Of a stretch of DNA of 64,000 nucleotides, positions 1 to 64,000 are shown piece by piece. The DNA is from an uncultured Bacteriovoracaceae bacterium (GTDB lineage: Bacteria > Desulfobacterota > Desulfomonilia > UBA1062). Both the position numbers and the translations under genes were made by a program. The stretch lies in assembly GCA_964572405.1 (NCBI GenBank), contig CAZNGL010000001.1:11553-75552 (forward strand). The letters are read 5' to 3'. How positions within the stretch are numbered: position 1 is the stretch's first letter; the number at the start of each line of letters is the position of its first letter. Under the pieces are notes generated by a model that was given only the letters and a program-made list of their open reading frames with translations, was not told the origin of the DNA and did not search any database.

Positions 1-95
1 GTGCATGCCGCACTTGCACCGGTCGATCTGACCGAGACTGAAGATCGTGGCGAGAATATCGTAGAGCGGGCCTATGATCCTGTACCTGTCACCCA
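1..95 (-). CDS. Partial CDS (N-terminus only; the gene runs off the left edge). Possible class I SAM methyltransferase (UbiE-like).
   Basis: Minus-strand ATG at 93-95 is preceded by GAGGAG. The translation MGDRYRIIGPLYDILATIFSLGQIDRCK has no stop before the window edge. The YD..A..FS.G motif resembles the UbiE/COQ5 N-terminal motif (recalled from memory). Confidence 0.3.
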
Positions 96-225
96 TGGAA
101 TGCTCCTCTTCATCCCTTGTCCGGGACCTGCCTCCCCAGCCAGAGAACGCAAATAAATATCACGACATCCACAGAGGATAGAGACAAGACCCGGAACTGT
201 CAAGGCAAATCATGTTTGCTCGTGG

Positions 226-1497
226 TCAGATGAGGTCGAGCCCGGCCCTGCGGGCCACCCTCTTCCAGAAGAACCGCTCCATGCTGAACCCTTCCCTGGC
301 CATGCCCCTCATCTCGTCCAGGAACATCCTGTCCGTCAGATCTGCCTGGAGGAACGCGGTGTGGGACGCAGCCACCAGCGGCCTCTGCGCAGCATCCCAC
401 ACGTGGGCCGGGAATGCCTTCTCCCAGGCCTGCTCCATGGCAGAGACGCGGCTGGTGATGGATGCGCGGTATGGGTGCGGCCTGAACAGGGCATTCACGT
501 GCATTGCCTCGTGCCGCCACCAGAAGGAGTCCGCGGCGAACCGCTCCCCTCCCCTGCCCGCATCTTCATATGGTGCGCCGGGCAGGAAAGGCTTGAAGGG
601 GGTCAGGCACGGGGCTGAGCCCGCGGTGACGAAGATCCTGAGGCGTCCGTCCGGGTGGATCTCCACCACCAGGGAACCCGTGGTCTGCGACATCCTGACG
701 AGGGGGTCGGCGGCGTGGAAGCACACGTCCCGGTTGACACCCGAAAGCGGCTTGTCCGAGAAGTGGCTCCGGAGCATGGCAAATGCATGGGATACCGTGA
801 ACCTGCCTCGGACCCGGTGGATCCGCTCCATGTTCCGTCGCCTCCGGTGGGCGCTCCCGGAAAAGAAGGTGATGAGCGGGTCGGAAAATGACCGCACCCT
901 GGTGCCTCTGGCCAGGGACGACCGGTCCCAGTCGTCCTCCAGGGTCAGTGCATTGGAGATGACTGCCGAATCGCCGGCGCGCTTCACGGCATAGTCCCTG
1001 CCCAGGGTCTCCAGCACCAGGATGGTTCGGCTGTCCATGACGATGAAGGAGTTCATGTAGGTGAAGTTCTTGTCCCGGTAGCCGCAGGGTCCTGCCTGGC
1101 CGTACCGCATAAGCAGGGAGGTGATGACCTCCACGGCCTCCTCCGCCGTGTCCGAGCGCTCCAGGGCCAGCCTGAGCAGGTCCATGCCGATGAGCCCCGG
1201 GGTCTTCTCCGGCCTGATCCTGGTGAACACGGCCTCGTTCCCGATGGCCACGCCCTTCTCGTTCACCCCCATCTCGGCCCCCCACATCCAGAAGGGCCTG
1301 CAGATCACGACCGCGCGGGTGGCCCTGGCCTGGGGGATGGCGATGTAGGTGCACTGCAGGAGTTCGTCCTGCTGGCAGTGCTTCCCGGGAAGACTGAGCA
1401 CGAGCTGGGTCTCGTCGGGCTCCCGGTCCGAGTTCTTGGCAAAGATGCTCACTTGGCCTGCGGTGAAGGAGGGTCCCACGGCAAAGGTGTCGCACAT
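226..1497 (-). CDS. Ntn-hydrolase peptidase, C69/secernin-like (N-terminal Cys nucleophile)
   Basis: The product begins MCDTFAV, the Met-Cys-Asp-Thr-Phe N-terminus typical of secernin/C69-type Ntn hydrolases. The ORF is 423 aa with balanced composition. Overlapping ORFs in other frames are Arg/Pro/His-rich artefacts. Confidence 0.55.
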   Translation of the reverse strand: MCDTFAVGPSFTAGQVSIFAKNSDREPDETQLVLSLPGKHCQQDELLQCTYIAIPQARATRAVVICRPFWMWGAEMGVNEKGVAIGNEAVFTRIRPEKTPGLIGMDLLRLALERSDTAEEAVEVITSLLMRYGQAGPCGYRDKNFTYMNSFIVMDSRTILVLETLGRDYAVKRAGDSAVISNALTLEDDWDRSSLARGTRVRSFSDPLITFFSGSAHRRRRNMERIHRVRGRFTVSHAFAMLRSHFSDKPLSGVNRDVCFHAADPLVRMSQTTGSLVVEIHPDGRLRIFVTAGSAPCLTPFKPFLPGAPYEDAGRGGERFAADSFWWRHEAMHVNALFRPHPYRASITSRVSAMEQAWEKAFPAHVWDAAQRPLVAASHTAFLQADLTDRMFLDEMRGMAREGFSMERFFWKRVARRAGLDLI

Positions 1498-1513
1498 ACG
1501 GCCTCCCTGAATC

Positions 1514-2272
1514 CTAGAGAACCTTGTCCAGGAAGGCCTTGACCCTGGGGTTGTCCATGCGGTCCGAGAAGACGTCCCCGGGCCTTCCCTCGAAGATGAA
1601 CCTGCCGTTGTCCATGAAGATGACCCGGTCGGCCATCTCCCGGGCGAACCCCATCTGGTGGGTGACGATGACCATGGTCATGCCCTCCTCGGCCAGGTTC
1701 TTGATCGCGCTGAACACCTCCCCCACGAGCTCCGGGTCAAGGGCCGATGTGGGCTCGTCGAAGAGCATGAGCCGGGGCCGCATGGCCAGGGACCGTGCGA
1801 TGGCCACCCGCTGCTTCTGCCCGCCGGACAGGAAGGCCGGGTAGACGTGCTGCTTGTCAAGCAGGCCCACCCTGCCCAGCAGGTCAAGGGCGACAGCCTT
1901 CGCCTCCTCCCGCGGCTGCCTCTTCACCGTGACGGGCCCCTCCATGACGTTCTGCAGCACCGTCATGTGGGGAAAGAGGTGGAAGTGCTGGAAGACCATG
2001 CCGATCTCACTGCGCAGGGCGCAGATCACCGAAGGCTTCTCCAGAACGAGCCTGCCCCTTTTGTCCCTGCGGTAACCGGACTCTCTTCCGTCGATGAGTA
2101 TCCTGCCCCCGTCGATCTTCTCGAGGAAGTTGATCATCCGGAGGAGGGTGGTCTTGCCCGAGCCGGACGGTCCGATGATGACGATCCGCTCCCCCTGGTC
2201 GATCTTCAGGTCCACCTGATCCACGGCCGTGAAATCGCCGAAGCGCTTGAGCACACCCTGCAGCTCTATCAT
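1514..2272 (-). CDS. ABC transporter ATP-binding protein (polar amino acid uptake family, GlnQ/HisP-like)
   Basis: Walker [13 protein letters not shown] signature [15 protein letters not shown], Walker [11 protein letters not shown]. It forms an operon with the permease and the substrate-binding protein. Confidence 0.9.
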
Positions 2273-3327
2273 CGGTTCTCATACACCCCCAGTCGGTCTT
2301 CGAGTTTCCTGAACGATACGGTGAAGATGCTCGTGAGCGCCAGGTAGACCAGCGCGGCCTGGAAGAGGATGAACACGTTGAAGGTGGCGCTGTAGATCTG
2401 GTTGGCCGCACGCATGAGCTCCACCATGGCGATGGTGGAGACCAGGGCCGTGTCCTTTATGAGCGCGATGAACTCGTTGCCCACGGGCGGCACGAGGCGC
2501 TTGTAGGTCTGGGGGATGATGACCCTGCGCATGGCCTGCCAGTGGGTCATGCCCAGGGACTTGGCGGCCTCCATCTGGCCCGCTTCAATGCTCTCGATGG
2601 CGCCCCGCATGATCTCGGCCAGGTAGGCCGAGTAGTTGAGCCCGAGTCCCAGCACGGCAGCGGGAAAGGGATCCAGGGTGACGCCCAGGGACGGCAGCCC
2701 GTAGTAGATGAAGAAGAGCTGGAGCAGCAGCGGCGTGCCCCGGAAGATCCAGATGTAGCACCAGAAGAACCCGGAGAGCATCTTCATGCGGCTGATCCGG
2801 CCAAGGGCGATGAAGAGGCCTCCCACGGGCGAAATGAGCATGGTGATGAGCACCAGGACGAGCGTCATGCCCGTTGCCTTCACCAGGGTGGGCATGAAGA
2901 CCTTCATGTCCTTGAGAAACCTGATCCACCTGGGCGTCTGAGTGGCCTGGATCTCGCCGAGAAGGTTCCTGGCCTCAAGGTTGTCGGGCAGCAGGGCCAG
3001 GACCTCATGGCACAGCGCGGAAGCGGCTGCATAGTCCTCCGTGCTCAGGAGGATCTTTGCGGCCTCGACCCGTGACCGGACAAAGACACCCGCATCCTCA
3101 CCGCGCTGAGGCGCCGGGATCGACATGAACACCTTCACCGCGTCGTCCAGCCGGTCCTCCTGGACCAGGGCGGTGGCCTCTGCCAGCAGCTCGTACTGGT
3201 CGGCGGGCTCGGCGGCACCGGCCCGCGAGGCGGTGATGGAGAGGATGAGGAGCAGGAGGCCCAGCGCCCAGGAACGTGCGCAGGGCCTCCCGGTGCCGAT
3301 GACGCTACTTCCAGGACGTGATGTCAT
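2269..3327 (-). CDS. Amino acid ABC transporter permease (HisM/GlnP family) with a ~130-aa N-terminal signal/TPR-like periplasmic extension
   Basis: The C-terminal ~220 aa carries the permease EAA-like region ([16 protein letters not shown]). The N-terminus has a hydrophobic segment [18 protein letters not shown] followed by a helical Ala/Leu-rich segment. It overlaps the ATPase gene by 4 nt. Confidence 0.8.
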
Positions 3328-4102
3328 CCCCGAACCACTTGACGGAGATCTTCTTCATGGTGCCGTCCTTGAACATGCCGTCCAGTGCCTGTTGGATCTT
3401 GTCCTTCAGCTCTCCATCCTCCTTCCTGATGCCGATGCCGATGGGCTCGGAGAGAAGCTCTTCCCTGAGCACAGTGTACTCGCCGGGCTTGGTGGAGAGG
3501 TAGTAGCGCCCCACGAGCTCGTCCACGGCCAGGGCGTCGATCCTGCCGATCTTGAGGTCCATGAAGGCGTCCGTGTTCTTGTCGTACTTCTTGATCTCCT
3601 TGAACTTCCTGTTCAACTTTGCCAGGGCCTCCTCGGAGGTGGAGCCGAGCTGCACGCCCACCACGGTTGCCTCGCCGAGATCCTTGAGCCCTTTGATCTT
3701 CGTGCCGCCCTTCTTCACCACCACCACCTGCTTCTCCATGATGTAAGGCCTGGTGAAGGCGATCTCCTTCTCGCGCTCGGCCGTTATGGACATGCCGGAC
3801 CACACGATGTCGAACTTCTTGCTCTTGAGCGACAGAACCACGGTGTCCCACACGGTGGGGATGTGCTCCGCCTTGATGCCCAGGCGTTTTGCCAGCTCCC
3901 TGGACGCGTCGATGTCGAACCCCACGAGCTCGTTCTTCTCGTTGCGGAACTCCATGGGCGGGAAGGCGTCGTCGATGCCGATGGTGAGCTTGCCCGCCTT
4001 CTTGACCCGCTCCCAGGAGCCGTCGCCCGCGGCGTTTGCGTTCACGGTGAACACGATGGCCAGGACGGTCATGACCACAACAGTCAACAGGTTCTTCTTC
4101 AT
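3305..4102 (-). CDS. Amino acid ABC transporter substrate-binding protein (periplasmic, family 3)
   Basis: Signal peptide MKKNLLTVVVMTVLAIVFTVNANA. Downstream motifs are typical of polar amino acid SBPs (LTIGIDDAFPPMEF, DIVWSGMSIT). The start was chosen at an internal ATG with a signal peptide rather than the track start. Confidence 0.85.
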   Translation of the reverse strand: MKKNLLTVVVMTVLAIVFTVNANAAGDGSWERVKKAGKLTIGIDDAFPPMEFRNEKNELVGFDIDASRELAKRLGIKAEHIPTVWDTVVLSLKSKKFDIVWSGMSITAEREKEIAFTRPYIMEKQVVVVKKGGTKIKGLKDLGEATVVGVQLGSTSEEALAKLNRKFKEIKKYDKNTDAFMDLKIGRIDALAVDELVGRYYLSTKPGEYTVLREELLSEPIGIGIRKEDGELKDKIQQALDGMFKDGTMKKISVKWFGDDITSWK

Positions 4103-4232
4103 TGCGGATTCCCCCTCGAAATGGATGGATTGGAAAGCGCCCACCATCTTACCAGAAACGGGGTGAAAAACAACCGTGCGGTTGGTCTGTTCATCCCCTG
4201 CGGCCCCGGAGATCGCCCCCCTGACTGGGAAC

Positions 4233-5279
4233 TCACGGGAGCACGATGATCCGTCCGGGGTCGCGGGCGGAGATCTCTCCCATGACCGCTGCTTCAGTGA
4301 TGCCCCGTGCGTGAAGCTGGGAGACGATACCCTCCGCCTGGTTCGCCGGGATGGCGATGAGCAGACCGCCCGAGGTCTGCGGGTCGTAGAGCGCCATCCT
4401 GAGGTCGTCGCCCACGCCCTGGCTCACCTCCACCATGGCTTTGCGGAAGCCCTCGTTCCGGTACGCGCCGGCAGGGATGAGCCCCATGCCCGCATACTCG
4501 ATCGCCTCCGGGAAGATCGGGACCCGCGACGAGAAGATGCGCATGCCCACGCCGGTACCCTCGATCATCTCGCAGGCATGACCCAGGAGCCCGAAGCCAG
4601 TGATGTCGGTGCAGGCATGCACGTCGTAGCCCGCCATGACCTCGGCGGGGATGCGGTTCAGCATCTTCATGGAGGAGACGACCTTCTGCTCCACCGCGGG
4701 GTCGGCCATCTCCCCCTTGACGGCGGTGGCGATGATGCCCGTGCCCAGGGGCTTGGTGAGGACAAGTGCGTCACCGGGCCTTGCCCCTGTGTTCTTCAGC
4801 ACCTTCTCCGGGTGCACCATGCCGGTGACGGACAGGCCGTACTTGATCTCCCTGTCCTCCACGCTGTGGCCTCCCACCAGCAGGACCCCGGCCTCCACCA
4901 TCTTGTCCATGCCGCCACGCAGGACGGATTCAAGCACGGAGATGTCCATCTCCTTCACCGGAAAGCAGATGATGTTCATGGCGAGCTTCGGAACACCGCC
5001 CATGGCGTACACGTCGCTCAGGGCGTTGACCACGGCGATCTGGCCGAAGTCGTAGGGGTCGTCCACGATGGGCGTGAAGAAGTCCAGGGTGAGGATCAGG
5101 GCCAGTTCGTCCGAGACGCGGTACACCCCGGCGTCGTCCGGCCGGTCCATGCCCACCAGAAGGTTCGCATCGTGCATGACCGGGATGGAGCGCAGTGCCT
5201 GGTCCAGAACCTCCGGACCGATCTTGCAGGCTCAGCCTGCTCCGCTCACCGTTGTCGTCAGACGGATCTTGCTGTCCAT
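4233..5279 (-). CDS. selD: Selenide, water dikinase SelD (selenophosphate synthetase). A selenoprotein with an in-frame UGA (Sec) at codon 16.
   Basis: Translating the minus strand from ATG at 5277-5279 gives MDSKIRLTTTVSGAG-U-ACKIGPEVLDQAL..., with TGA at 5232-5234 in frame. This matches the conserved SelD N-terminal GxG(C/U)xCK motif. The track ORF (4233..5177) starts at a downstream Met and misses the N-terminus. Confidence 0.85.
5198..5231 (-). other. Candidate bacterial SECIS stem-loop immediately 3' of the selD UGA
   Basis: The mRNA after the UGA reads GCCUGCAAGAUC-GGUCCGG-AGGUU-CUGGACC. The stem GGUCC/GGACC (extendable) starts ~12 nt after the UGA and has a GGUU-containing apical loop, as expected for a bacterial SECIS. 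Confidence 0.4.
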
Positions 5280-5370
5280 GCATCCCCTTATACCTCATAC
5301 CTTTGAAGAATTCAAAATATGCATTCTTGTCATTGACCACAGCTCACGGCCGCGGGTAGAATGCAGGTTC

Positions 5371-6297
5371 ATGAACCGGGATACATTCAAATTCATCACC
5401 CTCCAGCAGCTGGAGGCCTTTGCCCGGCTCGTGGAGGAGCGGAGCTTCTCGGAAGCCGCCAGGCGGATGCTCCTCACCCAGCCCTCGCTGAGCAAGCACA
5501 TCAGGAACCTGGAGGACCTCGCCGGCTGCATCCTCGTCACCCGGAACAGGACCGGCGTCAGCCTGACGCCCGAGGGTTCCATCCTGTACGGGTATGCCAG
5601 GCGCATCCTGAGGCTTCGCGACGAGGCCCGGGAAAAGATAGAGCTTGCCAGGGAATCGGTTTCCGGACAGGTCTTCGCCGCCGCCAGCACCATCCCCGCA
5701 ACCTACCTCCTCCCCCCGGTGCTCACCGTGCTGCACAGGAACCACCCCGACATCAAGGTCCATGTAACCACGGGAGACACGGACAGCGTCATCCACATGG
5801 TCCTGGCCGGCCAGGCAGAGCTCGGTTTCATCGGCAGCCCGGTCCAGGACAGGAGGCTTATGAGCGAACCTGTCTGGGACGACGAACTCGTCTGCGTGGT
5901 CCATGCCGGACACCCCTGGGCCGCCTCCGGCGAGGCCGGCATGGCCGAACTCCTCCAGGAACCCTTCGTGGTCAGGGAAAAGGGCTCAGGCACGCGGGCC
6001 GTATTCGAACGGCACCTCCAGGCAGCCCATGCCAAGGGGCTCGAACGTTTGCACGTGGTGAGCGAGATGGGCTCCAGCGAGGCGGTGAAGGAGGCGGTCA
6101 TTGCCGGGCTCGGTGTCTCGTTCCTGTCCATCCACGCGGTGCGCCGCGAGATCGAGATGGGCATCCTGGTTCGGATCCGGATCCGCGGCATGGAGATCCG
6201 GCGCCCCTTTCACCTGATCCGGAAGCGGCAGCAGACCCTGCTGGTGCACCAGCAGCTGTTCGTGGACGCGGCAAAGGCATACCGCCCCCTGGCATAA
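5371..6297 (+). CDS. LysR-family transcriptional regulator (divergent from selD)
   Basis: N-terminal HTH region FITLQQLEAFARLVEERSFSEAARRMLLTQPSLSKHIRNLE, followed by a LysR substrate-binding domain. The start was set at ATG 5371 (MNRDTF...). The upstream part of the track ORF is out-of-frame junk. Confidence 0.85.
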   Translation: MNRDTFKFITLQQLEAFARLVEERSFSEAARRMLLTQPSLSKHIRNLEDLAGCILVTRNRTGVSLTPEGSILYGYARRILRLRDEAREKIELARESVSGQVFAAASTIPATYLLPPVLTVLHRNHPDIKVHVTTGDTDSVIHMVLAGQAELGFIGSPVQDRRLMSEPVWDDELVCVVHAGHPWAASGEAGMAELLQEPFVVREKGSGTRAVFERHLQAAHAKGLERLHVVSEMGSSEAVKEAVIAGLGVSFLSIHAVRREIEMGILVRIRIRGMEIRRPFHLIRKRQQTLLVHQQLFVDAAKAYRPLA

Positions 6298-6440
6298 CTG
6301 CCGCAACAGGCTGTATTGCCAAGGGATTACTCATTATTTCCACCAGCCACCATCGGAGTATTTTCCCCTTCCCGAAAGCCCGGGTATCTGGTAAGAGAAG
6401 CCGCAAAACAGTACAATCCCACATATAAGGTGAAACCCCT

Positions 6441-7592
6441 ATGTCCCCAGATACCATCCATGTCGACTACCAGGAACTCAAGCGGTTCATGAAAGAGGGC
6501 TTCATGGCCATGGGGGTGCCCGAGGCCGATGCGAAGACCTGCTCCGAGGTGCTCATCGAGTCAGACCTGCGGGGGATCAAGTCCCACGGCATCGGCAGGT
6601 TCAAGATGTACATCGACCGCATGAAGGACGGCATCATCAGCCCCGTCTCCAGACAGACCGTCATCAGCGAGACCGAGAACACTGCGGTCATCGACGGGGG
6701 TGACAGCCTGGGCCACGTGGTGGCCAAACACGCCATGCAGCTCGCCATCGACAAGGCAAGACAGCACAACATCGGCATGGTGGCGGTGAGGAACAGCACC
6801 CACTTCGGGATCTGCGGCTACTACCCCTCCATGGCGGTGGCGAACAACATGGTGGGGCTGGCCTTTTCCAACGCCAGGCCGTCCGTGGCGCCGACCTTCG
6901 GGGTGGAACCGGTGCTGGGCACCAACCCCATCAGCTTCGGCGCCCCGTCCGACGAGGTCTACCCCTTCCTCCTGGACATCGCCACCTCCACCACCCAGCG
7001 GGGCAAGATCGAGGTCTATGCCCGCGAGGGTGCTCCCACGCCCAGGGGTCTCACCATCGACCTGCACGGCAACGAGCCCACGGACAGCAAGGCCCTGCTC
7101 AGGATGTTCGTGGACGGCACGGCGTCCCTGCTGCCGCTGGGCGGAGCAGGCGAGGAGCTTGGCGGCCACAAGGGCTACGGCCTGAACGTCATGGTGGAGA
7201 TCCTCTGCGCCGCATTCTCCGGAGGGAGCTTCGGCAAGGCCCTGAGCGGCATGGAGGGGGAGAAGCATATCCCGCACCGGCTCGGCCACTTCTTCGCGGC
7301 CGTCAATATCGAGAGTTTCGTTCCCATCGGGGTCTTCAAGGCCATCACCGGGGCCATCATGCGCGAGATCAGGTCGTCAAGGAAGGCGCCGGGCCACGAC
7401 CGGATCTTCCTGGCAGGGGAGAAGGAGTTCGAGATGATCGAGCGCCGCAGGCAGGAGGGCGTGCCGGTCAACAAGTCTCTCCAGGACATCATGATCGAAC
7501 TCAAGAGAGAGCTGGGGCTCGGGAGCTTCAACTTCCCTTTTTTCGCACATGAACACCATGCCCTACAGGGCGTTCAGCGCCTTTCTGCGTGA
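6441..7592 (+). CDS. Malate/L-lactate dehydrogenase family 2 (Ldh_2) oxidoreductase
   Basis: 383-aa product with Ldh_2-family hallmarks (IKSHGIGRFKMY, HFGICGYY, HKGYGLNVMVE) and balanced composition. Confidence 0.75.
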   Translation: MSPDTIHVDYQELKRFMKEGFMAMGVPEADAKTCSEVLIESDLRGIKSHGIGRFKMYIDRMKDGIISPVSRQTVISETENTAVIDGGDSLGHVVAKHAMQLAIDKARQHNIGMVAVRNSTHFGICGYYPSMAVANNMVGLAFSNARPSVAPTFGVEPVLGTNPISFGAPSDEVYPFLLDIATSTTQRGKIEVYAREGAPTPRGLTIDLHGNEPTDSKALLRMFVDGTASLLPLGGAGEELGGHKGYGLNVMVEILCAAFSGGSFGKALSGMEGEKHIPHRLGHFFAAVNIESFVPIGVFKAITGAIMREIRSSRKAPGHDRIFLAGEKEFEMIERRRQEGVPVNKSLQDIMIELKRELGLGSFNFPFFAHEHHALQGVQRLSA

Positions 7593-8460
7593 ACGTTTCG
7601 GCACGCGGGTCCGGAAGATCACCATTGACGCGGGCCTGACGTGCCCGCACAGGGACTCGGACCGGGGCGGCGGCTGCATCTACTGCAACTCCCTGGGCTC
7701 CGGCACCGGCGCAGCAGCCCGCGGCATGGGCGTACAGGACCAGATCGACGCCCGGATCCGGGCCGTGCGGCAGCGACATCACACAGGCGCCTTCGTCGCC
7801 TACTTCCAGTCCTTCTCCAACACGTACGCCCCGGTCCACGTCCTGAAGCCCCTCTACGACACCGTACTGCCCTACCCCGAGATCGTGGGCCTTGCCATCG
7901 GCACCCGGCCGGACTGCATCGATCAGGAGCGGCTCGACCTTATCGCAGGCTATGCGGACACACGCCTGGTCTGGATGGAGTACGGCCTGCAGTCCGGCAA
8001 CGACGAGACGCTGAAACGCATCAACCGGGGCCACGACGTGCAGGCCTTCGTGGACGCGGTGAACCTCACCGCAGGCTACCCGCTGCGCCAGTGCGCCCAT
8101 GTCATCCTGGGCCTGCCCGGCGAGGGTATGGAGGACTATGAGCGCACCGCGGGCCTGGTGAGCTCGCTTCCAGTGACGGACATCAAGATCCACCTCCTCT
8201 ACGTTGTCAGGGGAACGCCCCTGGAAGAGATGCTCAAACAGGGGGAATACCTGCCCCCCGGCATGAAGGACTATGCGCAGGCAGTGGCCCGCTTCATCGG
8301 ACTGCTCCGGGAGGACATCGTGGTCCAGCGCATCACCGGCGACCCGCACAGGGACGAGCTGGTGGAGCCGGGCTGGGCCCTGGACAAGGCCGCGGTGCGC
8401 GCCGCAATCCTGCGGGAGATGGCCGAGCGCGGCATCACCCAGGGCTCGCTGAGGGCATAG
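7549..8460 (+). CDS. Radical SAM protein, TIGR01212 (YhcC-like) family
   Basis: Motif GLTCPHRDSDRGGGCIYC is the TIGR01212-type Cys cluster. Size is ~300 aa. It overlaps the Ldh_2 3' end by ~40 nt; the alternative start is MPYRAF at 7558. Confidence 0.7.
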   Translation: MNTMPYRAFSAFLRERFGTRVRKITIDAGLTCPHRDSDRGGGCIYCNSLGSGTGAAARGMGVQDQIDARIRAVRQRHHTGAFVAYFQSFSNTYAPVHVLKPLYDTVLPYPEIVGLAIGTRPDCIDQERLDLIAGYADTRLVWMEYGLQSGNDETLKRINRGHDVQAFVDAVNLTAGYPLRQCAHVILGLPGEGMEDYERTAGLVSSLPVTDIKIHLLYVVRGTPLEEMLKQGEYLPPGMKDYAQAVARFIGLLREDIVVQRITGDPHRDELVEPGWALDKAAVRAAILREMAERGITQGSLRA

Positions 8461-8463
8461 ACC

Positions 8464-9411
8464 ATGAAGGCGTACGGCATGGAGTTCGCTAAAGGACTGT
8501 TCCTGGCCCCCCTGTCGGGCTACACGGACTGGCCCCTGCGCATGCTGTGCCGGGAGTTCGGCGCCGAGCTCTGCTACACCGAGATGATCAGCGCCGCGGG
8601 CCTGATACGCAACTCGAAGAACTCGCGGGCCCTGCTCGTGCGGCCTCAAGGCGATGCACCGCTCATCGCCCAGATCTCCACCAACTCGCCCCGGGACGCG
8701 GCCGAGGCTGCCGGGATCCTGCAGGATGCGGGCTTCGACGGCATCGACATCAACATGGGGTGCCCGGTGAAGAAGGTGGCCTCCAAGGGCGCCGGCGTGG
8801 CACTCATGACGGACCCCGACCTGGCCCTGCGCATCACCGGTGCGGTGATCAGCGCCGTGTCGGTCCCGGTGAGCGTCAAGATGCGCGCCGGGTGGGACAC
8901 GACCCGCCTGAACGCGGCCGAGCTGGCCGAATCGCTCGAATTCGCGGGCATCACCGCGGTCATCCTCCACCCCAGGACTCGGGGCGACATGTACCGGGGC
9001 ACCCCGCGGTGGGAGGTGTTCCGGGAGGTGAAGGAACGGGTGCGGGTCCCGGTGGTGGCCAGCGGGGACATCCGCTCCACCGACGACATCCGGTTCCTCG
9101 AGGGACTACATGCCGACGCCTGCATGATCGGCCGCGGCGCCATCGGAAGGCCCTGGATCTTCCGGGAGCTCGCAGGCGGTCAAGCGCCTGCGCCCCTGGA
9201 GCGGCGGGCCATCATGCTGAAGCACCTGGACTGGCTCTGCACCTGCCACGGCTCCAGGACCGGGGTGCTGCACATGCGGAAGTTCATCACCGGCTATGTC
9301 AGGGGCATGCGGGGCGCTGCGCACTTCCGCCAGGAGGCATGCCTGTTGGACAGCCCTGCCCTGGTTCAGGAGAGGATCAACGAGTTCTTCGACCAGGCGG
9401 AGCAGGAATAA
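8464..9411 (+). CDS. tRNA-dihydrouridine synthase (Dus family)
   Basis: Motifs LAPLSGYTDWPLRML, DINMGCPVKKV and KMRAGWD place it in the Dus family. Confidence 0.85.
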   Translation: MKAYGMEFAKGLFLAPLSGYTDWPLRMLCREFGAELCYTEMISAAGLIRNSKNSRALLVRPQGDAPLIAQISTNSPRDAAEAAGILQDAGFDGIDINMGCPVKKVASKGAGVALMTDPDLALRITGAVISAVSVPVSVKMRAGWDTTRLNAAELAESLEFAGITAVILHPRTRGDMYRGTPRWEVFREVKERVRVPVVASGDIRSTDDIRFLEGLHADACMIGRGAIGRPWIFRELAGGQAPAPLERRAIMLKHLDWLCTCHGSRTGVLHMRKFITGYVRGMRGAAHFRQEACLLDSPALVQERINEFFDQAEQE

Positions 9412-9515
9412 CAGAAAGAATCCACACTCCAGCCGGATCATCTCCGAAGGCACCTGCCCTGCTCCCCTCTCAGCTCCATTGCCTTTCCCGCACCTTCACG
9501 GTACAATATCCACCC

Positions 9516-10109
9516 ATGGCATCCATAACCATCGGCACCAACCCCCGCATCGAGGCGGAGTACGAGGACAAAGGCTCGGACGTCTGCGCCGTGCTCACCC
9601 ACCCCCACTCCCTCATGGGCGGCTCCATGCACAACAACGTGGTCATGGCGGCCTGGCGGGTCTGCCTGGACAGGGGGCTGTCCGTCATCCGGTTCAACTT
9701 CCGGGGCGTGGGCCGGAGCACCGGCGCCTTCGACGAGGGCAACGGCGAGATGGACGACCTGGGTGCGGTCATGGACCATGTGAAGACGCCCGTGATCATC
9801 ATCGGCTACTCCTTCGGCGCATGGGTGGCGGCCCGGCTCATGAAGCGCTCCCGCACACCCAGCCCCTGCGTCTACGTGTCGCCGCCCACCGCCATGTTCA
9901 CGTTCCCCTCCCTGAGAGGAGACGTCGCGTGGGCCGTGACCGGCAGCGACGACCAGTTCTGCAGCATCGAACTCCTGGAAGGGGTGATGGAAAAGGACCG
10001 CATCACCGTGGTCAGGGGCGTGGACCACTTCTGGTTCGGCGACGAGGGGTCGCTGGAGGAGTACCTGCACGACCACCTCGACATCATCACGAGCGCCGCC
10101 TCTGGATAA
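9516..10109 (+). CDS. Small alpha/beta hydrolase-fold protein
   Basis: 197 aa with the nucleophile-elbow motif IIGYSFGAW (GxSxG) and a conserved His near the C-terminus. Internal ATG 9516 was chosen; the upstream part of the track ORF is an artefact. Confidence 0.55.
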   Translation: MASITIGTNPRIEAEYEDKGSDVCAVLTHPHSLMGGSMHNNVVMAAWRVCLDRGLSVIRFNFRGVGRSTGAFDEGNGEMDDLGAVMDHVKTPVIIIGYSFGAWVAARLMKRSRTPSPCVYVSPPTAMFTFPSLRGDVAWAVTGSDDQFCSIELLEGVMEKDRITVVRGVDHFWFGDEGSLEEYLHDHLDIITSAASG

Positions 10110-10159
10110 CCATTTTTTCCCTTTACTTGTCCCGTCACCCCGGCTTACCTTCTGAGCCC

Positions 10160-10696
10160 ATGACCACGAAGAAGCTCTCCCTCATCGCACTGTTCGCGGC
10201 GCTCACCGCCATGGGTGCCTTCATCAGGCTGCCCCTGTGGCCGGTGCCCATAACGCTCCAGACCTTCTTCGTGATCCTGTCCGGACTTGTCCTGGGCGCT
10301 CCGGCGGGGGCCATGAGCCAGACCATCTACATCATCGTGGGGCTCATCGGGCTTCCGGTCTTCTCCGGCGGTGGCGGCCCGTCGTACCTCATGAAGCCGT
10401 CCATGGGCTATCTCATCGGGTTCCTCCTCGCGCCGGTGGCGGTGGGTGCATACATCCGGGGCCGGGCTTTCACCGCATGGAACGTGCTCATCGCCTCCCT
10501 GCTGGGTTCAGCAGCCATCTACGCCGTGGGCGTACCCTACCTGGCGGCCTACCTCCACCTGGTGCTCAGCAAGCCCGAGGCCGCGGGTATAGCGGTCAAG
10601 ACGGGACTGCTCCTGTTCCTGCCAGGGGACATCCTCAAGTGTATGGTCCTGGCCGTGGTGGTGCCAAGGCTGAAACTGCCCGGGCATCAAAGGTAA
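10160..10696 (+). CDS. bioY: Biotin transporter BioY (ECF S-component)
   Basis: 178-aa polytopic membrane protein with BioY motifs ITLQTFFVILSGLVLG, GLPVFSGGGG and MGYLIGF. Confidence 0.8.
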   Translation: MTTKKLSLIALFAALTAMGAFIRLPLWPVPITLQTFFVILSGLVLGAPAGAMSQTIYIIVGLIGLPVFSGGGGPSYLMKPSMGYLIGFLLAPVAVGAYIRGRAFTAWNVLIASLLGSAAIYAVGVPYLAAYLHLVLSKPEAAGIAVKTGLLLFLPGDILKCMVLAVVVPRLKLPGHQR

Positions 10697-10803
10697 CTCC
10701 TTCCCTGCGTCCACCATCCGGCTCTGGAACAAATCCGGGATCTGTGCAAATATAGACGGGTGCTGCTGATCATTTCTCCATGCGGTCAAGGAGGGAGAGG
10801 GAC

Positions 10804-12672
10804 ATGAATCTCGCGGACATCATCTCCAGGGGCGGAACCGACCCCGAGCTCAGGGACCGGGTGTTTATCATGTTCCGGCAGGACAGCGAGGAGATCCGCA
10901 CCATCACCTACGGGGAGCTGTACGCACGGTCCCTGGCCTACGGCGCGCTCATCGCCTCGATCAAGGAGCGCCGCGGCATCGCAACCCCCGAGCGCTTCCA
11001 CGTGGGCGTGTTCATGCAGAACATCCCGGAGTTCTTCTTCCTGCTCTTCGGCTGCGCCTTCACGAATGCCACCCTGGTGGGGGTGAACAACGCCCAGGTG
11101 GGTGAGAAGCTGGCCTTTGACATCAACAACATCGACATGCACGTGCTCGTCTCCGACTATGCCCCCCAGCCCGGCACGGACGGCACCTTCCTGGACACGG
11201 TGCTCCGGGCGCGGGGACTCTTCGGGTTCACCTCGCTCCAGGACGACGCCATCCTTGTGGTGGACCCGCCCTCGGGACAGGTCCCGCAGGGCGCCTGCCT
11301 TCTGAGTGAACGGCTCGCCGAGACCGCCTGCCGGCTCGGTTCGTTCGTCCCCGAACCCCTGGATACCGCGCGTCCCGCGGTGATCATCTTCACCTCGGGC
11401 ACCACGGGCGCTCCCAAGGGCATCGAGGTGACCTGGCAGAAGCTCTACGACACGGGGGTGAACGGCACCCGGATCCTGTCCTACACCGCCGACGACGTGG
11501 GGTACGTGTGCATGCCCGTGAACCACTCCAACGCGCTCTACCTCAACATCATGCCCGCGCTGCTGAACTACGCGAAGCTCTTCGTGCGCAGGAGGTTCTC
11601 GGCCAGCGGCTTCGTGAAGGACCTCGCCGACTCGAAGACCACGGTGTGGAACTGCGTGGGCGACCCGGTGCAGTACGTGCTCAACCACGTGCAGGCGAAG
11701 GTGGGCCCTCAGGCCGACTTCTCGCACCTGCCCATCCGTACGGTCATCAGCACGGGCACCAATGCCCCGAACCGCTCCGCCTTCACCCGCATGTTCGGGC
11801 TCGACATCTTCACCGAGGTCTACGGCTCCACCGAGGCGGGCGCCATCACGGCCGTGGACGCTGCCACCCCGGAATACAGCGTGGGCAGGCTCCTGAAGGA
11901 CATCCGCATCGTGGACGAGGCCACGGGCGCCGAGTGCGCCCCTGCACAGGTGGACGCATCGGGCAGGATCCTGAACCTGAACGAGTCCGCGGGCGAGATC
12001 GTGGTGAGCCAGGAATCTCTGGGCGCCTCCGCCTTCACCGGCTACTACCGCCTGCCTTCGGAGAGCGCCAGAAAGATCATGCGCCTGGACGGCAAGGACT
12101 ACTACCGCATGGGTGACCTGGGCGCCGTGGTGGAGAAAGACGGCGCGAAATTCCTCGTATTCCTGGGCCGCACCGGCGACTGGATCCGTTTCAAGGGCGA
12201 GAACTGGACCCCGGTGGATGCGGAGAAGGTCGTGGGCAGGTACGAGGGCGTCACGAACGCTGGCATCATCGGCGTTCCCCAGGCAAGAGGCCGCGAGGAC
12301 GACCCCATGTACATCCTGGAGGTGGAGAGACCCGCCGCCTTCGACCCGACGCCCTTCCTTAAGTACTGCAGGGAGAACCTGCCCCACTACATGCAGCCGC
12401 GCTTCATCCGCATCGTGCGCTCGGTCCCGCTCACCGAGACCATGAAGCTGAAGAAGTCCGTGCTCAAGGCCGAGTTCTACGAGCGCACGCCGGGTCACGA
12501 CGCATCCGGGGACGACCTTGTCTTCGTGGTGGAGAACGGAAGGACCAGGAGGTTCCTCCACGAGGACTACCTGGCGGAACTCGCCCGTTTCACTGACCCC
12601 ACGAACCGGGACACCCTGCAGGCCTACACCAAGCGGGCCGATATCTTTTCCGGCAAGGGTGGTCAACCATGA
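10804..12672 (+). CDS. AMP-dependent synthetase/ligase (acyl-CoA synthetase family)
   Basis: AMP-binding motif IIFTSGTTGAPKG plus the downstream YGSTE and YRMGD motifs. A strong SD (AAGGAGGGAGAGGG) precedes ATG 10804. Confidence 0.85.
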   Translation: MNLADIISRGGTDPELRDRVFIMFRQDSEEIRTITYGELYARSLAYGALIASIKERRGIATPERFHVGVFMQNIPEFFFLLFGCAFTNATLVGVNNAQVGEKLAFDINNIDMHVLVSDYAPQPGTDGTFLDTVLRARGLFGFTSLQDDAILVVDPPSGQVPQGACLLSERLAETACRLGSFVPEPLDTARPAVIIFTSGTTGAPKGIEVTWQKLYDTGVNGTRILSYTADDVGYVCMPVNHSNALYLNIMPALLNYAKLFVRRRFSASGFVKDLADSKTTVWNCVGDPVQYVLNHVQAKVGPQADFSHLPIRTVISTGTNAPNRSAFTRMFGLDIFTEVYGSTEAGAITAVDAATPEYSVGRLLKDIRIVDEATGAECAPAQVDASGRILNLNESAGEIVVSQESLGASAFTGYYRLPSESARKIMRLDGKDYYRMGDLGAVVEKDGAKFLVFLGRTGDWIRFKGENWTPVDAEKVVGRYEGVTNAGIIGVPQARGREDDPMYILEVERPAAFDPTPFLKYCRENLPHYMQPRFIRIVRSVPLTETMKLKKSVLKAEFYERTPGHDASGDDLVFVVENGRTRRFLHEDYLAELARFTDPTNRDTLQAYTKRADIFSGKGGQP

Positions 12673-13910
12673 GCACGAAGAGCACGGTGAGCGCCCTGCA
12701 GAAGCGCATCATGGAGCGGCACTACGCCCGGGCGGCGCAGGCCAGGCGGGAGGGCAGGCCCGTGGTGTACGTCACCGCCGTGTTCCCGGTGGAGCTCGCC
12801 CGGGCCTTCGAGCCCGAGGTGGCCGTGGTGTACCCGGAGAACCACGCGGTGAACATCATCGTGAACGGACTGGCCGAGGAGCTCGCGGGCCTGGCCGTGG
12901 GAGCGAATCACCTGGACGCCATGGGGTGCTCCTACGAGCTGGCCAACACGGGCTATCTCATGGCCCTCCAGGGCCAGGGGACCCCGGAACTCAGGCAGAG
13001 GCTCGCCTCCATCCCTCCCCTGCCCGTGCCGGACCTCCTGCTCGCCTGCAACAACCAGTGCGACGTGGTGGCCGAGTGGTACCAGAACCTGAGCACGCTG
13101 TGCGGGGGCGTACCCTACCGGGTCATCAACGTGGGCAACCGCTACGACGGCGTCGTCGACTCCGTGCGCGTCCGGTACGTGAAGGACCAGCTCCTGGACG
13201 TGATCGCGGCGCTGGAGGAGGTGAGCGGTACCCGGTTCGACCCGGACAGACTGCTGGCGGCCTCCGACCTGGCGAACCAGGCCCTGCGTCTCTGGAAAGA
13301 GTACCTGGCCTTCGGCAGGCTGAAGCCGTCGCCCATGACCGCCTTCGACGGGTTCTTCCACATGGCGCTCATCGTGGCGGAGCGGGGCACGGAGGACGCC
13401 GTGGCCTACTACCGGGCCCTGGTGGAGGAGACCGAGGGCCGCATCGCAGCGGACGAACCCGCGGTGAGCCCGGAGCGGTACCGGGTGCTCTGGGACAACC
13501 TCGCCACCTGGTTCAACTTCGGCAAGCTCAAGCGCCAGCTGGCTGCCAGGGGCGTGGCCGTGGTGGGATCCACCTACCTGGACGTGTGGAAGCGGGAGTT
13601 CGACACCTCGAGCCTCGACGCCCTGCTCGACAGCATGGCCGAGTCCTACTGCACCATGTACACGAACTTCACGCTTCATGAGCGCATCGAGCTGTGGAAA
13701 CAGCTCGTGCGGGACTACCAGGCAGACGGCGTGCTCTTCCACAACAACAAGAGCTGCCACACCTTCTCGCGCCTCCAGGGCCAGATAGCCTCCGCACTGA
13801 AGGAGGAGTTCGGCCCCGACTTCAAGACCGTGGTGTTCGACGGCGACATGGGCCTCGAGGAGCGCTTTCAGAAACACCGGTTCTTCACGGCCATCGAGAC
13901 GTACTTCTGA
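12669..13910 (+). CDS. 2-hydroxyacyl-CoA dehydratase / benzoyl-CoA reductase family (HGD-D domain) subunit
   Basis: 413 aa with the HgdB/BcrB-like conserved Cys pattern. It overlaps the ligase by 4 nt (ATGA). Confidence 0.65.
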   Translation: MSTKSTVSALQKRIMERHYARAAQARREGRPVVYVTAVFPVELARAFEPEVAVVYPENHAVNIIVNGLAEELAGLAVGANHLDAMGCSYELANTGYLMALQGQGTPELRQRLASIPPLPVPDLLLACNNQCDVVAEWYQNLSTLCGGVPYRVINVGNRYDGVVDSVRVRYVKDQLLDVIAALEEVSGTRFDPDRLLAASDLANQALRLWKEYLAFGRLKPSPMTAFDGFFHMALIVAERGTEDAVAYYRALVEETEGRIAADEPAVSPERYRVLWDNLATWFNFGKLKRQLAARGVAVVGSTYLDVWKREFDTSSLDALLDSMAESYCTMYTNFTLHERIELWKQLVRDYQADGVLFHNNKSCHTFSRLQGQIASALKEEFGPDFKTVVFDGDMGLEERFQKHRFFTAIETYF

Positions 13911-14005
13911 GTTCTTGTATTCATTGACAAACCAGGATCGATGTGGTTCACTCACCCTATACATCCAGTGCCATTGACCTTCTTGAAATACATGCGAGGT
14001 TGCCC

Positions 14006-14908
14006 ATGAAACAGCGAAACACGGTTCTGCTCATCGGGTTCTTCCTTCTCTTCACGGTCTCCACCATCCATGCCGGCGAGGTCATCACCGACGGCGAGCG
14101 CCAGTGGGCGAAGCAGGCCCTGGCCCAGGAACAGGCCCTGGAGGCAGCCCCTTCACCGAACACGGTGGCGGTGCTGTCCTTCGGCAACCCCTCGGCAGAC
14201 CCCGGGCTGGTGCCGCTCCAGAAGGGCTTCGCCTACCTGCTCATGACCGACCTGTCCCAGGTCCAGGGCATCACGGTGGTGGAGCGCGTCAGGCTCCAGG
14301 CTCTGCTGGAGGAGCTGAAGCTCGGCGCCTCGGGCCTGGTGGAGAAGGCCTCGGCCCCCCGGGTGGGAAGGCTCGCAGGCGCGGGCTACCTCGTGGGGGG
14401 AGACCTCTCCGGGAAGGACCGCTCCGGCCTGTCGGTCACCTCGGACGTGCTCCAGGTGAAGGACCAGAGCAGTCTGGGAAGGCCGTCTGCCGACGGGCTG
14501 CTGGAACAGGTCTTCGATCTTGAGAAGAAGATCCTCTTCGAGGTGGTGGACCTGCTCAAGATCAAGCTCTCCAAGAAGGAGCGGGAAAACCTCAAGCGGC
14601 CGCTCACCACCAGCTATCGGGCCCTGATCTATCTCTCCATGGGCCTCGACGCCAGCGACCGGGGCAACTACACCCGGGCCGACCTCTTCTACCGCAAGGC
14701 CCTGGCCATCGACCCCCAGTTCAGCCCGGCTGCCAGGGCCAGGGAAGAACTCCAGGCCATGAGGCTGGTGGCGGTGAACCCCCAGGCCTTTGCCATCCTG
14801 GCAAGGCAGGAGGAGCAGAACTCGTCCACTGATTCACTGCGCAGGGACGATTCGACCTTCCGCGAGTTCAGGCCACCCACGACCGGGCAGATCCGGGTGA
14901 CGTGGTGA
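14006..14908 (+). CDS. Secreted protein with a CsgG-like (curli channel lipoprotein-like) module and a TPR-like C-terminus
   Basis: Signal peptide MKQRNTVLLIGFFLLFTVSTIHA. Motif VVERVRLQALLEELKLGASGLV...GRLAGAGYLVGGDL matches the CsgG core IPLERQGLQNLLNERKI...AANIMVEGSI as recalled. The start was reset to ATG 14006, which has an SD. Confidence 0.5.
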   Translation: MKQRNTVLLIGFFLLFTVSTIHAGEVITDGERQWAKQALAQEQALEAAPSPNTVAVLSFGNPSADPGLVPLQKGFAYLLMTDLSQVQGITVVERVRLQALLEELKLGASGLVEKASAPRVGRLAGAGYLVGGDLSGKDRSGLSVTSDVLQVKDQSSLGRPSADGLLEQVFDLEKKILFEVVDLLKIKLSKKERENLKRPLTTSYRALIYLSMGLDASDRGNYTRADLFYRKALAIDPQFSPAARAREELQAMRLVAVNPQAFAILARQEEQNSSTDSLRRDDSTFREFRPPTTGQIRVTW

Positions 14909-14922
14909 GAGGGGGGTGAACA

Positions 14923-16872
14923 ATGCAGAACCCGTCGAATGAATGCCGTTCTCACAGCGCGTATACACGGCGTCCTTCCGTCCTTATCATGCTTGCCGCA
15001 TGCATCTCTTCCCTGCTCGCGGTCTCTTGTTCCGGAAGCGGCGGCTCGGACACCGGGAGCGTGGCCTTCACCATCAGGATGCCCCAGAGCCAGACACAGG
15101 CCTTTTCCAAGGCTGCACAGTTCCTCTGCCAGGAGTACGGCATCGCAACGGTTGAGGCCGTGGTCCTCGCATATGACGGAGAAACCGTGATGGGCAGGGG
15201 TGGCCCATGGCCCTGCGATGCCGGGGAAGGGATCGTATCGGGTGTCAAGGAGGGACAGAACTACACCCTCACCGTCAACCTGAGGAACAGGAGCGGCTCC
15301 ATCCTCTTTCGCGGCAGCATATCGGGGATCACCGTTGTTGCCGGCGAGATGACCGATGCGGGGACCATCGAGCCCACCAGCACCAACAGCCCACCTGTGT
15401 TCGTCCCCATGGAAAACCAGCAGGTGAATGCCCAACAGACGCTCACCTTTACCGTGCAGGCCACGGATATCGAGGATAACACACTAACATACAGCGCTGG
15501 ATCTCTGCCCTATGGCGCGTCCTTCAATCCTGACACCCAAACCTTCACCTGGACCCCGAACTCGGACCAGATAGGCTCCTACACCGTATTGTTCGAGGTC
15601 ACAGACGACGGCGTGCCTCAGTTGAACGATACCATGGAGGTTACCATCACCGTCGGCAATGCAAATCAGCCGCCGGTATTTGAAGCAATGACGAGCCAGC
15701 AGGTGTACGAGGGGCAGGAACTAAGTTTCACCGTCTCTGCGACAGACCCTGAGAATGATACCCTGACGTACAGCGTGGTGGAGCCCCCCACAGGGTCAGA
15801 ATTCGATCCGGATACCCAGACATTCTCATGGACCCCCGGCTACACCCAGTCCGGGACCCACACCGTGCAGTTCATGGTCACGGACGACGGCGTGCCCACT
15901 CAGAGCGACACCCTTTATGTCACCATTACCGTGATCAATGTGAACCGGGCCCCCGTTCTCCAATCCATAGGAACCCGTCACTTCACCCTGCTCGACGGAG
16001 GGTCCATAACGGTCTCCGCATACGACCCTGACGGGGACACCCTCACCTACGACATCGCCGGGATGCCTGAGCCTTATGGAGCTGGATACCTGCGAGGCAT
16101 GGCCATCGATCCGGGCACACATGTTTTCACATGGGATCCCGGCTCAGAGGATTATGGTCCCGGCGAGTACAAGGTTCTGTTCAGGGTAACGGACAACGGC
16201 ACCCCGCGGCTCAGCGACTACGAGTGGGTGACCATCCAGGTCTATGACTCTCCCACGGAACTCGATGGAGAGATGTTCCCGGTGCTGACCCATATCGGAA
16301 ACCGTCAGGTGTCTGTGGGCCAACTGCTCCAGTTCAGCGTCTCGGCAACGGATGCTGACCCTACCGCCACGGTGCAATATTATGCCAACACCATTTACGG
16401 GAAGACATATCCCACCGGGGCTTCATTGAGCGCGGGGATCGTACCTCCTGTCTTTACCTGGTCCAATCCGACCCCTGCCGGAAACTACTGGGTGCGTTTC
16501 GTGGCCAACGACAACCACGATGTCTACAACCAGCAGCAGGTGTTCGAAGATGTGGTGATCACCGTGGGCGGTGTAAACAGACCCCCGACGCTGGACCCCA
16601 TCGGTGCACGGCGCGTGGTGAGGGGGGAGTCGATTCAATTCATCGTCACTGCCACGGATCCTGAAAACGGCGCTCTCACCTTTACCGCACAGGGAGTTTT
16701 CAATCTGGATCCGATTGCTCTGCCGAGCGGGGCGTCCCTCAACCAGACGACAAAGGTCTTCACCTGGAACACCCTGGCCGATGAGCCCTATGGCTACCAG
16801 ACGATCCGCATTACGGTCACCGATGCTCAAGGGGAAAGTGATTATGAAGATATCCAGGTGCTCCTATACTAG
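14923..16872 (+). CDS. Lipoprotein made of about six tandem ~95-aa cadherin-like / putative-Ig (He_PIG-like) repeats
   Basis: Lipobox LLAVSC. The repeat unit NxPPVF...Q.V.EGQ.L.FTV.A.DPE.D.LTYS...P.GA.FD.DTQTF.WTP...Q.G.Y.V.F.VTD.G.P...D...VTITV.NVNR.P recurs about six times. The N-terminal domain has two Cys. Confidence 0.7.
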   Translation: MQNPSNECRSHSAYTRRPSVLIMLAACISSLLAVSCSGSGGSDTGSVAFTIRMPQSQTQAFSKAAQFLCQEYGIATVEAVVLAYDGETVMGRGGPWPCDAGEGIVSGVKEGQNYTLTVNLRNRSGSILFRGSISGITVVAGEMTDAGTIEPTSTNSPPVFVPMENQQVNAQQTLTFTVQATDIEDNTLTYSAGSLPYGASFNPDTQTFTWTPNSDQIGSYTVLFEVTDDGVPQLNDTMEVTITVGNANQPPVFEAMTSQQVYEGQELSFTVSATDPENDTLTYSVVEPPTGSEFDPDTQTFSWTPGYTQSGTHTVQFMVTDDGVPTQSDTLYVTITVINVNRAPVLQSIGTRHFTLLDGGSITVSAYDPDGDTLTYDIAGMPEPYGAGYLRGMAIDPGTHVFTWDPGSEDYGPGEYKVLFRVTDNGTPRLSDYEWVTIQVYDSPTELDGEMFPVLTHIGNRQVSVGQLLQFSVSATDADPTATVQYYANTIYGKTYPTGASLSAGIVPPVFTWSNPTPAGNYWVRFVANDNHDVYNQQQVFEDVVITVGGVNRPPTLDPIGARRVVRGESIQFIVTATDPENGALTFTAQGVFNLDPIALPSGASLNQTTKVFTWNTLADEPYGYQTIRITVTDAQGESDYEDIQVLLY

Positions 16873-16896
16873 GTTTTTCTTGAATGAGGTAACGCT

Positions 16897-18021
16897 ATGA
16901 TCCTCCGACTCTGTTACGCCATGATCCTGGTAACGCCCCTCCTGGTCTCACCTGCCCTTGCCCTGGAAAAACAGGCCGCGGGCGGCGTCCTCTTCTCCTG
17001 GTGGCAGGACGACAGCGACGACTCGGGCACCCAGATCGCCATCCCCATCAGGGCCGGCCTCACCTACGGCCAGATCAAGGCGCAGATCCTGAACGCCTAC
17101 GTGTCCACCTCGGTGGACATGGACGAGGGCGGGTCAGAGTCCATCAGCGGGTTCGTGGACACCAAGGTGAACGTGTCCTACACCCTGGAGAGGACCATGG
17201 GCATGGACGTCCTGGCGGGGCTCGGCCTCAACCTCCCCACCGGCCAGACCGACTTCTCCGCAGGCGAACTCGTCCTCACCGCCCTGCCCCCCGAGTTGCT
17301 GCCCATAACCTCCTATGGCGAGGGGTTCAATGTGAATCCCTATCTGGCCGTGTCCAGGGAATGGGAACGGGCCGCCGCGGGGTGCGGGATCGGCTACCTC
17401 TGGCGGGGCGAGTACGACTACAGTGAGCTCATGCCCGAGTTCGACCCGGGGGACGTGATCACGCTCACCGCAGAGGGCCGCTACAGCCACACCGACTACT
17501 TCCAGTCGCGGGTGTTCGCCCAGTATGCCACCTACGGCAAGGACAGCATCGATGGTGAAGACTACTCCAAGGACGGCCCCCTCATGCTCTTCGGCCTGGG
17601 CGGCACCTGTTCCAGATCCTCATGGCAGCTCGATGCGGACCTGTACGGGATATTCAGGGGCAAGACCAAGTACTACGTGGAGACCGCCACGCCCATCGAC
17701 GACGAGAAGAACTACGGCGACGAGTTCCGCGCCGATTTCCTGTACCGGTATTTCCTCACCTCCACCCTCACGCTGAAGTCCTCCCTGGGCTTCCTCACCA
17801 TGGGCGAGAACGGGTATGACAAGGACACCGGGTTCTATGCCGGCGGCAGGCAGAAGATCTCCCTTGGGTTCGGCGCGGAAAAGGAATTCCCAGGGGGTCT
17901 GAAGGCGAACCTCGACCTGACCCTGTTCACTCTAAAGGAAAAGGAGAACTTCTTTCACACCGATGATGACCTGACCTTTACCGGCATTCTGATGAGCGGG
18001 GGCTTGCAAAAGACCTTCTAA
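16897..18021 (+). CDS. Predicted outer-membrane beta-barrel protein (signal peptide, C-terminal aromatic residue)
   Basis: Signal peptide MILRLCYAMILVTPLLVSPALA. Many alternating hydrophobic/polar strands (LKANLDLTLFTL, ISLGFGAEKEF). It ends ...GGLQKTF with a terminal Phe, as OMPs do. Asp/Gly/Tyr-rich loops. Confidence 0.5.
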   Translation: MILRLCYAMILVTPLLVSPALALEKQAAGGVLFSWWQDDSDDSGTQIAIPIRAGLTYGQIKAQILNAYVSTSVDMDEGGSESISGFVDTKVNVSYTLERTMGMDVLAGLGLNLPTGQTDFSAGELVLTALPPELLPITSYGEGFNVNPYLAVSREWERAAAGCGIGYLWRGEYDYSELMPEFDPGDVITLTAEGRYSHTDYFQSRVFAQYATYGKDSIDGEDYSKDGPLMLFGLGGTCSRSSWQLDADLYGIFRGKTKYYVETATPIDDEKNYGDEFRADFLYRYFLTSTLTLKSSLGFLTMGENGYDKDTGFYAGGRQKISLGFGAEKEFPGGLKANLDLTLFTLKEKENFFHTDDDLTFTGILMSGGLQKTF

Positions 18022-18124
18022 TATGATATAATATGTAGTAATAATCCGTTGCTCGTCTGGCGGGAACTACCGGGGTCCGGAACACGTGACCGGCCGAGGC
18101 CGCATCATGACACAACGAGGATGA

Positions 18125-20086
18125 GTGATGGGAACGAGAGGAAAGCCGACATCCAGACCTGAAGGCGACCATGCCCCGTGTTGCCCGGTTTTTTTGCGCA
18201 TTTTCGCAGCACTCCTGTTCCTTCTCCTCCTCGGCGCCTGCAGCCAGCGCGATGACTCTTCCGGCACCGGCGGCATCACCTTCACCATCAACCCTCCGGC
18301 GGATTACGTTTCTACCAAGGCAGCAGTGTTCCCGTGCGACGAACTGCACATCGTCACGGTCCAGGCCGAACTCTTTGATTCGGCAGAGAGCCTCGTCGTG
18401 TCCAGCGAACCCTGGGAATGCGGCTCCGGCCAGGGCATGCTCCCTGACATCAGACCGGGCGAGGGATATACCCTGGTCATCTCCCTCATGAACGAGCAGG
18501 GCGCTGTGCGCTACCGCGGTACCAAGGACGGCCTGCGGGTCCGCATGGGCAGGATCACCGATGCCAGGGGCATCGACCTGGAGAGGCTCAACCTGGTCCC
18601 GGTCTTCGAGGAAATCGAGGCCAAGGAGGTCAGGGCCGGGCAGACCCTGGAGTTCAGGGTGAACGCCGTCGACCCGGACGGAGACCCCATCACCTACTCC
18701 GTCCTTTCCCTGCCCGAAGGCGCGTCCTTCGACCCTGGAACCGGCCGCTTCTCCTGGACCCCGTCGAACAGCCAGTCAGGCGTCTACCTGGCCAGCTTCC
18801 AGGTGAACGACGAGTTCGACGAGCCTGACGCCGATGTCCTGGAGGTGTACATCGTGGTCACCGGGCCCAACCTGCCGCCCGAGTTCGATACCTTAAGGAC
18901 GCAGCGGGTCCAGGAGGGACAGTCCCTGAGGTTCACGGTGCAGGCATCCGACCCGGATGGCGATGCCGTGACCTACCGGGCCGTATCGTTGCCCCCTGGA
19001 GCGTCTTTCAACACCACCACGGGCCTCTTTTCTTGGAGGCCCGGCTACACCCAGGCACGGACCTATGTCATCCGGTTCGAGGCCACGGACGACAGCAATC
19101 CCCCGCAGACCTCATACCTGGACGTGACCGTCGTGGTCACGAACACCAACCGTTCCCCCGTGGTGGATGTCCCTGAGGGGATCCAGCGGGTGGGCACCAC
19201 CGGGACCCTGCAGTTCACCGTATCAGCGACGGACCCCGACGGGAACTCCCTGACCTTTGCAGCGGCGAACCTGCCCAGGGATCCCTACGGCACCTATTTC
19301 CCGGGCGTGGCCTTCGACGAGGCCACCGGGTCCTTCCGGTGGGTCGCGCCGGGTCCGGCCGCGGTGGGCGAGTACCACGTCCTGTTCATCGTCACCGACT
19401 CGGGCAGTCCTGCACAACGCGTCTACCGGACAGTCACCATCCTGGTCTACGACGACGTGCTGCCCCGCCGGTACCCGGTGCTCGCCGCCATCGGCCCCAG
19501 GCAGGCAGATCCCGGCGAAGAAGTGCGATTCACGCTCAGCGCCTCTGACCCGGACTACCCCGATGGCGGCCTGGATTCCCTGGACTTCAGCATGGAGCCC
19601 ATCCCGGGGTATGACTTCCCGAATGGGGCGTCCATAAACAACCTCTCCCGGGAGTTCAGCTGGGACGCCCTGGAACAAGGCAACTACCGGGTGCGCTTCA
19701 GGGTGAGAGACCCCGGCGACCCCGCATACATGTCCGACCACGAGGACGTGGTGATCACCGTGGGCAGCGTGAACCGGCCTCCGGTGCTGGAACCCATCGG
19801 CAACCGGGTGGTATTCAACCGCAACACAATAGAGTTCCCTGTCTTCGCCACGGATCCCGACGCAGGTGATACCCTCACCTACAGCGCGGACGGCCTGCCT
19901 GAGGGCGCAACCTTCGATGCGGCCGCGCATACGTTCTCCTGGACACCCTGGTACTACGACGACAAACCCCTGGGAGCCAAGTGCATCCCGCCCCTGACCG
20001 TGACCGTGAGGTTCTGGGTCCATGACAGCGGTTCACCCCGGGAGAGCGACTACGAGGACGTCCAGATCACGGTGTTCTTCGAATGA
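18125..20086 (+). CDS. Paralogous lipoprotein with ~6 cadherin-like/He_PIG-like tandem repeats
   Basis: Lipobox LLLGAC. The repeat architecture and two-Cys N-terminal domain match the 14923..16872 product (e.g. NLPPEFDTLRTQRVQEGQSLRFTVQASDPDGDAVTYRAVSLPPGASFNTTTGLFSWRPGYTQ). Confidence 0.7.
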   Translation: MMGTRGKPTSRPEGDHAPCCPVFLRIFAALLFLLLLGACSQRDDSSGTGGITFTINPPADYVSTKAAVFPCDELHIVTVQAELFDSAESLVVSSEPWECGSGQGMLPDIRPGEGYTLVISLMNEQGAVRYRGTKDGLRVRMGRITDARGIDLERLNLVPVFEEIEAKEVRAGQTLEFRVNAVDPDGDPITYSVLSLPEGASFDPGTGRFSWTPSNSQSGVYLASFQVNDEFDEPDADVLEVYIVVTGPNLPPEFDTLRTQRVQEGQSLRFTVQASDPDGDAVTYRAVSLPPGASFNTTTGLFSWRPGYTQARTYVIRFEATDDSNPPQTSYLDVTVVVTNTNRSPVVDVPEGIQRVGTTGTLQFTVSATDPDGNSLTFAAANLPRDPYGTYFPGVAFDEATGSFRWVAPGPAAVGEYHVLFIVTDSGSPAQRVYRTVTILVYDDVLPRRYPVLAAIGPRQADPGEEVRFTLSASDPDYPDGGLDSLDFSMEPIPGYDFPNGASINNLSREFSWDALEQGNYRVRFRVRDPGDPAYMSDHEDVVITVGSVNRPPVLEPIGNRVVFNRNTIEFPVFATDPDAGDTLTYSADGLPEGATFDAAAHTFSWTPWYYDDKPLGAKCIPPLTVTVRFWVHDSGSPRESDYEDVQITVFFE

Positions 20087-20092
20087 GAAAAG

Positions 20093-20118
20093 GGGCCCTG
20101 CGATAGTCCGCAGGGCCC
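20093..20118. terminator. Bidirectional rho-independent terminator between convergent genes
   Basis: Perfect 10-bp GC-rich inverted repeat GGGCCCTGCG-atagtc-CGCAGGGCCC. A T-rich run follows it on the minus strand (TTTTCTCATT) and a weaker one on the plus strand (GTTCGCCTTTC). Confidence 0.5.
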
Positions 20119-20181
20119 GTTCGCCTTTCAGGTACATCTGTGGGTCTCTTGAGATTTAGTGGCTGTTCGCTGCGGTAACTC

Positions 20182-20682
20182 CTATTCCGGGAACAGCAGG
20201 CTGCCTGCCTGGCGGGCGGCATCCAGCCACCCGGCAAAGTCCGATGAACCGGCGGTCTTCTTCACTGCGCCCATGACCCTGCCCGTTTCCACATCCACCC
20301 GTCTCAGGTCGATGCGCATGGCGGAGCCCACCACCATGTACCCCCCGAAGACCATCTCCCTGGCGCCCAGCATCCTGCCCACCCGCAGCCGCGTCTCCTC
20401 GTCTGCAAGCTCAGAGCTGCCGAGCCGGAGTTCCTCCATGACCGCGATGAGCCTGTCCCGCTCCACCACGGTGATGTCCCGTCTCGCCTGGAGGGTCTGG
20501 ATGATCTCGCCGGAAAGGACCTGGCCGAGGTCCGGCCGTGCACCCAGGGCCGGGCTCAGGTCCTCCAGGTCCCACACCGCCACGGCGCGGATCTCCTCAT
20601 GAACGGCCCCGGTGGTGGCACACCCGGTCACGCACAGGAGGCATGCCAGCGCACAGGCCGAAATCGCTAGGCGGCAGCGCAC
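20182..20682 (-). CDS. Lipoprotein with a CsgG-like module
   Basis: Lipobox LLCVTGC. Motif VVERDRLIAVMEELRLGSSELADEETRLRVGRMLGAREMVFGGYMVVGS...RIDLRRVDVETGRVMG parallels the CsgG motifs (ERQGLQNLLNE, GS-IIG, LRVVNVSTGEIL). Confidence 0.55.
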   Translation of the reverse strand: MRCRLAISACALACLLCVTGCATTGAVHEEIRAVAVWDLEDLSPALGARPDLGQVLSGEIIQTLQARRDITVVERDRLIAVMEELRLGSSELADEETRLRVGRMLGAREMVFGGYMVVGSAMRIDLRRVDVETGRVMGAVKKTAGSSDFAGWLDAARQAGSLLFPE

Positions 20683-20686
20683 CTCC

Positions 20687-22636
20687 CTACTCCCTCAGCG
20701 CCTGCTCGTCGAGCTTCTCGATGATCTTGTCGTCCCGGGTGATGGGCCTCGTCTGCTCCACGATACGGCAGTAGGCAAGCCCGGGTTCGGTCTTTGTCAC
20801 CTCGAGAAGGCCCACGTGGGTCGGGGCGGACCTGAGCTTCCGGCTCTTGTACTCCACCTCCCTGCCCTCCTCGATGACCTCGAACTTCGTCCCTGCCACC
20901 ACTCCCTGCTCTGACCCGAGGTTGATCATGACGCGGCCGTCCTTGACCTCCACCACGTAGGCCTTCAGGGGATGCTCCCTGATGACGGAGCCCAGGATCT
21001 GCCGGTTGATCTTGAACAGGTCTGCGCTCTGGGGGCCACCGGGCGCCATCTGCAGGGTGATCACCTTGTCCACTGCGGTGGTCTCGGTGTCGATGAGCCG
21101 CATGTTCAGCAGGGACCCTTCGGCCATGGTGAACAGGGTCCCGGTGCCCAGCACCCTGGCGGCGAGCACCCTGCCGAGCTTCAGGGAGGTCTCGGGGTCG
21201 GCGAGCTCCGAGGAGCCGAGGTTCAGCTCCTCCAGGAGCCTGTCCAGGAGGACGCGGTCCACCACCTTCACCCGGCCGGAGGCCTTGAGCTGTTCTGAGA
21301 GCTGGGAGGTGAGCACGGTGGCCATGCCGTCGCGCTCCGACAGGCCGCCCTGCTCCTGGAAGTCCACGAAGGAGACGACCACGGCCGGAGAAGTCCAGGT
21401 GTCCTCGGGCCTGGGCCGTTTCTGCTGCTCGCGGAACCGCTGAGCCAGCTCCTTCACCAGCTTGTCCACGCGTTCCCTGCGGGCGGTGTCCTGCTGGTAC
21501 CTGAGCCTCTCCATCGCCCTGGCCGCCAGGACCGCGGAGAACTCGTCCTGCCTGTTCACGCCCTGCCCCTGCTGGTACATCTCAAGGGCCTTGTCCCACT
21601 TGCCTTCCTTCTCAAAGGTGACGCCCTTGTTGGCCATGGCCTCCACGTTGTAGGGGTCCAGGGCCACGGCCTGGTCGTAGAGGCTCCGGGATGTCTGGTA
21701 GTCCTTCACGCTGGCATAGAGTCGGCCCAGTTTGTTGTATGCCACGGTCTTCTGGTAGGGCTCTGCCTCGTCCTTCTTCGTCGCGGCCTCGTACTCGTCC
21801 TGGGCCTCCTTCTTCCTGTTCTGGGCGTAGAGGATGTCCGCCTTCACCACGTGGGCATAGGAACGGTTCGGGGCCTTCTTCTGGACCTCTCCGGCAAGGG
21901 CCAGTGCCCTGTCGGCCTTTCCCTGCCGCGCATACACCGCCGCCAGGCCCTCCTTGCCGAGGATCTCGGCCTTGCCGGAGCCCCTGGCAAGCTTCGTGAA
22001 GGTCTTCTCCGCATCACTCACCTTGCCTGCCTTCAGGGCCGCGTACCCGCTCACCGCCAGTGCCTGGTCGTTGTCCGGGCTCTTCCTGGCCACCTCATTG
22101 CCGATGGCCATGGCGAGCGTAGTATCCTTCTGCTGGAGCTTGCGCTCGGCAAGGCGTACCAGCATGACGTTCGTGGTCTTGCCGCCGCCCTGGAACACGT
22201 CCATGACCTTGAGGTTCGGCCCGACGATATAGACCGCAGGGAGGATGGTCCCGGCGCTGTACAGCTCGCTCACCGACCCGGTGTCGAGGAGTATGGGGAA
22301 GGTGGGCTTGGCCGTGGATGCAAAGGCGCTGGCATACTCCCTGGGCGAACGGGTGATGCCCCACACGGAGAGGTTCTCACCCTTGTATTTCTTGGCGATC
22401 TGGTCCAGGCCCAGCAGCCCCTCCTGGGACGGCCGGGATGCCGCGTCGAAAAAGTAGAGCACCAGCATGGGGCTGGCCTTCATGGCGGCCAGATCGTGCG
22501 TCTTTCCCGAGAGGTCTTTCAGCGAAAAGGCAGGCGCTGCCTGTCCCGCTTTCAGGGCATGGACCGGCGGTGCTCCCACCGCGGCCATCGCCAGGGCCAG
22601 CACCAGGCATGGGGCAATGCGTTTGATATAGTTCAT
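20687..22636 (-). CDS. Secreted tri-domain protein: redoxin/thioredoxin-like fold (no CxxC), TPR repeats, C-terminal CsgG-like module
   Basis: Signal peptide MNYIKRIAPCLVLALAMAAVGAPPVHA and an SD before ATG 22636. The AhpC/TSA-like block LKDLSGKTHDLAAMKASPMLVLYFFDAASRPSQ lacks the catalytic Cys. The TPR-like middle contains YNKLGRLYASVKDYQTSRSLYDQAVALDPYN. The C-terminus VVDRVLLDRLLEELNLGSSELADPETSLKLGRVLAARVLGTGTL is CsgG-like. Confidence 0.6.
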   Translation of the reverse strand: MNYIKRIAPCLVLALAMAAVGAPPVHALKAGQAAPAFSLKDLSGKTHDLAAMKASPMLVLYFFDAASRPSQEGLLGLDQIAKKYKGENLSVWGITRSPREYASAFASTAKPTFPILLDTGSVSELYSAGTILPAVYIVGPNLKVMDVFQGGGKTTNVMLVRLAERKLQQKDTTLAMAIGNEVARKSPDNDQALAVSGYAALKAGKVSDAEKTFTKLARGSGKAEILGKEGLAAVYARQGKADRALALAGEVQKKAPNRSYAHVVKADILYAQNRKKEAQDEYEAATKKDEAEPYQKTVAYNKLGRLYASVKDYQTSRSLYDQAVALDPYNVEAMANKGVTFEKEGKWDKALEMYQQGQGVNRQDEFSAVLAARAMERLRYQQDTARRERVDKLVKELAQRFREQQKRPRPEDTWTSPAVVVSFVDFQEQGGLSERDGMATVLTSQLSEQLKASGRVKVVDRVLLDRLLEELNLGSSELADPETSLKLGRVLAARVLGTGTLFTMAEGSLLNMRLIDTETTAVDKVITLQMAPGGPQSADLFKINRQILGSVIREHPLKAYVVEVKDGRVMINLGSEQGVVAGTKFEVIEEGREVEYKSRKLRSAPTHVGLLEVTKTEPGLAYCRIVEQTRPITRDDKIIEKLDEQALRE

Positions 22637-22724
22637 GGTTTTCCTCCCTCCTTGATTTCCCGTCTCTAGTATTAAGGAATATCCCGCCGATGGCAAGATG
22701 CTCTTCCCTCTCAAACCATTTCCC

Positions 22725-23429
22725 TCATTTTCCCTTCAGCAGTGCATCCCGGTGCACCCGGAGGATCTGCACATCGGCCGTCCACTCCTCCAGTTCAGGG
22801 ACGGTCCTTGCACGGTACACGGCTAGTTCCTCGCAGCAGTGCTTGGGGAAGCCCCGGCACGAGGGGTCACCGATGAGCACGGTCTTCCCCGAAGCTGCGG
22901 CGCGCAGGAGCCACCGGTGGTCCTGGCCGTGATAGAATGCGTCTGCAGCCATGATGATACCCCAGTCTCCCGGGATCCCGTCTTGTGTGTCTCCCTGAAC
23001 GGGCCTGACGGCAACCCCATTGAGCAGGGCGTTCAAACGCACCGCGCACAGGGCCACAGGGTCGATATCTGCCGCCGTGACGGACACCGCTCCCGCCATC
23101 GCAGCGGCGATGGCGCATGTCCCTGATCCCGCGCCCAGGTCGACCACCGTATGGCCGCTGACATATCCGGGGTTGTCCAGGATGAACCGTGCCAGACCCT
23201 GCCCTGCCGCCCATGCGAAGGCCCAGTAGGGCCTCGGGCCCTCCCAGGCGAAGAGGTGGGGATCGCCGTTCATGAGCGGGGCGGCGTCCTTCATGGGGGC
23301 GTCCGGACTGAGCAGGCGGAGCCGTATCTCCGGGCACAACGGCGGGGAGACGACCGTGGTGTTCGCAAGGATGAACGCATCAAGGTCATGCGCCGGGGCC
23401 GCCGTATCCTGGAACGCCCTGCACCTCAT
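22725..23429 (-). CDS. Class I SAM-dependent methyltransferase (protein-lysine/RsmC-like small methyltransferase fold)
   Basis: Motif I HTVVDLGAGSGTCAIAAAMAGA and the acidic motif VTAADIDP. The start was set at MRCRAF (ATG 23427-23429), which overlaps the upstream stop by 4 nt (ATGA). Confidence 0.6.
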   Translation of the reverse strand: MRCRAFQDTAAPAHDLDAFILANTTVVSPPLCPEIRLRLLSPDAPMKDAAPLMNGDPHLFAWEGPRPYWAFAWAAGQGLARFILDNPGYVSGHTVVDLGAGSGTCAIAAAMAGAVSVTAADIDPVALCAVRLNALLNGVAVRPVQGDTQDGIPGDWGIIMAADAFYHGQDHRWLLRAAASGKTVLIGDPSCRGFPKHCCEELAVYRARTVPELEEWTADVQILRVHRDALLKGK

Positions 23430-24085
23430 TCCGGCACCGGCCGATGGCCGATGAAGGCATGGTATCCGTTGCCGGGGATCAGCTCCACGACCGCACTCCG
23501 TACGAAGCCCGCATCTTCCATCTGGCGCAGCATCTCGTCTCTTTCCGGGAGCCTCCCCCATCCGCGGGTCCCTGAGTGGATCAGGTTCACCAGTTCGAAC
23601 TCGATGCTTCCGCCCAGGCACCCCGTGGTGATGACGATGCGTCCTCCCGGCCTGAGGAGCCCGAGGAGTTGCCCGAGCACGGTCACGCGGTCTTCGACGG
23701 GGAAGTAGTAGATGTTGTTGTAGAGCGTCAGGATGTCGAAGGGCTCGGAGGAGTGGCAGTCCCTCACGTCTCCCGCCAGGATCTCCACCCGGTCCTGCAG
23801 CCCCATCTCCCGGATGGCGCGGCAGGCGCCCTCCCTGAGGACACCCAGCCGGACCCCCAGGTGAAGCCAGGCCTGGGCGGCCGAGCTCAGCGACGGGTCC
23901 GCGCCGGGCCCTCCCAAGAGGTCCCGATCAGTAACGGGGCCTCGGTTCAGCCGTTCCAGAACGACACTTTCGGCCAGACAGGCAAGGAAGCACACGCGGT
24001 AGAACGTGGTGAACATCAGCTTGAGCCTGAGCAGCACCAGGGCCTTGCCGCCCCTGACCAGGGAAGCCAGTGTCTTCATACGCAT
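23426..24085 (-). CDS. O-methyltransferase-like protein, apparently lacking SAM-binding motif I (degenerate or possible pseudogene)
   Basis: N-terminal winged-helix dimerisation-like segment ACLAESVVLERLNRGPVTDRDLLGGPGADPS. C-terminal OMT motifs RVEILAGDVRD...FDILTLYNNIYYF...LLRPGGRIVI. The usual DVGGGxG block is missing between them. The start is uncertain (GTG 24124 or ATG ~24085). Confidence 0.4.
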   Translation of the reverse strand: MRMKTLASLVRGGKALVLLRLKLMFTTFYRVCFLACLAESVVLERLNRGPVTDRDLLGGPGADPSLSSAAQAWLHLGVRLGVLREGACRAIREMGLQDRVEILAGDVRDCHSSEPFDILTLYNNIYYFPVEDRVTVLGQLLGLLRPGGRIVITTGCLGGSIEFELVNLIHSGTRGWGRLPERDEMLRQMEDAGFVRSAVVELIPGNGYHAFIGHRPVPE

Positions 24086-24145
24086 CCCGTCACCCCTGTG
24101 CCCGTGCGCACAAACCCATGGCACTCCCTCTGACCTGTTTCTCCC

Positions 24146-24481
24146 TTACTTCATGTCCCGGAACTTCACCTCGATGGCACTGATGTCCTCGATGCGCACC
24201 AGGGCATCGTAGAAATCCCTTCCGGCGAGCTTTTCCAGGTGGACAAGGCCGTTGCCCACTGACTTGACATAGCCCTGCAGGGTCTTCCCGGACCGCAGGT
24301 GGACGATGACGTCCTTGCCGACGAGCGGCTTGAGATTGTCGGCAAGGGACGCTGCCGTGTTATAGCCTACCCCTTCGATGGCTGTGATGGACTTGGCCTG
24401 GGCCTGGGGAATCAGGGGCACGCCCCAGCACAGGCTGACGGCCACCACCGCCGCAACGATGTATCCGATCTTGCCCTTCAT
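24146..24481 (-). CDS. Small secreted hypothetical protein (~111 aa)
   Basis: MKGKIGYIVAAVVAVSLCWGVPLIPQAQA signal-like N-terminus. A purine-rich SD (GGAGAGGAGAAAGGAGAGGG) lies upstream. No recognisable domain. Confidence 0.4.
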   Translation of the reverse strand: MKGKIGYIVAAVVAVSLCWGVPLIPQAQAKSITAIEGVGYNTAASLADNLKPLVGKDVIVHLRSGKTLQGYVKSVGNGLVHLEKLAGRDFYDALVRIEDISAIEVKFRDMK

Positions 24482-24572
24482 ACCCTCTCCTTTCTCCTCT
24501 CCATGGTTTAGAAAACAACCACACCGGTGGTACCGCCACGGCACAAATGCCTGCAGGTCCTCCCCGGGTCGG

Positions 24573-25739
24573 TCATCGGGCAGTGAAGCGGACAGAGGCC
24601 GGGCCCGTCACATGCCCGCGTGCAGACACCCCTCGAACCGTGATGGTCAGGGACTGTCCCAGGTCTTTCTTCCTGCAGCTGAATCCATCGCCCTTGAGCA
24701 CCCCCCAGGACCCCGTGCCTGTGCGCATCTCATAGTGGTCGAAATTCAGGATATTGTTCCGGAGCGTGAAGTCATACGCCTTGGGCTGCTCCGTCATTCC
24801 TATCACGATCTGATTGACCGGGGCATACACGAGCTTTGCATCGTGGACTGTCCTGATGGACAGGTTGTCCTTGTAGGTCTTCCACGCGGGATCGTTCTCT
24901 TCACTCTCCGTGGCCCTTGCCAGGTGGAAGAGAGAGCCCTTCTGGTGGGCGAGATACGGCTCGTTCCCTGCGTGGAAATAATTAGACTGGAAGGCAATGA
25001 CCAGGCGGTGGAAGAGCTCGCCGCCTATCACATCGATCCGCTCGGGCCGTTCCGTATCCCTCCTGGGGGTGATCCGCCACCGGGCAGGCTCCTTCCCCGC
25101 AACGAGCTCCTCCTGAACCTCTCTGGCATTCATCGGAGTGCCCTCATCATCAACCCAGCAGATGTTCAGGTCCACATCCTGGACCACCCATTTCTGCAGA
25201 TGTTCGCTCCACACCTCCGTGAACGTGTGGGACGACAAGGGCTTGCCCTGAGAGGACGAGTAGACGTGTACGAGCCGGACCGGGACATCGTACGAGAGCA
25301 GCAGCCCGGCATATGCCACGCTGAAGGGGCCGCAGGTGGCCGAATAGTCCCTGTCGCCCCTGATCTTCTCCAGCATGAGAGGCGGATAGAACTTCACCTT
25401 GAATGCCCCGGAACCATGGCGGGAGGTCTCCCTCATCCACAGACGCAAGGCATGAAACCATTCCACATCGTTGCCGTACCTATCCGCAGGGGGTGGGTTC
25501 AGCTCCCGGATGCGCCGGACCCCGTCTCCGTCGTCCACCATCCACCTATCCAGCGCCTGGTAGGTATAGTCCGCGATGACACCGTCCGAGATCCGGACAT
25601 CGTACTGCACTGCCGTGCCGGCGTCTCCCTGCGTTCGGCACCCCCCGCACCAGGAAAGCCACAGCATCATGACAAGAAACCAGACCGTTTGAAATCTCAT
25701 AAAAATACTCCCCCGCTGCATGGATCCTGTGTTGCGCAC
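24573..25739 (-). CDS. Transglutaminase-like cysteine protease superfamily lipoprotein
   Basis: Hydrophobic N-terminus FLVMMLWLSWCGGC. Candidate Cys-His-Asp core: ATCGPFSVAYAGLL, SHTFTEVW, WVVQDVD. Confidence 0.5.
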   Translation of the reverse strand: MRNTGSMQRGSIFMRFQTVWFLVMMLWLSWCGGCRTQGDAGTAVQYDVRISDGVIADYTYQALDRWMVDDGDGVRRIRELNPPPADRYGNDVEWFHALRLWMRETSRHGSGAFKVKFYPPLMLEKIRGDRDYSATCGPFSVAYAGLLLSYDVPVRLVHVYSSSQGKPLSSHTFTEVWSEHLQKWVVQDVDLNICWVDDEGTPMNAREVQEELVAGKEPARWRITPRRDTERPERIDVIGGELFHRLVIAFQSNYFHAGNEPYLAHQKGSLFHLARATESEENDPAWKTYKDNLSIRTVHDAKLVYAPVNQIVIGMTEQPKAYDFTLRNNILNFDHYEMRTGTGSWGVLKGDGFSCRKKDLGQSLTITVRGVSARGHVTGPASVRFTAR

Positions 25740-25780
25740 TTCCTGAAAGAACTAAAAGGGTGAGAACTCACCTGGCAGGA

Positions 25781-26941
25781 TCAGTCCTCGACCGGTATCA
25801 GCTCCACCGTGAGGGGTTCCCCGCCTTCCTTTTCCACCTGCACCCGGGCCTCCCACTCGTAGTGCCCGGGCATGCTCAGGCGCACCTCGTGGCCCCCCAC
25901 GGGCAGGTCCAGCGTCGTGGGGGCCGTGCCCTTGAGGCTGCCGTCCACGTAGACCTGCGCGCCCGCGGGATCGCTGCTGACCTGCAGGCTGCCCATGTCC
26001 ACCGGCGGCTCCTTTTTTCCCGTGAGCATGAAAAGAGCCACCACGGCAATGACGCAGATGACAGCCAGGGCGGCCAGGATCATGACCAGGGGCCCCTTCT
26101 CTTTCCCGGCCCCGGCCCCTTTCACCCCTTCGCCTGTCCTGAGGAAGGCCCGCAGGGCCTCGGACAGCTCGTGGCCGGTCCTGAAACGCTTCTCCGGGTT
26201 CTTCTCCAGGCACCTGAGGATCACGCCGGACAGTCCCTCGGGCACCTCGGGGTTCAGCGCCTCGGGCCGTGCCGGGGTCTCGCTGGTGATGGCGTGGAAG
26301 ATGGCAGCCAGGTTCTCTCCCTTGAAGGGGCGGGACCCGGTGGCCAGCTCGTAGAGGATCACGCCCAGGGAGTAGAGGTCGGAGCGGCCGTCCACCTTCT
26401 TCCCCATGACCTGCTCGGGGGACATGTAGTTGGGCGTGCCCAGGATCTCCCCCGCCTGGGTCTGGTGGCTCGCCTCGGGGTCCTCCACGTGGGCGATGCC
26501 GAAGTCCGTGAGCTTCACCACCCCCGTGGGCGCCACCATGATGTTCTGCGGCTTGATGTCGCGGTGCACGATGCCCCGGGTGTGGGCGTAGTCGAGGCTG
26601 TCCGCCACCTGGATGCCGATGTCAGCGATCTGCTCCATGGTGAGCGCCCTGTCCCGGGCATAGGCGTTGAGCGCCTCTCCCTCGAGGAACTCCATGGCGA
26701 TGTACACCGTGGACTGGTCCTGGCCCACGTCGTACACAGTGACGATGTTCTGGTGCGACATGCGGCCGATGGCGCGCGCCTCCTTGAGGAAGCGCTGCAC
26801 GAAGTCCTCGCTGCTCACCCGGTCGGGCCTCAGCACCTTGAGCGCGATGGTCCTGCCGATCTGGGGGTCCTGGGCCTGGTAGACCACGCCCATGGAGCCC
26901 TTGCCCAGTTCCTTGACGATCTCGTAGCGGCCGTAGTTCAT
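25781..26941 (-). CDS. ppkA: Ser/Thr protein kinase (Hanks-type, PpkA-like) with TM segment and C-terminal PEGA domain
   Basis: GKGSMGVVYQA...ALKVL (lysine), HRDIKPQN catalytic loop, DFG, GTPNYMSPE. TM segment LVMILAALAVICVIAVVALFML. PEGA-like motif VYVDGSLKGTAPTTLDLPVGGHEVRLSMPGH. Confidence 0.85.
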   Translation of the reverse strand: MNYGRYEIVKELGKGSMGVVYQAQDPQIGRTIALKVLRPDRVSSEDFVQRFLKEARAIGRMSHQNIVTVYDVGQDQSTVYIAMEFLEGEALNAYARDRALTMEQIADIGIQVADSLDYAHTRGIVHRDIKPQNIMVAPTGVVKLTDFGIAHVEDPEASHQTQAGEILGTPNYMSPEQVMGKKVDGRSDLYSLGVILYELATGSRPFKGENLAAIFHAITSETPARPEALNPEVPEGLSGVILRCLEKNPEKRFRTGHELSEALRAFLRTGEGVKGAGAGKEKGPLVMILAALAVICVIAVVALFMLTGKKEPPVDMGSLQVSSDPAGAQVYVDGSLKGTAPTTLDLPVGGHEVRLSMPGHYEWEARVQVEKEGGEPLTVELIPVED

Positions 26942-26944
26942 GAG

Positions 26945-27916
26945 CTATCGTTCCTTTACGAAGGCGATGACGGTCTGGAGCGGCACCAGCAGGCCCGAGC
27001 GGTGGTCGGACTTCATCCTACCCTGCACCACGCCCACGAGGTCCCCCTGCTCGTCGAACACCGGGCTCCCGCTGCTCCCGGGCTCCACCTCCATGCGCAC
27101 CTGGATGAGCGGCTGCCCCTCCACGAGCCGCGGCGGTCCGCTCACCACGCCGGATATCACGGTCCCCGCGTAACCCCTGGGGCACCCGATGGTGAACACC
27201 CTGATCCCCGATCCGGGCGCGGGATCGTGGTTGTTCAGGCTCACCGCGTCTTCGAAGGCCCTGGAGCAGTCGATGAGCGCCAGGTCCTTCTTGAAGTCGA
27301 TCTTCACGATGGCGCCCCCCACACTCCTGCCCGCAGGTGGGATGATGGTGATCTCCGTGGGGTCTTTCAGCATGTGCGCGGTGCACAGGATCAGTCCCGA
27401 GGTGTCCACCACGAAGCCGGAGAGCTGGATGGGCCGGCCCTTCACCACGGCCCGGATGCACACCGACGAGCCCTTGCGGCGCTGCACCTGGGCCGGCACT
27501 TCCCGGGGCGGGAACCCCCGGGCGGAGAAGGTGCCGTCCTGGTAGTCCCCGAGGAAGCTCCACAGGGCATCGGCCCTGCCCTTGAGGGTATCGCCGGACT
27601 TCACCACCGTGGCCAGCGGGGAATTGTATTTCAGCGTGATCTCCCACGGCGCGTTCTGCTTGATTGCCTTGAGCACCACCTTGTCCGCCGGGTTCTCGGC
27701 TGTGACCGAGTAGCCTGCCTTGACCAGCCAGTCCGTTATCACCTGCTCGGCCTCGTACCGGGGGATGTCGAAGACCCTCTCCCGGTCGTCATCGGCGGCA
27801 GAGACGAGCTGCGCTCCCAGCAGGATGAGGAACAGCGCCGGTACCAGAAGCCGCACGGCCAGTGTCCTGATTCCTGACGTGCGGCCGCTCGGGGATTGCC
27901 GGTTGCCCGTTGTCAT
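26945..27916 (-). CDS. Secreted trypsin-like serine protease (S1/HtrA-like fold, no PDZ)
   Basis: Signal peptide. Catalytic triad context CTAHML (His), DLALID (Asp), GSSGSPVFD (Ser). Confidence 0.7.
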   Translation of the reverse strand: MTTGNRQSPSGRTSGIRTLAVRLLVPALFLILLGAQLVSAADDDRERVFDIPRYEAEQVITDWLVKAGYSVTAENPADKVVLKAIKQNAPWEITLKYNSPLATVVKSGDTLKGRADALWSFLGDYQDGTFSARGFPPREVPAQVQRRKGSSVCIRAVVKGRPIQLSGFVVDTSGLILCTAHMLKDPTEITIIPPAGRSVGGAIVKIDFKKDLALIDCSRAFEDAVSLNNHDPAPGSGIRVFTIGCPRGYAGTVISGVVSGPPRLVEGQPLIQVRMEVEPGSSGSPVFDEQGDLVGVVQGRMKSDHRSGLLVPLQTVIAFVKER

Positions 27917-28632
27917 GCGATCCTCGCCAGTACCACTGTAACGTTGTCCTTTCCCCCGGCCGTCTTGGCGTCATCGATGAGCCGGCCCGCCATGTCCTTG
28001 AGTGCGAGGCCTTGCGCCATGCATCGGAGGATCCTGTTGTCATCGATCATATCGGACAGACCGTCCGAACACAAAAGGAAGATGTCCCCCGGCTGGCACC
28101 TGCCCCTGAGGATGTCGAGCTCCACGTGGTCCTTAGACCCGACGGCGCGGAGGATCACATGGCGCATGGCATGGGTGCGGGCCTCCTGTGCGCTGATGAT
28201 CCCCCTGTTCACCTGGTCCTGTACCAGGGAGTGGTCCACGGTGAGCTGCTTGAGCTCGCCTGTGCGGAGCCGATAGGTGCGGCTGTCGCCCACGTGGCCG
28301 ATGACCACCTCGTCTCCCCGGACCGCGAGTATTTCGGCGGTGCACCCCATTCCCGCATGGTCGGGATGCGCTGCCACATGCTGGAGCATCCGGGTGTTCG
28401 CCAGGGTGAAGGAGCGCTTCACCTTCTCCTCCAGGCCGGCCGCATCATCCTGATCGGTGAAGACCTCCACGCAGGTGTCCACGAAGATGCCGCTCGCGAT
28501 CTCTCCCGCAGCAGCGCCTCCCATGCCGTCGGCCACGGCGCAGAAGCCCAGGTCGGGCCGCGTCGCAAAGGCGTCCTCGTTGTTCGTGCGTTTCAACCCC
28601 ACATCACTCGCGCCGTAGTACTCCACCTTCAT
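27913..28632 (-). CDS. pppA: PP2C-family Ser/Thr phosphatase (PppA/Stp-like)
   Basis: SDVGLKRTNNEDAF, VADGMGGAAAGEIAS, LLCSDGLSDM and DNVTVVLARI motifs. Confidence 0.85.
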   Translation of the reverse strand: MKVEYYGASDVGLKRTNNEDAFATRPDLGFCAVADGMGGAAAGEIASGIFVDTCVEVFTDQDDAAGLEEKVKRSFTLANTRMLQHVAAHPDHAGMGCTAEILAVRGDEVVIGHVGDSRTYRLRTGELKQLTVDHSLVQDQVNRGIISAQEARTHAMRHVILRAVGSKDHVELDILRGRCQPGDIFLLCSDGLSDMIDDNRILRCMAQGLALKDMAGRLIDDAKTAGGKDNVTVVLARIA

Positions 28633-28744
28633 ACTCGTGACCTTCCTCTCATCTCAACCTGCGTCATTGTCTGGACGGTCGCCCGGGACCATTCCCAGGG
28701 AGATCCCTGTGAACTTCATCTCAGCCAGGACACTTTCACTCCAT

Positions 28745-30232
28745 TCAGATGGGGTCGAAATCGAAGCCGAACATCCGGGGGTTCTCGCAGATCACCGCTG
28801 CGGAGAAGATGTAGTACACATAGTCATAGGTCTCCTTCGGGATCCTGGCCTTCTTCATGAGCGACCAGAAGTTCCGCTCCCTGGGATTCTCGGGCATGCT
28901 CCGGAGGATCTCCCTGATGTTGTTCTCGCCCCAGTTGTACGAGGCCATGACCAGGAGCCCGGATGCCTGGGCCTCGGTGTTGTTGATGTCCCTGAGGTAC
29001 CGGGCAGCGGCCCTGGTCGCCTTGGCGGCATGAAACCGTTCGTCGAAGGGGTCGAACACCGGATCTTCGTACCTCGGGCCGATCTTCAGCCCGTAGTGCT
29101 CCGCGGTCTCGGGGATGAACTGCCACATGCCCTTGGCATAGCCGTACCTGGTGGCCCTGCCCACCGCATTCGGCAGAAACTCGCTCTCCCTCAGCGCCAG
29201 GAAGAGGAACTGCCTGGGCAGGTTGTTCTCTTCAAGGGCCTTTTCGATCATGGCGATGTACCCGTAGGTCTGCGCCCTTTCGACGGCGGTCTGCAGTCTT
29301 CCAGTGGACTTCCACATGGCGATGTAGCGCATCACCTCGTTCACGAACCCCTCCGGCACGTTCACGTCGCACTCGCCGAAGGTGCGGGCCATCCGGAAGA
29401 TGACCTGCTTCTCCAGGGGCGCCTTCTTGTACACCCCGATCTCGGAGACGAAGTTGTCGTACTGCCTGGACAGCTCGCCCAGCTGCCTCCGCTTTTCGAG
29501 CAGGTCCTCGACCTGCGCGCTGTCGGCGTTCAGCAGGACGATGTCCTCGAGCTGCCCGATCTGGATCTCCAGGGCCTTCATGGCGTAGAAGATCTTCTCC
29601 GCCGTCCCCCGCATGGCCTCGAGCTTGGCATTCTGGCGCGCGATGACCTGCTTCTGATGGTAGATGACCGCGCTCGTGATCCCTGCGACGAGAACTGCCG
29701 CGCCGAGCACCGCGCCGATGACATACAGGTACTTCTTCGATTTCTTCCTGTGCGCCCGTTCGAAGGCCCGCCGGAACATGAGGGTCTGCTCGCCCGCCTC
29801 CCCGGCGTCCTTCTTCTCGAAGTAGTGCCTGATGATCTGGGTCTCGGAGGCGAACCCGGGGGGTGCTTCCGGTGCTTCCTCCACCATGGGCGGAGCCGGC
29901 CGCTCGATGGTGAGCTCCAGCAGCGGCCCGCCTTGTCCGAGCTCGATCCGGGCGCTGTCCGGCAGCACCACCTCGGTGACCCGCTCGCCGTTCACGAAGG
30001 TGCCGTTGGTGCTCCCCAGGTCCCTGAGGAGCCACTGCCCTCCGTCAAGGACCACCTGGAGGTGGGTGCGGCTGATGCAGTCGTCCTCGATCCTCAGGTC
30101 GCAGCTGCTTCCCCGGCCCACCAGGAAGGTCGTCTCGAAGCGCTTCTCGGCCTCGGCGGTTTTTCCCTTCTTCACCTCCACCCGCACGGGGCAGGGGGTT
30201 GTCACGGGCGAACCTCTGTCTTCGTCCACCAT
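28745..30232 (-). CDS. FHA domain - TM segment - lytic transglycosylase (SLT domain) fusion protein
   Basis: N-terminal FHA (TFLVGRGSSCDLRIEDDCISRTHLQV...GSTNGTFVNGERV). TM (YLYVIGAVLGAAVLVAGITSAVIY). C-terminal SLT motifs (ESEFLPNAVGRATRYGYAKGMWQFIPETA, LLVMASYNWGENN). The start was set at an internal ATG (MVDEDRG); the upstream part of the track ORF is an artefact. Confidence 0.75.
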   Translation of the reverse strand: MVDEDRGSPVTTPCPVRVEVKKGKTAEAEKRFETTFLVGRGSSCDLRIEDDCISRTHLQVVLDGGQWLLRDLGSTNGTFVNGERVTEVVLPDSARIELGQGGPLLELTIERPAPPMVEEAPEAPPGFASETQIIRHYFEKKDAGEAGEQTLMFRRAFERAHRKKSKKYLYVIGAVLGAAVLVAGITSAVIYHQKQVIARQNAKLEAMRGTAEKIFYAMKALEIQIGQLEDIVLLNADSAQVEDLLEKRRQLGELSRQYDNFVSEIGVYKKAPLEKQVIFRMARTFGECDVNVPEGFVNEVMRYIAMWKSTGRLQTAVERAQTYGYIAMIEKALEENNLPRQFLFLALRESEFLPNAVGRATRYGYAKGMWQFIPETAEHYGLKIGPRYEDPVFDPFDERFHAAKATRAAARYLRDINNTEAQASGLLVMASYNWGENNIREILRSMPENPRERNFWSLMKKARIPKETYDYVYYIFSAAVICENPRMFGFDFDPI

Positions 30233-30261
30233 CCGGGTCCCGGTTTCTTTCGTGCGGTCCT

Positions 30262-31098
30262 CTACCGCCTGCGCGGGCTGCCGGGGCTGCCCGCCTGGGC
30301 GGCCTCCCTGCGGAGCCTCTCCCGCGTGCGTGCCGGCGAGGCCGATGTTGCGGAAGGGGCAGGTGGCCTCACCCGAGGGGTCAGGGTCGGAGGCGGAGCG
30401 GGACGCACCGGACCGCTGGTGCGCGGTATGGCCGGGGCTCCCCGTGCACGGGCCGGGTGACCCGGCCGTGCCGCGACGGACACCGGCTGCAGGGTCAGCG
30501 GCGGGTCCCGGCGGGCGGATACCGGCCTCCGGCCGACAGCTTCCCGCGCTAACAACTCGCGTTCCATATGTTGTACTACGCGCGTCTCCCGGACATCCCG
30601 CGGCTGGCCTGACGTGCCCGACACCGCCCGGTGCGTGGCGATCCAGCCCCTCCGGTTGGAGATGATCATCAGCTGGGAGACGTGTCCCGTGGCCCTGGCC
30701 CGGTCCATGGCGGTCCGGGAGTCCATGCCGGCACTGCGGTCCACCACGTAGGTCATGGCGGCGATCGCATCGGTCCGCAGGGCGTCGAGGTCGGAGATCA
30801 CCTGACGGCACCAGGCCGCCACCGGGTCCGTGGTGGCAAAACGGTCCTGGGGGGTACCCGCCGTCAAGGTGGCATCCCCGCGCCTGGACTCAGGGATCAG
30901 CATCCGCCACTCCTCGGGTATGTACCGTTCCCGGATGGTCTGGTAGGACGGCGGAGGGATAACTCCTTCCACCTCGGGGAATTCCCTCAGGAGGAGGGTG
31001 TGCATGACCTCCGGGTCGTCCAGGTTCAGGTGCGAGTTCCGGTACCGCTCCCTGATGATGTAAAGCATGTCCAGGAATTCTTCAGCAGTGACGTACAT
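30262..31098 (-). CDS. Hypothetical protein with Pro/Arg-rich C-terminus; first gene of the minus-strand TPP operon
   Basis: ATG 31096-31098 preceded by GGAGGTGG. The N-terminal ~170 aa is globular-looking; the C-terminal ~100 aa is low-complexity P/R/A-rich. No family recognised. Confidence 0.35.
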   Translation of the reverse strand: MYVTAEEFLDMLYIIRERYRNSHLNLDDPEVMHTLLLREFPEVEGVIPPPSYQTIRERYIPEEWRMLIPESRRGDATLTAGTPQDRFATTDPVAAWCRQVISDLDALRTDAIAAMTYVVDRSAGMDSRTAMDRARATGHVSQLMIISNRRGWIATHRAVSGTSGQPRDVRETRVVQHMERELLAREAVGRRPVSARRDPPLTLQPVSVAARPGHPARARGAPAIPRTSGPVRPAPPPTLTPRVRPPAPSATSASPARTRERLRREAAQAGSPGSPRRR

Positions 31099-31129
31099 CA
31101 GGCCACCTCCGCCTCGTCGTCCTATCCCC

Positions 31130-31158
31130 TTGACACATCCTGCCCGAGCCTGTAATTT
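31130..31158 (+). promoter_or_regulatory. Sigma70-like promoter for fha (near-leaderless transcript)
   Basis: TTGACA (31130-31135), 17 nt, then TAATTT (31153-31158) with TG immediately upstream. Predicted TSS ~31165, only ~4 nt before ATG 31169; no SD. Confidence 0.35.
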
Positions 31159-31168
31159 CTCCAGACGT

Positions 31169-32149
31169 ATGAAGGAACTGCCGGTCATCCTCGTCCAGCT
31201 TGTGCACATCCAGGGCCCGCTCATGGGCCAGATCCAGGAATTCACCGAGGAGAAGATCACCATCGGCAGGCACCCGTCGTGCAGCGTGCAGTTCCCCACG
31301 GACCTCACCACCATTTCCCGCACCCATGCCGAGCTCGTGCGGGAGGGCAACCGCTACAAGGTAACTGACCGCAGCACCAACGGCACCTTCGTCAACGGCA
31401 AGCGCGTCACCGAGGCCTTCCTCAAGGACGGCGACGTGATCATGTTCACCGAGGGCGGCCCCAAGGTGAGTTTCCTGGCAAAGATCACGGATGCCGTCAT
31501 GAAGGAGCCCGCTCCTGGGCCGGCCGCACCGGAGCCCCCTCATGCCGGGCCTCCTGCGACACCTGCCCCAAAGCCCGGAGCGCCCGCGGAGCAGACTGCT
31601 CCGGCGAGGCCCGCCCGGTCGGAACCGGTCGTCCCTCCTGCCCCTGCGGCTTCCAGACCCGCCCCCCAGCAGCCCGCGGCCCCCGCGCAGGTTCCTCCCA
31701 GGCCCGCCGCCGCTGCCCGGCAGCAGGTCCAGAAGGTGCAGGCCCCGCTCATGGTCCAGTTCGGGCCCATGCTGAAGTCGTACAAGGAGCTGCCCATCGT
31801 CATCGGGTCGAAAGCGGGCGCCGACTTCGTGCTCAGCGACACTGCCATCGCCGACGCGCACGCCCAGATCTTCTTCAGCCAGGACATGTACTGGATCAAG
31901 GACCTCACAGGCAGGAACCTCATCACCATCGGCGGGAAGCCCATCGGCTTCGAGGCACCGCTCAGGGCGCAGGATATCATCTCGCTCGCCCCCGGGGGAC
32001 CGTGCCTGCGGTTCCTGGGCGAAGGAAGGCTCGCCGAATGCGAGCAGGCCCCGGCCGAAGAGGAGCCGAGGCCGTCGAGACCCGCGCAGAGCGAACCTTC
32101 GAAAAAGGCGAAACCTACGAAATCCATCTTCGACATCTTCAAGAAATAA
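31169..32149 (+). CDS. fha: T6SS-associated FHA-domain protein with two FHA domains (Fha/TagH-like)
   Basis: FHA1 ITIGRHPSCSVQFPTDLTTISRTHAELVREGNRYKVTDRSTNGTFVNGKRV. FHA2 IVIGSKAGADFVLSDTAIADAHAQIFFSQDMYWIKDLTGRNLITIGGKPI. A Pro/Ala-rich linker separates them. It lies divergent to the kinase/phosphatase operon. Confidence 0.75.
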   Translation: MKELPVILVQLVHIQGPLMGQIQEFTEEKITIGRHPSCSVQFPTDLTTISRTHAELVREGNRYKVTDRSTNGTFVNGKRVTEAFLKDGDVIMFTEGGPKVSFLAKITDAVMKEPAPGPAAPEPPHAGPPATPAPKPGAPAEQTAPARPARSEPVVPPAPAASRPAPQQPAAPAQVPPRPAAAARQQVQKVQAPLMVQFGPMLKSYKELPIVIGSKAGADFVLSDTAIADAHAQIFFSQDMYWIKDLTGRNLITIGGKPIGFEAPLRAQDIISLAPGGPCLRFLGEGRLAECEQAPAEEEPRPSRPAQSEPSKKAKPTKSIFDIFKK

Positions 32150-32162
32150 TACATCTGCGTCT

Positions 32163-32570
32163 CTAGCAGTTCATCAGGATCCGCTCGCCGTCTATCTTCA
32201 CGTCGTCGTTGGCCTGGACGTTCACGTTCCCGAGCTCCGCCGTGATGTTCTGGATGCGCGCCCGGGTGGTCAGATCGCCATCAACGCAGATGTGTGCGTC
32301 GCCCCCGCTGGTGAGAGCGATGCCGTCGCGGCCGTGGATGGCCAGGCTCTTCGCATTGATGGCCAGGTCCCCGTCGGTCCTGATCATGAGGCCCGTGCCC
32401 TCCAGGTGCAGCACCGGACCCTGATCTGTGACGGTGATGGTGAGGCTCACCCTGTTGTCCGCACCCGTGATCACGAGGCGGTCCTCCTGAGGGCCCTGGT
32501 CGATGAGGAGGTGTCGGTCTCCCCGGAGATCCACCACCTGGACCGCAGTCGTTGTGATATGGTCTTCCAT
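32163..32570 (-). CDS. Small beta-helix protein resembling the VgrG/gp5 C-terminal needle region (orphan spike-extension or PAAR-like cap candidate)
   Basis: 135 aa, directly downstream of vgrG (14-nt gap). Repetitive G/D/T-rich beta-strand pattern (LTITVTDQGPVLHLEGTGLMIRTDGDLAINAKSLAIHGRDGIALTSGGDAHICVDGDL). Ends ...ILMNC, as VgrG ends ...LIQNNC. Confidence 0.45.
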   Translation of the reverse strand: MEDHITTTAVQVVDLRGDRHLLIDQGPQEDRLVITGADNRVSLTITVTDQGPVLHLEGTGLMIRTDGDLAINAKSLAIHGRDGIALTSGGDAHICVDGDLTTRARIQNITAELGNVNVQANDDVKIDGERILMNC

Positions 32571-32584
32571 GTCCTGTCGCTCCT

Positions 32585-34738
32585 TCAGCAGTTGTTCTGG
32601 ATCAGCGTGCCTCTCAACTGGAGTATGCCGGCCGTTTCGAGGGTTATTCCGCTCGGCGCGATGAGTATGGACGAACCGCCCGCATCCAGGGTTATCGTCC
32701 CGCTCGGCGCCATGGTGATGGTGCCCGCCCCGCAGCTTATCTGGATCGAAGAGGTTCCTGTAATGATGACCTGATCCGCCGATGCGTCCATGACGCCCAG
32801 GGTCTTCAGGTTCAGGTTTGTGTCAGTCCGTATGAACCTGTTCCCGATGGCCTGCTCGTTGAAATCGGTCTCCACAACGGTGTTCTTGCACCCGGTGACC
32901 CTGGTGTTGTCGTCACCGCCGATTTCGCACTGACGCAGTGCGGAGACCGTCAGGCGGTCATCGCCATCGATCTCCACGCCCCTGCCGCCCTGGATGTTCT
33001 GGGCCTCTCCGTCCGTCACGGCCACGTTTCTTCCCTGCTCCACCCGGAGGGTCTCGCCTCCATGGATGGTCCGGGTGCAGCTGCCCGTCACCTCGATGGT
33101 CTCGTTGCCAGACACGTTCAGGCTCCGGTCGCCGCCCACACCCACCGAGTCGTTGGCGCCCACCGTGGCGCTCCGGTTGTTTCCCACCACGATGTTGTGG
33201 TCCTTCTGGGCGTGGATGAACACCTCCTCCTCGCCCTTCTTGTCCTCGAAGCGGATCTCGTTGAATCCGCCCCCGCCTATGCTCGACTCCGATTTGATGG
33301 TGCTCTTGGTCTTCTCGTCGGGCAGGGTGTACGGCGGGGTATGGGTGCCGTTGTACACGCTGCCGATGATGATCGGCCGGTCAGGATCGCCCTCGATGAA
33401 GCTCACGATGACCTCCTGGCCGATCCGCGGGAGCCACACGGCGCCCCACCCCATGCCCGCCCAGATCTGCCCGACCCGGATGAAGCACGTGGTGTTCTCG
33501 TCGTACTGGCCCTCCCGGTCCCAGTGGAACTGCACCTTCACCCGGGCGTGCTCATCGGTGTAGATCTCCTCGCCCTCGGGTCCGGTGACCAGGGCGGTCT
33601 GTACCCCCACGATGACGGGCTTGGGAGTGAGCAGCGGCGGCCTGAACGGGATGCTGTGCGGTATGCACACGAAGGTGTTCGTGTATGATGCCTCGGTGTC
33701 GCCGCCGCTGCCCGAAATGGGCTCGCTGGCGGCGTGGTTCAGCGCGGTGAGCACATAGGGGCGGTCGTTCATGTCGTCGCGGTGGTACTCTGCCAGGGTG
33801 AAACGGAAACCGCTGATGAACGCGCGGCAGTTGCTCGTGCCGGAGAGCACCGTGATCTGGGCCTCCTCGGCCTGCATGCGGAGGTTGGCGTACCGCTCGC
33901 CCTCGGACACGGTGAGGTACTCGCCGGGGTAGTCGTACAGCTCTCGTTCGCCCTGACCCACGGTAATGCTCGTGGGCACCTCCCACCTGAGGTCGGTGAG
34001 CGGCATGAGGAAGTTGAAGTCCTTGATGGTGTACTTGCCGAACCGTATCTCCTCCCCCCACCCGATGTTCTTGATCACGTCCTCGGTCTCGAGCGTGGTC
34101 TCGCCGGTGAGCTGGCAGCGGACCCTGTCCTGGTGGGGGCAGTCCTGGTGGACGTCGGCCGAGTCGGCCAGCACCAGCACGTGACGGCCGTCCTCGTGCT
34201 CGAAGAAGTAGAAGATACCCTCCTGCTCCAGGAGCCGGGAGATGAAGTTGAAGTCGCTCTCGTGGTACTGCACGCAGTACTCCTTGGGCTCGTAGGAACC
34301 TGAGAGCCGGAACTCGTAGTCCGCGAACTCCCTGTCAGCAAAGATCTGCTCTATGATCTGCTGCACGGTCTTTTCCTGGAAGATCCGGGAGTTCACGGTA
34401 CGGGTGAGCAGCCAGAACCAGGGCACCATGGTGGCGGAGTACGTGGCAATGTGCAGGTACTGCTCCTGGTCGGACCCCTCGCCGAGGCGCTCCTGGGAGA
34501 AGCGGCAGATGATGCCGTTGATGTACCTTCGCTCGTCGTCCGCCATGCCGAGGCATATCGTGACGCCCTGGCCGATGATGTCGCGGGGGTTGATGTTCGT
34601 GTCCTCGGATGCCAGCGTCAGCTCGAAGCTGAAGGGCTGGGAGATCCCTTCAGATCCCGTGAACCCGGTGAGCATGAGCACGTTCTCGCCCAGCGGGGTA
34701 GTGATGGAGAGAAGACGGTTTTCCTGTGTCAGTGTCAT
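32585..34738 (-). CDS. vgrG: Type VI secretion spike protein VgrG
   Basis: N-terminus MTLTQENRLLSITTPLGENVLMLTGFTGSEGISQPFSFELTL is canonical VgrG. 717 aa with gp27/gp5-like regions and a C-terminal beta-helix repeat. Confidence 0.9.
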   Translation of the reverse strand: MTLTQENRLLSITTPLGENVLMLTGFTGSEGISQPFSFELTLASEDTNINPRDIIGQGVTICLGMADDERRYINGIICRFSQERLGEGSDQEQYLHIATYSATMVPWFWLLTRTVNSRIFQEKTVQQIIEQIFADREFADYEFRLSGSYEPKEYCVQYHESDFNFISRLLEQEGIFYFFEHEDGRHVLVLADSADVHQDCPHQDRVRCQLTGETTLETEDVIKNIGWGEEIRFGKYTIKDFNFLMPLTDLRWEVPTSITVGQGERELYDYPGEYLTVSEGERYANLRMQAEEAQITVLSGTSNCRAFISGFRFTLAEYHRDDMNDRPYVLTALNHAASEPISGSGGDTEASYTNTFVCIPHSIPFRPPLLTPKPVIVGVQTALVTGPEGEEIYTDEHARVKVQFHWDREGQYDENTTCFIRVGQIWAGMGWGAVWLPRIGQEVIVSFIEGDPDRPIIIGSVYNGTHTPPYTLPDEKTKSTIKSESSIGGGGFNEIRFEDKKGEEEVFIHAQKDHNIVVGNNRSATVGANDSVGVGGDRSLNVSGNETIEVTGSCTRTIHGGETLRVEQGRNVAVTDGEAQNIQGGRGVEIDGDDRLTVSALRQCEIGGDDNTRVTGCKNTVVETDFNEQAIGNRFIRTDTNLNLKTLGVMDASADQVIITGTSSIQISCGAGTITMAPSGTITLDAGGSSILIAPSGITLETAGILQLRGTLIQNNC

Positions 34739-34806
34739 GGCCTGTCTCCTTCTGTACGGTCTATCCTCTTTCGTTCAGCCGCAGCGGTTTCTTCAGGGTC
34801 TTCCGG

Positions 34807-35964
34807 TCACGGCCACTCGGCCCGCAGCGGCATGGCATCGAGCTCGTCCGGCAGGTAGGGGCGCAGCGCCGGCGCCGATCCCCGCCAGAGAATGCTCAGT
34901 CGGTCCTCGTCCGGTTCGATGAGCACGGTGTGCATGACCGGTTCGGTGGGGTTCATCCTTCCCTTCCTGCCGTCCGTCCAGAGCCGGGGAGCCTTGGGTG
35001 GGAGCTTGATGCGGAGTGTCTCCATCTTCGGGTGCATGTTACCGAGCAGGACCTCCTCCCCCCCCCTCAGGTACGGCACGGTCAGCCCCGGCGAGGCGCC
35101 GTTGGTCATGAGAAACGCGCCCCTGGCGTCCGGGGCACGCTCGGCGGTGATCCACTCCGGTGCCAGACCACGCCGGACCTCGGCCGGCACTGCGCTCTGA
35201 GGTTCGAAGTAGGGTACGATCCCCGCGTAGGAAACGCGGGGGAACCAGCCGTAGTCATACCAGTCCGTGGCCTGGGGCAGCGGCATGCGGATCCACTGCT
35301 GGTGGTCGAACACGGCGAGCCGCTCAGGGGTGAGGGGGTCCTGCGGATCCTCGAGGTTCGGAAGCTCCGTGGCCTCAACGGCCTCTTTCTCCATTTCGAT
35401 GAGATACCCCCTGCCGCAGGGGTTGCGCGGGTAGAGGAACGGACTCGCCATGTCCAGGTCGCAGTACCTCTTATCCACGTTCGGGTGCAGTTCCAAGAAA
35501 GGGTTCCCGTACTTCCCCTCTGCCGTTCGGTCTCGTCCCCCGTACGCATGGGTGTACGCGAGCGGCACCTTGTCCACGAACTCGGGATCGGAGAACACGA
35601 TGCCCTTTCCCGGCCTGAGGGTGCAGCGCCTGTTCCCGATGACGAGGATCCGCTTCTCGTTTCTGTGCACGCGCACGCCTGCATCGAAGATGGTCCTGCC
35701 TTTCCCATAGGCATGTCCCTTGATCACGACGTCCGTGGCCGGCTTGAACGGAAAGATATCTATGTCCCGGACCAGGAGGCCCTTTATCTCTGGATGGGGC
35801 TCGGGTGCCGTCACCAGGGGTACCTGGCCGGGCGACGGTTCGCACCGGCCGTCCGGCATGATGCCGTACGTGATCTTGAGGAGGACCGCCAGGATGCTTC
35901 TGCCCTCAGGATCTCTGCCGGAAAACTGCATGAGCGTCTTTGACGGTGTGGTCTGCACTGGCAT
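34807..35964 (-). CDS. DUF2169-family T6SS adaptor protein (paralog 2)
   Basis: Paralog of the 36889..37851 product. Shared motifs AYTHAYGGRD vs LAYAYGGKDD, ELPNLEDPQ vs ELPNIEDPK, and the Pro-rich core. DUF2169 proteins are VgrG-linked adaptors (established for the Agrobacterium Tde2 system). Confidence 0.7.
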   Translation of the reverse strand: MPVQTTPSKTLMQFSGRDPEGRSILAVLLKITYGIMPDGRCEPSPGQVPLVTAPEPHPEIKGLLVRDIDIFPFKPATDVVIKGHAYGKGRTIFDAGVRVHRNEKRILVIGNRRCTLRPGKGIVFSDPEFVDKVPLAYTHAYGGRDRTAEGKYGNPFLELHPNVDKRYCDLDMASPFLYPRNPCGRGYLIEMEKEAVEATELPNLEDPQDPLTPERLAVFDHQQWIRMPLPQATDWYDYGWFPRVSYAGIVPYFEPQSAVPAEVRRGLAPEWITAERAPDARGAFLMTNGASPGLTVPYLRGGEEVLLGNMHPKMETLRIKLPPKAPRLWTDGRKGRMNPTEPVMHTVLIEPDEDRLSILWRGSAPALRPYLPDELDAMPLRAEWP

Positions 35965-35994
35965 GGTTCGTCCCTCCCTCCGGCAGTATCCGGT

Positions 35995-36867
35995 CTATCC
36001 GCCGCCCCCGTGATTCTCGGGGCCCTGTCCGTTCAGGTATTTCTGGGCCGCATCTCCCAAGGCGCCGCCGGGGGTCGACACCCCCAGGGTTCCGGCGTCG
36101 GCGCCCATGGGTCCTCCCCCGAAGAACCCGATGATGGCATTCGCCGCGTTCCCCGTCCGTGCGGGGAGTGCGGTGAAGAAATCCGCAGCGGCCTGATTCC
36201 GTGACCGGGCCAGGTTCCTGGCCGCCTGGTTGATCATGTTCCCCGGCACACCGCCCTGGCTCCTGAGCAAGGCCTTGGCAGCGGCCTTGCTCATGACCCG
36301 GGGTGCGAACCGTCCGAACATGTACCCGAGATACGGTCCCATGGCATTGCCCATCTGGTTGCCCAGGGCATTGAGGATGGACTGCACGCAGAAGTCGATG
36401 GCCATGGCATTGAATCCGAACATGACGTCCGCGAGGGTCATGTTGGTGTACACCGTGGTCAGGGCAAGGACCATGCCGGTGGGTGTGGGGATGGGGATGC
36501 CGCAGTCGAGGTTCGGGTTCAGGTGGCCTGCCAGAGCCGCCGCGATGCGCTCGTTCTGGCTCTCTGTGCTCGTCGGACCGAAATATGACTTCGACGAGCT
36601 GAAGGCGATATCGATGGGCAGGGTTTGGGAAGGCGGACCCATATGCGGGATCATGGGGCCCACGTCGGTGGGCACCTGCATGGTCAGACCGAAGCCCTGC
36701 TGGTTATGGGTGGTGGCCATTTTCGAGGTAAGGCCTGTGCCCGCCATGATGGAAGCAGTCTTGTAAGGCGCCGGAGCAGGAGCCGGAGCCGGCGACCCGG
36801 GCGGCCAGGGGATGTGGAAGTCCACGCCCATGACCGGGTGCCAGTGTTTCAATACCGCGCACAACAT
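35995..36867 (-). CDS. Candidate T6SS effector/spike-associated protein: N-terminal HWHP...DFHIPWPPG segment, poly-(AP) linker, Gly/Ala/Asn/Met-rich glycine-zipper-like C-terminus
   Basis: Sandwiched between two DUF2169 adaptor genes upstream of vgrG. The SD GAGGGAGAAG precedes ATG 36867. The C-terminal GxxxG-like repeats (GNQMGNAMGPYLGYMFG, IIGFFGGGPMGADAG) suggest membrane-active or disordered character. Similarity to PAAR-like DUF4150 N-termini is tentative (from memory). Confidence 0.45.
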   Translation of the reverse strand: MLCAVLKHWHPVMGVDFHIPWPPGSPAPAPAPAPYKTASIMAGTGLTSKMATTHNQQGFGLTMQVPTDVGPMIPHMGPPSQTLPIDIAFSSSKSYFGPTSTESQNERIAAALAGHLNPNLDCGIPIPTPTGMVLALTTVYTNMTLADVMFGFNAMAIDFCVQSILNALGNQMGNAMGPYLGYMFGRFAPRVMSKAAAKALLRSQGGVPGNMINQAARNLARSRNQAAADFFTALPARTGNAANAIIGFFGGGPMGADAGTLGVSTPGGALGDAAQKYLNGQGPENHGGGG

Positions 36868-36888
36868 CTCTTCTCCCTCTCGATGTGT

Positions 36889-44124: not shown

Positions 44125-46761
44125 TCAGATGATACTGAACTTGAACCCTGTCCCGTCGAGGGCCACCTTCACGGACCTGATCTCCTCGCCTTTCGCCATG
44201 CGGGTGAGGATCTCCTTCGACATGTCGGGCAGGAGCGTGTTCGTGAGGATGTGGTCCACGTTCCGCGCGCCGCTGTCCACCTCGGTGCACCGCCCGGCGA
44301 TGGCGTCCACGATCTCGTCGCCGAACTCGAAGGCGACCTTGCTGTTCGCCATCATGCGCTTCCTGATGCGGTTCAGCTTGAGCCTGGTGATGAGCCTCAT
44401 GATCTCGTCCGTGATGGGGTAGAAGGGCACCACCTTGAGCCTGCCCAGGAACGCCGGCTTGAAGACCTTCACCAGTTCCGGCCTGATCAGCTCCACAAGC
44501 GCCTCCGGCTCCGGCCTCGTCTCCTCGTCCGCGCAGGCCTTCATGATGGTGTCCGTGCCCGTGTTCGAGGTGAGGATGATGAGCGTGTTGCGGAAGTCGA
44601 TCTCTCGGCCCTCCCCGTCCTCCATCCTGCCCTTGTCGAAAACCTGGTAGAAGAGCTCCAGAACGTCCGGGTGGGCCTTCTCCACCTCGTCGAGCAGCAC
44701 CACGCTGTAGGGCCTGCGCCTCACCGCCTCGGTGAGCACGCCGCCCTCGCCGTAGCCCACGTAACCCGGGGGCGAGCCCTTGAGGCTCGAGACCGTGTGG
44801 GCCTCCTGGTACTCGGACATGTTGATGGTGATCACGTTCTCCTCGCCGCCGTAGAGCAGCTCGGACAGTGCGAGCGCGGTCTCGGTCTTGCCCACGCCGC
44901 TCGTACCCACGAACATGAAGACCGCGGTGGGTTTCGATGGGTCCTCTATGCCGGCGTGTGCGGTCTGGATCATCTGGGCCACGGCCTTCAGGGCGTGATC
45001 CTGGCCGATGATGCGCTCCTTGAGCAGGTTCTCCATGTTGAGCACGGTGGCGATCTCGTCCGCCATCATGCGCCCGACCGGGATGCCGGTCCAGCCGGAG
45101 ATCACCTCGGAGATTGTCTGGCCGGTTACGGCCACGGACACCAGGGGTTCGTCTCCCTGGACCTTGGCCAGCTGCTTTTCGAGGTCCTTGAGCTCCTTCT
45201 GCTTCTTCGCAAGGTCCTTGCTCCTTGGGTCCTTCTCGTGGAGATCGTGGATCACGCTCCGGGTATCCAGGATCCTGGTGGCCACCTCGAGCTCGGCCTT
45301 CCACTTCTTGTCCAGTGCATCCAACCGCTTCTGGGTATCCTTGAGATCCTTTTCCAGGGCCTTGATCTTTTCCCCATGGTCGATGCCCACCATGGTCTCC
45401 TTCTCCAGGGCCTTGAGCTCGCTCTTTATGTGGTTGATGCGGCGCGTCGCCTCCTCCACGGCGCCCGGGCTCGTGGTGAGCCCGATGGCCACCCGGGCGC
45501 AGGCGGTGTCCAGAACGCTCACGGCCTTGTCCGGCAGCTGCCTGCCGGATATGTAGCGGTGGGACAGCCGCACCGTGCTCTCAAGGGCCTCGTCCGTGAT
45601 CATGACCTTGTGGTGGTTCTCCAGGAAGGGCGCCACGCCCCGCATCATGACCAGGGCCTTCTCCTCGTCGGGCTCCTCCACCTTCACCACCTGGAAGCGC
45701 CGCGCCAGCGCCGCGTCCTTCTCGAAGTACTTCTTGTACTCGGCCCAGGTGGTGGCCGCGATGGTGCGGAGCTCGCCTCTCGCGAGCGCCGGCTTGAGCA
45801 GGTTGGCCGCGTCGCCCATTCCCGCCGAGCCGCCCGCGCCGATGAGCGTGTGGGCCTCGTCGATGAACAGGATGATGGGGGTCGGTGAGCCCTTCACCTC
45901 GTTGATGACCGACTTCAGCCGGTTCTCGAACTCGCCCTTCACGCCCGCCCCTGCCTGGAGCAGGCCAAGGTCGAGCGATCGGATCTCCACGCCAACAAGC
46001 GCCGGCGGCACATCGCCCTCGGCCACCCGCATGGCGAATCCCTCCACCACGGCGGTCTTTCCCACGCCCGCCTCTCCCGTCAGGATGGGGTTGTTCTGGC
46101 GGCGCCTGATGAGGATGTCCACCATCTGGCGCACCTCGAAGTCCCTGCCCAGCACCGGGTCGATCTTGCCGGCCTTCGCCTGGGCCGTGAGGTTGATGGT
46201 GAACTGGTCCAGGGCCTTGGTGCCTGCGGGCTTGCCCTTTTCCTGGGCGCCCGGGGTGGCGGCCGCCCGGGCGGCCTCGCTGTCCTCGGCGGAGCCCTTG
46301 ACGATGTCCATGAGGGACTCCTGGAGGGTCTCCACCTTGACCTTTCTCAGCGAATCGGAGTCCGAGATGAGCAGCCTGGCGGTCTGCTCGTTCTTGAGCA
46401 GCGCCAGCACGATGTGGCCGGAGCGGACCACGTCGTCCGCGAACTCGATGGAGGCGAGCATCCATGCTTCCTGAATCATCTTCGGGATCTGGGGCGAGAA
46501 GACCGGTGTCCTGGCATTGCCCGTCTTGAAGCCCTCCAGTGCACGGGTGAGGTCTGCGTTGAGACGGTCGGCATTGACCTCGAAGTGTCTCAGTATCTTG
46601 TGGAAGTCCGTGTCCTTGAGGTCCAGGAGCTTGAGGAGGAAGTGCTCCAAATCAACTTCATAATGGGTGTGGGACATGCACAGACCCGCTGCCGACTCCA
46701 GGGTGCTCCTGCAGGTTGCGTTCAGCTTCCCGATCAATGTCTTCAGATTGGACACTGCCAT
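44125..46761 (-). CDS. clpV: T6SS AAA+ ATPase ClpV (TssH)
   Basis: ClpB-like double AAA+ (GEAGVGKTA, GTSGVGKTE Walker A motifs). ClpV-type N-domain. 878 aa. Confidence 0.9.
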   Translation of the reverse strand: MAVSNLKTLIGKLNATCRSTLESAAGLCMSHTHYEVDLEHFLLKLLDLKDTDFHKILRHFEVNADRLNADLTRALEGFKTGNARTPVFSPQIPKMIQEAWMLASIEFADDVVRSGHIVLALLKNEQTARLLISDSDSLRKVKVETLQESLMDIVKGSAEDSEAARAAATPGAQEKGKPAGTKALDQFTINLTAQAKAGKIDPVLGRDFEVRQMVDILIRRRQNNPILTGEAGVGKTAVVEGFAMRVAEGDVPPALVGVEIRSLDLGLLQAGAGVKGEFENRLKSVINEVKGSPTPIILFIDEAHTLIGAGGSAGMGDAANLLKPALARGELRTIAATTWAEYKKYFEKDAALARRFQVVKVEEPDEEKALVMMRGVAPFLENHHKVMITDEALESTVRLSHRYISGRQLPDKAVSVLDTACARVAIGLTTSPGAVEEATRRINHIKSELKALEKETMVGIDHGEKIKALEKDLKDTQKRLDALDKKWKAELEVATRILDTRSVIHDLHEKDPRSKDLAKKQKELKDLEKQLAKVQGDEPLVSVAVTGQTISEVISGWTGIPVGRMMADEIATVLNMENLLKERIIGQDHALKAVAQMIQTAHAGIEDPSKPTAVFMFVGTSGVGKTETALALSELLYGGEENVITINMSEYQEAHTVSSLKGSPPGYVGYGEGGVLTEAVRRRPYSVVLLDEVEKAHPDVLELFYQVFDKGRMEDGEGREIDFRNTLIILTSNTGTDTIMKACADEETRPEPEALVELIRPELVKVFKPAFLGRLKVVPFYPITDEIMRLITRLKLNRIRKRMMANSKVAFEFGDEIVDAIAGRCTEVDSGARNVDHILTNTLLPDMSKEILTRMAKGEEIRSVKVALDGTGFKFSII

Positions 46762-46861
46762 GGTCTCTCCTTTCGATCTCAGTGAAAACTGAATCCTTTG
46801 ACTCGAACGGGTCAGTCCTCCTCTGACACGCAGGTTCTCCCCTGCCAGGGGCCTGACCCAT

Positions 46862-47938
46862 TCAACTCAAAGGTCCACGTCCTTTTTCCGCAACACCGTA
46901 TCCTCCCCGCATCACCTGGTCTTCGCCGATGGTAATGAACACGTCCCGCTCCGGCACGGTTCCGGGCCTGAGCAGCCAGCTCGTCATGCCCAGCCTGCTG
47001 TCCCCCCCCAGCGTGCAGGGAGGCACCTCGTCCCTGTCCAGGACCACCTTCAGGTCGAACTCGTATTCCATGCCCACCCGGTACCTGACCAGCGAGAAAA
47101 TGGGCTTCAGCATGGCCCCGCCCGGAAGGAACCGCACGAAGTCATCGTAGCCCATGGGCCCGAGCCCCACGAGGAACTTGGTCTGGCAGTCCCACACGTA
47201 GCTTCCGCACAGGGCGTCCTCGCCGAGACGCGCATTCGCCCCTCCGAGACGGGTGTGATCCTCGTCGCTCAGGGGGATGATGCGCTCGATGAACTCCACC
47301 ACCTCTGCACGGACACCGGAGAGGTAGGATACGGCGGCCTCTATGCCTGCGACCGTCGGAGGCCGCGTGGAGAAGAGCCCGGTGTAGAACGCCAGGGATT
47401 CGGTGGGGAGGCCGATCTTGTCGGACATCCCTCCAGTGCCCAGCCCGCACAGGCTCAGGAGGTAGCCCGTGAGCCTGTCGTGTCCCCCCGGCGCATAGTT
47501 CTCGGGGAAACGCTGTTTCTTCCATGCCAGGTAGAACAGGGTCACCAGGCGGTGATGGAAAATGTCGAGAAAGGCCGCCAGCGAGCTGTCCTTCTGCTTC
47601 TGGCGTTCCAGGGCGAGTTCGGTGTACCAGTAGGGCAGCACGCCGGAAGGGCCGATGAGCCCGAGGAAGGTCACTGCCATGTCCGAGGGCTTATCAGCCC
47701 CGTTGTCCGCGAGATCGGCGATCTCCGCCGCAGGGAAGGCGAGTCCGGGCTTCACCGAGAAGCGCACCGCCTCCCGGTTCGGCGTCAGACCGGAGCCGAG
47801 AGGCTCCTTCTCCGAAGAAAGGCTCTCCAGCAGATGCACCGCCTGGAAGAAGGAAAACCTGTGGAACTCCCGGAAAAGCCGGTCCCTCAGGGGGATGGTG
47901 CCTACAGGAGGATCCGCTTGCCGTTTCTTGGCGGCCAC
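46862..47938 (-). CDS. tssG: T6SS baseplate protein TssG
   Basis: FSFFQAVHLLE motif near the N-terminus. ~358 aa. Overlaps the tssF 3' end. Confidence 0.8.
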   Translation of the reverse strand: MAAKKRQADPPVGTIPLRDRLFREFHRFSFFQAVHLLESLSSEKEPLGSGLTPNREAVRFSVKPGLAFPAAEIADLADNGADKPSDMAVTFLGLIGPSGVLPYWYTELALERQKQKDSSLAAFLDIFHHRLVTLFYLAWKKQRFPENYAPGGHDRLTGYLLSLCGLGTGGMSDKIGLPTESLAFYTGLFSTRPPTVAGIEAAVSYLSGVRAEVVEFIERIIPLSDEDHTRLGGANARLGEDALCGSYVWDCQTKFLVGLGPMGYDDFVRFLPGGAMLKPIFSLVRYRVGMEYEFDLKVVLDRDEVPPCTLGGDSRLGMTSWLLRPGTVPERDVFITIGEDQVMRGGYGVAEKGRGPLS

Positions 47939-49701
47939 TTCTTCAGAGCCTCTTTCCTCTGTAGGGTCTTCACCTCGAGCTGGGTGAAGGAGTTCACCGA
48001 GACGTACTGGGCCAGAAACCGTTCCAGCACCGAGGCGAACAGGTACAGCCCGGCACCCACGAACTTGTCCTCGTCGAGGGTGAGGGTGACGTGCATGCCC
48101 CGGCAGAAGGACCGCCCCATGCGGCGCGTCACGTGTTCGGAAGAGATGGAACTGATGCCTGCGATCTGCTGGGCGGTGGACGGGCTGTTCTCGAAGTCAT
48201 AGAGCCTCAAAAGCTCCTGGAGCGCCCCCTCCCCGCCCTCCACGAGCGAGAGATAGTTGAGGCTCAGGTGCGAGATCAGCCGCCACTGGAGCGCCCCCTT
48301 CAGGCCCGGCCTGCGCGTGGGGGTCGGCTTGATGAGGCAGGTGATCTTCGCCACCGGCAGGGCCGTGTCCAGGCTGAAGTCCCCGGCCGCGTCGCCGAAG
48401 GGCAGCCGGGCGGGAAGGTCGCGGTTCGTACACACGGTATGCACCGTGACAACCTCGAAGCCCGGGTCCATGGAGTTGAAGGCCGCATCCGCGAAGCTCA
48501 GGTACACCTCGGTGCCGCTGTCACCCTTCCTCCCGGACAGCGCCCTCCTCATGTGCCAGAAGGATGCCCCCTTCTGGCCCTCCTCCAGATGATGCCTGGT
48601 GGAGTAGAAGGGTCTGATGTCGATGGTTTTGCCGGGCTGCGAAGGCGAGGTCGAGACCACCCGGTCGATGTAGTAGACCTCCGCTGCGTCCTGCCTGCGC
48701 AAGTCGGGGATGACCCGGTACTCGGAGAGCTGCCGCTCCACCCGGATGGGTTCGGCGGTCTTCCTGAACAGGTTCACCGCGGGTGCGGCATTCAGGCAGA
48801 AGGTGTCCTCATTCACGACGAGGCCGTGTCTGGCGGGCCGGTCCAGGTAGATGGAGACGTCCACCGTGTCGGTGGAGGACAGCTCCCTGATCGCCTCGAA
48901 GCCCTTAAGGTCGAAGAACAGGAACTTCTCCGGGAAGCAGAAGTACTCGAAGAGCGTGAGGTAGCCCGGGAACGACCGGGGGGACGCGGGGATGAGCACC
49001 TCGTCCGGATCGAACCCCACCTGCCGGATGGCATCGGGGCCGGATGAAACGATCTTCTTTGTGCCGTCCCTGCCGGTCGTCTCGAACTCGACGGCTACCA
49101 CGTTGTTGAAGAGCAGCTCGTAGAGGGCGAACATGTGCTGGTGCGATCCGTTCAGGTAGAATCTGAGTTTATCGAACCCCACCTGGGGCATGGCGAGGTT
49201 GTTGAAGCTCTTGAGCTGTATCCACAGCGTCTGCTGGGCCCCCTCCCTCAGCCTCTTCATGTCCCTGAATCCCGCCCCGGTGAGCTCCACGGGCCAGAGC
49301 ACGGTCGGGTATGCCGTGGAGAACTGGCAGGCGGTGCCACCCACGGGCTTCGAATAGAGCTGCGTCCCCTTCTCTATGGTGAGACCCGAGGCCGGGAGGG
49401 TCTGCCTCACGGGATCGAACCTGACCACGGTCATGGAGGGGATGGGACTGATGTAGTGGGGATAGATGATCTGGAACAGGCTCTCGGTGATCTCGGGGAA
49501 ATCGTCGTCGATCTTGTGGCGGATGCGCCCGCACAGCAGGGCAAAGGCCTCGATGAGCCGCTCGGTGTGCGGGTCCTCGCACTTGTCCGCCTCGAGCTGG
49601 AGCCTTCCCGCAATCTTGGGGTACTTCTTCGCGAACTCGGCCCCCATCTCGCGGATGTAGGTCAGCTCTCGTTCGTAGTACTGGAGCAGGGTGTCTTCCA
49701 T
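47902..49701 (-). CDS. tssF: T6SS baseplate protein TssF
   Basis: N-terminus MEDTLLQYYERELTYIREMGAEFAKKYPKIAGRL is canonical TssF. 599 aa. Confidence 0.85.
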   Translation of the reverse strand: MEDTLLQYYERELTYIREMGAEFAKKYPKIAGRLQLEADKCEDPHTERLIEAFALLCGRIRHKIDDDFPEITESLFQIIYPHYISPIPSMTVVRFDPVRQTLPASGLTIEKGTQLYSKPVGGTACQFSTAYPTVLWPVELTGAGFRDMKRLREGAQQTLWIQLKSFNNLAMPQVGFDKLRFYLNGSHQHMFALYELLFNNVVAVEFETTGRDGTKKIVSSGPDAIRQVGFDPDEVLIPASPRSFPGYLTLFEYFCFPEKFLFFDLKGFEAIRELSSTDTVDVSIYLDRPARHGLVVNEDTFCLNAAPAVNLFRKTAEPIRVERQLSEYRVIPDLRRQDAAEVYYIDRVVSTSPSQPGKTIDIRPFYSTRHHLEEGQKGASFWHMRRALSGRKGDSGTEVYLSFADAAFNSMDPGFEVVTVHTVCTNRDLPARLPFGDAAGDFSLDTALPVAKITCLIKPTPTRRPGLKGALQWRLISHLSLNYLSLVEGGEGALQELLRLYDFENSPSTAQQIAGISSISSEHVTRRMGRSFCRGMHVTLTLDEDKFVGAGLYLFASVLERFLAQYVSVNSFTQLEVKTLQRKEALKKWPPRNGKRILL

Positions 49702-49714
49702 TCCTCGTGGTCCC

Positions 49715-50182
49715 CTATCGTGTAATGAGGTATTCTCCCCTGTTGATGTCGAAGAAGGTGTCGAACTGCACGGGCTCCTTCTCGGGCTCGATGATGAGGA
49801 CCGCGTTGATCCTGAAGCGGAGGCTGTGGGTCTTCTGGTCCTGTTCCAGCTGCACCTTCACGTTCCTGAGCCTCGGCTCCCAGCGGGCGATGGACCGTTC
49901 GATGTCCTGCCGGAGGAGCTTGCGCACCGAGGCGCTCCTGGGGTTGAGCGAGGTGTAGTCCTTGATGCCGTAGGCGTACACGGAGCGGTTGAGCTCGGAG
50001 AATTCCGCCGGGGGCTGCTCGATGATACGCCTCGTGTTCAGGAGCCTCTCCAGGTCACGGATGACGCAGGCCCTGACCTGTCGCATGCTGAGGAAGCGGA
50101 ACTGGACGGGTTCCGAAGATGCCTCGGGCTCGTCGTCGATGAGCCTGTCGAGGATGGATGCCTGGAGGTTCTCGTGGGTCAA
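49715..50182 (-). CDS. tssE: T6SS baseplate protein TssE (gp25-like)
   Basis: 155 aa. SILDRLIDDEP...VRACVIRDLERLLNTRR matches the gp25/TssE pattern. Confidence 0.85.
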   Translation of the reverse strand: MTHENLQASILDRLIDDEPEASSEPVQFRFLSMRQVRACVIRDLERLLNTRRIIEQPPAEFSELNRSVYAYGIKDYTSLNPRSASVRKLLRQDIERSIARWEPRLRNVKVQLEQDQKTHSLRFRINAVLIIEPEKEPVQFDTFFDINRGEYLITR

Positions 50183-50319
50183 TGGTTGTGTGAGACTTGT
50201 GGGAGCGGTTTGCCTTCAGGGGCCGGGACGCGCGGGGCATATCATCCCCGCGAACCCGGCCCCCGGTTCATGGTGAGGCGCTGACCGTTCTGAAGGCCGA
50301 CTCCCTCTCTGCGCCCGCC

Positions 50320-50817
50320 TTAGGCCCCCTTGTTCGCCGTGAGATCCCAGTTCGACTTCACGTCTCCCGAGGCCTTGCCGGTCTTCGGGTCGGTGGCGGT
50401 GTACGTCCACTCGATCTTGCCGTAGCTGAAGGAAACCTCCTCCAGCGGCAGGGTCTCGCCGCCCTGGGCGGACCCGCCGGGCCTCACCGAGGTGACGATG
50501 GCGTCCGAGAGCTTGTACTCCATGTATTTGGTCTTGTCGCCTGCAGCCCTGCAGAGCTCGAGCTTCACCTCCTTGATGTGGGTGCCGTTGCAGCATGCCA
50601 GCGCAAGCTTCGGCGAAGCCTTGTCCAGGGCCTTCACGATGGAAAAGTCCTGGTGGTTGCACCGCTCGGCGCTCCTGCCGCCGGCAGTGCTCGCAGACCC
50701 AGATGCCGGCTGTGAAACCCCGTGACTGTAGGAGAGGACCTCTATCCACTCCTTGTGCTTGTCATCGGAGCTCTCGCCCGGGATACCGTCGACTTTTAAA
50801 AAAGCATCAAAAGCCAT
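50320..50817 (-). CDS. hcp: Hcp (TssD) tube protein
   Basis: MAFDAFLKVDGIPGESSDDKHKEWIEVLSYSHGVSQ... is the typical Hcp1-family N-terminus. 165 aa. Confidence 0.9.
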   Translation of the reverse strand: MAFDAFLKVDGIPGESSDDKHKEWIEVLSYSHGVSQPASGSASTAGGRSAERCNHQDFSIVKALDKASPKLALACCNGTHIKEVKLELCRAAGDKTKYMEYKLSDAIVTSVRPGGSAQGGETLPLEEVSFSYGKIEWTYTATDPKTGKASGDVKSNWDLTANKGA

Positions 50818-50907
50818 GTATTGCTCCCTCCTTTCTGCAATCTTCGGATATTCAGGCTCGTCTGTTCATGACGTTCCATCACTGAAGCGTCCTGTTTCAC
50901 GCGGCCC

Positions 50908-52398
50908 CTACCCCTTGGCTGGGGGCGGGAGGTCCGCCACAAGCCGCAGGGATACGGAGAGCTCGTCGAGCTGGTAATGCGGCTTGAGGAAGGCGACCGC
51001 CCGGTAGCAGCCGGGCTTGCCGGGTATCTCGGCCACGTCCACCCTGGCTTCACGGAGCGGGTAGCTGGCCTTGATCTCCTGGCCGGCGCTGTCGTCCAGC
51101 AGGACGTACTTGCTGATCCACCGGTTCAGGAAGTCCTCGGCGTCCTTGCGGGTCATGAAGCTGCCGATCTTGTCGCGCATGATGGACTTCAGGTAGTGGG
51201 CGAACCGGCTGATGGCGAGGATGTACTGGAGCTGCGCCGAGAGCCGTGCGTTGGCGTTGGCCGCGTCCGTGTCGTAGGTCTTGGGCTTGTTCGCGGTCTG
51301 GGTGCTGAAGAATGCCGCGTAGTCGGTGCCCTTGCAGTGCACGAGCGGCACGAACCCGAGGTCCGCGAGTTCCTTTTCCCGGCGGTCCGTGATGGCGATC
51401 TCGGTGGGGCACTTGAGTGCCACGTCGCCCTCGTCGGTCTTGAAGGTGTGGACCGGCAGGCCCTGCACCAGGCCGCCCCCCTCCACGCCCCGGATGGCCG
51501 CGGTCCAGTGGAACTTGGCGAAGGCGTCGGTGAGCCTCGTGCCCAGGGCATAGGCCGCGTTGCCCCAGAGGTACTTGTCGTGCTCGGTTCCCGTGACGTC
51601 CTCCTCGAAGTTGAAGGCCTCCACGGGCACGTTGGCCGCGCCGTAGGGAAGCCGGGACAGCACGTGCGGCAGGGTCAGGGCCACGTAGCGGGAGTCCTCG
51701 GAGTCGCGGAACGACTTCCACTTGGCGTAATCAACGCTCTGGAAGATCTTTGCCAGGTCTCGGGGCTGGCCCAGCTCGGTGTAGGAGTCCAGGTTGAACA
51801 TCTTGGGTGAGGCCGCGGAGATGAAGGGTGCGTGGGCCGCAGCCGCCACCTGGGAGATCTTCTCGAGGAGCGAGAGGTCCTGGGGGTGGTTGCCGAACTC
51901 GTAGTCTCCGATGAGCGCACCGTAGGAGGCGCCGCCGAACATGCCGAACTCCTCCTCGTAGATCTTCTTGAAAAGCGTCGACTGGTCGAATTCGGTGGCC
52001 TTCTCCATGTCCTTGAGGAGCTCGCTCTTGGTGGAGTTCATCACCCGGATCTTGAGCTTCTCGCCTGTCTCGCTCTGGCTCACCAGGTAGAACAGCCCCC
52101 GCCAGGACGCCTCGAGCTTCTGGAAGTCTTCGTGGTGCATGACCTCGTTGAGCTGGTCGGAGAGGAGCTTGTCGATCTGGGCGATGCGCGCGTTGATCAT
52201 GGCCTCGGTGTCCTTGGACACCACCATGGCGCCCTCCATGACCTGGCTCACGAACTCGCCGATGAGGTCCCTGGCGCGGGCGCGCTGGCTCTCGTCGCGG
52301 GCCATGCGGCCCTGGTCGATGATCTGATCCAGGAGGCTCTTCTCCTCCTGGACGGCTTGTGTCTGTGCCTGTTCCTTCTGCTGATCCTTCTCAGCCAT
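50908..52398 (-). CDS. tssC: T6SS sheath large subunit TssC (VipB)
   Basis: 496 aa. FQKLEASWRGLFYL, GALIGDYEFG, YLWGNAAYA motifs. Confidence 0.9.
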   Translation of the reverse strand: MAEKDQQKEQAQTQAVQEEKSLLDQIIDQGRMARDESQRARARDLIGEFVSQVMEGAMVVSKDTEAMINARIAQIDKLLSDQLNEVMHHEDFQKLEASWRGLFYLVSQSETGEKLKIRVMNSTKSELLKDMEKATEFDQSTLFKKIYEEEFGMFGGASYGALIGDYEFGNHPQDLSLLEKISQVAAAAHAPFISAASPKMFNLDSYTELGQPRDLAKIFQSVDYAKWKSFRDSEDSRYVALTLPHVLSRLPYGAANVPVEAFNFEEDVTGTEHDKYLWGNAAYALGTRLTDAFAKFHWTAAIRGVEGGGLVQGLPVHTFKTDEGDVALKCPTEIAITDRREKELADLGFVPLVHCKGTDYAAFFSTQTANKPKTYDTDAANANARLSAQLQYILAISRFAHYLKSIMRDKIGSFMTRKDAEDFLNRWISKYVLLDDSAGQEIKASYPLREARVDVAEIPGKPGCYRAVAFLKPHYQLDELSVSLRLVADLPPPAKG

Positions 52399-52410
52399 AG
52401 GCCTTCCCTC

Positions 52411-52935
52411 CTACTCTTTCTTGTCTTCCGGCTTGGCCACCCCGGCCTCTTCCCCGATCTTCTTCAGGGAATCGGTGCTGGAGATGACATCCTGGAGGAG
52501 CTCTTCGAGCTTTTCGTTCCCGTCGAGCTTGCTCAGGAGATCGGAGAGCCTCTTGCGGGCCTCCACCAGCTTCCGCAGCGGCGGTATCTGCTCGGCCACG
52601 CGCTCCGGGTGGAAATCGTCCATGGACTTGAAGCGCAGGTCCACGGCGATCTGGGTCCCGTCGTTCGTGAGCTTGTTGTCCACGCGGTAGGCCACCCTCG
52701 GCTTCATGCCTTCGAGCACCTTGTTGAAGTTGTCGCGGTCTATCTCGATGAATTTCCTGTCCTTCAGCTTCGGCAGCGGCTCGTCCGGCTTGCCGGAAAA
52801 ATCGCCCAGCACACCCACCACGAACGGGATCTCCTTCATCTCGATGGAGTCGCCGATCTCCACGTCATAGGTGATCTGGACCCGGGGGGCCCTCACCCTG
52901 TCGAGGGTATGCTGCAAACTCTCCTTTTTTGCCAT
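52411..52935 (-). CDS. tssB: T6SS sheath small subunit TssB (VipA)
   Basis: 174 aa. PFVVGVLGDFSG...DRDNFNKVL...DDFHPE. Confidence 0.9.
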   Translation of the reverse strand: MAKKESLQHTLDRVRAPRVQITYDVEIGDSIEMKEIPFVVGVLGDFSGKPDEPLPKLKDRKFIEIDRDNFNKVLEGMKPRVAYRVDNKLTNDGTQIAVDLRFKSMDDFHPERVAEQIPPLRKLVEARKRLSDLLSKLDGNEKLEELLQDVISSTDSLKKIGEEAGVAKPEDKKE

Positions 52936-52938
52936 ATG

Positions 52939-54324
52939 TTACCCTCCTTTCTTATACGCAAGCGCCTTGGTGATATCCAATGAACACAGCTTCGGGAACA
53001 GCTCGTTTTCCGCCTTCACCCTGTCCTCCTCCGATGCCCCCCCGGAGATGAGGCACTGGTAGTACGCCTCGATCACCTCGGCGATCCACAGGGGCGATTC
53101 CCACCTCTCGAGGTTGAGCTCGCCGATGAGTGCATAGAGCTCCTCCACGATGGGCCGGGCGATGTCCGGCCGTTCGGCCATGAGGGCGAGCCTGGCCATC
53201 ATGAGCCGGTACCGGTTCTTCTGCCTTATCGAGGGAGCGCTTCCCGAGGCGGCCAGGAGCTGGGACAGCGCGATGTTGATGCCCAGGGACGTCAGGGTTT
53301 CCTGGGCCGTCTGCCAGACCACGTCCTCCTCGGTTGCCCGGCTGATCGTCTGCACCGGCGGGACTGCAGACGCCACGGCTTCCGCAGGGGCTGCATGGAG
53401 CGGTTCGGCCACTGTACCCTCCTTCAAGGCGGCCTTCGCTGCCTTGCCCTTCTTCGGCTTTTCAGGCTCAGGCACCGCCGCGGACTCCGTCGTCGGCTGC
53501 GGAGGGGGCGCCTCGCGTCCCCCACGTTCCTTCACGATCGAGTTCACCACGCGCTGGCAGTCCTCGATGGCCTTCTTCACGTCCGAGAGCCTGGGGGCGT
53601 CCCGTCCGAACTTTTCATCCACCACGGCGTCGAGCCTCTCGTAAACCTGCAGGCATGCATCAACCTCGTCCGCGAGCCTCAGATAGAAGTCCTTGGACGA
53701 GCTTGCCACGGCCGAGTCGAAGGTCTCTGCAGGGATCCTGCCCTCGGCCAAGGCCTCCTGCCGGATGCGCACCTTGGTGTCGTCCGCGTCGCCCCACTGG
53801 TTCTTGGTGTCCTTCTCGTATCCCACCTGGCGTGACTCCTGCCATTTGTTCCACGAATATCCCTCGGAGGCCTTCTCGTCGGTGAGGGGAATGTCCCGTA
53901 TGGACAGGCTCACCTTGTCGTTGAGGAACTCCAGCGGGCCGCTCCGGTACTCCAGGTCTCCGTCTTCGGCCAGGGGATAGACATGCTCCCAGAAATCACG
54001 GATGAACGTATCGAGGATGGTGAGCCCGGCGTTCAGCCCGGCAAAGCCCTGCTTCCTGATGAGCGCCTCGACGAGCCAGACCGCGATCTGGATGTCCTTG
54101 GTCCTGGTGGAAAGGGCCGATGATGCCACCTCGATGACGGTTCCCCAGTCGGACCGCTTGACTTCTCGCTGCCAGTCGCCCTGATCCAGCATGTCGTCGG
54201 CGCGCCGCGCCTCCTTGATGCGCTCGTACACGTCGGTGTAACGCAGGTCCTCGCCCGAGGGGTTCTCCCCTGGCAGCGGGGCGAGGATGGCGCTTATGTC
54301 GAACGTAGTCTTGCCCATGGTCAT
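52939..54324 (-). CDS. tssA: TssA (ImpA N-terminal domain protein)
   Basis: ImpA_N pattern ISAILAPLPGENPSGEDLRYTDVYERIKEARR...SDWGTVIEVASSALSTRTKDIQIAVWLVEALIR. Confidence 0.8.
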   Translation of the reverse strand: MTMGKTTFDISAILAPLPGENPSGEDLRYTDVYERIKEARRADDMLDQGDWQREVKRSDWGTVIEVASSALSTRTKDIQIAVWLVEALIRKQGFAGLNAGLTILDTFIRDFWEHVYPLAEDGDLEYRSGPLEFLNDKVSLSIRDIPLTDEKASEGYSWNKWQESRQVGYEKDTKNQWGDADDTKVRIRQEALAEGRIPAETFDSAVASSSKDFYLRLADEVDACLQVYERLDAVVDEKFGRDAPRLSDVKKAIEDCQRVVNSIVKERGGREAPPPQPTTESAAVPEPEKPKKGKAAKAALKEGTVAEPLHAAPAEAVASAVPPVQTISRATEEDVVWQTAQETLTSLGINIALSQLLAASGSAPSIRQKNRYRLMMARLALMAERPDIARPIVEELYALIGELNLERWESPLWIAEVIEAYYQCLISGGASEEDRVKAENELFPKLCSLDITKALAYKKGG

Positions 54325-55118
54325 GCGTCCATGAGTTCAAACGTGAGGGAGCGGATATCGAGAATTGCCGTGTCCTCTCCCCCGATGGCGTACACGTGCT
54401 GTCCCACGCCCTTCGACAGACCTCCTCCGAGAGGTGCCCAGTCCGTGAGCCTGCCCATCTTGGCCTGCTCGTCTGACCCGAGAAAGGTCTCCGGATACAC
54501 CACGGGCATGCAGCAGTTCATGGACAGGCCCTCCCAGGTGGTGATGCTGGCGCTGACCCAGATGAGGTCGAAGGAATCCTTGGGTTCGTGGATGATGATC
54601 TCGCGTACGGCCTCGAAGGGTATCCACACCGAGCGGTCGTGGGCGAAGACCTCGAAAAAGGCGTAGAGCCGCGCATCGGTCTCGCTGATGCCCTCAAAGG
54701 GTTTCCCGTTGAGGCTTCCCCTGATTGAGGGCCGCTCCTCGTCGATGCGGCCCAGCAGGGCACGTGCCTTTTCGTACTCTCCTGCGCGGATGGCCTCGAG
54801 ATAGGCAAGGTAATCTGCGAAGTACGGGGGCTGCTCCGGCATGACCGACGGTGTTGCCTTTCCCTGGATCACCTTGAGACGCTCCTGCTCCGCCTTCACG
54901 ATGTCGAGATAGACATGCACGCCCATTACCCGGTCCGGATCCCGGGTGGAGATCATGTCGAGATGGCGTACGGCCTTGTCCCACTCGCCGAGCAGGCTGA
55001 GCACCTGGAACAGGAGTGTCCTCCTTCCCGCGTCCGACGGTGCCGCCTTTACCTCCTCGATCAGGACCCTGCGGGCTTCAGAAAGACGGCCTGCCTTCAT
55101 GAGATCTTTTGCCGTCAT
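54321..55118 (-). CDS. tagJ: T6SS accessory protein TagJ (ImpE family)
   Basis: 265 aa. The N-terminal TPR-like hairpin AKDLMKAGRLSEARRVLIEEVKAAPSDAGRRTLLFQVLSLLGEWDKAVRHL fits the ImpE pattern. Position between tagF and tssA. Confidence 0.6.
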   Translation of the reverse strand: MTAKDLMKAGRLSEARRVLIEEVKAAPSDAGRRTLLFQVLSLLGEWDKAVRHLDMISTRDPDRVMGVHVYLDIVKAEQERLKVIQGKATPSVMPEQPPYFADYLAYLEAIRAGEYEKARALLGRIDEERPSIRGSLNGKPFEGISETDARLYAFFEVFAHDRSVWIPFEAVREIIIHEPKDSFDLIWVSASITTWEGLSMNCCMPVVYPETFLGSDEQAKMGRLTDWAPLGGGLSKGVGQHVYAIGGEDTAILDIRSLTFELMDA

Positions 55119-55178
55119 AACAAATAACCTCTGAGTTTCTCTATCATAATCACTTTTTAAAAGATAGGGGTGAGTTGT

Positions 55179-55868
55179 CTATATCCCGTTTCCCTGTTCC
55201 ATGCACCACAACGTCGCGAAGTCATCCGCCACCAGGGGCCGGAAAAAAACCGCCACATACGATGGCTCGGGGGGCCCTCCCATGAACACGGCTTCAGGCT
55301 CCGCGGTTCCCGGCTTGTCCATACGCAGCAGCAGTTCCACGATCTCGTCCAAGTGGTCCGCCGTGCCCGGCAGGCGTGCAGCGGCCATGCCGCGATGCTG
55401 CGGGATGCCGTCACGAACGGCGGATCCGCCCGGCATCCACAGACCGGCCACCGGCGATGGTCCACCCAGACGCAGGACCTCGCTCTTCAGCTCTTCCAGG
55501 TCGAAGACCCTCCTGGTGCACACGAACTCGATGCGTTCCCAGAGGGCGTCAAGGGAGTACGGGAGATGCACCCAGTCTTCCTCCCATCCTGCAAGAACTC
55601 CCCAGCCCATGATGAGCAGGGGGAACGGCCTGCCAGCCCCGTCGCGGCTGTCGCGGATGAGTCCGCACGACAGCTCGCCCCTCCTGCGCCCCCGGGCGAA
55701 AAAGCGCCACGAGTGCGGGGTTGCAGCCGGTTTCACCCTGGGGTATCCCCCTTCCACCCACCTCGAAAAGTCATCCATGAGCGAAGAACCCTGTCCGATA
55801 CGGATATAATCCTTCACCACGGGATGTTTGCCAGCAAGGGCCCACCCCCAGCCCGCATCGCTCTTCAC
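55179..55868 (-). CDS. tagF: T6SS accessory protein TagF (DUF2094/ImpM-like)
   Basis: N-terminal GWGWALAGKHPVVKDYIRIG resembles the TagF fGKLP..GDFv motif. It directly follows tssM. The start is uncertain (GTG overlapping the tssM stop). Confidence 0.55.
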   Translation of the reverse strand: MKSDAGWGWALAGKHPVVKDYIRIGQGSSLMDDFSRWVEGGYPRVKPAATPHSWRFFARGRRRGELSCGLIRDSRDGAGRPFPLLIMGWGVLAGWEEDWVHLPYSLDALWERIEFVCTRRVFDLEELKSEVLRLGGPSPVAGLWMPGGSAVRDGIPQHRGMAAARLPGTADHLDEIVELLLRMDKPGTAEPEAVFMGGPPEPSYVAVFFRPLVADDFATLWCMEQGNGI

Positions 55869-58800
55869 CCGGCCGTGCACCTGACGATGGTTGTCGGAAC
55901 GGCCGTGGGTTGACTCATGGCCGGCTTCGCCTGGTTGATCACGGCATCGTGGCCGCTGAACCGGTACTGTACCCGTATGTACCTGATGCCCATCTTGTTC
56001 AGATACGCAGCCTCCTTGGGAAAGTCCGACGGCGAGAAGGTGCGCGTACCGTTCCTGAACTCCATGAGGAACTTGGCAAAGGCCTCTGGGCCTGAGTACG
56101 TCTTCGTGAGGACGAGGTTGCCGACCTCGATGGCGAAGGTGACCCCGCCGCACCGCTGGGACGACCACACGAGCGACTTGCTGACGGGGTAGTTCATGTT
56201 CACGAGCACCTGCTGGGAGTCCATGCACTGCAGGGTCAGCCTGGTGGCGTGGGGCTGCACCCTGGCGTTGTCGTTGGCCTCGGTGGGCAGCCCGCTGACG
56301 GTCACCGTGTTGTCCGAAGACGCGGCCATGGCCGCGGCCGGAAGCCCCACCTTGGCGCTCGAGAAGAACCTCAGGAAAGCCTCTTCGAAGGGGAGCGACC
56401 TGCCGAGGGCCTCCTTGGCATAGTACCCCCTCCTCAGGTCCCTGCCCACGAAGGGTGCGGCCGGGCCCTTGATGAACTTGGTGGCGAGGCCGTCAGGGGA
56501 AAACAGGATCTGGCTGAGCTGCGTGGGGTCGGTGATCCCCTGGATGTCCACCAGGACATCCTTTTCCCAGGCGGCCTGGAGGTGACACGCGCTCTCCTGG
56601 CAGGCACAGGCCCACAGGAAGTCCAGGGGGCCGCTGACGATCTTGAACATACCGTCGTCCTGCACGCCCGATGCGCTGCGGTAACGCATGAGGGCTTTCT
56701 GGGCCGCCATGAAGGGCGATGCCGAGGGGTCCTCGCCGAACACGACACCCGCGGCCTGGAATGCCGAGGCCCCTGACTTGCTCACCATCCCAGCGGCCTT
56801 AGCCAGCGATGCCTCATAGTCGGCCAGGGCCCGTGCGGCATTGAAATCGATCCCCGCCAGGTCCTGGGTCTTCTCCTTGCCGATCTTCTCCTGGATCTTT
56901 TCCTTGAGCCGTGATGCCGTCTCCGTGGCCTTGGCGATGGTGCCGCTCTGCAGCTGTGCGGCCACGTCCTGGTTCTTCTCGAACTCGGCGATGAACCGGA
57001 CCCATTCCTGCTGCTGTTCCGTCCGGAACGGCTTCAGCTCCGAGGAGATGCGCCGGAGCAGGAGGAAATACAGGCCGTTCCTCGAGGCGGCCTTCGCGGC
57101 TGCAGAGCGCCACTCCGCAGACCCCCTGAGTCGCTCCATCCCCCGGGGAAATCCGAGGATGAAGGCGTGCCACGCCTCGGCATAGGCGTCCGTGTACCTT
57201 GCGAGGAACTCGGCCTTGCGCGATGCGATGGATGCGGGGTTCGCCAGCGCCGACTCGAGGTCCAGGAGGAAAGCGTCGATGACGGCCTTCCCGTCGGTGG
57301 TAAACGCCGCATCCACCCTGACCTCCTCGGCGGCCGGAAGGCTGCCGCCCCAGAACTCGCGGAGCGTGACCGCCTTGTCCTGAAGCCCCGTGTTCACCCA
57401 GGCGGGTATCCAGTTGAGGCTCGGGGACTTCGCTATGGCCTCGGTGAGCAGCGCGTCGAGGGTTGCCACCTCCTTCTTCAGGATCTCCTCGTCGCTCTCC
57501 CACAGGAGCCGGCTGGCGTACAAGGCCATGAACCTCTTCGCACCGTCCGGGTCCTGCCCGGCGGCGGTGAACACCGCTGTGGGCCTCTCCAGGAGCGCCT
57601 CCATGTCCTCGCCCGCAAGCCTGGCCTTGAGCAGGGTGATCCGGTGGACCATGGCAACGATATATTCACCGATCCTCACATCCTCCCCGGGGATGCTCCG
57701 GATCTCCACGGCGAGCTGCTTGTCGTGGACGGCGAGGAACCTCGCATCGAACAGCGTGCAGAAGTTCTTCTTCAGCTGTTCCTCCACGTCCCTGCTCTCC
57801 CCCAGGCCGAGGCGGGGAATCCACCACGACTCGTTTTTGCCCTGCACTGCGAGGATGGCGGCCCGGAAACGGTCCATGGTCTTCAGGGCCGAGCCCAGCT
57901 CTCCCTGGAGCTCGACAGGGCGGGTGAACTCCGTGGGCACCCCCCGGATGATCCCCAGGTTCTTGACAAAGGAGAAGCTCAGCAGGCCGCAGACGGCAAC
58001 GCCGATGGCCACCCACGCCAGGAGCCCGAGGTTGAGCGTGAGCCTCTCCCATGCCATGGCCCTCTTCGTCGGCGCGAAGAGGCCGCGCTCCTTTGGAAGG
58101 ATCGTGGCGAAGAAGTCGTGCAGGAAGAGTCCCTTGTTCGTGCCCGGGAGCACCTCGCGGTCCTCGATGAGACCCATGGCCTTGAGGAAGTGTGAGTACG
58201 GGCTGCCCTCCTGGCGGCCGCTGCTGAAGTAGAGCCCCCGGAGCATGGGGGTCTCCTGGTAGGGATTCGCCTGAAAGGCCCCCTTCATGAAGGCTTCGAT
58301 ACCGCCTTTGAGGCGGGAGAACTCCTCGGGGAACAGCAGGAGCGCGGGGTCGAGGGCCGACGGCGGAAGCTTGTGGAATATGAGGAGGCGCAGCGTGCCC
58401 AGCCGTTCCCGTACGGTGTGCATGGTCTTGGCGACAAAGCCTGCGTAGTCGTCCTTGAGCTCGTGGTTGACCGCTCCGAACGCCTGCCGGAGCAGTTCTT
58501 CGTCGAGCTGCCCGCAGAACTGCGTCATGCCCTGGACGAGGTCGCACTTGGTCACCAGCAGATAGACCGGGAACTTGCTGCCGAGAACGCGCATGAGCTC
58601 GTCGATGCGGCGCCTTATCTGCCGGGCGTCTTCCTCGATGGCGTCGGGTGCCCCCTCGAGGAGCCTGTCCGCGGCCACGGTGACCACCAGGCCGTTGAGC
58701 GGCTCCCGCTTGCGGTACTTGGCCAGAAGATTCAGGAATCGCTGCCACTCGTCCCTGTCCCTGCCCTCGTCCACGGGGATGGCATACCTCCCCGCGGTAT

Positions 58801-59308
58801 CGATGATGACGGCCTGTTCGAAGAACCACCAGTCGCAGTTCTTGGTACCGGAAAAACCGGGGACAACGGTCATCTCGGCAAAGGGGCTCGAAAGCCTGGC
58901 GCTCTTTATGGCCGTAGTCTTGCCCGATGCGCTCTCGCCGATGACCATGTACCACGGCAGGACATACAGCGGGTTACCGAGCTTCTTCAGGTGCGATGAT
59001 TTCAGTGCGGCAACCGCCTCGGTGAACCGGTCCTTCAACTCCGTGGCCTGCCGGCGCTCCTCGTCCCTGAGCGATCGCAGATAGGCCTCATCCTGCTCGG
59101 CAATCTGGCTGACGAAGCGCTGCTCGCGCCTCCTGACAAGGACCTGCCGGAGGAGGTAGACCGCTATGGCGATGCCCACCAGGAACAGGAGTATGAAGAA
59201 ACCCACCCACCACGGCCACCCCACGACGAGGGCGAACCCGAACACGAACAGGACGGCCAGGAGGACCACGAGACCGATGAGCGTGTATTTCAGTATGGTC
59301 TTGATCAT
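55865..59308 (-). CDS. tssM: T6SS membrane complex protein TssM (IcmF)
   Basis: The start was reset to MIKTILKYTLIGLVVLL... (TM segments). Walker A GESASGKTT. ~1147 aa. The 4-nt overlap with tssL is a typical coupling. Confidence 0.9.
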   Translation of the reverse strand: MIKTILKYTLIGLVVLLAVLFVFGFALVVGWPWWVGFFILLFLVGIAIAVYLLRQVLVRRREQRFVSQIAEQDEAYLRSLRDEERRQATELKDRFTEAVAALKSSHLKKLGNPLYVLPWYMVIGESASGKTTAIKSARLSSPFAEMTVVPGFSGTKNCDWWFFEQAVIIDTAGRYAIPVDEGRDRDEWQRFLNLLAKYRKREPLNGLVVTVAADRLLEGAPDAIEEDARQIRRRIDELMRVLGSKFPVYLLVTKCDLVQGMTQFCGQLDEELLRQAFGAVNHELKDDYAGFVAKTMHTVRERLGTLRLLIFHKLPPSALDPALLLFPEEFSRLKGGIEAFMKGAFQANPYQETPMLRGLYFSSGRQEGSPYSHFLKAMGLIEDREVLPGTNKGLFLHDFFATILPKERGLFAPTKRAMAWERLTLNLGLLAWVAIGVAVCGLLSFSFVKNLGIIRGVPTEFTRPVELQGELGSALKTMDRFRAAILAVQGKNESWWIPRLGLGESRDVEEQLKKNFCTLFDARFLAVHDKQLAVEIRSIPGEDVRIGEYIVAMVHRITLLKARLAGEDMEALLERPTAVFTAAGQDPDGAKRFMALYASRLLWESDEEILKKEVATLDALLTEAIAKSPSLNWIPAWVNTGLQDKAVTLREFWGGSLPAAEEVRVDAAFTTDGKAVIDAFLLDLESALANPASIASRKAEFLARYTDAYAEAWHAFILGFPRGMERLRGSAEWRSAAAKAASRNGLYFLLLRRISSELKPFRTEQQQEWVRFIAEFEKNQDVAAQLQSGTIAKATETASRLKEKIQEKIGKEKTQDLAGIDFNAARALADYEASLAKAAGMVSKSGASAFQAAGVVFGEDPSASPFMAAQKALMRYRSASGVQDDGMFKIVSGPLDFLWACACQESACHLQAAWEKDVLVDIQGITDPTQLSQILFSPDGLATKFIKGPAAPFVGRDLRRGYYAKEALGRSLPFEEAFLRFFSSAKVGLPAAAMAASSDNTVTVSGLPTEANDNARVQPHATRLTLQCMDSQQVLVNMNYPVSKSLVWSSQRCGGVTFAIEVGNLVLTKTYSGPEAFAKFLMEFRNGTRTFSPSDFPKEAAYLNKMGIRYIRVQYRFSGHDAVINQAKPAMSQPTAVPTTIVRCTAG

Positions 59309-59976
59309 GGCTGCGTCATGAAGAGCGATCTGCTCACGTTGCCCAGCACGAAGGAATAGATGAGGAACAGCACGCCGAACAGTGCCACCGGGAACGCCGC
59401 AAGGAGTATGCTCATGAGGTTCAGCCCCGGTGCAGTACGCCTTGGCGTTGAAGCCTGTCTCTCTGCGGGATACGCCTCGGGGAAGAGTTCGCCCTTCTTC
59501 AGGGAGGGAATGCCCACCGAGGAACCGGTGAGCACCTTGAGGTTGGAGGTCTTGAGGCCCTCCAGGAGGAAGCGGTCCTCCTCCCTGATGAAGCGGCCGG
59601 TGAATCCCATGGCAAGGCAGAGGTAGTAAACCTCGCGTACGTCGTTCTGATGCGCTGCGAGGGCATTGAGCCTCTCGAAGAAGAGCTCGCCGGCGTTCGT
59701 GGTCTGATAGAACTTCAGCTGCAGGGGTTCCTTCTGCCAGGTGAACCGATCGGCCCATTCGGAGTTCATGACCGCCTCGTCCATCCAGGCGCACACCGCG
59801 AATCGGGCGGCGTCGTAGTCCCCGGGGGGGAACTCGGATGCGGCGTTCGCGCTCGAGGCGAGGAGTTCGAGGATCCTGGACCGTACCTGGTCATAGGGCA
59901 GGGGCCTCTTCGCAGCGGTCCTGAGGAAGTAGATCACGAAGGCCACCGCGTCCATGAAAGCATCGCTCAAGTGCAT
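59305..59976 (-). CDS. tssL: T6SS membrane complex protein TssL (DotU/IcmH)
   Basis: 223 aa. DotU-like cytoplasmic domain and one C-terminal TM (LNLMSILLAAFPVALFGVLFLIYSFVL). No OmpA extension. Confidence 0.85.
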   Translation of the reverse strand: MHLSDAFMDAVAFVIYFLRTAAKRPLPYDQVRSRILELLASSANAASEFPPGDYDAARFAVCAWMDEAVMNSEWADRFTWQKEPLQLKFYQTTNAGELFFERLNALAAHQNDVREVYYLCLAMGFTGRFIREEDRFLLEGLKTSNLKVLTGSSVGIPSLKKGELFPEAYPAERQASTPRRTAPGLNLMSILLAAFPVALFGVLFLIYSFVLGNVSRSLFMTQP

Positions 59977-59979
59977 GGT

Positions 59980-61356
59980 TCAGCTCCTTCCCACCACCAT
60001 GAGCTCGGCCTTGAGGTCTTCCGGGGCCGAGTCCCAGAAAAGGGCGATGTTCTTTCCCTTGGCAACGCCTGCCCATTGCTCGCAGTGGTGGTCGACCTGG
60101 TAATAGAGGGCGCCACCCCTCCGGGGAAGCTCCTGAGGGGGGCGGTCGAGGTGTGTGATGCCGACCCCGGGCAGAGCGCGCACAATGAGCAGGGGAAGGT
60201 TCTCCCGGGAGCTCAGCTTGGCGCCCGTGGCCAGCGCGCTCAGCACGTCCTTTGCATCGGAGGCGGTCTGCACCACGAGATAGAAGCGGTTTTTCCCCTC
60301 GAAGACCGCGGGCGGAAGGTCGGAAGAATAGTAGGTGCCGTCATACGACAGGGTGAACACATACTCGGGGCCGGCGGTGATCTCGTCGAGCAAGGAAGTG
60401 ATCACGGCCTGGGCCCGCGAGAAGCAGTGCCACAGGTTCAGGTGGTCATAGACGGGAAGGCCGCCCGAGCCCTGGACCTCTCCGGTGACGGAATACCGCT
60501 CTGAGAAGCTCGAGAGCTCTCCCACGAGCTGCCTGAGAAGTCCATAGGCGGTCCAGGGATGTCCCGTGGCCTCGAGCATGTGCGAGAGTTGGGGGATGTA
60601 CCGGTTGAGCGAGCGCAGGGCCAGGAGAAACACCATGTCCCTGCTCCCGAACTCGGCCGTGTGGATGCCGCGGTCGCGCTTGTACCCTTCCAGCTGGTAC
60701 CCCCTCGATGCCAGCTGATCGCGGATCTCCCGTATGATCTTGGCCAGCCAGGGCGAGCCGTGGATGGCAAGGGAAGGCGGGATGAACCCGCTCGAAAGGC
60801 CCACCTCCTCGCCCTGGCGCTCAAGCCGGGCAAGGGGGATGGTCTCATAGTCACCGAAGTAATCCTTCTCGCTCTCCCAGAGAATCCTGAGGGCATACTT
60901 GAGCCTTCTGATGTGTGCCGTTGGGCCGCTCTCGTGAAGGTCCCTCACCTCCTCGGTGGCCTCCGGCGAGATGAAGCGCGTGTTCACGTCCGCAGGGTTC
61001 TCGGTGCTCAGCGTGGTGACATTCCCGCCCAGCTGGTTGAACCTGCGGATACCCAGGTAAACGGTGAAGGGCTTGCCCCCGTCGATCCACGCTTCCTTGA
61101 AGGATCGCGTCTCGACCACTGCGTTGTCGGGCACCACCGCATAGGTCATATCCGGGAACACGAATTCACCCGAATCGAGATGAAAGGTGCCGGTACCAAG
61201 AGAGGCCTGTCTGACCTCCATCTTCGCCGCTCCCCAGAAATGCGGCATGAGGTGCCTGTACAACGGGGTCAGCAGTGATGCCGTATAGAGGTCTGCGAGC
61301 TGGAAGTGCTGGGGCTGGAGGAACAGCCCCTGGTGCCAGAGGAGAGGTCTTTCCAT
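59980..61356 (-). CDS. tssK: T6SS baseplate protein TssK
   Basis: MERPLLWHQGLFLQPQHFQ is the canonical TssK N-terminus. 458 aa. Confidence 0.9.
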   Translation of the reverse strand: MERPLLWHQGLFLQPQHFQLADLYTASLLTPLYRHLMPHFWGAAKMEVRQASLGTGTFHLDSGEFVFPDMTYAVVPDNAVVETRSFKEAWIDGGKPFTVYLGIRRFNQLGGNVTTLSTENPADVNTRFISPEATEEVRDLHESGPTAHIRRLKYALRILWESEKDYFGDYETIPLARLERQGEEVGLSSGFIPPSLAIHGSPWLAKIIREIRDQLASRGYQLEGYKRDRGIHTAEFGSRDMVFLLALRSLNRYIPQLSHMLEATGHPWTAYGLLRQLVGELSSFSERYSVTGEVQGSGGLPVYDHLNLWHCFSRAQAVITSLLDEITAGPEYVFTLSYDGTYYSSDLPPAVFEGKNRFYLVVQTASDAKDVLSALATGAKLSSRENLPLLIVRALPGVGITHLDRPPQELPRRGGALYYQVDHHCEQWAGVAKGKNIALFWDSAPEDLKAELMVVGRS

Positions 61357-61358
61357 GG

Positions 61359-61895
61359 TCAGTTCCCTTCAGGCTTGGGGTCCTGGAGCTGCCGTGAGCC
61401 CAGGATGAGGTTGATGTCGAGCTGGCCGGGCTTGTACCGCTTCTTGAGCCAGAGGAAACCGCTCCTCTCAGAGACCTCCGGGATCCTGTAGAGCCGGGTG
61501 ATCTTGGCCCGGTCGATGGTGTAGTACCCGGCCACCAGGGCCACGTACTTGGCGCCCTCGGCCCTGTCGAGCTTCATTTCGACGTTCTTGCCCGGGCTCG
61601 CCACCACCTGCTTGCTCACCGCCACGCTGGCCGGGTCGAAGACCTGGCACTCCAGGAGCTTGTAGAGCCCGTCCCGGCTCCCGGCGAGCTGCTCGAAGGC
61701 ATTGGGGCTCGTGAGCTGGTACACGCAGACCACCAGGGCATGGGCCTTCTTGTCCTTGTAGTTGAGCTGCTTGTCGGACGTGAAGTGCAGCGCGATGGCG
61801 TCCTTCTCGTATTCCCACTTGATAGCCTGGGAGGACGATGCGCACGACCAGAGAAAGGGTACCAGGAAGACACAGACCAGAACAGCCCTTTTCAT
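61359..61895 (-). CDS. tssJ: T6SS outer-membrane lipoprotein TssJ
   Basis: 178 aa. Lipoprotein signal MKRAVLVCVFLVPFLWSC. Position upstream of tssK-L-M. Confidence 0.75.
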   Translation of the reverse strand: MKRAVLVCVFLVPFLWSCASSSQAIKWEYEKDAIALHFTSDKQLNYKDKKAHALVVCVYQLTSPNAFEQLAGSRDGLYKLLECQVFDPASVAVSKQVVASPGKNVEMKLDRAEGAKYVALVAGYYTIDRAKITRLYRIPEVSERSGFLWLKKRYKPGQLDINLILGSRQLQDPKPEGN

Positions 61896-61909
61896 GCCTC
61901 ACCCCCGCA

Positions 61910-62623
61910 TCACGTGAATGATTTCTGGCAATTCTTCTCGAACTGCCGCAGGAAGTCCAGTACGAATCGCTCCGACTCGTGCCATTTTTTCACCCGTTTG
62001 AATTTCTCCTCGAAGATCTCGAACGACTCGGCCTTCTTCAGGGGGCCGATCTTGAGCCCGCCCGACCCGGGTTCCATGGTCCTGGGGTCGAGCTCGGCGA
62101 GGATGTAGCCCGCCACGGCCCGGGCCGCCTCCCTGGAGGCCTGCTGGGCCGTCAGGAAGGCCTTCTTGATCTGCCCGAGGTGCTCCTCGATGGACTTCCC
62201 CTCCCCCTGGTCATCGAGGCTCGTGCCGATGACGCGGCGGATGGTCTGGTCGGCCTCCGCGCCCCCTCCCAGGGTGGCGCCGATGACGCCGGTGAGGTCG
62301 TTCAGCATGGTGAAGACCGTGTTCAGCGCCGCTGCGAGGCGCTCCATCAGCTCGGGGCCCGTGTGTCCCGCCCCGGCGACCGCCCTGCCCAGGAGCAGCT
62401 GGACCAAGCGGTCCGTGAGGTCATCCCCGGGGGGAGGGGCCGCACGCTCTGCTCCCTGGCCGAAGAACGCCTCGAGCCCTTCGAGGGCACGGATGCGCTC
62501 CTGCCGTGCGAGCCCCCTGAACTCCTCCCTCAGGAACCCCTCCATGGCCGCCTCGGCGCCTGCAGGGTCCGATGCATGGATCTCCCTGAGTGCCGCGATG
62601 AGGTCCTTACGGGTGAGGCTCAT
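61910..62623 (-). CDS. Hypothetical T6SS-associated protein
   Basis: 237 aa from MSLTRKDLIAALREIHA. The ATGA overlap with the upstream gene implies translational coupling. Ala/Leu/Glu-rich helical protein; no family recognised. Confidence 0.4.
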   Translation of the reverse strand: MSLTRKDLIAALREIHASDPAGAEAAMEGFLREEFRGLARQERIRALEGLEAFFGQGAERAAPPPGDDLTDRLVQLLLGRAVAGAGHTGPELMERLAAALNTVFTMLNDLTGVIGATLGGGAEADQTIRRVIGTSLDDQGEGKSIEEHLGQIKKAFLTAQQASREAARAVAGYILAELDPRTMEPGSGGLKIGPLKKAESFEIFEEKFKRVKKWHESERFVLDFLRQFEKNCQKSFT

Positions 62624-64000
62624 TCCTTTTTCCTGCTCCCGGGCTTCATGATCACGGTCTCCTCCAGCTCTTCGGCCGAACTGTTTTTTGGCCAAGGCCC
62701 CTGCTGCACGGGGGGTGCTGCGGGGCCGGGTTTCGCACCCATGACCACGGTGGCGTCGAGGTCTGGCTGAGCGGGCTTCTGTGCAGGAGCAGCACCTGCG
62801 CCGAGGATAAGGGTCTGGGCGCTGTCTTGCTCCGGCGGCGTCACCTGCGTGGAGAGCCGCGCACCCATGACCACGGTCTGTGACAAGTCCTCCTCCCGGG
62901 GAGGCTCGGGTGCCGTGCCTGCACCGGCGGGTGCTGCGCCCGTCACCATGGTCCTGTCCAGGTCCCCTTCCGGCTCAGGCCGGGCGGACTCAGGCGCATG
63001 CCGCATGATCACGGTCTCGGTGCGGAAGTCCTCTTCCTCCGGTGCGGCTGGAAGTGCGGTCGCGGAGGGCCCGGGAGGTACTTCGGCCGGAACAAGGGCC
63101 GCTTCCTGCTCCCACCTGGCCCGTATCCTGCCCAGGGCCTCACCGATGGCCGCATCGCCCTCCGCCCCGGCGTGGTCTTCCTTCCCCTGCTCCCGATGAG
63201 GCCCGTCAACGCCGCTGCGGGAGAGCATTTCCTCCCGGAGGGCATCCATGAGCACCCTGTGGGCCTGTGCGAATGCCGCGGGGGAACCCTGTGCGTCCTG
63301 AGCTTTCAGCAGGAGCTCCGCGCCAAGCTCAAGGGTCTGTGCCCAGAGCCCCCGCCACCGGGAGGGCGCCTCCCGGGGCTCCCAGAAGAGGTTCCTGGCG
63401 TCCAGGACGGGGTCTGCGGGATCCACGCGCTTCTCCTTCAGTGCCCGGGCAAGGGCCTGGTTGACGGTCCGGGCATCCTGCAGGCGGTTTGCGAGCAGTG
63501 CCTGGAACCAGAGCAGCCCCATGACATGGGCTGCGTAAAGTGCGCCCGGGGCGGGCGGGACCTCCGGTATCTCCGGGTCCATGTCCGTGAAGGCGAGGTC
63601 TGCTGACCAGAATGCGGGCAGCAGCCTCCCCTGGTCGGGGATCCGTACCCACAGCCTGTCCAGACCCGGGCCGAACCGGGGACAGGTGAGGGGTTCGGTG
63701 TCTGAAAGGATGCCGCGGGCCACCTCTCCCAGGAACGAGAGCTTCAGGTACAGCACCTCCAGGAATTGCCGGTCGTCCGCTGCATCAAAGAGGAGCGGCG
63801 CACGGCAGCGGGCCGAAACCTCTGCCACCTGCCTCGCCCGGGCCCGCTCCCCGTTGCCCGAGAGGGAGCGCTCCAACTCCCGGGGTGACGCCCCCGAGAC
63901 CAGTGCGAGGAAATCCGCGGCGTTCATGGACGCGGCCTCGTACAGGGCCAGGTGGAAGGGATAGAAGGCGACGGAGACCAGCCGCTTGTCCGCCTGTCCG
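62620..64000 (-). CDS. Hypothetical protein (5' end beyond the window) with a C-terminal Pro/Ala-rich region carrying ~5 degenerate (E/D)..T(V/L)(V/I)M(G/K) repeats
   Basis: The reading frame stays open to the window edge (...GQADKRLVSVAFYPFHLALYEAAS-M...). The C-terminus has TETVIMRH, RTMVTGA, SQTVVMGA, AQTLILGA, DATVVMGA, EETVIMKP spaced ~20 aa apart. Confidence 0.4.
   Translation of the reverse strand, partial: GQADKRLVSVAFYPFHLALYEAASMNAADFLALVSGASPRELERSLSGNGERARARQVAEVSARCRAPLLFDAADDRQFLEVLYLKLSFLGEVARGILSDTEPLTCPRFGPGLDRLWVRIPDQGRLLPAFWSADLAFTDMDPEIPEVPPAPGALYAAHVMGLLWFQALLANRLQDARTVNQALARALKEKRVDPADPVLDARNLFWEPREAPSRWRGLWAQTLELGAELLLKAQDAQGSPAAFAQAHRVLMDALREEMLSRSGVDGPHREQGKEDHAGAEGDAAIGEALGRIRARWEQEAALVPAEVPPGPSATALPAAPEEEDFRTETVIMRHAPESARPEPEGDLDRTMVTGAAPAGAGTAPEPPREEDLSQTVVMGARLSTQVTPPEQDSAQTLILGAGAAPAQKPAQPDLDATVVMGAKPGPAAPPVQQGPWPKNSSAEELEETVIMKPGSRKKE

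Follow-up and report, generated by a model that had tools for sequence, protein, structure and literature searches.

A very probable selenocysteine codon in the selD gene of an uncultured bacterium and the misannotation that follows from it

Introduction

The Escherichia coli fdhF SECIS is the reference bacterial SECIS, bound by SelB. Among the prokaryotic families of proteins made with selenocysteine (Sec), that of selenophosphate synthetase, SelD, ranks second in how widely it occurs (PMC13188914). The Sec form accounts for 19% of prokaryotic selD genes, with Sec always at the position discussed here, and selenoprotein genes in general are usually misannotated (PMC4561486). Sec-SelD is found in nearly all selenoprotein-rich Deltaproteobacteria, examples being those of Syntrophus aciditrophicus, Syntrophobacter fumaroxidans and Desulfovibrio vulgaris (PMC1794560).

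Here we examine a selD locus in the DNA of an uncultured bacterium. The window, by which we mean the whole stretch of DNA analysed, is 64,000 nucleotides long (64 kb), and all positions are counted from its first letter. An earlier note on this DNA had read selD as a selenoprotein gene, with a TGA in frame at codon 16, a SECIS-like hairpin just downstream and a start site that standard gene callers would miss. Every detail of that observation that could be checked was confirmed, and every testable part of its reading was supported.

Results

The selD reading frame extends upstream through an in-frame TGA

The open reading frame that mechanical annotation assigns to selD was found to continue upstream through the TGA at codon 16, and the coordinates and sequence given earlier for this extension both matched our translation. 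The features of the gene are as follows.

4233..5279, minus strand: full selD coding sequence, 348 codons including the predicted Sec16, plus a TGA stop at 4235-4233 (translation, TIGR00476 and alignment with E. coli SelD 3u0o)
5277..5279, minus strand: true selD start codon, ATG (the sole start between the upstream in-frame TGA and the Sec codon)
5232..5234, minus strand: in-frame UGA, codon 16, predicted to be read as selenocysteine (aligned with catalytic Cys17 of E. coli SelD; TGA in 77 related loci)
5175..5177, minus strand: internal Met35 codon, the wrong start used in the mechanical ORF and database gene calls (ORF list; database entry P0001, 314 aa)
5284..5289, minus strand: putative Shine-Dalgarno-like AAGGGG, 4 nt 5' of the selD ATG (read from the sequence)

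On the minus strand the start of selD reads ...AAGGGGATGC-ATG GAC AGC AAG ATC CGT CTG ACG ACA ACG GTG AGC GGA GCA GGC TGA, and the codons that follow this TGA are GCC TGC AAG ATC GGT CCG GAG GTT CTG GAC CAG. Translation from 5279 gives MDSKIRLTTTVSGAG-TGA-ACKIGPEVLDQALRSIPVMHDANLL..., a frame that runs on without a break into the mechanical ORF (314 aa) at 4233..5177. Six codons 5' of the ATG lies another in-frame TGA (5297-5295), and since there is no start codon between the two, 5279 is the only possible start of selD. An ATG 15 codons 5' of the TGA is also present in many of the closest relatives (for example loci L002, L004, L005, L009, L013, L017, L018 and L021).

That the gene is selD, as had been proposed, was established with the curated equivalog model TIGR00476, which the 348-residue protein (with Cys put in place of the stop) passed at 387.2 bits against a cutoff of 125. 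The match covers residues 6-314 and so begins upstream of the TGA. The same protein scored 341.6 bits against NF002098 (cutoff 299), and AIRS and AIRS_C domains (PF00586 and PF02769) are precomputed for the exact SelD protein. In a search against solved structures, E. coli SelD (3u0o) aligned with residues 3-345 (E = 5e-73), and the SelD of Aquifex aeolicus (2yye) also aligned with the 348-residue protein. In the former alignment GAG-U16-A-C18-K19 of the protein described here is matched with GAG-C17-G-C19-K20, which sets the TGA opposite Cys17, and Lys19 opposite Lys20, in agreement with the earlier placement of the TGA at the site of the catalytic Cys or Sec. Established SelD enzymology treats Cys17 and Lys20 of the E. 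coli enzyme as essential. A protein started at Met35 lacks the residues that match them and is thus without the catalytic loop. Judged by this alignment, the 314-residue database product is a catalytically dead fragment, the true product being the predicted protein of 348 residues with Sec16.

The TGA and its flanking peptide are conserved, and homologues are stored without them

We collected related selD DNA from species-representative genomes, which yielded 80 loci, the best of them with 73% amino-acid identity, from Desulfomonilia/Thermodesulfobacteriota, Dehalococcoidia, Acidobacteriota and Actinomycetota MAGs. In 77 of these loci, among them that of Syntrophus aciditrophicus (L079), a TGA stands in frame at the corresponding position; the other three end at contig edges before reaching the region. 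The TGA context in the 77 loci is RLTxTVxGAG-TGA-A(C/S)K(I/L)GP. In the codons 5' of the TGA the amino acids are conserved while third positions vary freely; conservation of the upstream 15 codons as a peptide, with synonymous sites left free, is the signature of translated sequence. Two close relatives carry TGC (Cys) instead of TGA, within GAG-C-GCKIGP, and these are the two full-length homologues of the protein search described below. The orthologues therefore do not simply begin at the downstream Met, the finding that had been named as one that would count against the earlier reading: the N-terminal motif is kept with TGA in 77 loci and with TGC in two relatives.

A search of 5.8 billion proteins found the exact SelD protein stored only as the 314-aa fragment, and 118 of its 120 best homologues lacked the part N-terminal to the TGA. 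Of these 118, nearly all are 304-325 aa long and were called from a downstream Met; two 'partial' entries begin just after the TGA. This indicates a systematic truncation, as had been anticipated for the start of this gene, and means that public metagenome gene calls systematically leave out the catalytic loop of Sec-type SelD. In the present gene it is the first 34 codons that standard gene callers cut off, because the in-frame UGA would be read as selenocysteine.

A hairpin downstream of the UGA is under RNA-level constraint

A stem-loop about 12 nt after the UGA had been suggested from the sequence, and it was found at 5219-5201, beginning exactly 12 nt 3' of the UGA and folding with a free energy of -12.7 kcal/mol.

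5201..5219, minus strand: predicted SECIS hairpin, with 5' arm GGUCCGGA (5219-5212), loop GGU (5211-5209) and 3' arm UCUGGACC (5208-5201) (folding, recoding and covariation)

The hairpin, GGUCCGG(A)-GGU-(U)CUGGACC, has a stem of 8 bp and sits inside selD codons 21-27 (G-P-E-V-L-D-Q). The value of -12.7 kcal/mol was obtained for the local hairpin in context (z = -3.3 against shuffles), and the hairpin alone folds at -11.2 kcal/mol. Windows of 66 nt and 101 nt around the UGA were not significantly more stable than their shuffles; since the larger folds do no better than shuffled sequence, only the local hairpin is supported.

Its likeness to a SECIS, also proposed earlier, was borne out by comparison with the published bSECIS model (PMC13188914), in which the apical loop has 3-9 nt with a G among its first two positions, the upper stem has 4-16 bp, 16-37 nt separate the UGA from the loop, and the minimum free energy is -7.5 kcal/mol or lower. 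With its GGU loop (or A-GGU-U), 8 bp and a UGA-loop spacing of 20 nt, the selD hairpin lies within all of these limits. The limits are permissive, in that 174 of 1960 TGA trinucleotides (8.9%) pass them in this window of 64% GC. Such a rate makes hairpin criteria weak when used alone, which is why three further, independent tests were carried out. When the same model was implemented strictly and without gaps, only 39 of 77 relatives passed, the short AGGUC-CGGGA-GACCU type of hairpin falling just outside its energy and spacing limits, and for this reason too the bSECIS criteria are not our main argument.

When the peptide IGPEVLDQ was recoded synonymously 5000 times with the codon usage of this genome, only 0.16% of the recodings folded as stably (p = 0.0016). 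Across the 77 loci the codons that form the stem are nearly fixed: counted from the TGA, Gly+5 is GGT in 68 of 75, Pro+6 is CCG in 68 of 77, Asp+8 is GAC in all 52 and Asp+10 is GAC in 29 of 30. Codon entropy elsewhere in the same genes is 1.4-2.0 bits for Gly, 1.6-1.9 bits for Pro and about 0.95 bits for Asp, and it collapses at the stem codons. In an ungapped alignment of the 77 sequences, the pairing register of the window left 77% of cells paired, a share that was 11-61% in controls with the 3' arm slid, and the three innermost stem pairs were paired in 91-100% of sequences. Compensatory change was seen at two pairs, one from U-A to G-C (7 sequences) and one from G-C to A-U (21 sequences); these pairing and compensation counts are inflated by the relatedness of the sequences. 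The hairpin is nearly invariant in the window's own clade, so that the covariation signal comes mostly from more distant clades. Together, the recoding test, the synonymous constraint and the compensatory changes show RNA-level constraint on the hairpin.

A hairpin after the in-frame TGA is kept in all 77 related loci that reach the region. In other clades it takes the form AGGUC-CGGGA-GACCU or GGGCCRGG-GGA-CCUGGCCC, with a G-rich apical loop equally far from the UGA. The hairpin and the conservation evidence combined are not a matter of chance.

These data bear on the possibility that the gene is indeed a Sec-type selD in which the 5201-5219 hairpin is a by-product of the conserved Gly-Pro-Glu-Val-Leu-Asp codons, the real SECIS being a different or larger structure. 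Such an account could draw on the 8.9% of random TGA sites that pass the bSECIS criteria, on the alternative folds found in longer windows and on the half of the more distant relatives that fail the strict criteria. However, a by-product of the peptide would not be expected to be matched in stability by so few recodings of that same peptide, to suppress synonymous variation specifically at the stem codons, or to be rebuilt, its apical loop equally far from the UGA, in relatives that use other amino acids and codons there. We regard it as quite improbable and favour the local hairpin as the SECIS.

Two Cys-type relatives had been considered as a hairpin-negative control and were set aside, as both keep the hairpin: L081 (selD 1501-2568) carries AGGUC-CGGGA-GACCU at the SECIS position, and L082 (selD 1501-2544) a hairpin of -13.7 kcal/mol in which a GGA loop caps a 10-bp stem. 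The hairpin is thus not exclusive to UGA genes. The phenomenon is known: 'remnant SECIS-like structures downstream of Cys codons' have been reported, SelD being among the main families of Sec-to-Cys conversion (Zhang et al. 2006, PMC1794560), and the hairpins of L081 and L082 match that description.

Selenocysteine machinery and the genetic code

Annotation of the approximately 48 genes of the 64-kb window with Pfam and NCBIfam found no selA or selB. ARAGORN found no tRNA in the window and Rfam had no match at gathering thresholds anywhere in it, so selC is absent from this stretch. The earlier note had predicted selA, selB and selC elsewhere in the genome. Among the first 60 of the related loci, ARAGORN likewise detected no tRNA-Sec beside selD. 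The immediate neighbours of selD include selA and/or selB in three Sec-type relatives that are more distant (L049, L076 and L078), and selA and selB flank the selD of the Cys-type L082. Two screens of the window for other TGA-interrupted genes yielded nothing but spurious frames on the antisense strand and a junction between adjacent genes at 59982. No stop codon is more common in the window than TGA, which ends 24 of 46 genes; as an ordinary stop used this often, it indicates that the genetic code is standard and not reassigned.

The UGA might also be read through without Sec, by a near-cognate tRNA such as one for Trp or Cys, with the hairpin acting as a general enhancer of read-through. A mechanism of this sort has been suggested for the SPS1 UGA of Hymenoptera that lack selenoproteins, and enhancing stem-loops beside SPS UGA codons have been described (PMC4561486). 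Such an explanation would sit with a 64-kb window in which no Sec machinery was found, and with Cys-type relatives that keep the hairpin. Against it, we found no bacterial precedent, the hairpin agrees with the bSECIS model of the SelB type, down to the G-G/U motif in its loop, and selA and selB do stand beside selD in Sec-type relatives; read-through of this kind appears highly improbable. That the TGA is a genuine stop, leaving a pseudogene or a functional protein made from Met35 (5177), is extremely improbable, and conservation effectively refutes it: 314 aa is indeed the length of both the mechanical ORF and the protein on record in the database, TGA is the commonest stop in the window and Sec machinery is not seen there, yet the Met35 product would be without the counterparts of two essential E. 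coli residues, the 15 codons before the TGA are conserved as protein with synonymous sites free across 77 loci, the SelD HMM match starts at residue 6, and a nonsense mutation would not stay TGA across several phyla.

With decoding of the UGA as Sec preferred over these alternatives, the uncultured lineage is probably a selenocysteine user, marked as such by selD, and further TGA-interrupted genes would be expected elsewhere in its genome.

A divergent regulator and a downstream transporter

The gene divergent from selD had been described as a LysR regulator 91 bp away, and its coordinates agree with this. Its features and those of the genes 3' of selD are as follows.

5371..6297, plus strand: divergent LysR-family regulator, LysR_Se subfamily (Pfam HTH_1 and LysR_substrate; NCBIfam NF040786)
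5302..5316, no strand assigned: dyad TTTGAA-TTC-TTCAAA, containing T-N11-A, a candidate LysR binding site (read from the sequence)
1514..4147, minus strand: three-gene polar-amino-acid (cystine-like) ABC transporter, directly 3' of selD (Pfam)
3305-4147, 2269-3327 and 1514-2272, minus strand: its substrate-binding protein (SBP), permease and ATPase, in that order (Pfam)

The LysR gene begins at position 5371, which leaves 91 bp between it and the ATG of selD. Over residues 10-302 its product scored 264.2 bits (cutoff 250) against NF040786, the model for the selenium metabolism-associated LysR family transcriptional regulator, and this places it in the selenium-associated subfamily; the next best LysR model gave 189 bits, far below its own cutoff. 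The LysR_Se/HrsM subfamily was described by Lin et al. 2015 and is defined by its genomic context of Sec genes (PMC5322559). Like its described members, the regulator here passes the curated model and adjoins selD, the context that defines the subfamily; unlike them, it is found with selD alone, together with an Ldh_2-family gene and the ABC transporter, and not with selA/selB. The divergent arrangement of selD and the LysR gene is kept in about 18 relatives, and dyads comparable to that between the two genes (TTGAAT-N7-ATTCAA) are present in L013, L021 and L022. This LysR_Se-type regulator probably controls the selD locus. A sigma-70-like promoter, TTGACC-18-TAGAAT (window 5333-5362), faces the LysR gene.

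About 18 species-level relatives share the order Ldh_2 <- LysR <- | -> selD -> SBP -> permease -> ATPase, and the genomes with this conserved unit belong to an uncultured Desulfomonilia-related clade. The best NCBIfam matches of the transporter genes are of the cystine type, all below cutoffs. Between these genes and selD is a weak hairpin (4171-4184) that resembles a terminator. One might propose that the LysR_Se gene, Sec-type selD and the cystine-like transporter form a selenium-acquisition operon. If so, the transporter would import an organic selenium compound (selenocystine, for example) and feed SelD under the control of a selenium-sensing LysR protein. We consider this operon unlikely and the link of the transporter to selenium speculative; the selenium-metabolism papers that we consulted make no mention of an ABC importer that supplies selenium to SelD. 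The conserved linkage of selD and the LysR_Se gene to a cystine-like ABC transporter is the one mildly novel lead.

Other genes in the window

Downstream of the LysR_Se gene, 6441-9411 (plus strand) encodes an Ldh_2-family dehydrogenase, whose best match is L-sulfolactate dehydrogenase, below cutoff, and which is kept beside the LysR gene in the clade. Also encoded in this segment are a dihydrouridine synthase and MnmL/YtqA, a radical SAM protein of tRNA modification that exceeds the cutoff of TIGR01212. A cluster of genes for CsgG-like lipoproteins occupies 13943-22714, with a 675-aa AhpC/TSA-TPR-CsgG fusion protein and two paralogues of about 650 aa that carry He_PIG, Big_9 and cadherin-like Ig repeats.

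From 32585 to 61895, mostly on the minus strand, the window holds a complete type VI secretion (T6SS) cluster, unusual in a MAG of a Desulfomonilia-like anaerobe: VgrG, two DUF2169 proteins, ClpV, TssG, TssF, TssE, Hcp, TssC, TssB, TssA, ImpE, TssM, TssL, TssK and TssJ. A 501-aa protein encoded at 41761-43263 (minus strand) has a VipA (TssB) domain at residues 26-121 and a VipB (TssC) N-terminal domain at 200-487, and appears to be a fused second sheath paralogue besides the separate TssB and TssC at 50911-52935. At 37898-40956 are two convergent genes, 11 bp apart, for paralogous methyltransferases of about 507 aa (DUF7059 - MTS - DUF7782). Beside the secretion cluster, 25781-32149 encodes a Ser/Thr kinase with a PEGA domain, a trypsin-like protease, a PP2C phosphatase and two FHA-domain proteins, one of them fused to an SLT transglycosylase; this set resembles a PpkA/PppA/Fha threonine-phosphorylation control module.

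Discussion

Sequence evidence makes it very likely that selD in this window is a Sec-decoded selenoprotein gene with a functional-looking SECIS. The reading is carried by the observed frame, the homology of the product, the conservation of the TGA together with its flanking peptide, and the RNA-level constraint on the hairpin. Translation would begin at the ATG at 5279. At the UGA of codon 16, the hairpin 12 nt downstream would act as a bacterial SECIS and recruit SelB carrying Sec-tRNA(Sec), leading to the insertion of selenocysteine instead of termination. The predicted product, selenophosphate synthetase (selenide, water dikinase), has 348 residues and carries its Sec in a glycine-rich loop near the N-terminus, G-A-G-U-A-C-K. 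An enzyme of this kind would make selenophosphate from selenide in an ATP-dependent reaction and thereby provide the selenium donor for Sec synthesis, so that the synthesis of SelD would depend on its own product.

As Sec-SelD is a known and widespread family that is routinely misannotated, this is the correction of an annotation and not a discovery. Its main value lies in the correct annotation of the gene, and knowledge of selenoprotein biology is unchanged by it.

Compared with described systems, the gene is like the Sec-SelD genes of Deltaproteobacteria and Clostridia in having Sec at the same N-terminal position, a G-x-G-U-x-(C/A)-K loop and an intragenic SECIS just after the UGA. Aquifex aeolicus SelD (PDB 2yye/2zod) belongs to the same family and has the Sec position and SECIS arrangement seen here, whereas E. 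coli SelD (3u0o) has Cys (TGC/TGT) and needs no recoding. Like the E. coli fdhF SECIS, the selD hairpin is an intragenic stem-loop shortly after the UGA with a small G-G/U apical loop at a distance within 16-37 nt; unlike it, the hairpin shares no sequence similarity beyond the loop motif, has no bulged U evident in its upper stem, and is a predicted SelB-binding site. The protein differs from known Sec-SelD in that it is at most 73% identical in amino acids to that of any species-representative genome, and the 8 bp/GGU register of the hairpin and its loop are specific to the window's clade. With these differences, the Sec-selD of this uncultured, deltaproteobacterium-like genome is an ordinary and well-understood case of its kind.

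Follow-up and report, generated by a model that had tools for sequence, protein, structure and literature searches.

The T6SS phosphorylation pathways TagQRST-PpkA-PppA-Fha1 of Pseudomonas aeruginosa and RtkS-PpkA of Serratia marcescens share a Ser/Thr kinase that sits in the membrane and has a periplasmic domain, together with a PP2C phosphatase and FHA protein(s), all encoded inside the T6SS gene cluster. An outer membrane lipoprotein and periplasmic proteins, otherwise uncharacterised, are co-operonic with these (PMC6082577; PMC13584744), and the upstream inputs of the pathway vary between lineages (PMC6082577). TasL, which belongs to T6SS2 of Vibrio fischeri, is a large predicted lipoprotein with Ig-like (fn3-type) modules that serves cell-cell contact for killing (PMC9040878; PMC13584744). 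When and where a T6SS fires is understood in few Proteobacteria only, and the upstream sensors differ in each.

The DNA analysed here (the window) is a stretch of 64,000 nucleotides from an uncultured Bacteriovoracaceae bacterium that is placed in the Desulfobacterota by GTDB (assembly GCA_964572405.1, contig CAZNGL010000001.1). It carries what looks like an undescribed outer membrane/periplasmic input module for the T6SS kinase/phosphatase firing switch. An ORF check found six genes, A to F, where an earlier note on this DNA had placed them, A-D on the plus strand and E-F on the minus strand, together with two short signals:

14006-14908, plus strand: A, periplasmic protein with a Sec signal peptide, a TolB-N/CsgG-like module and a helical/TPR-like C-terminal half
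14923-16872, plus strand: B, lipoprotein, predicted outer-membrane; N-domain of ~110 aa with two Cys, then five He_PIG (Ig/cadherin-like) repeats
16897-18021, plus strand: C, predicted outer-membrane beta-barrel with a signal peptide and a C-terminal Phe
18004-18032: promoter-like site ahead of D
18125-20086, plus strand: D, paralogue of B, lipoprotein (LLGAC lipobox); N-domain as in B, five He_PIG repeats
20093-20118, minus strand: terminator-like hairpin in the convergent D/E gap, with an 11-bp stem, 9 G-C pairs and a T-rich tail
20182-20682, minus strand: E, small lipoprotein, predicted outer-membrane (VTGC lipobox), with a single domain of the TolB-N/LpoB/CsgG/PelC fold
20687-22636, minus strand: F, 649-aa periplasmic scaffold with, in this order, a Trx fold, a TPR array, a TolB-N/FlgO-like module and an FlgT_C/TsaP-like beta domain

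A to F are the left end of a contiguous 48-kb T6SS gene cluster, and housekeeping genes start to the left of A. The cluster is read on the minus strand from 61895 to 20182, with E and F as its final genes. Its other features are:

25781-26941, minus strand: Hanks-type Ser/Thr kinase, PpkA analogue; single TM helix, PEGA domain in the periplasm (Pkinase 197.7 bits, PEGA 58 bits)
26945-27916, minus strand: periplasmic HtrA/DegS-like serine protease (Trypsin_2 74.2 bits; DegP/DegS-like by NCBIfam)
27913-28632, minus strand: PP2C Ser/Thr phosphatase, PppA analogue, Stp1 family (235.5 bits, cut-off 230)
28745-30811, minus strand: FHA domain fused to an SLT lytic transglycosylase (Pfam)
31067-32149, plus strand, divergent: double-FHA protein, TagH/Fha-like (FHA 107.5 bits)
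32163-61895, minus strand: remaining T6SS cluster, in the order small PAAR-position protein, VgrG, two DUF2169 proteins, methyltransferase, VipA/VipB-like fusion, ClpV, TssG, TssF, TssE, Hcp, TssC, TssB, TssA, TagJ, TssM, TssK and TssJ

The kinase, the PP2C phosphatase and the FHA proteins sit between VgrG and F. The double-FHA protein scores 77.9 bits (E 1.3e-21) against TIGR03354 (TagH), for which the curated cut-off is 120.25. The protease has the His/Asp/Ser triad and no PDZ domain, and its gene overlaps that of the phosphatase by 4 nt. Five genes lie between kinase and F in the window: two for methyltransferases, one each for a small secreted protein and a transglutaminase-like protein, and one doubtful ORF. 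On the plus strand, the gaps of 14 nt between A and B and of 24 nt between B and C suggest an operon. The hairpin of the D/E gap is oriented such that the long minus-strand operon would terminate after E. A lipobox is found in B, D and E only; A and F carry ordinary signal peptides, as C carries a signal peptide.

B and D are paralogues, with 41% identity across 633 residues (E 3e-130). As the earlier note had proposed, both are lipoproteins with two Cys in the N-domain, here located beyond the lipid Cys (C69/C98 in B, C71/C99 in D), followed by repeats of cadherin-like/putative-Ig type. He_PIG scores in Pfam are 140.7 bits for B and 160.2 bits for D (cut-off 24), and Big_9 and Cadherin_4 also exceed their cut-offs in both proteins. 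The number of repeats had been put at about six; an iterated repeat profile gives exactly five per protein, of 88-100 aa each.

The protein encoded between them, C, is confidently predicted to be an outer-membrane beta-barrel of ~16-18 strands, in agreement with the earlier reading of it. It has the general features of such proteins, i.e. a signal peptide, a predicted closed antiparallel barrel and a C-terminal aromatic residue. DSSP applied to the model counts 18 strands, and loop lengths suit neither orientation cleanly. C consists of the barrel only, the strands beginning at residue 24, straight after the signal peptide; its most conserved part is residues 103-186, which include a helix-containing loop (114-144). 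The barrel family has 813 representatives at E<=1e-10. Among 66 members, 13 match Phenol_MetA_deg, 11 OMP_b-brl and 6 MipA in Pfam, and none matches DUF560 (PF04575) at E<=0.01. Membership of Slam/DUF560 was accordingly rejected, despite one UniRef label of 'DUF560 domain-containing' on a homologue of C.

A is annotated publicly as 'TolB-like protein'. Its signal peptide is of the Sec type, with cleavage after ...IHA, and the TolB-N/CsgG-like module is found at residues ~72-134. The Pfam CsgG match (34.4 bits) covers profile positions 37-98 of 210, and there is a weak TPR match as well.

One module is common to A, E and F, and all three pass the Pfam CsgG (PF03783) threshold of 20.8 bits, E with 39.2 bits and F with 27.2 bits. 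They share the periplasmic alpha/beta domain of CsgG and the VVER..L..LLEEL motif. The CsgG identity drawn from this motif in the earlier note thus holds at the level of the profile threshold; it does not extend to the channel. Coverage is only about positions 9-98 of the 210, or half of the profile. E has 166 aa and its AF2 model is a compact alpha/beta domain. Its best fold matches are TolB-N and LpoB, with PelC and the flagellar LPHT-ring protein also found, a fold that is that of OM-proximal periplasmic partner proteins. In the profile alignment with CsgG, E has ~5 residues at the position of the hairpin, and searches of the PDB with the E profile gave only marginal CsgG matches (E 0.14). 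When A, E and F were searched against the PDB as single sequences, only TPR and ResA-type matches came up. The module of A, E and F is predicted to have the TolB-N/LpoB/PelC periplasmic fold without the CsgG transmembrane hairpins, and CsgG-type secretion logic therefore does not apply. The ~165-aa family of E-type lipoproteins is auto-annotated 'CsgG/HfaB family' despite the absent channel hairpins.

F has Pfam matches to AhpC-TSA/Redoxin and to TPR, and bears out the earlier description of one module protein as fused to a Cys-less redoxin fold and TPR repeats. SRPS replaces CxxC in its thioredoxin fold, which is thus predicted to be redox-dead, and the replacement is conserved family-wide. 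FlgO scores 21.3 bits against a cut-off of 22.6 and FlgT_C 18.8 bits against one of 27, so that both are sub-threshold. A profile of the C-terminal part has 6ve2_O as its top match in the PDB (E 0.02), and the FlgT_C and TsaP matches (E 0.002 and 0.02) are below significance. PelC, FlgT, TsaP and CsgG, ring-forming relatives of the E and F domains, suit a structural role equally to one in signalling.

Conservation was assessed in 80 species-level loci retrieved through C; those with strain names come from Desulfosarcina alkanivorans PL12 (L023) and D. widdelii PP31 (L026). A is found in 71 of these, E in 47, F in 46, the protease in 35, the kinase in 33 and PP2C in 29. In the 71 loci the A homologue is directly upstream of C. 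A and C are paired almost invariantly and in most cases converge on the kinase-F-E cassette, and F is always paired with E in the loci compared. Thirty-six loci have at least 3 kb of sequence past F; here protease, kinase and PP2C are found together in 26, protease alone in six, protease with kinase in two, and none of them in two, so that the protease is present in 34 of 36. The kinase adjoins F in most related loci; six loci of Desulfosarcina type have E-F and the protease and no adjacent kinase. The FHA-SLT fusion is found in 11 related loci.

Sampling anchored on E (loci L088-L090) gave the order VgrG-(PAAR)-FHA|PP2C-protease-kinase(PEGA)-F-E in three of three loci, with the position of the double-FHA protein kept; A-C is not nearby in one of them. 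Thus PP2C, HtrA-like protease, kinase (PEGA), F and E constitute a conserved cassette, which elsewhere immediately follows VgrG/PAAR and faces a TagH-like FHA protein. In the C-anchored sample, T6SS core genes are found within +-10 kb in 19 of the 80 loci, some of them without E-F. Thirty-seven loci extend at least 9 kb to either side; in 15 of them no T6SS core gene and no kinase, PP2C or FHA gene lies within 10 kb.

The family of N-domain lipoproteins was defined from the retrieved loci; a homologue search with the N-domain of B by itself, limited by its word prefilter, gave no match. Ig-repeat lipoproteins with the N-domain of B and D occur in 28 of the 80 loci, and only between A and C (22 genes) or directly after C (8 genes), which agrees with the assignment of these lipoproteins to the barrel in the earlier note. 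The other 52 loci have no such lipoprotein; where none is present, A directly abuts C. With this absence from 52 of 80 loci, the two He_PIG lipoproteins are a lineage-specific addition to the module. The repeat part varies between He_PIG, cadherin-like, fn3 and beta-helix/PMP, and hhalign relates the N-domain of the He_PIG class to that of the fn3 class with 91% probability (E 1e-6). Some A-lipoprotein-C units stand alone amid housekeeping genes, and A-C may therefore have a T6SS-independent function.

The earlier note had named, as findings that would speak against it, a central protein that is periplasmic or soluble, failure of the CsgG motif in profile searches and lack of co-conservation. 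None of the three was found: C is predicted to be a barrel, the CsgG profile threshold is passed and the genes are co-conserved elsewhere. Its larger proposal, a cell-envelope island that may be a novel adhesin display or secretion apparatus, stands as a list of parts. It does not stand as a free-standing system, in that the genes are the end of a complete T6SS cluster, E-F belong to a kinase/PP2C/protease operon near VgrG and the He_PIG lipoproteins are absent from most loci.

The reading preferred here, to which we would give an even chance, is that the six genes are an envelope-facing accessory arm of the T6SS, a lineage-specific sensor/adhesin input to its threonine-phosphorylation switch. 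C and A would be partners in a complex anchored in the OM, which would hold or expose the repeat lipoproteins via their N-domain, and B and D, by analogy with TasL, may have a role as adhesins or in target recognition. When a neighbour makes contact or the outer membrane is disturbed, the signal would be relayed via E and F to the kinase's PEGA domain. In F, the groove of the redox-dead thioredoxin fold and the TPRs may act as binding surfaces, and the HtrA-like protease may supply a cleavage step in the relay. By analogy with the described pathways, the kinase would then phosphorylate the FHA protein and so license T6SS assembly, and PP2C would reset the switch. In favour of this are the T6SS setting, the conserved cassette, the localisation signals, the predicted barrel, the fold of E and the placement of the lipoprotein genes. 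The 15 loci with neither T6SS core nor switch genes nearby, the stand-alone units, the Desulfosarcina-type loci, the five genes between kinase and F in the window and the ring-forming relatives speak against it.

A more far-reaching form of this is speculative and, taken whole, unlikely. Here the locus would be a trans-envelope 'touch receptor' of the T6SS, in which C and A hold or expose diversifying lipoproteins with Ig (fn3, beta-helix) repeats, and engagement of these, or outer membrane damage, is relayed via the TolB-fold lipoprotein, the redox-dead Trx/TPR/FlgT-like scaffold and the HtrA-like protease to a PEGA kinase that licenses firing; the arrangement would be conserved in Desulfobacterota, Nitrospirota and Geobacter-like lineages.

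Perhaps the role is structural instead: E, F and A would form OM-proximal periplasmic rings which, with C, anchor or position TssJLM or give it an exit site, the FHA-SLT protein opening the peptidoglycan. That relatives of the E and F domains form rings is in its favour. However, E and F are tightly operonic with kinase, phosphatase and protease rather than with TssJLM, and the canonical OM anchor is not missing, as TssJ is present. With the FlgT_C and TsaP matches below significance and A-C also found away from any T6SS genes, a structural role is judged improbable.

Much the same low likelihood is assigned to autonomous display, the reading of the earlier note, whereby A-C would export the adjacent repeat lipoproteins or display them on the surface by a Slam-like logic, and the link to T6SS would be co-location or a loose coupling through adhesion. 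The strict placement of lipoprotein genes with a shared N-domain, the repeat parts, which are typical surface modules, and the stand-alone loci are all consistent with it, and the split into a periplasmic TPR protein and a barrel echoes the Slam domain plan. On the other hand, 52 of 80 loci have no such lipoprotein, none of the 66 barrels matches DUF560, and E-F and their kinase operon are left unexplained. A polymer secretion channel of curli (CsgG) or Pel (PelBC) type, suggested by the CsgG matches, is highly implausible and both identities were rejected, since these matches are limited to the periplasmic half, E has TolB-N and LpoB as its closest folds and ~5 residues where CsgG has a TM hairpin, and a Pfam scan of window ORFs turned up neither csgA/B/E/F nor genes of pel biosynthesis.

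As an envelope-facing arm of the T6SS, the module is a conserved multi-component candidate sensor/adhesin arm in anaerobic phyla of the environment, where T6SSs have hardly been studied. An outer membrane beta-barrel, a periplasmic protease of its own and a thioredoxin that is catalytically dead are new among T6SS accessory genes, and together they provide a concrete, testable route from cell surface to firing switch. By a term search, 'barrel' does not occur in a 2026 review of T6SS accessory genes, and open-access literature on T6SS in connection with CsgG/PpkA, PEGA, TolB-like proteins or Desulfobacterota yielded no description of the module. Two sizeable uncharacterised families are defined, the C barrel and the ~165-aa lipoprotein. 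If the 'touch receptor' reading is true, it would represent a new T6SS signalling architecture across Desulfobacterota, Nitrospirota and Geobacter-like lineages.

With respect to known systems, the module falls outside the Slam, CsgG and PelBC families, and the earlier remark that it matches neither Slam nor CsgG is upheld. Slam (type XI secretion) is similar at the gene level in having a TPR-containing periplasmic part, an OM barrel and, as in 28 of the 80 loci, a neighbouring lipoprotein. Here, however, the TPR-like part is on a separate protein, A, with none fused N-terminally to barrel C, and it is an N-terminal domain that the lipoproteins share, whereas Slam cargo has a C-terminal barrel domain. 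The likeness to CsgG is the passing of the PF03783 threshold; in contrast to CsgG, only E is a lipoprotein among A, E and F, and both the transmembrane hairpins and the csg partners are missing. With PelBC, where a ring of PelC lipoprotein lies under the TPR-porin PelB, E shares a resemblance in fold only. TPR and barrel are on separate proteins here, with neither a fused TPR-porin nor, in the scanned window ORFs, any pel genes, the partners are a kinase, a phosphatase and the T6SS, and TolB-N and LpoB fit the fold of E better.

FlgT/FlgO/FlgP of the flagellar H-ring and TsaP of the type IV pilus secretin place TolB-N-like and FlgT_C-type beta domains around an envelope-spanning machine. F is weakly alike (FlgO, FlgT_C, 6ve2_O) and E matches the LPHT-ring protein; however, the F matches are sub-threshold, F also has Trx-like and TPR parts, and no flagellar or pilus genes are found near E/F. 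B and D, like TasL, are T6SS-cluster lipoproteins with Ig-like repeats. The likeness is at the level of architecture: unlike TasL, B and D have an N-domain specific to them, and their operon also encodes a barrel and a TolB-like protein.

Pfam and NCBIfam scans of window ORFs turned up no equivalents of TagQ/R/S/T or RtkS. The periplasmic domain is VWA-like in P. aeruginosa PpkA and a PEGA domain in the kinase of this window. The place of the TagQRST and RtkS inputs is taken by a lipoprotein of TolB-N fold, a scaffold with Trx-like, TPR and FlgT-like parts, the HtrA-like protease and an OM barrel together with its periplasmic partner. By analogy, the locus thus appears to follow the same logic as TagQRST-PpkA-PppA-Fha1 or RtkS-PpkA, but with unrelated parts.

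In Pfam scans the rest of the window is one long minus-strand T6SS cluster, and metabolic genes lie left of gene A; the six envelope genes at 14006-22636 are therefore the edge of a T6SS island. The earlier note had read them as a separate cell-envelope island, possibly an adhesin display or secretion apparatus; the genes are present as described, but the separate island is not. The observation is confirmed apart from small corrections, and all six open reading frames were found where that note placed them:

14006-14908, plus strand: A, ordinary signal peptide
14923-16872, plus strand: B, lipoprotein, leader ending in Cys
16897-18021, plus strand: C, predicted outer-membrane barrel, ordinary signal peptide
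18125-20086, plus strand: D, lipoprotein, leader ending in Cys
20182-20682, minus strand: E, lipoprotein, leader ending in Cys
20687-22636, minus strand: F, ordinary signal peptide

B, D and E are classed as lipoproteins because the hydrophobic leader ends in Cys. A-B-C-D converge on the T6SS operon, with gaps of 14 nt and 24 nt within A-B-C, and a terminator-like hairpin is found 3′ of E.

The minus-strand order is TssJ, TssK, TssM, TagJ, TssA, TssB, TssC, Hcp, TssE, TssF, TssG, ClpV; then a fusion resembling VipA/VipB, one methyltransferase gene, two DUF2169 genes and VgrG. Next come FHA-SLT, PP2C, a protease of HtrA type and a Ser/Thr kinase that has a PEGA domain and a single TM helix. F and E are last, separated from the kinase by several inserts specific to the lineage. 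A double-FHA gene similar to TagH is transcribed divergently. The fused sheath gene (41758-43263, minus; T6SS_VipA 48 bits, VipB 219 bits) is a second, VipA/VipB-like one in the cluster that also holds canonical TssB/TssC, and has homologues near A-C in two related loci. At 37883-40956 (minus), a 508-aa methyltransferase (MTS/DUF7059/DUF7782) neighbors a ∼510-aa ORF that has no Pfam match and is of ambiguous strand (37883-39433 minus or 37898-39421 plus); the pair recurs by T6SS/A-C genes in at least seven other loci. The 688-aa fusion of FHA and SLT lytic transglycosylase (28745-30811, minus) is kept in 11 related loci, and suggests a coupling between the phosphorylation switch and the opening of peptidoglycan for the T6SS. 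Directly after VgrG, a 135-aa ORF (32163-32570, minus) with only a sub-threshold DUF3540 match is in the position held by PAAR-like proteins (DUF4280, Tox-PAAR-like) in two other loci. Between the kinase and F (22725-25739, minus) are genes for two secreted proteins, one transglutaminase-like and the other small and of the MM0924 family, together with two methyltransferase-like ORFs that in their long forms overlap by ∼200 nt and so have uncertain starts. Among these inserts, the MM0924-family protein alone has a homologue in the related loci, in the nearest relative and no other. Beyond TssJ, an ORF of at least 459 aa (62620-63999, minus) continues past the window end and has no Pfam match. 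Scanning of the window ORFs turned up no TssL/DotU, so this ORF may encode a divergent TssL or be some other accessory gene.

B and D are full-length paralogues, as had been proposed (41% identity over 633 residues, E 3e-130). Both match He_PIG (140.7 and 160.2 bits; Pfam cut-off 24) and pass the Big_9 and Cadherin_4 thresholds. An N-domain of ∼110 aa with two conserved Cys residues precedes the repeats, again as proposed, but an iterated repeat profile gives five repeats in each rather than about six. F combines an AhpC/TSA-redoxin domain with TPRs, which bears out the proposed fusion with a Cys-less redoxin fold: at residues ∼60-72 S-R-P-S stands in place of the thioredoxin CxxC and keeps the proline, and 'YFFDxxSRPSQE' is kept in most of ∼45 F homologues. 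The site looks like a dedicated non-redox binding groove. The C family has 813 representatives at E≤1e-10; among 66 members, 13 match Phenol_MetA_deg, 6 MipA and none DUF560. The most conserved stretch, residues 103-186, includes a helix-containing 31-residue loop.

The genes are co-conserved elsewhere. Eighty species-level loci were fetched via C homologues and searched with window proteins: A is immediately upstream of C in 71, and E and F are present in 47 and 46, nearly always arranged C → ← E-F. Of the 80 loci, 35 have the protease, 33 the kinase and 29 PP2C. Where enough sequence extends beyond F, all three occur in 26 loci, the protease only in six (Desulfosarcina type) and none in two. 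T6SS core genes are within 10 kb in 19/80 loci, some without E-F, but this flank limit undercounts linkage: the window itself would be missed, since VgrG is 14.5 kb from C. In a second sample, reached through E, all three loci have VgrG-(PAAR)-FHA|PP2C-protease-kinase(PEGA)-F-E, one without adjacent A-C. Nine loci lack E-F nearby and have, upstream of A-C, an additional short gene resembling A; several adjoin VgrG/DUF2169, and the additional gene may substitute for E.

Fourteen genome loci contain 20 ORFs with the B/D-type N-domain; these are 410 to 1300 aa long, and all have leader and Cys. In 14 more loci (Geobacter-like and Nitrospirota) a second class of lipoproteins combines a related N-domain (hhalign probability 91%, E 1e-6) with fn3 repeats that follow it. 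One class or the other is present in 28/80 loci, with 22 genes between A and C and 8 directly after C, and A and C abut in the remaining 52. The B/D pair is thus a lineage-specific elaboration, and the conservation of its slot would link such lipoproteins to the function of A-C. An autonomous device for displaying lipoproteins is an improbable alternative. Against a strict T6SS link, 15/37 full-flank loci have no T6SS or kinase genes within 10 kb, and two A-lipoprotein-C units are placed among housekeeping genes. One Desulfomonilia MAG has two such units. One adjoins E-F-kinase-protease-PP2C; within 10 kb of the other, neither E-F nor any kinase or T6SS core gene was detected. The unit can therefore occur in duplicate and apart from the T6SS cassette.

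The module described as CsgG-like in A, E and F passes the Pfam CsgG gathering score, covering only the first half of the profile. Compared with known folds it gives 13.3 for the TolB N-terminal domain, 12.9 for LpoB, 12.4 for CsgG, 11.8 for a flagellar LPHT-ring protein, 11.7 for PelC, 9.7 for GNA1162, 8.9 for TraT and 7.8 for LptE. The extreme C-terminus of F weakly resembles FlgT_C (Pfam) and weakly matches chain 6ve2_O (E 0.02), which we take to be secretin-associated TsaP. A structural ring or anchor role is also unlikely. Aligned to CsgG, the module has ∼5 residues at the position of the transmembrane hairpin; it is therefore a periplasmic, outer membrane-proximal TolB-N/LpoB fold and not a channel, and CsgG- or Pel-type secretion is very improbable.

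The best-supported reading, for which we consider the case evenly balanced, is that A-F feed the T6SS threonine-phosphorylation switch with input from the envelope, in a form specific to the lineage. E, F and the protease would act on the PEGA domain of the kinase, and A-C would be an outer membrane unit carrying adhesin-like lipoproteins; the analysis establishes gene content, localization signals, folds and synteny, and every protein contact and the direction of signaling are inferred. In public databases the proteins are annotated as 'hypothetical', 'TolB-like', 'CsgG/HfaB family' and 'TPR repeat protein'. Targeted searches of open-access literature found no account of the module, and a term search of a 2026 review of T6SS accessory genes found no mention of CsgG, barrel, PEGA or Desulfobacterota. 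The module belongs with T6SS post-translational control and accessory modules, yet is made of unrelated parts. TagQRST and RtkS, inputs of a type whose diversity from lineage to lineage is documented (PMC6082577), parallel the proposed envelope input, and TasL, an adhesin encoded in a T6SS (PMC9040878), parallels the adhesin-like lipoproteins of the A-C unit.

Follow-up and report, generated by a model that had tools for sequence, protein, structure and literature searches.

A widespread FHA–lytic transglycosylase fusion predicted to span the inner membrane and apparently associated with the type VI secretion system and a kinase/phosphatase switch

[quoted passage not shown] The assembly of the T6SS needs a peptidoglycan hydrolase, which can be TagX, or MltE recruited by TssM (PMC13584744, PMC10433429). 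TagX is an inner-membrane-anchored peptidoglycan hydrolase that is encoded in the T6SS locus and is needed for T6SS biogenesis (PMC13584744). In enteroaggregative Escherichia coli (EAEC), the housekeeping lytic transglycosylase MltE is recruited and activated by TssM and opens the peptidoglycan for the TssJLM complex (PMC10433429). Besides, T6SS assembly is under post-translational control by Fha1/TagH with PpkA and PppA, and by p-TssL–Fha in Agrobacterium (PMC10433429, PMC13584744).

In the current study, we analyzed a gene encoding an FHA domain, a transmembrane (TM) helix and an SLT domain (FHA-TM-SLT, hereafter FHA-SLT) in a stretch of 64,000 nucleotides (the window) from an uncultured Bacteriovoracaceae bacterium. 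We found no description of such a fusion in the literature, with an incomplete coverage that included T6SS reviews, early comparative genomics and the lipocone superfamily, and the family is absent from a 2026 review of T6SS accessory factors. The gene and the parts of its product are:

28745..30232, minus strand: FHA-TM-SLT gene, from the ORF and its translation, 495 aa plus stop
29906..30187, minus strand: FHA domain, predicted cytoplasmic, residues 16-109 (Pfam core 37-99), from Pfam, AF2, Foldseek and pocket conservation
29774..29794, minus strand: conserved juxtamembrane motif G147-E-Q-T150-L-M-F, candidate phospho-acceptor or FHA ligand
29663..29719, minus strand: single TM helix, residues 172-190, within AF2 helix 167-234
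29438..29662, minus strand: predicted periplasmic helical stalk, residues 191-265, from AF2 helices 167-234 and 238-265
29303..29389, minus strand: family-specific module AR-x-FGEC...P..F..EV..YI..W, residues 282-310, N-terminal to the MltD-aligning region
28748..29275, minus strand: predicted MltD-like SLT lytic transglycosylase domain, residues 320-495, from Pfam, phmmer and Foldseek
29183-29188, minus strand: predicted catalytic E349-S350 of the SLT domain, from conservation

The ORF runs on the minus strand from ATG 30232 to the stop codon at 28745-28747; its start is backed by an alignment of 29 homologues at their N-termini, and its GC3 is 0.90. A longer ORF from GTG 30811 was ruled out, with a GC3 of only 0.67 in that frame and homologues that align at M1. 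A first-pass annotation of this DNA had recognized an FHA and an SLT domain joined by one TM helix, and the HMM searches confirmed both domains with scores far above the Pfam cut-offs and far beyond chance: PF00498 matched residues 37-99 (E 9.2e-20, 71.3 bits against a gathering score of 20.7) and PF01464 residues 328-448 (E 5.3e-17, 61.9 bits against a cut-off of 21.3). The AF2 models reached a pLDDT of 80 and 84, the latter for residues 217-495. Residues 16-109 were modeled as the eleven-stranded beta-sandwich of FHA domains (pLDDT about 85-90), with Foldseek TM-scores of 0.87 to GarA, FhaA and Rv1747 and a range of 0.81-0.88 when OdhI is included. Behind this domain come a disordered linker of low confidence (residues 113-150), one long helix (residues 167-234) in which the TM segment is embedded, and a C-terminal domain made up entirely of helices; the stalk helices reappear when the periplasmic part is modeled. 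The single TM helix also held, since residues 172-190 (IGAVLGAAVLVAGITSAVI, Kyte-Doolittle 2.33) form the only hydrophobic segment, and the hydrophobicity scan revealed no N-terminal signal-like segment. The SLT domain adopts a goose-lysozyme-like helical fold, and the best PDB fold matches of the periplasmic part are all lytic transglycosylases (MltD, Slt, MltF, MltC, MltE, T7 gp16). The closest of these was Pseudomonas aeruginosa MltD, both in sequence (8rhe, E 2.6e-13 with phmmer) and in fold (8rhf/8rhi, E 7e-06, TMq 0.56-0.58, 24-26% identity with Foldseek), with the sequence alignment to PDB MltD beginning only at residue 320.

Residue conservation was counted over 82 relatives from many phyla. 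The residues of the pThr pocket (GR ... SxxH ... NG) are all invariant in alignment A1, and in the wider set they are kept at G39 (82/82), R40 (79/82), S54 (80/82), H57 (81/82), N76 (75/82) and G77 (79/82); it is thus likely that this domain genuinely reads pThr. In the SLT domain, the Glu of the ES motif, on whose conservation the first-pass annotation had made its reading depend, is present in every relative (E349, 82/82) and is followed by S350 in 77. The GxWQ and YNWG motifs are likewise conserved, with G368 and W370 in 81 relatives each, Q371 in 82, Y432, N433 and W434 in 81 each and G435 in 78. This conservation of the catalytic Glu and of all family-1 motifs is as expected for an active enzyme. 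In the family-specific module, G286, E287, C288, P293, F296, E299, Y303 and W307 are invariant in A1, with C288 kept in 74/82 relatives. The juxtamembrane motif sits at the end of the linker, about 20 residues ahead of the TM helix, with G147 and T150 each in 78/82 relatives and a hydrophobic residue (I/V/F) at the +3 position. T150 is thus a candidate phospho-acceptor or FHA ligand, although it could be nothing more than a structural helix cap. The linker motif S-E-T131-Q-I-I was also considered as a phospho-site and rejected; it is near-invariant in close relatives, but T131 is found in only 49/82 more widely, which makes T150 the better candidate.

As for topology, six K/R residues flank the TM helix on its N side and three on its C side, and the same excess (N>C) is found in 78/82 relatives. 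With a single TM segment, the positive-inside rule thus predicts a cytoplasmic FHA and a periplasmic SLT domain, which agrees with the annotated placement on opposite sides of the membrane. A periplasmic disulfide C288-C482 was discarded as support for this topology, with the Cys residues kept in close relatives and C482 being Gly in 55/82 relatives overall. Taken as predicted from these features, FHA-SLT is a bitopic inner-membrane protein composed of an FHA domain, a TM helix, a periplasmic stalk and an MltD-like family-1 lytic transglycosylase.

Compared with the described systems, FHA-SLT has in common with TagX, an L,D-endopeptidase of Acinetobacter and Burkholderia, the inner-membrane anchor, the periplasmic catalytic domain and the location in T6SS loci. 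However, TagX is a VanY-type peptidase that acts on peptide cross-links and has no FHA domain, whereas FHA-SLT would combine an SLT enzyme acting on glycan strands with a pThr reader; the two are non-homologous, since no peptidase family matched FHA-SLT. With MltE it shares the family-1 SLT fold, 6gi4 being a recognizable structural neighbor (TMt 0.59). On the other hand, MltE is an outer-membrane lipoprotein without a phospho-signaling domain, encoded outside the T6SS locus and recruited by periplasmic protein–protein contacts, while FHA-SLT is locus-encoded, fused to FHA and predicted to be anchored in the inner membrane. The closest catalytic domain by sequence and fold is that of MltD, with the ES, GxxQ and YNxG motifs common to both, but MltD, a lipoprotein, carries LysM repeats at its C-terminus and lacks an FHA domain and a TM stalk. 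Neither a LysM match nor a lipobox was found in FHA-SLT, which scored 63.6 against the cut-off of 508 of the MltD orthologue model NF008050, and none of the NCBIfam models reached its cut-off with this protein.

Likenesses also extend beyond the T6SS. The mycobacterial proteins FhaA and FipA/FhaB act with PknA/PknB in wall synthesis; like FHA-SLT, they bring a cytoplasmic FHA domain, membrane-anchored in FipA, to the wall machinery. The best NCBIfam FHA match of FHA-SLT is FhaB_Rv0019c (E 1.2e-17), and the top PDB matches of its FHA domain include FhaA and Rv1747. However, FipA/FhaB (Rv0019c) and FhaA carry no periplasmic enzyme, and they serve growth and division in Actinobacteria with no secretion-system context. 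In the type III secretion system (T3SS), YscD/EscD is a bitopic inner-membrane protein with an N-terminal cytoplasmic FHA fold, as predicted for FHA-SLT, which is matched by the Pfam family Yop-YscD_cpl (E 1.2e-14), and a dedicated lytic transglycosylase of the EtgA type helps the machine to cross the wall. The FHA-fold protein and the transglycosylase are separate in the T3SS but fused in FHA-SLT, and the pThr-binding residues that the FHA fold of YscD lacks are conserved in FHA-SLT.

The genes surrounding FHA-SLT in the window are:

30262..31095, minus strand: ORF277, conserved protein of 277 aa and unknown function, 30 nt upstream of FHA-SLT
27913..28632, minus strand: PP2C phosphatase (PppA-like), Pfam PP2C_2 E 9.6e-17
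26945..27916, minus strand: secreted Trypsin_2 / HtrA-like serine protease, Pfam Trypsin_2 E 2.4e-20
25781..26941, minus strand: bitopic Ser/Thr kinase (STK) with periplasmic PEGA domain (PpkA analogue), Pkinase E 3e-58, PEGA E 9e-16
24573..25739, minus strand: Transglutaminase-core-like protein with N-terminal hydrophobic segment, Pfam Transglut_core E 3e-05
20687..22714, minus strand: AhpC/TSA-TPR-CsgG-like periplasmic protein (Pfam), at the end of the module
20182..20682, minus strand: CsgG/LpoB-like lipoprotein with a lipobox-type N-terminus
31169..32149, plus strand: dual-FHA protein (Fha), two FHA stretches, E 4.5e-31, divergent from the ORF277/FHA-SLT operon
32163..61895, minus strand: complete T6SS-i cluster (Pfam)

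The annotated setting in a T6SS kinase/phosphatase operon was borne out, as FHA-SLT lies in a tight same-strand array with the PP2C, Trypsin_2 and STK-PEGA genes and a complete T6SS stands alongside. The gap between FHA-SLT and PP2C is 112 nt, in which no terminator-like site was found on the minus strand, and a promoter/terminator scan of 28400-31400 gave nothing exceeding the shuffled expectation. The Trypsin_2 and PP2C genes overlap by 4 nt at start and stop, the TM segment of the kinase is LVMILAALAVICVIAVVALFML, and the Transglutaminase-core-like gene, of which no homologue was found in other FHA-SLT loci, starts 41 nt after the kinase gene. FHA-SLT had been placed between PP2C and the start of the operon; PP2C is indeed its neighbor, but the first position belongs to ORF277, which precedes it. 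ORF277 has a GC3 of 0.82, no Pfam match, a homologue in locus L003 (E 3.6e-86) and a partial one in L082, and it is a real gene that lies between FHA-SLT and the divergent promoter region. The dual-FHA Fha is encoded on the opposite strand, in line with the divergent orientation first described; it remains below the TagH cut-off (78 against 120), and its homologues adjoin FHA-SLT in L002, L003, L008, L083, L086 and L087. The T6SS-i cluster comprises VgrG, two DUF2169 genes, a DUF7059-MTS methyltransferase, DUF5086, a TssB-TssC-like fusion, ClpV, TssG, TssF, TssE, Hcp, TssC, TssB, TssA, TagJ, TagF-like, TssM, TssL, TssK and TssJ.

This arrangement resembles that of Fha1/TagH with PpkA and PppA, where FHA, a Hanks-type kinase and a PP2C phosphatase also meet at a T6SS locus. 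TagH, however, is a soluble scaffold without an enzymatic domain, and only the FHA part of FHA-SLT matches the TagH/Fha1 model TIGR03354 (40.2 bits against 120.25). Besides, the kinase has a PEGA ectodomain where PpkA has a vWA domain, and the periplasmic accessories (Trypsin_2 and CsgG-like lipoproteins) differ from TagQRST.

The fusion had been considered uncommon, which does not hold: we counted the family in at least 589 species-representative genomes, spread over about eight phyla, and in 649 clusters at 50% identity, with members of uniform length and 41-57% identity across phyla. We took a census of the 10-kb flanks of the 80 loci with the highest similarity to the query, 32 of which were fully flanked (at least 8 kb on both sides). 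Among these 32 loci, an STK gene was found within 10 kb in 25, PP2C in 16, and T6SS-associated genes (VgrG, DUF2169, TssA/B/C/E/F/G/K/L/M, Hcp) in 17, the last number resting on window-derived profiles of limited sensitivity; the neighbor was frequently directly adjacent. L083-L087 likewise carry T6SS genes in the 10-kb flanks. FHA-SLT stands beside T6SS genes in Thermodesulfobacteriota, Geobacter, Nitrospirota, Bacteroidota/Ignavibacteria, Anaeromyxobacter and the Chromatiales Thiorhodococcus drewsii AZ1 and Thiocystis violacea DSM 208. In T. drewsii (L049), VgrG ends 35 nt upstream of FHA-SLT, and DUF2169 or VgrG is immediately upstream in L004, L005, L009, L016, L027, L034 and L086. In L083, the start codon of FHA-SLT is overlapped by a sheath-like fusion; this locus has T6SS genes and Fha, but its 10-kb flanks contain neither a kinase nor a phosphatase gene. 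The close relatives L085, L086 and L087, on long contigs, share the order TssF-TssG-ClpV-VgrG-DUF2169...FHA-SLT-(Fha)-PP2C-Trypsin_2-STK-PEGA-AhpC/TPR/CsgG-CsgG. Trypsin_2 is kept in the module of L002-L011, L082, L085 and L086, the AhpC/TSA-TPR-CsgG-like gene also follows the kinase in L082, L085 and L086, and homologues of the CsgG/LpoB-like lipoprotein occur in 28/81 loci, with Pfam CsgG in L085 and L086. FHA-SLT thus recurs near T6SS core genes in unrelated taxa, as is expected of a T6SS-associated gene (TAG), and its link with the T6SS is strong, although not exclusive.

These results are best explained by FHA-SLT being a conserved accessory part of a T6SS threonine-phosphorylation module, which would comprise the STK-PEGA kinase, PP2C, the dual-FHA Fha, the Trypsin_2 protease, the CsgG-like lipoproteins and FHA-SLT. 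From the domains, the fold, the predicted topology, the conservation and the synteny, we infer a phospho-partner, an enzymatic activity and a role in T6SS assembly. More specifically, anatomy and synteny lead us to propose, with an even chance of being right, that FHA-SLT is a phospho-recruited accessory factor that opens the peptidoglycan for the T6SS. In the proposed scheme, a periplasmic cue would activate the membrane kinase, which would phosphorylate Thr on itself, on Fha and/or at T150 of FHA-SLT. The FHA domain would bind the pThr, by which FHA-SLT would be recruited or clustered at that site, and the stalk would bring the SLT domain to the sacculus for a local cleavage of the glycan strands. 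This cleavage would let the TssJLM complex, whose TssL has no peptidoglycan-binding domain, insert or anchor, and PP2C would undo the signal. The direct gating by PpkA phosphorylation that had been suggested from the start is a conjecture that draws on the synteny and the residue conservation. We tentatively extend this scheme, as a possibility we hold with clearly less confidence, to FHA-SLT being the missing wall-breaching component of a widespread and undescribed variant of T6SS threonine phosphorylation that would comprise STK-PEGA, PP2C, dual-FHA Fha, Trypsin_2, CsgG-like lipoproteins and the TssB-TssC-like fusion. The kinase-made pT150 (pT-x-x-hydrophobic) may then be the FHA ligand and gather the enzyme into clusters, either in trans or together with Fha, and peptidoglycan cutting would thereby be confined to the sites and times of kinase activity.

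The strongest competing explanation, which we consider rather unlikely, is that FHA-SLT is the peptidoglycan-remodeling arm of a general envelope module of STK-PEGA, PP2C, Trypsin_2 and CsgG-like lipoproteins, which would control wall turnover, repair or growth and would often be merely co-located with, or co-opted by, the T6SS. The kinase is indeed the most frequent neighbor, ahead of the T6SS-associated genes, and the Ignavibacteria locus L020 has the whole module (OmpA-like, Trypsin_2, TPR-CsgG-like, CsgG/LpoB-like, FHA-SLT, PP2C-TPR, STK-PEGA) with no recognizable T6SS gene within 10 kb. The same is true of the Nitrospira locus L046, where caspase-Sel1, LPP20, DUF4384, FHA-SLT, STK and subtilases are found, and together these two loci suggest that the family may serve the kinase module rather than the T6SS as such. 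Five of the 32 fully flanked loci (L001, L039, L056, L068, L069) have only housekeeping neighbors (glycosyltransferases, NamZ, PEPCK, SecA, autotransporter), and a recheck by Pfam for divergent kinase or T6SS genes missed by tblastn or HMM revealed none in them. The mycobacterial FhaA and FipA/FhaB offer a precedent for such a wall-directed function, in agreement with the best NCBIfam FHA match. Against this explanation stand the T6SS genes directly adjacent to FHA-SLT in many phyla (L049, L083, L086 and others), and a T6SS cluster may still lie slightly beyond the 10-kb flanks.

It is improbable, in our judgment, that FHA-SLT is a structural peptidoglycan anchor whose SLT domain binds more than it cuts and whose FHA domain docks to phosphorylated T6SS components, standing in for the OmpA-like domain that TssL lacks, in the way of TagL in EAEC. 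TagL makes up for an ancestral TssL in other systems (PMC13584744), which provides a precedent, and the TssL of the window is DotU-only (223 aa), with no OmpA-like protein detected by Pfam in its T6SS cluster. However, an anchor is at odds with the conservation of the catalytic Glu and the family-1 motifs throughout the 82 relatives, and OmpA-like genes do occur near FHA-SLT in L020, L026 and L087.

Equally doubtful appears an action upstream of the kinase, as a sensor or a source of signals. The SLT domain would then either test the wall for damage or free 1,6-anhydromuropeptides, this output would be sensed by the periplasmic PEGA domain of the kinase or else by the protease and lipoproteins, and FHA would give feedback. 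Such a role would suit a module that is rich in periplasmic parts (PEGA, Trypsin_2, CsgG/LpoB-like lipoproteins, AhpC-TPR) and that is kept even without adjacent T6SS genes. Nevertheless, we know of no evidence for muropeptide binding by PEGA domains, and an FHA domain reads phosphorylation, which places FHA-SLT downstream, not upstream, of the kinase.

Finally, we can dismiss as very improbable a secreted T6SS effector, namely a peptidoglycan-degrading toxin delivered by the VgrG/DUF2169 adaptor set: despite the position just downstream of these adaptor-type genes in many loci and the precedent of lytic-transglycosylase effectors such as Tse4 (PMC10433429), it conflicts with the N-in bitopic topology and the conserved pThr pocket of a cytoplasmic FHA domain at the N-terminus, with a uniform length and cross-phylum identity unlike those of fast-evolving effectors, and with a next gene that encodes PP2C, Fha or a methyltransferase and no small immunity protein. 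Nor was a PAAR, Rhs or MIX-type delivery domain found in FHA-SLT.

Overall, we favor FHA-SLT as a phosphorylation-recruited accessory factor of the T6SS. The family is widespread, apparently unstudied and usually located beside T6SS genes and a kinase/phosphatase switch, and this location suggests that wall opening for the T6SS has been placed under phosphorylation control. The phyla that bear FHA-SLT, about eight in number, dominate sediments, soils and bioreactors, and to our knowledge T6SS regulation in them is essentially unstudied. A kinase signal licenses T6SS assembly, and FHA-SLT fuses a predicted wall-cutting enzyme to a reader of that signal. If this holds, FHA-SLT would be the first case of a lytic transglycosylase under the direct control of Ser/Thr phosphorylation, and the fusion offers a directly testable model of phosphorylation-controlled wall opening.

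The FHA-SLT protein (28745-30232, minus strand, 495 aa) combines two domains that score far over the curated Pfam cut-offs: FHA (residues 37-99, E 9.2e-20) and the lytic transglycosylase SLT (residues 328-448, E 5.3e-17). Its sole hydrophobic segment is IGAVLGAAVLVAGITSAVI (residues 172-190, Kyte-Doolittle 2.33), and the N-terminus does not resemble a signal peptide. The full-length AlphaFold2 model, built from 30 family members (pLDDT 80), comprises an FHA beta-sandwich (residues 16-109), a disordered linker (113-150), a short juxtamembrane helix (149-161), a single unbroken helix forming the TM segment and a periplasmic stalk (167-234), a second stalk helix (238-265) and an all-helical C-terminal domain. 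In Foldseek, the FHA part resembled the FHA domains of mycobacterial GarA, FhaA and Rv1747 (TM 0.81-0.88), and a second model of residues 217-495 alone (pLDDT 84) matched best P. aeruginosa MltD (8rhf/8rhi, TMq 0.56-0.58, 24-26% identity), followed by Slt, MltF, MltC, MltE and the phage T7 gp16 transglycosylase. A PDB sequence search was consistent with this (MltD 8rhe, E 2.6e-13). The fusion of an FHA domain with a membrane-anchored transglycosylase, proposed in the first-pass annotation, is thus confirmed by Pfam, the models, Foldseek and the PDB sequence search.

In an alignment of 82 full-length relatives from many phyla, the catalytic Glu349 and Q371 are invariant (82/82), S350 is present in 77, and G368, W370, Y432, N433 and W434 in 81 each. 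In the phosphothreonine pocket of the FHA domain, G39 occurs in 82/82, R40 in 79/82, S54 in 80/82, H57 in 81/82 and N76 in 75/82. A single hydrophobic segment was detected in 74 of the 82 relatives, and in 78 K+R are more numerous on its N-terminal than on its C-terminal side (mean 6.4 in the 15 residues before vs 3.1 after), which by the positive-inside rule places the FHA domain in the cytoplasm and the SLT domain in the periplasm. ATP-dependent phosphorylation is cytoplasmic and peptidoglycan periplasmic, and these are the sole compartments where the respective domains could function. The two features that the proposed role called for, a conserved catalytic Glu and domains on opposite sides of the membrane, are therefore present, the latter as a prediction. 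FHA-SLT is a bitopic protein of predicted N-in/C-out topology with a conserved pThr pocket, a helical stalk and an MltD-like domain carrying all catalytic motifs. Besides, the juxtamembrane motif G147-E-[H/Q]-T150-x-M-[I/V/F] is retained, with G147 and T150 in 78/82 each and a hydrophobic residue at +3. FHA domains commonly prefer pT-x-x-(I/L/V), with which the motif agrees at +3, and by its conservation T150 is a candidate phospho-site, offered as a lead rather than a result.

The architecture had been regarded as uncommon, which the searches contradict. A word-indexed search returned 4076 clusters at E<=1e-5, with the FHA+SLT architecture and 477-524 aa in 118 of the best 120, and 649 clusters at E<=1e-30 emerged when 1.84 billion representatives at 50% identity were searched with a profile. 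Scanning one genome per GTDB species revealed relatives in at least 589 genomes, among them Thermodesulfobacteriota, Geobacter/Desulfuromonadales, Nitrospirota, Ignavibacteria/Bacteroidota, Acidobacteriota, Chromatiales and other Gammaproteobacteria, Calditrichota, KSB1 and Anaeromyxobacter; the best 80 of these relatives are essentially full length, with 41-86% identity. Members are labelled 'FHA domain-containing protein' or 'MltD' at source, the family has no name of its own, and no NCBIfam model reached its own cut-off (MltD 63.6 vs 508; TagH 40 vs 120). Orthology with TagH is ruled out by this score, and with MltD by the lack of LysM repeats and of a lipobox and by the score far below the cut-off. 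FHA-SLT belongs to a large, uncharacterised family whose conservation extends over about eight phyla. Some members, 585-656 aa long, form a sub-group with an additional FHA domain at the N-terminus. This FHA-FHA-TM-SLT form, whose N-terminal extension of ~150 aa matches the second FHA, was seen in Ectothiorhodospiraceae and other Gammaproteobacteria (L018:9752-11863, L022:2028-3965, L058:9878-11827; P0122, P0123, P0126, P0128; L-numbers denote loci of relatives in other genomes or contigs).

The features of the window that surround the gene are the following:

20182-20682, minus strand: small CsgG/LpoB-like lipoprotein
20687-22714, minus strand: AhpC/TSA-TPR-CsgG-like protein
between the entries before and after this line, minus strand: small secreted and methyltransferase ORFs
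24573-25739, minus strand: transglutaminase-core-like protein
25781-26941, minus strand: bitopic Hanks-type kinase with periplasmic PEGA domain (STK-PEGA)
26945-27916, minus strand: secreted Trypsin_2/HtrA-like protease, 4-nt overlap with the PP2C gene
27913-28632, minus strand: PP2C phosphatase, downstream of FHA-SLT after a 112-nt gap
30262-31095, minus strand: 277-aa ORF, 30 nt upstream of FHA-SLT
31169-32149, divergent from the unit of the 277-aa ORF and FHA-SLT: dual-FHA protein with two FHA stretches
39430-40956, minus strand: DUF7059-MTS-DUF7782 methyltransferase, within the T6SS cluster
41758-43263, minus strand: TssB(VipA)-TssC(VipB N-domain) fusion, ~500 aa, without the VipB_2 C-terminal domain
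59305-59976, minus strand: TssL, 223 aa, DotU domain only
32163-32570, 35995-36867, 37883-39433, 61910-62695 and 62620-63927, all minus strand: cluster ORFs without a confident Pfam match

No terminator-like site was found on the minus strand of the FHA-SLT/PP2C gap. The 277-aa ORF has no Pfam match; its GC3 (0.82) is typical of coding sequence, L003 contains a strong homologue (E 3.6e-86), and in L082 the homologue is partial. Since this real gene precedes FHA-SLT on the same strand, FHA-SLT comes second in its transcription unit and is not, as annotated before, at the operon start. The ORF has a Pro/Arg-rich tail, and its L003 homologue stands first in the PP2C operon instead. The AhpC/TSA-TPR-CsgG-like and CsgG/LpoB-like genes (20182-22714) end the kinase operon; Ignavibacteria and the relatives in Thermodesulfobacteriota/Geobacter conserve them together with STK-PEGA, Trypsin_2 and PP2C (L082, L085, L086, L020). 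CsgG-like homologues occur in 28/81 loci, and the two proteins may constitute a TagQRST-like set for sensing in the periplasm. Two He_PIG/Big_9/cadherin-like Ig-repeat paralogues of ~650 aa (14923-16872 and 18125-20086, plus strand), the second with a lipoprotein-like N-terminus, converge on the kinase module, and L082 has a He_PIG protein at the equivalent position.

Beyond the dual-FHA gene lies a complete T6SS-i cluster: VgrG, two DUF2169, the DUF7059-MTS methyltransferase, DUF5086, the TssB-TssC-like fusion, ClpV, TssG, TssF, TssE, Hcp, TssC, TssB, TssA, TagJ, a TagF-like gene, TssM, TssL, TssK and TssJ. The fusion is extra to the canonical TssB and TssC, and in several phyla homologues of it lie beside the dual-FHA and FHA-SLT genes (L083:8481-10010, L013:11544-13484, L038:7917-9869, L057:3008-4597; also L012, L014, L041, L058); the fusion and FHA-SLT could be partners. 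The top matches of a full-text literature search included no paper on natural TssB-TssC fusions. The cluster ORFs without a confident Pfam match, of which the last four also lack an NCBIfam match, may encode cargo or adaptors. For the protein of 135 aa that follows VgrG, the only matches were weak, sub-threshold and DUF3540/DUF2345-like. The DUF7059-MTS-DUF7782 methyltransferase gene recurs in L085 (11506-12999), where it follows FHA-SLT with stop and start overlapping.

We searched 81 loci with window-derived proteins, using tblastn and, on six-frame ORFs, two-round HMMs. In the 32 loci that have 8 kb or more on each side, a Hanks kinase occurs within 10 kb in 25, PP2C in 16, T6SS-associated genes in 17 and at least one of these in 27, a census biased to the 80 best matches and made with profiles of limited sensitivity for divergent T6SS types. 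The neighbour directly adjoins FHA-SLT in many loci: in Ignavibacteria and Bacteroidota loci PP2C begins 4-150 nt past its stop codon, in Thiorhodococcus drewsii AZ1 the end of VgrG lies 35 nt upstream of it, and in L083, with no kinase within 10 kb, the TssB-TssC-like fusion gene shares 10 nt with the start of FHA-SLT, after which the dual-FHA gene comes next. The closer relatives L085 and L086, on pre-annotated long contigs, repeat the window nearly gene for gene (TssF-TssG-ClpV-VgrG-DUF2169...FHA-SLT-(dual-FHA, convergent)-PP2C-Trypsin_2-STK-PEGA-AhpC/TPR/CsgG-CsgG lipoprotein), and L087 holds VgrG, DUF2169, PAAR-like, OmpA-like, STK-PEGA, FHA-SLT, Fha and Hcp. The association of FHA-SLT with Ser/Thr signalling is very strong, and that with T6SS is strong, not exclusive.

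From anatomy and synteny we infer a T6SS-associated peptidoglycan hydrolase hard-wired to a threonine-phosphorylation switch. A periplasmic cue would activate the STK-PEGA kinase, placing pThr on the kinase itself, Fha and/or FHA-SLT; the FHA domain would dock there, recruiting or clustering the enzyme; the SLT domain would cut glycan strands locally, making TssJLM insertion or anchoring possible; and PP2C would reset the system. We give this scheme, in every functional step, an even chance. Its main rival, to which we assign about half that weight, is that FHA-SLT has a general role in a conserved envelope kinase module, and that T6SS is a common but not obligatory partner. The exclusive tie to T6SS first assumed does not hold: in L001, L039, L056, L068 and L069 the neighbours are housekeeping only, and in Ignavibacteria L020 the module of kinase, phosphatase, protease and lipoprotein is complete, but no T6SS gene could be recognised in the 10-kb flanks. 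In Nitrospira L046 (5167-9852, 13987-18331), the genes around FHA-SLT and a convergent kinase are caspase-Sel1, LPP20, DUF4384/FlgT_N and two subtilases, a periplasmic/proteolytic context unlike the T6SS setting around the same protein. A TagL-like anchoring role is improbable, and the retained catalytic residues speak against it; in its favour, the DotU-only TssL lacks the C-terminal OmpA-like peptidoglycan-binding domain, and the searches of the window's cluster detected neither a TagL-like nor an OmpA-like gene. We consider it just as doubtful that FHA-SLT is an upstream signal generator. A secreted effector is highly improbable: topology and conservation contradict it, and no immunity gene accompanies FHA-SLT. 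The control of peptidoglycan remodelling by phosphorylation, as first proposed and now corrected for rarity, operon position and T6SS exclusivity, is plausible.

The closest systems by function are TagX, an inner-membrane L,D-endopeptidase encoded in the T6SS locus, and MltE, a lytic transglycosylase of the outer membrane with a housekeeping role, which TssM recruits and stimulates (PMC13584744, PMC10433429); unlike FHA-SLT, both lack a signalling domain. The PpkA/PppA/Fha1 pathway and Agrobacterium p-TssL-Fha offer a regulatory parallel (PMC13584744, PMC10433429). The catalytic domain is MltD-like, and the FHA-TM layout resembles that of mycobacterial FipA/FhaB and T3SS YscD. We found no description of an FHA-lytic-transglycosylase fusion in T6SS reviews (including a 2026 accessory-factor catalogue), comparative-genomics papers or the full-text literature, a coverage that is incomplete, so that an earlier description may exist. 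A locus-encoded, FHA-fused transglycosylase conserved in about eight phyla would be noteworthy to T6SS specialists, and the family opens the regulation of wall breaching to direct tests.
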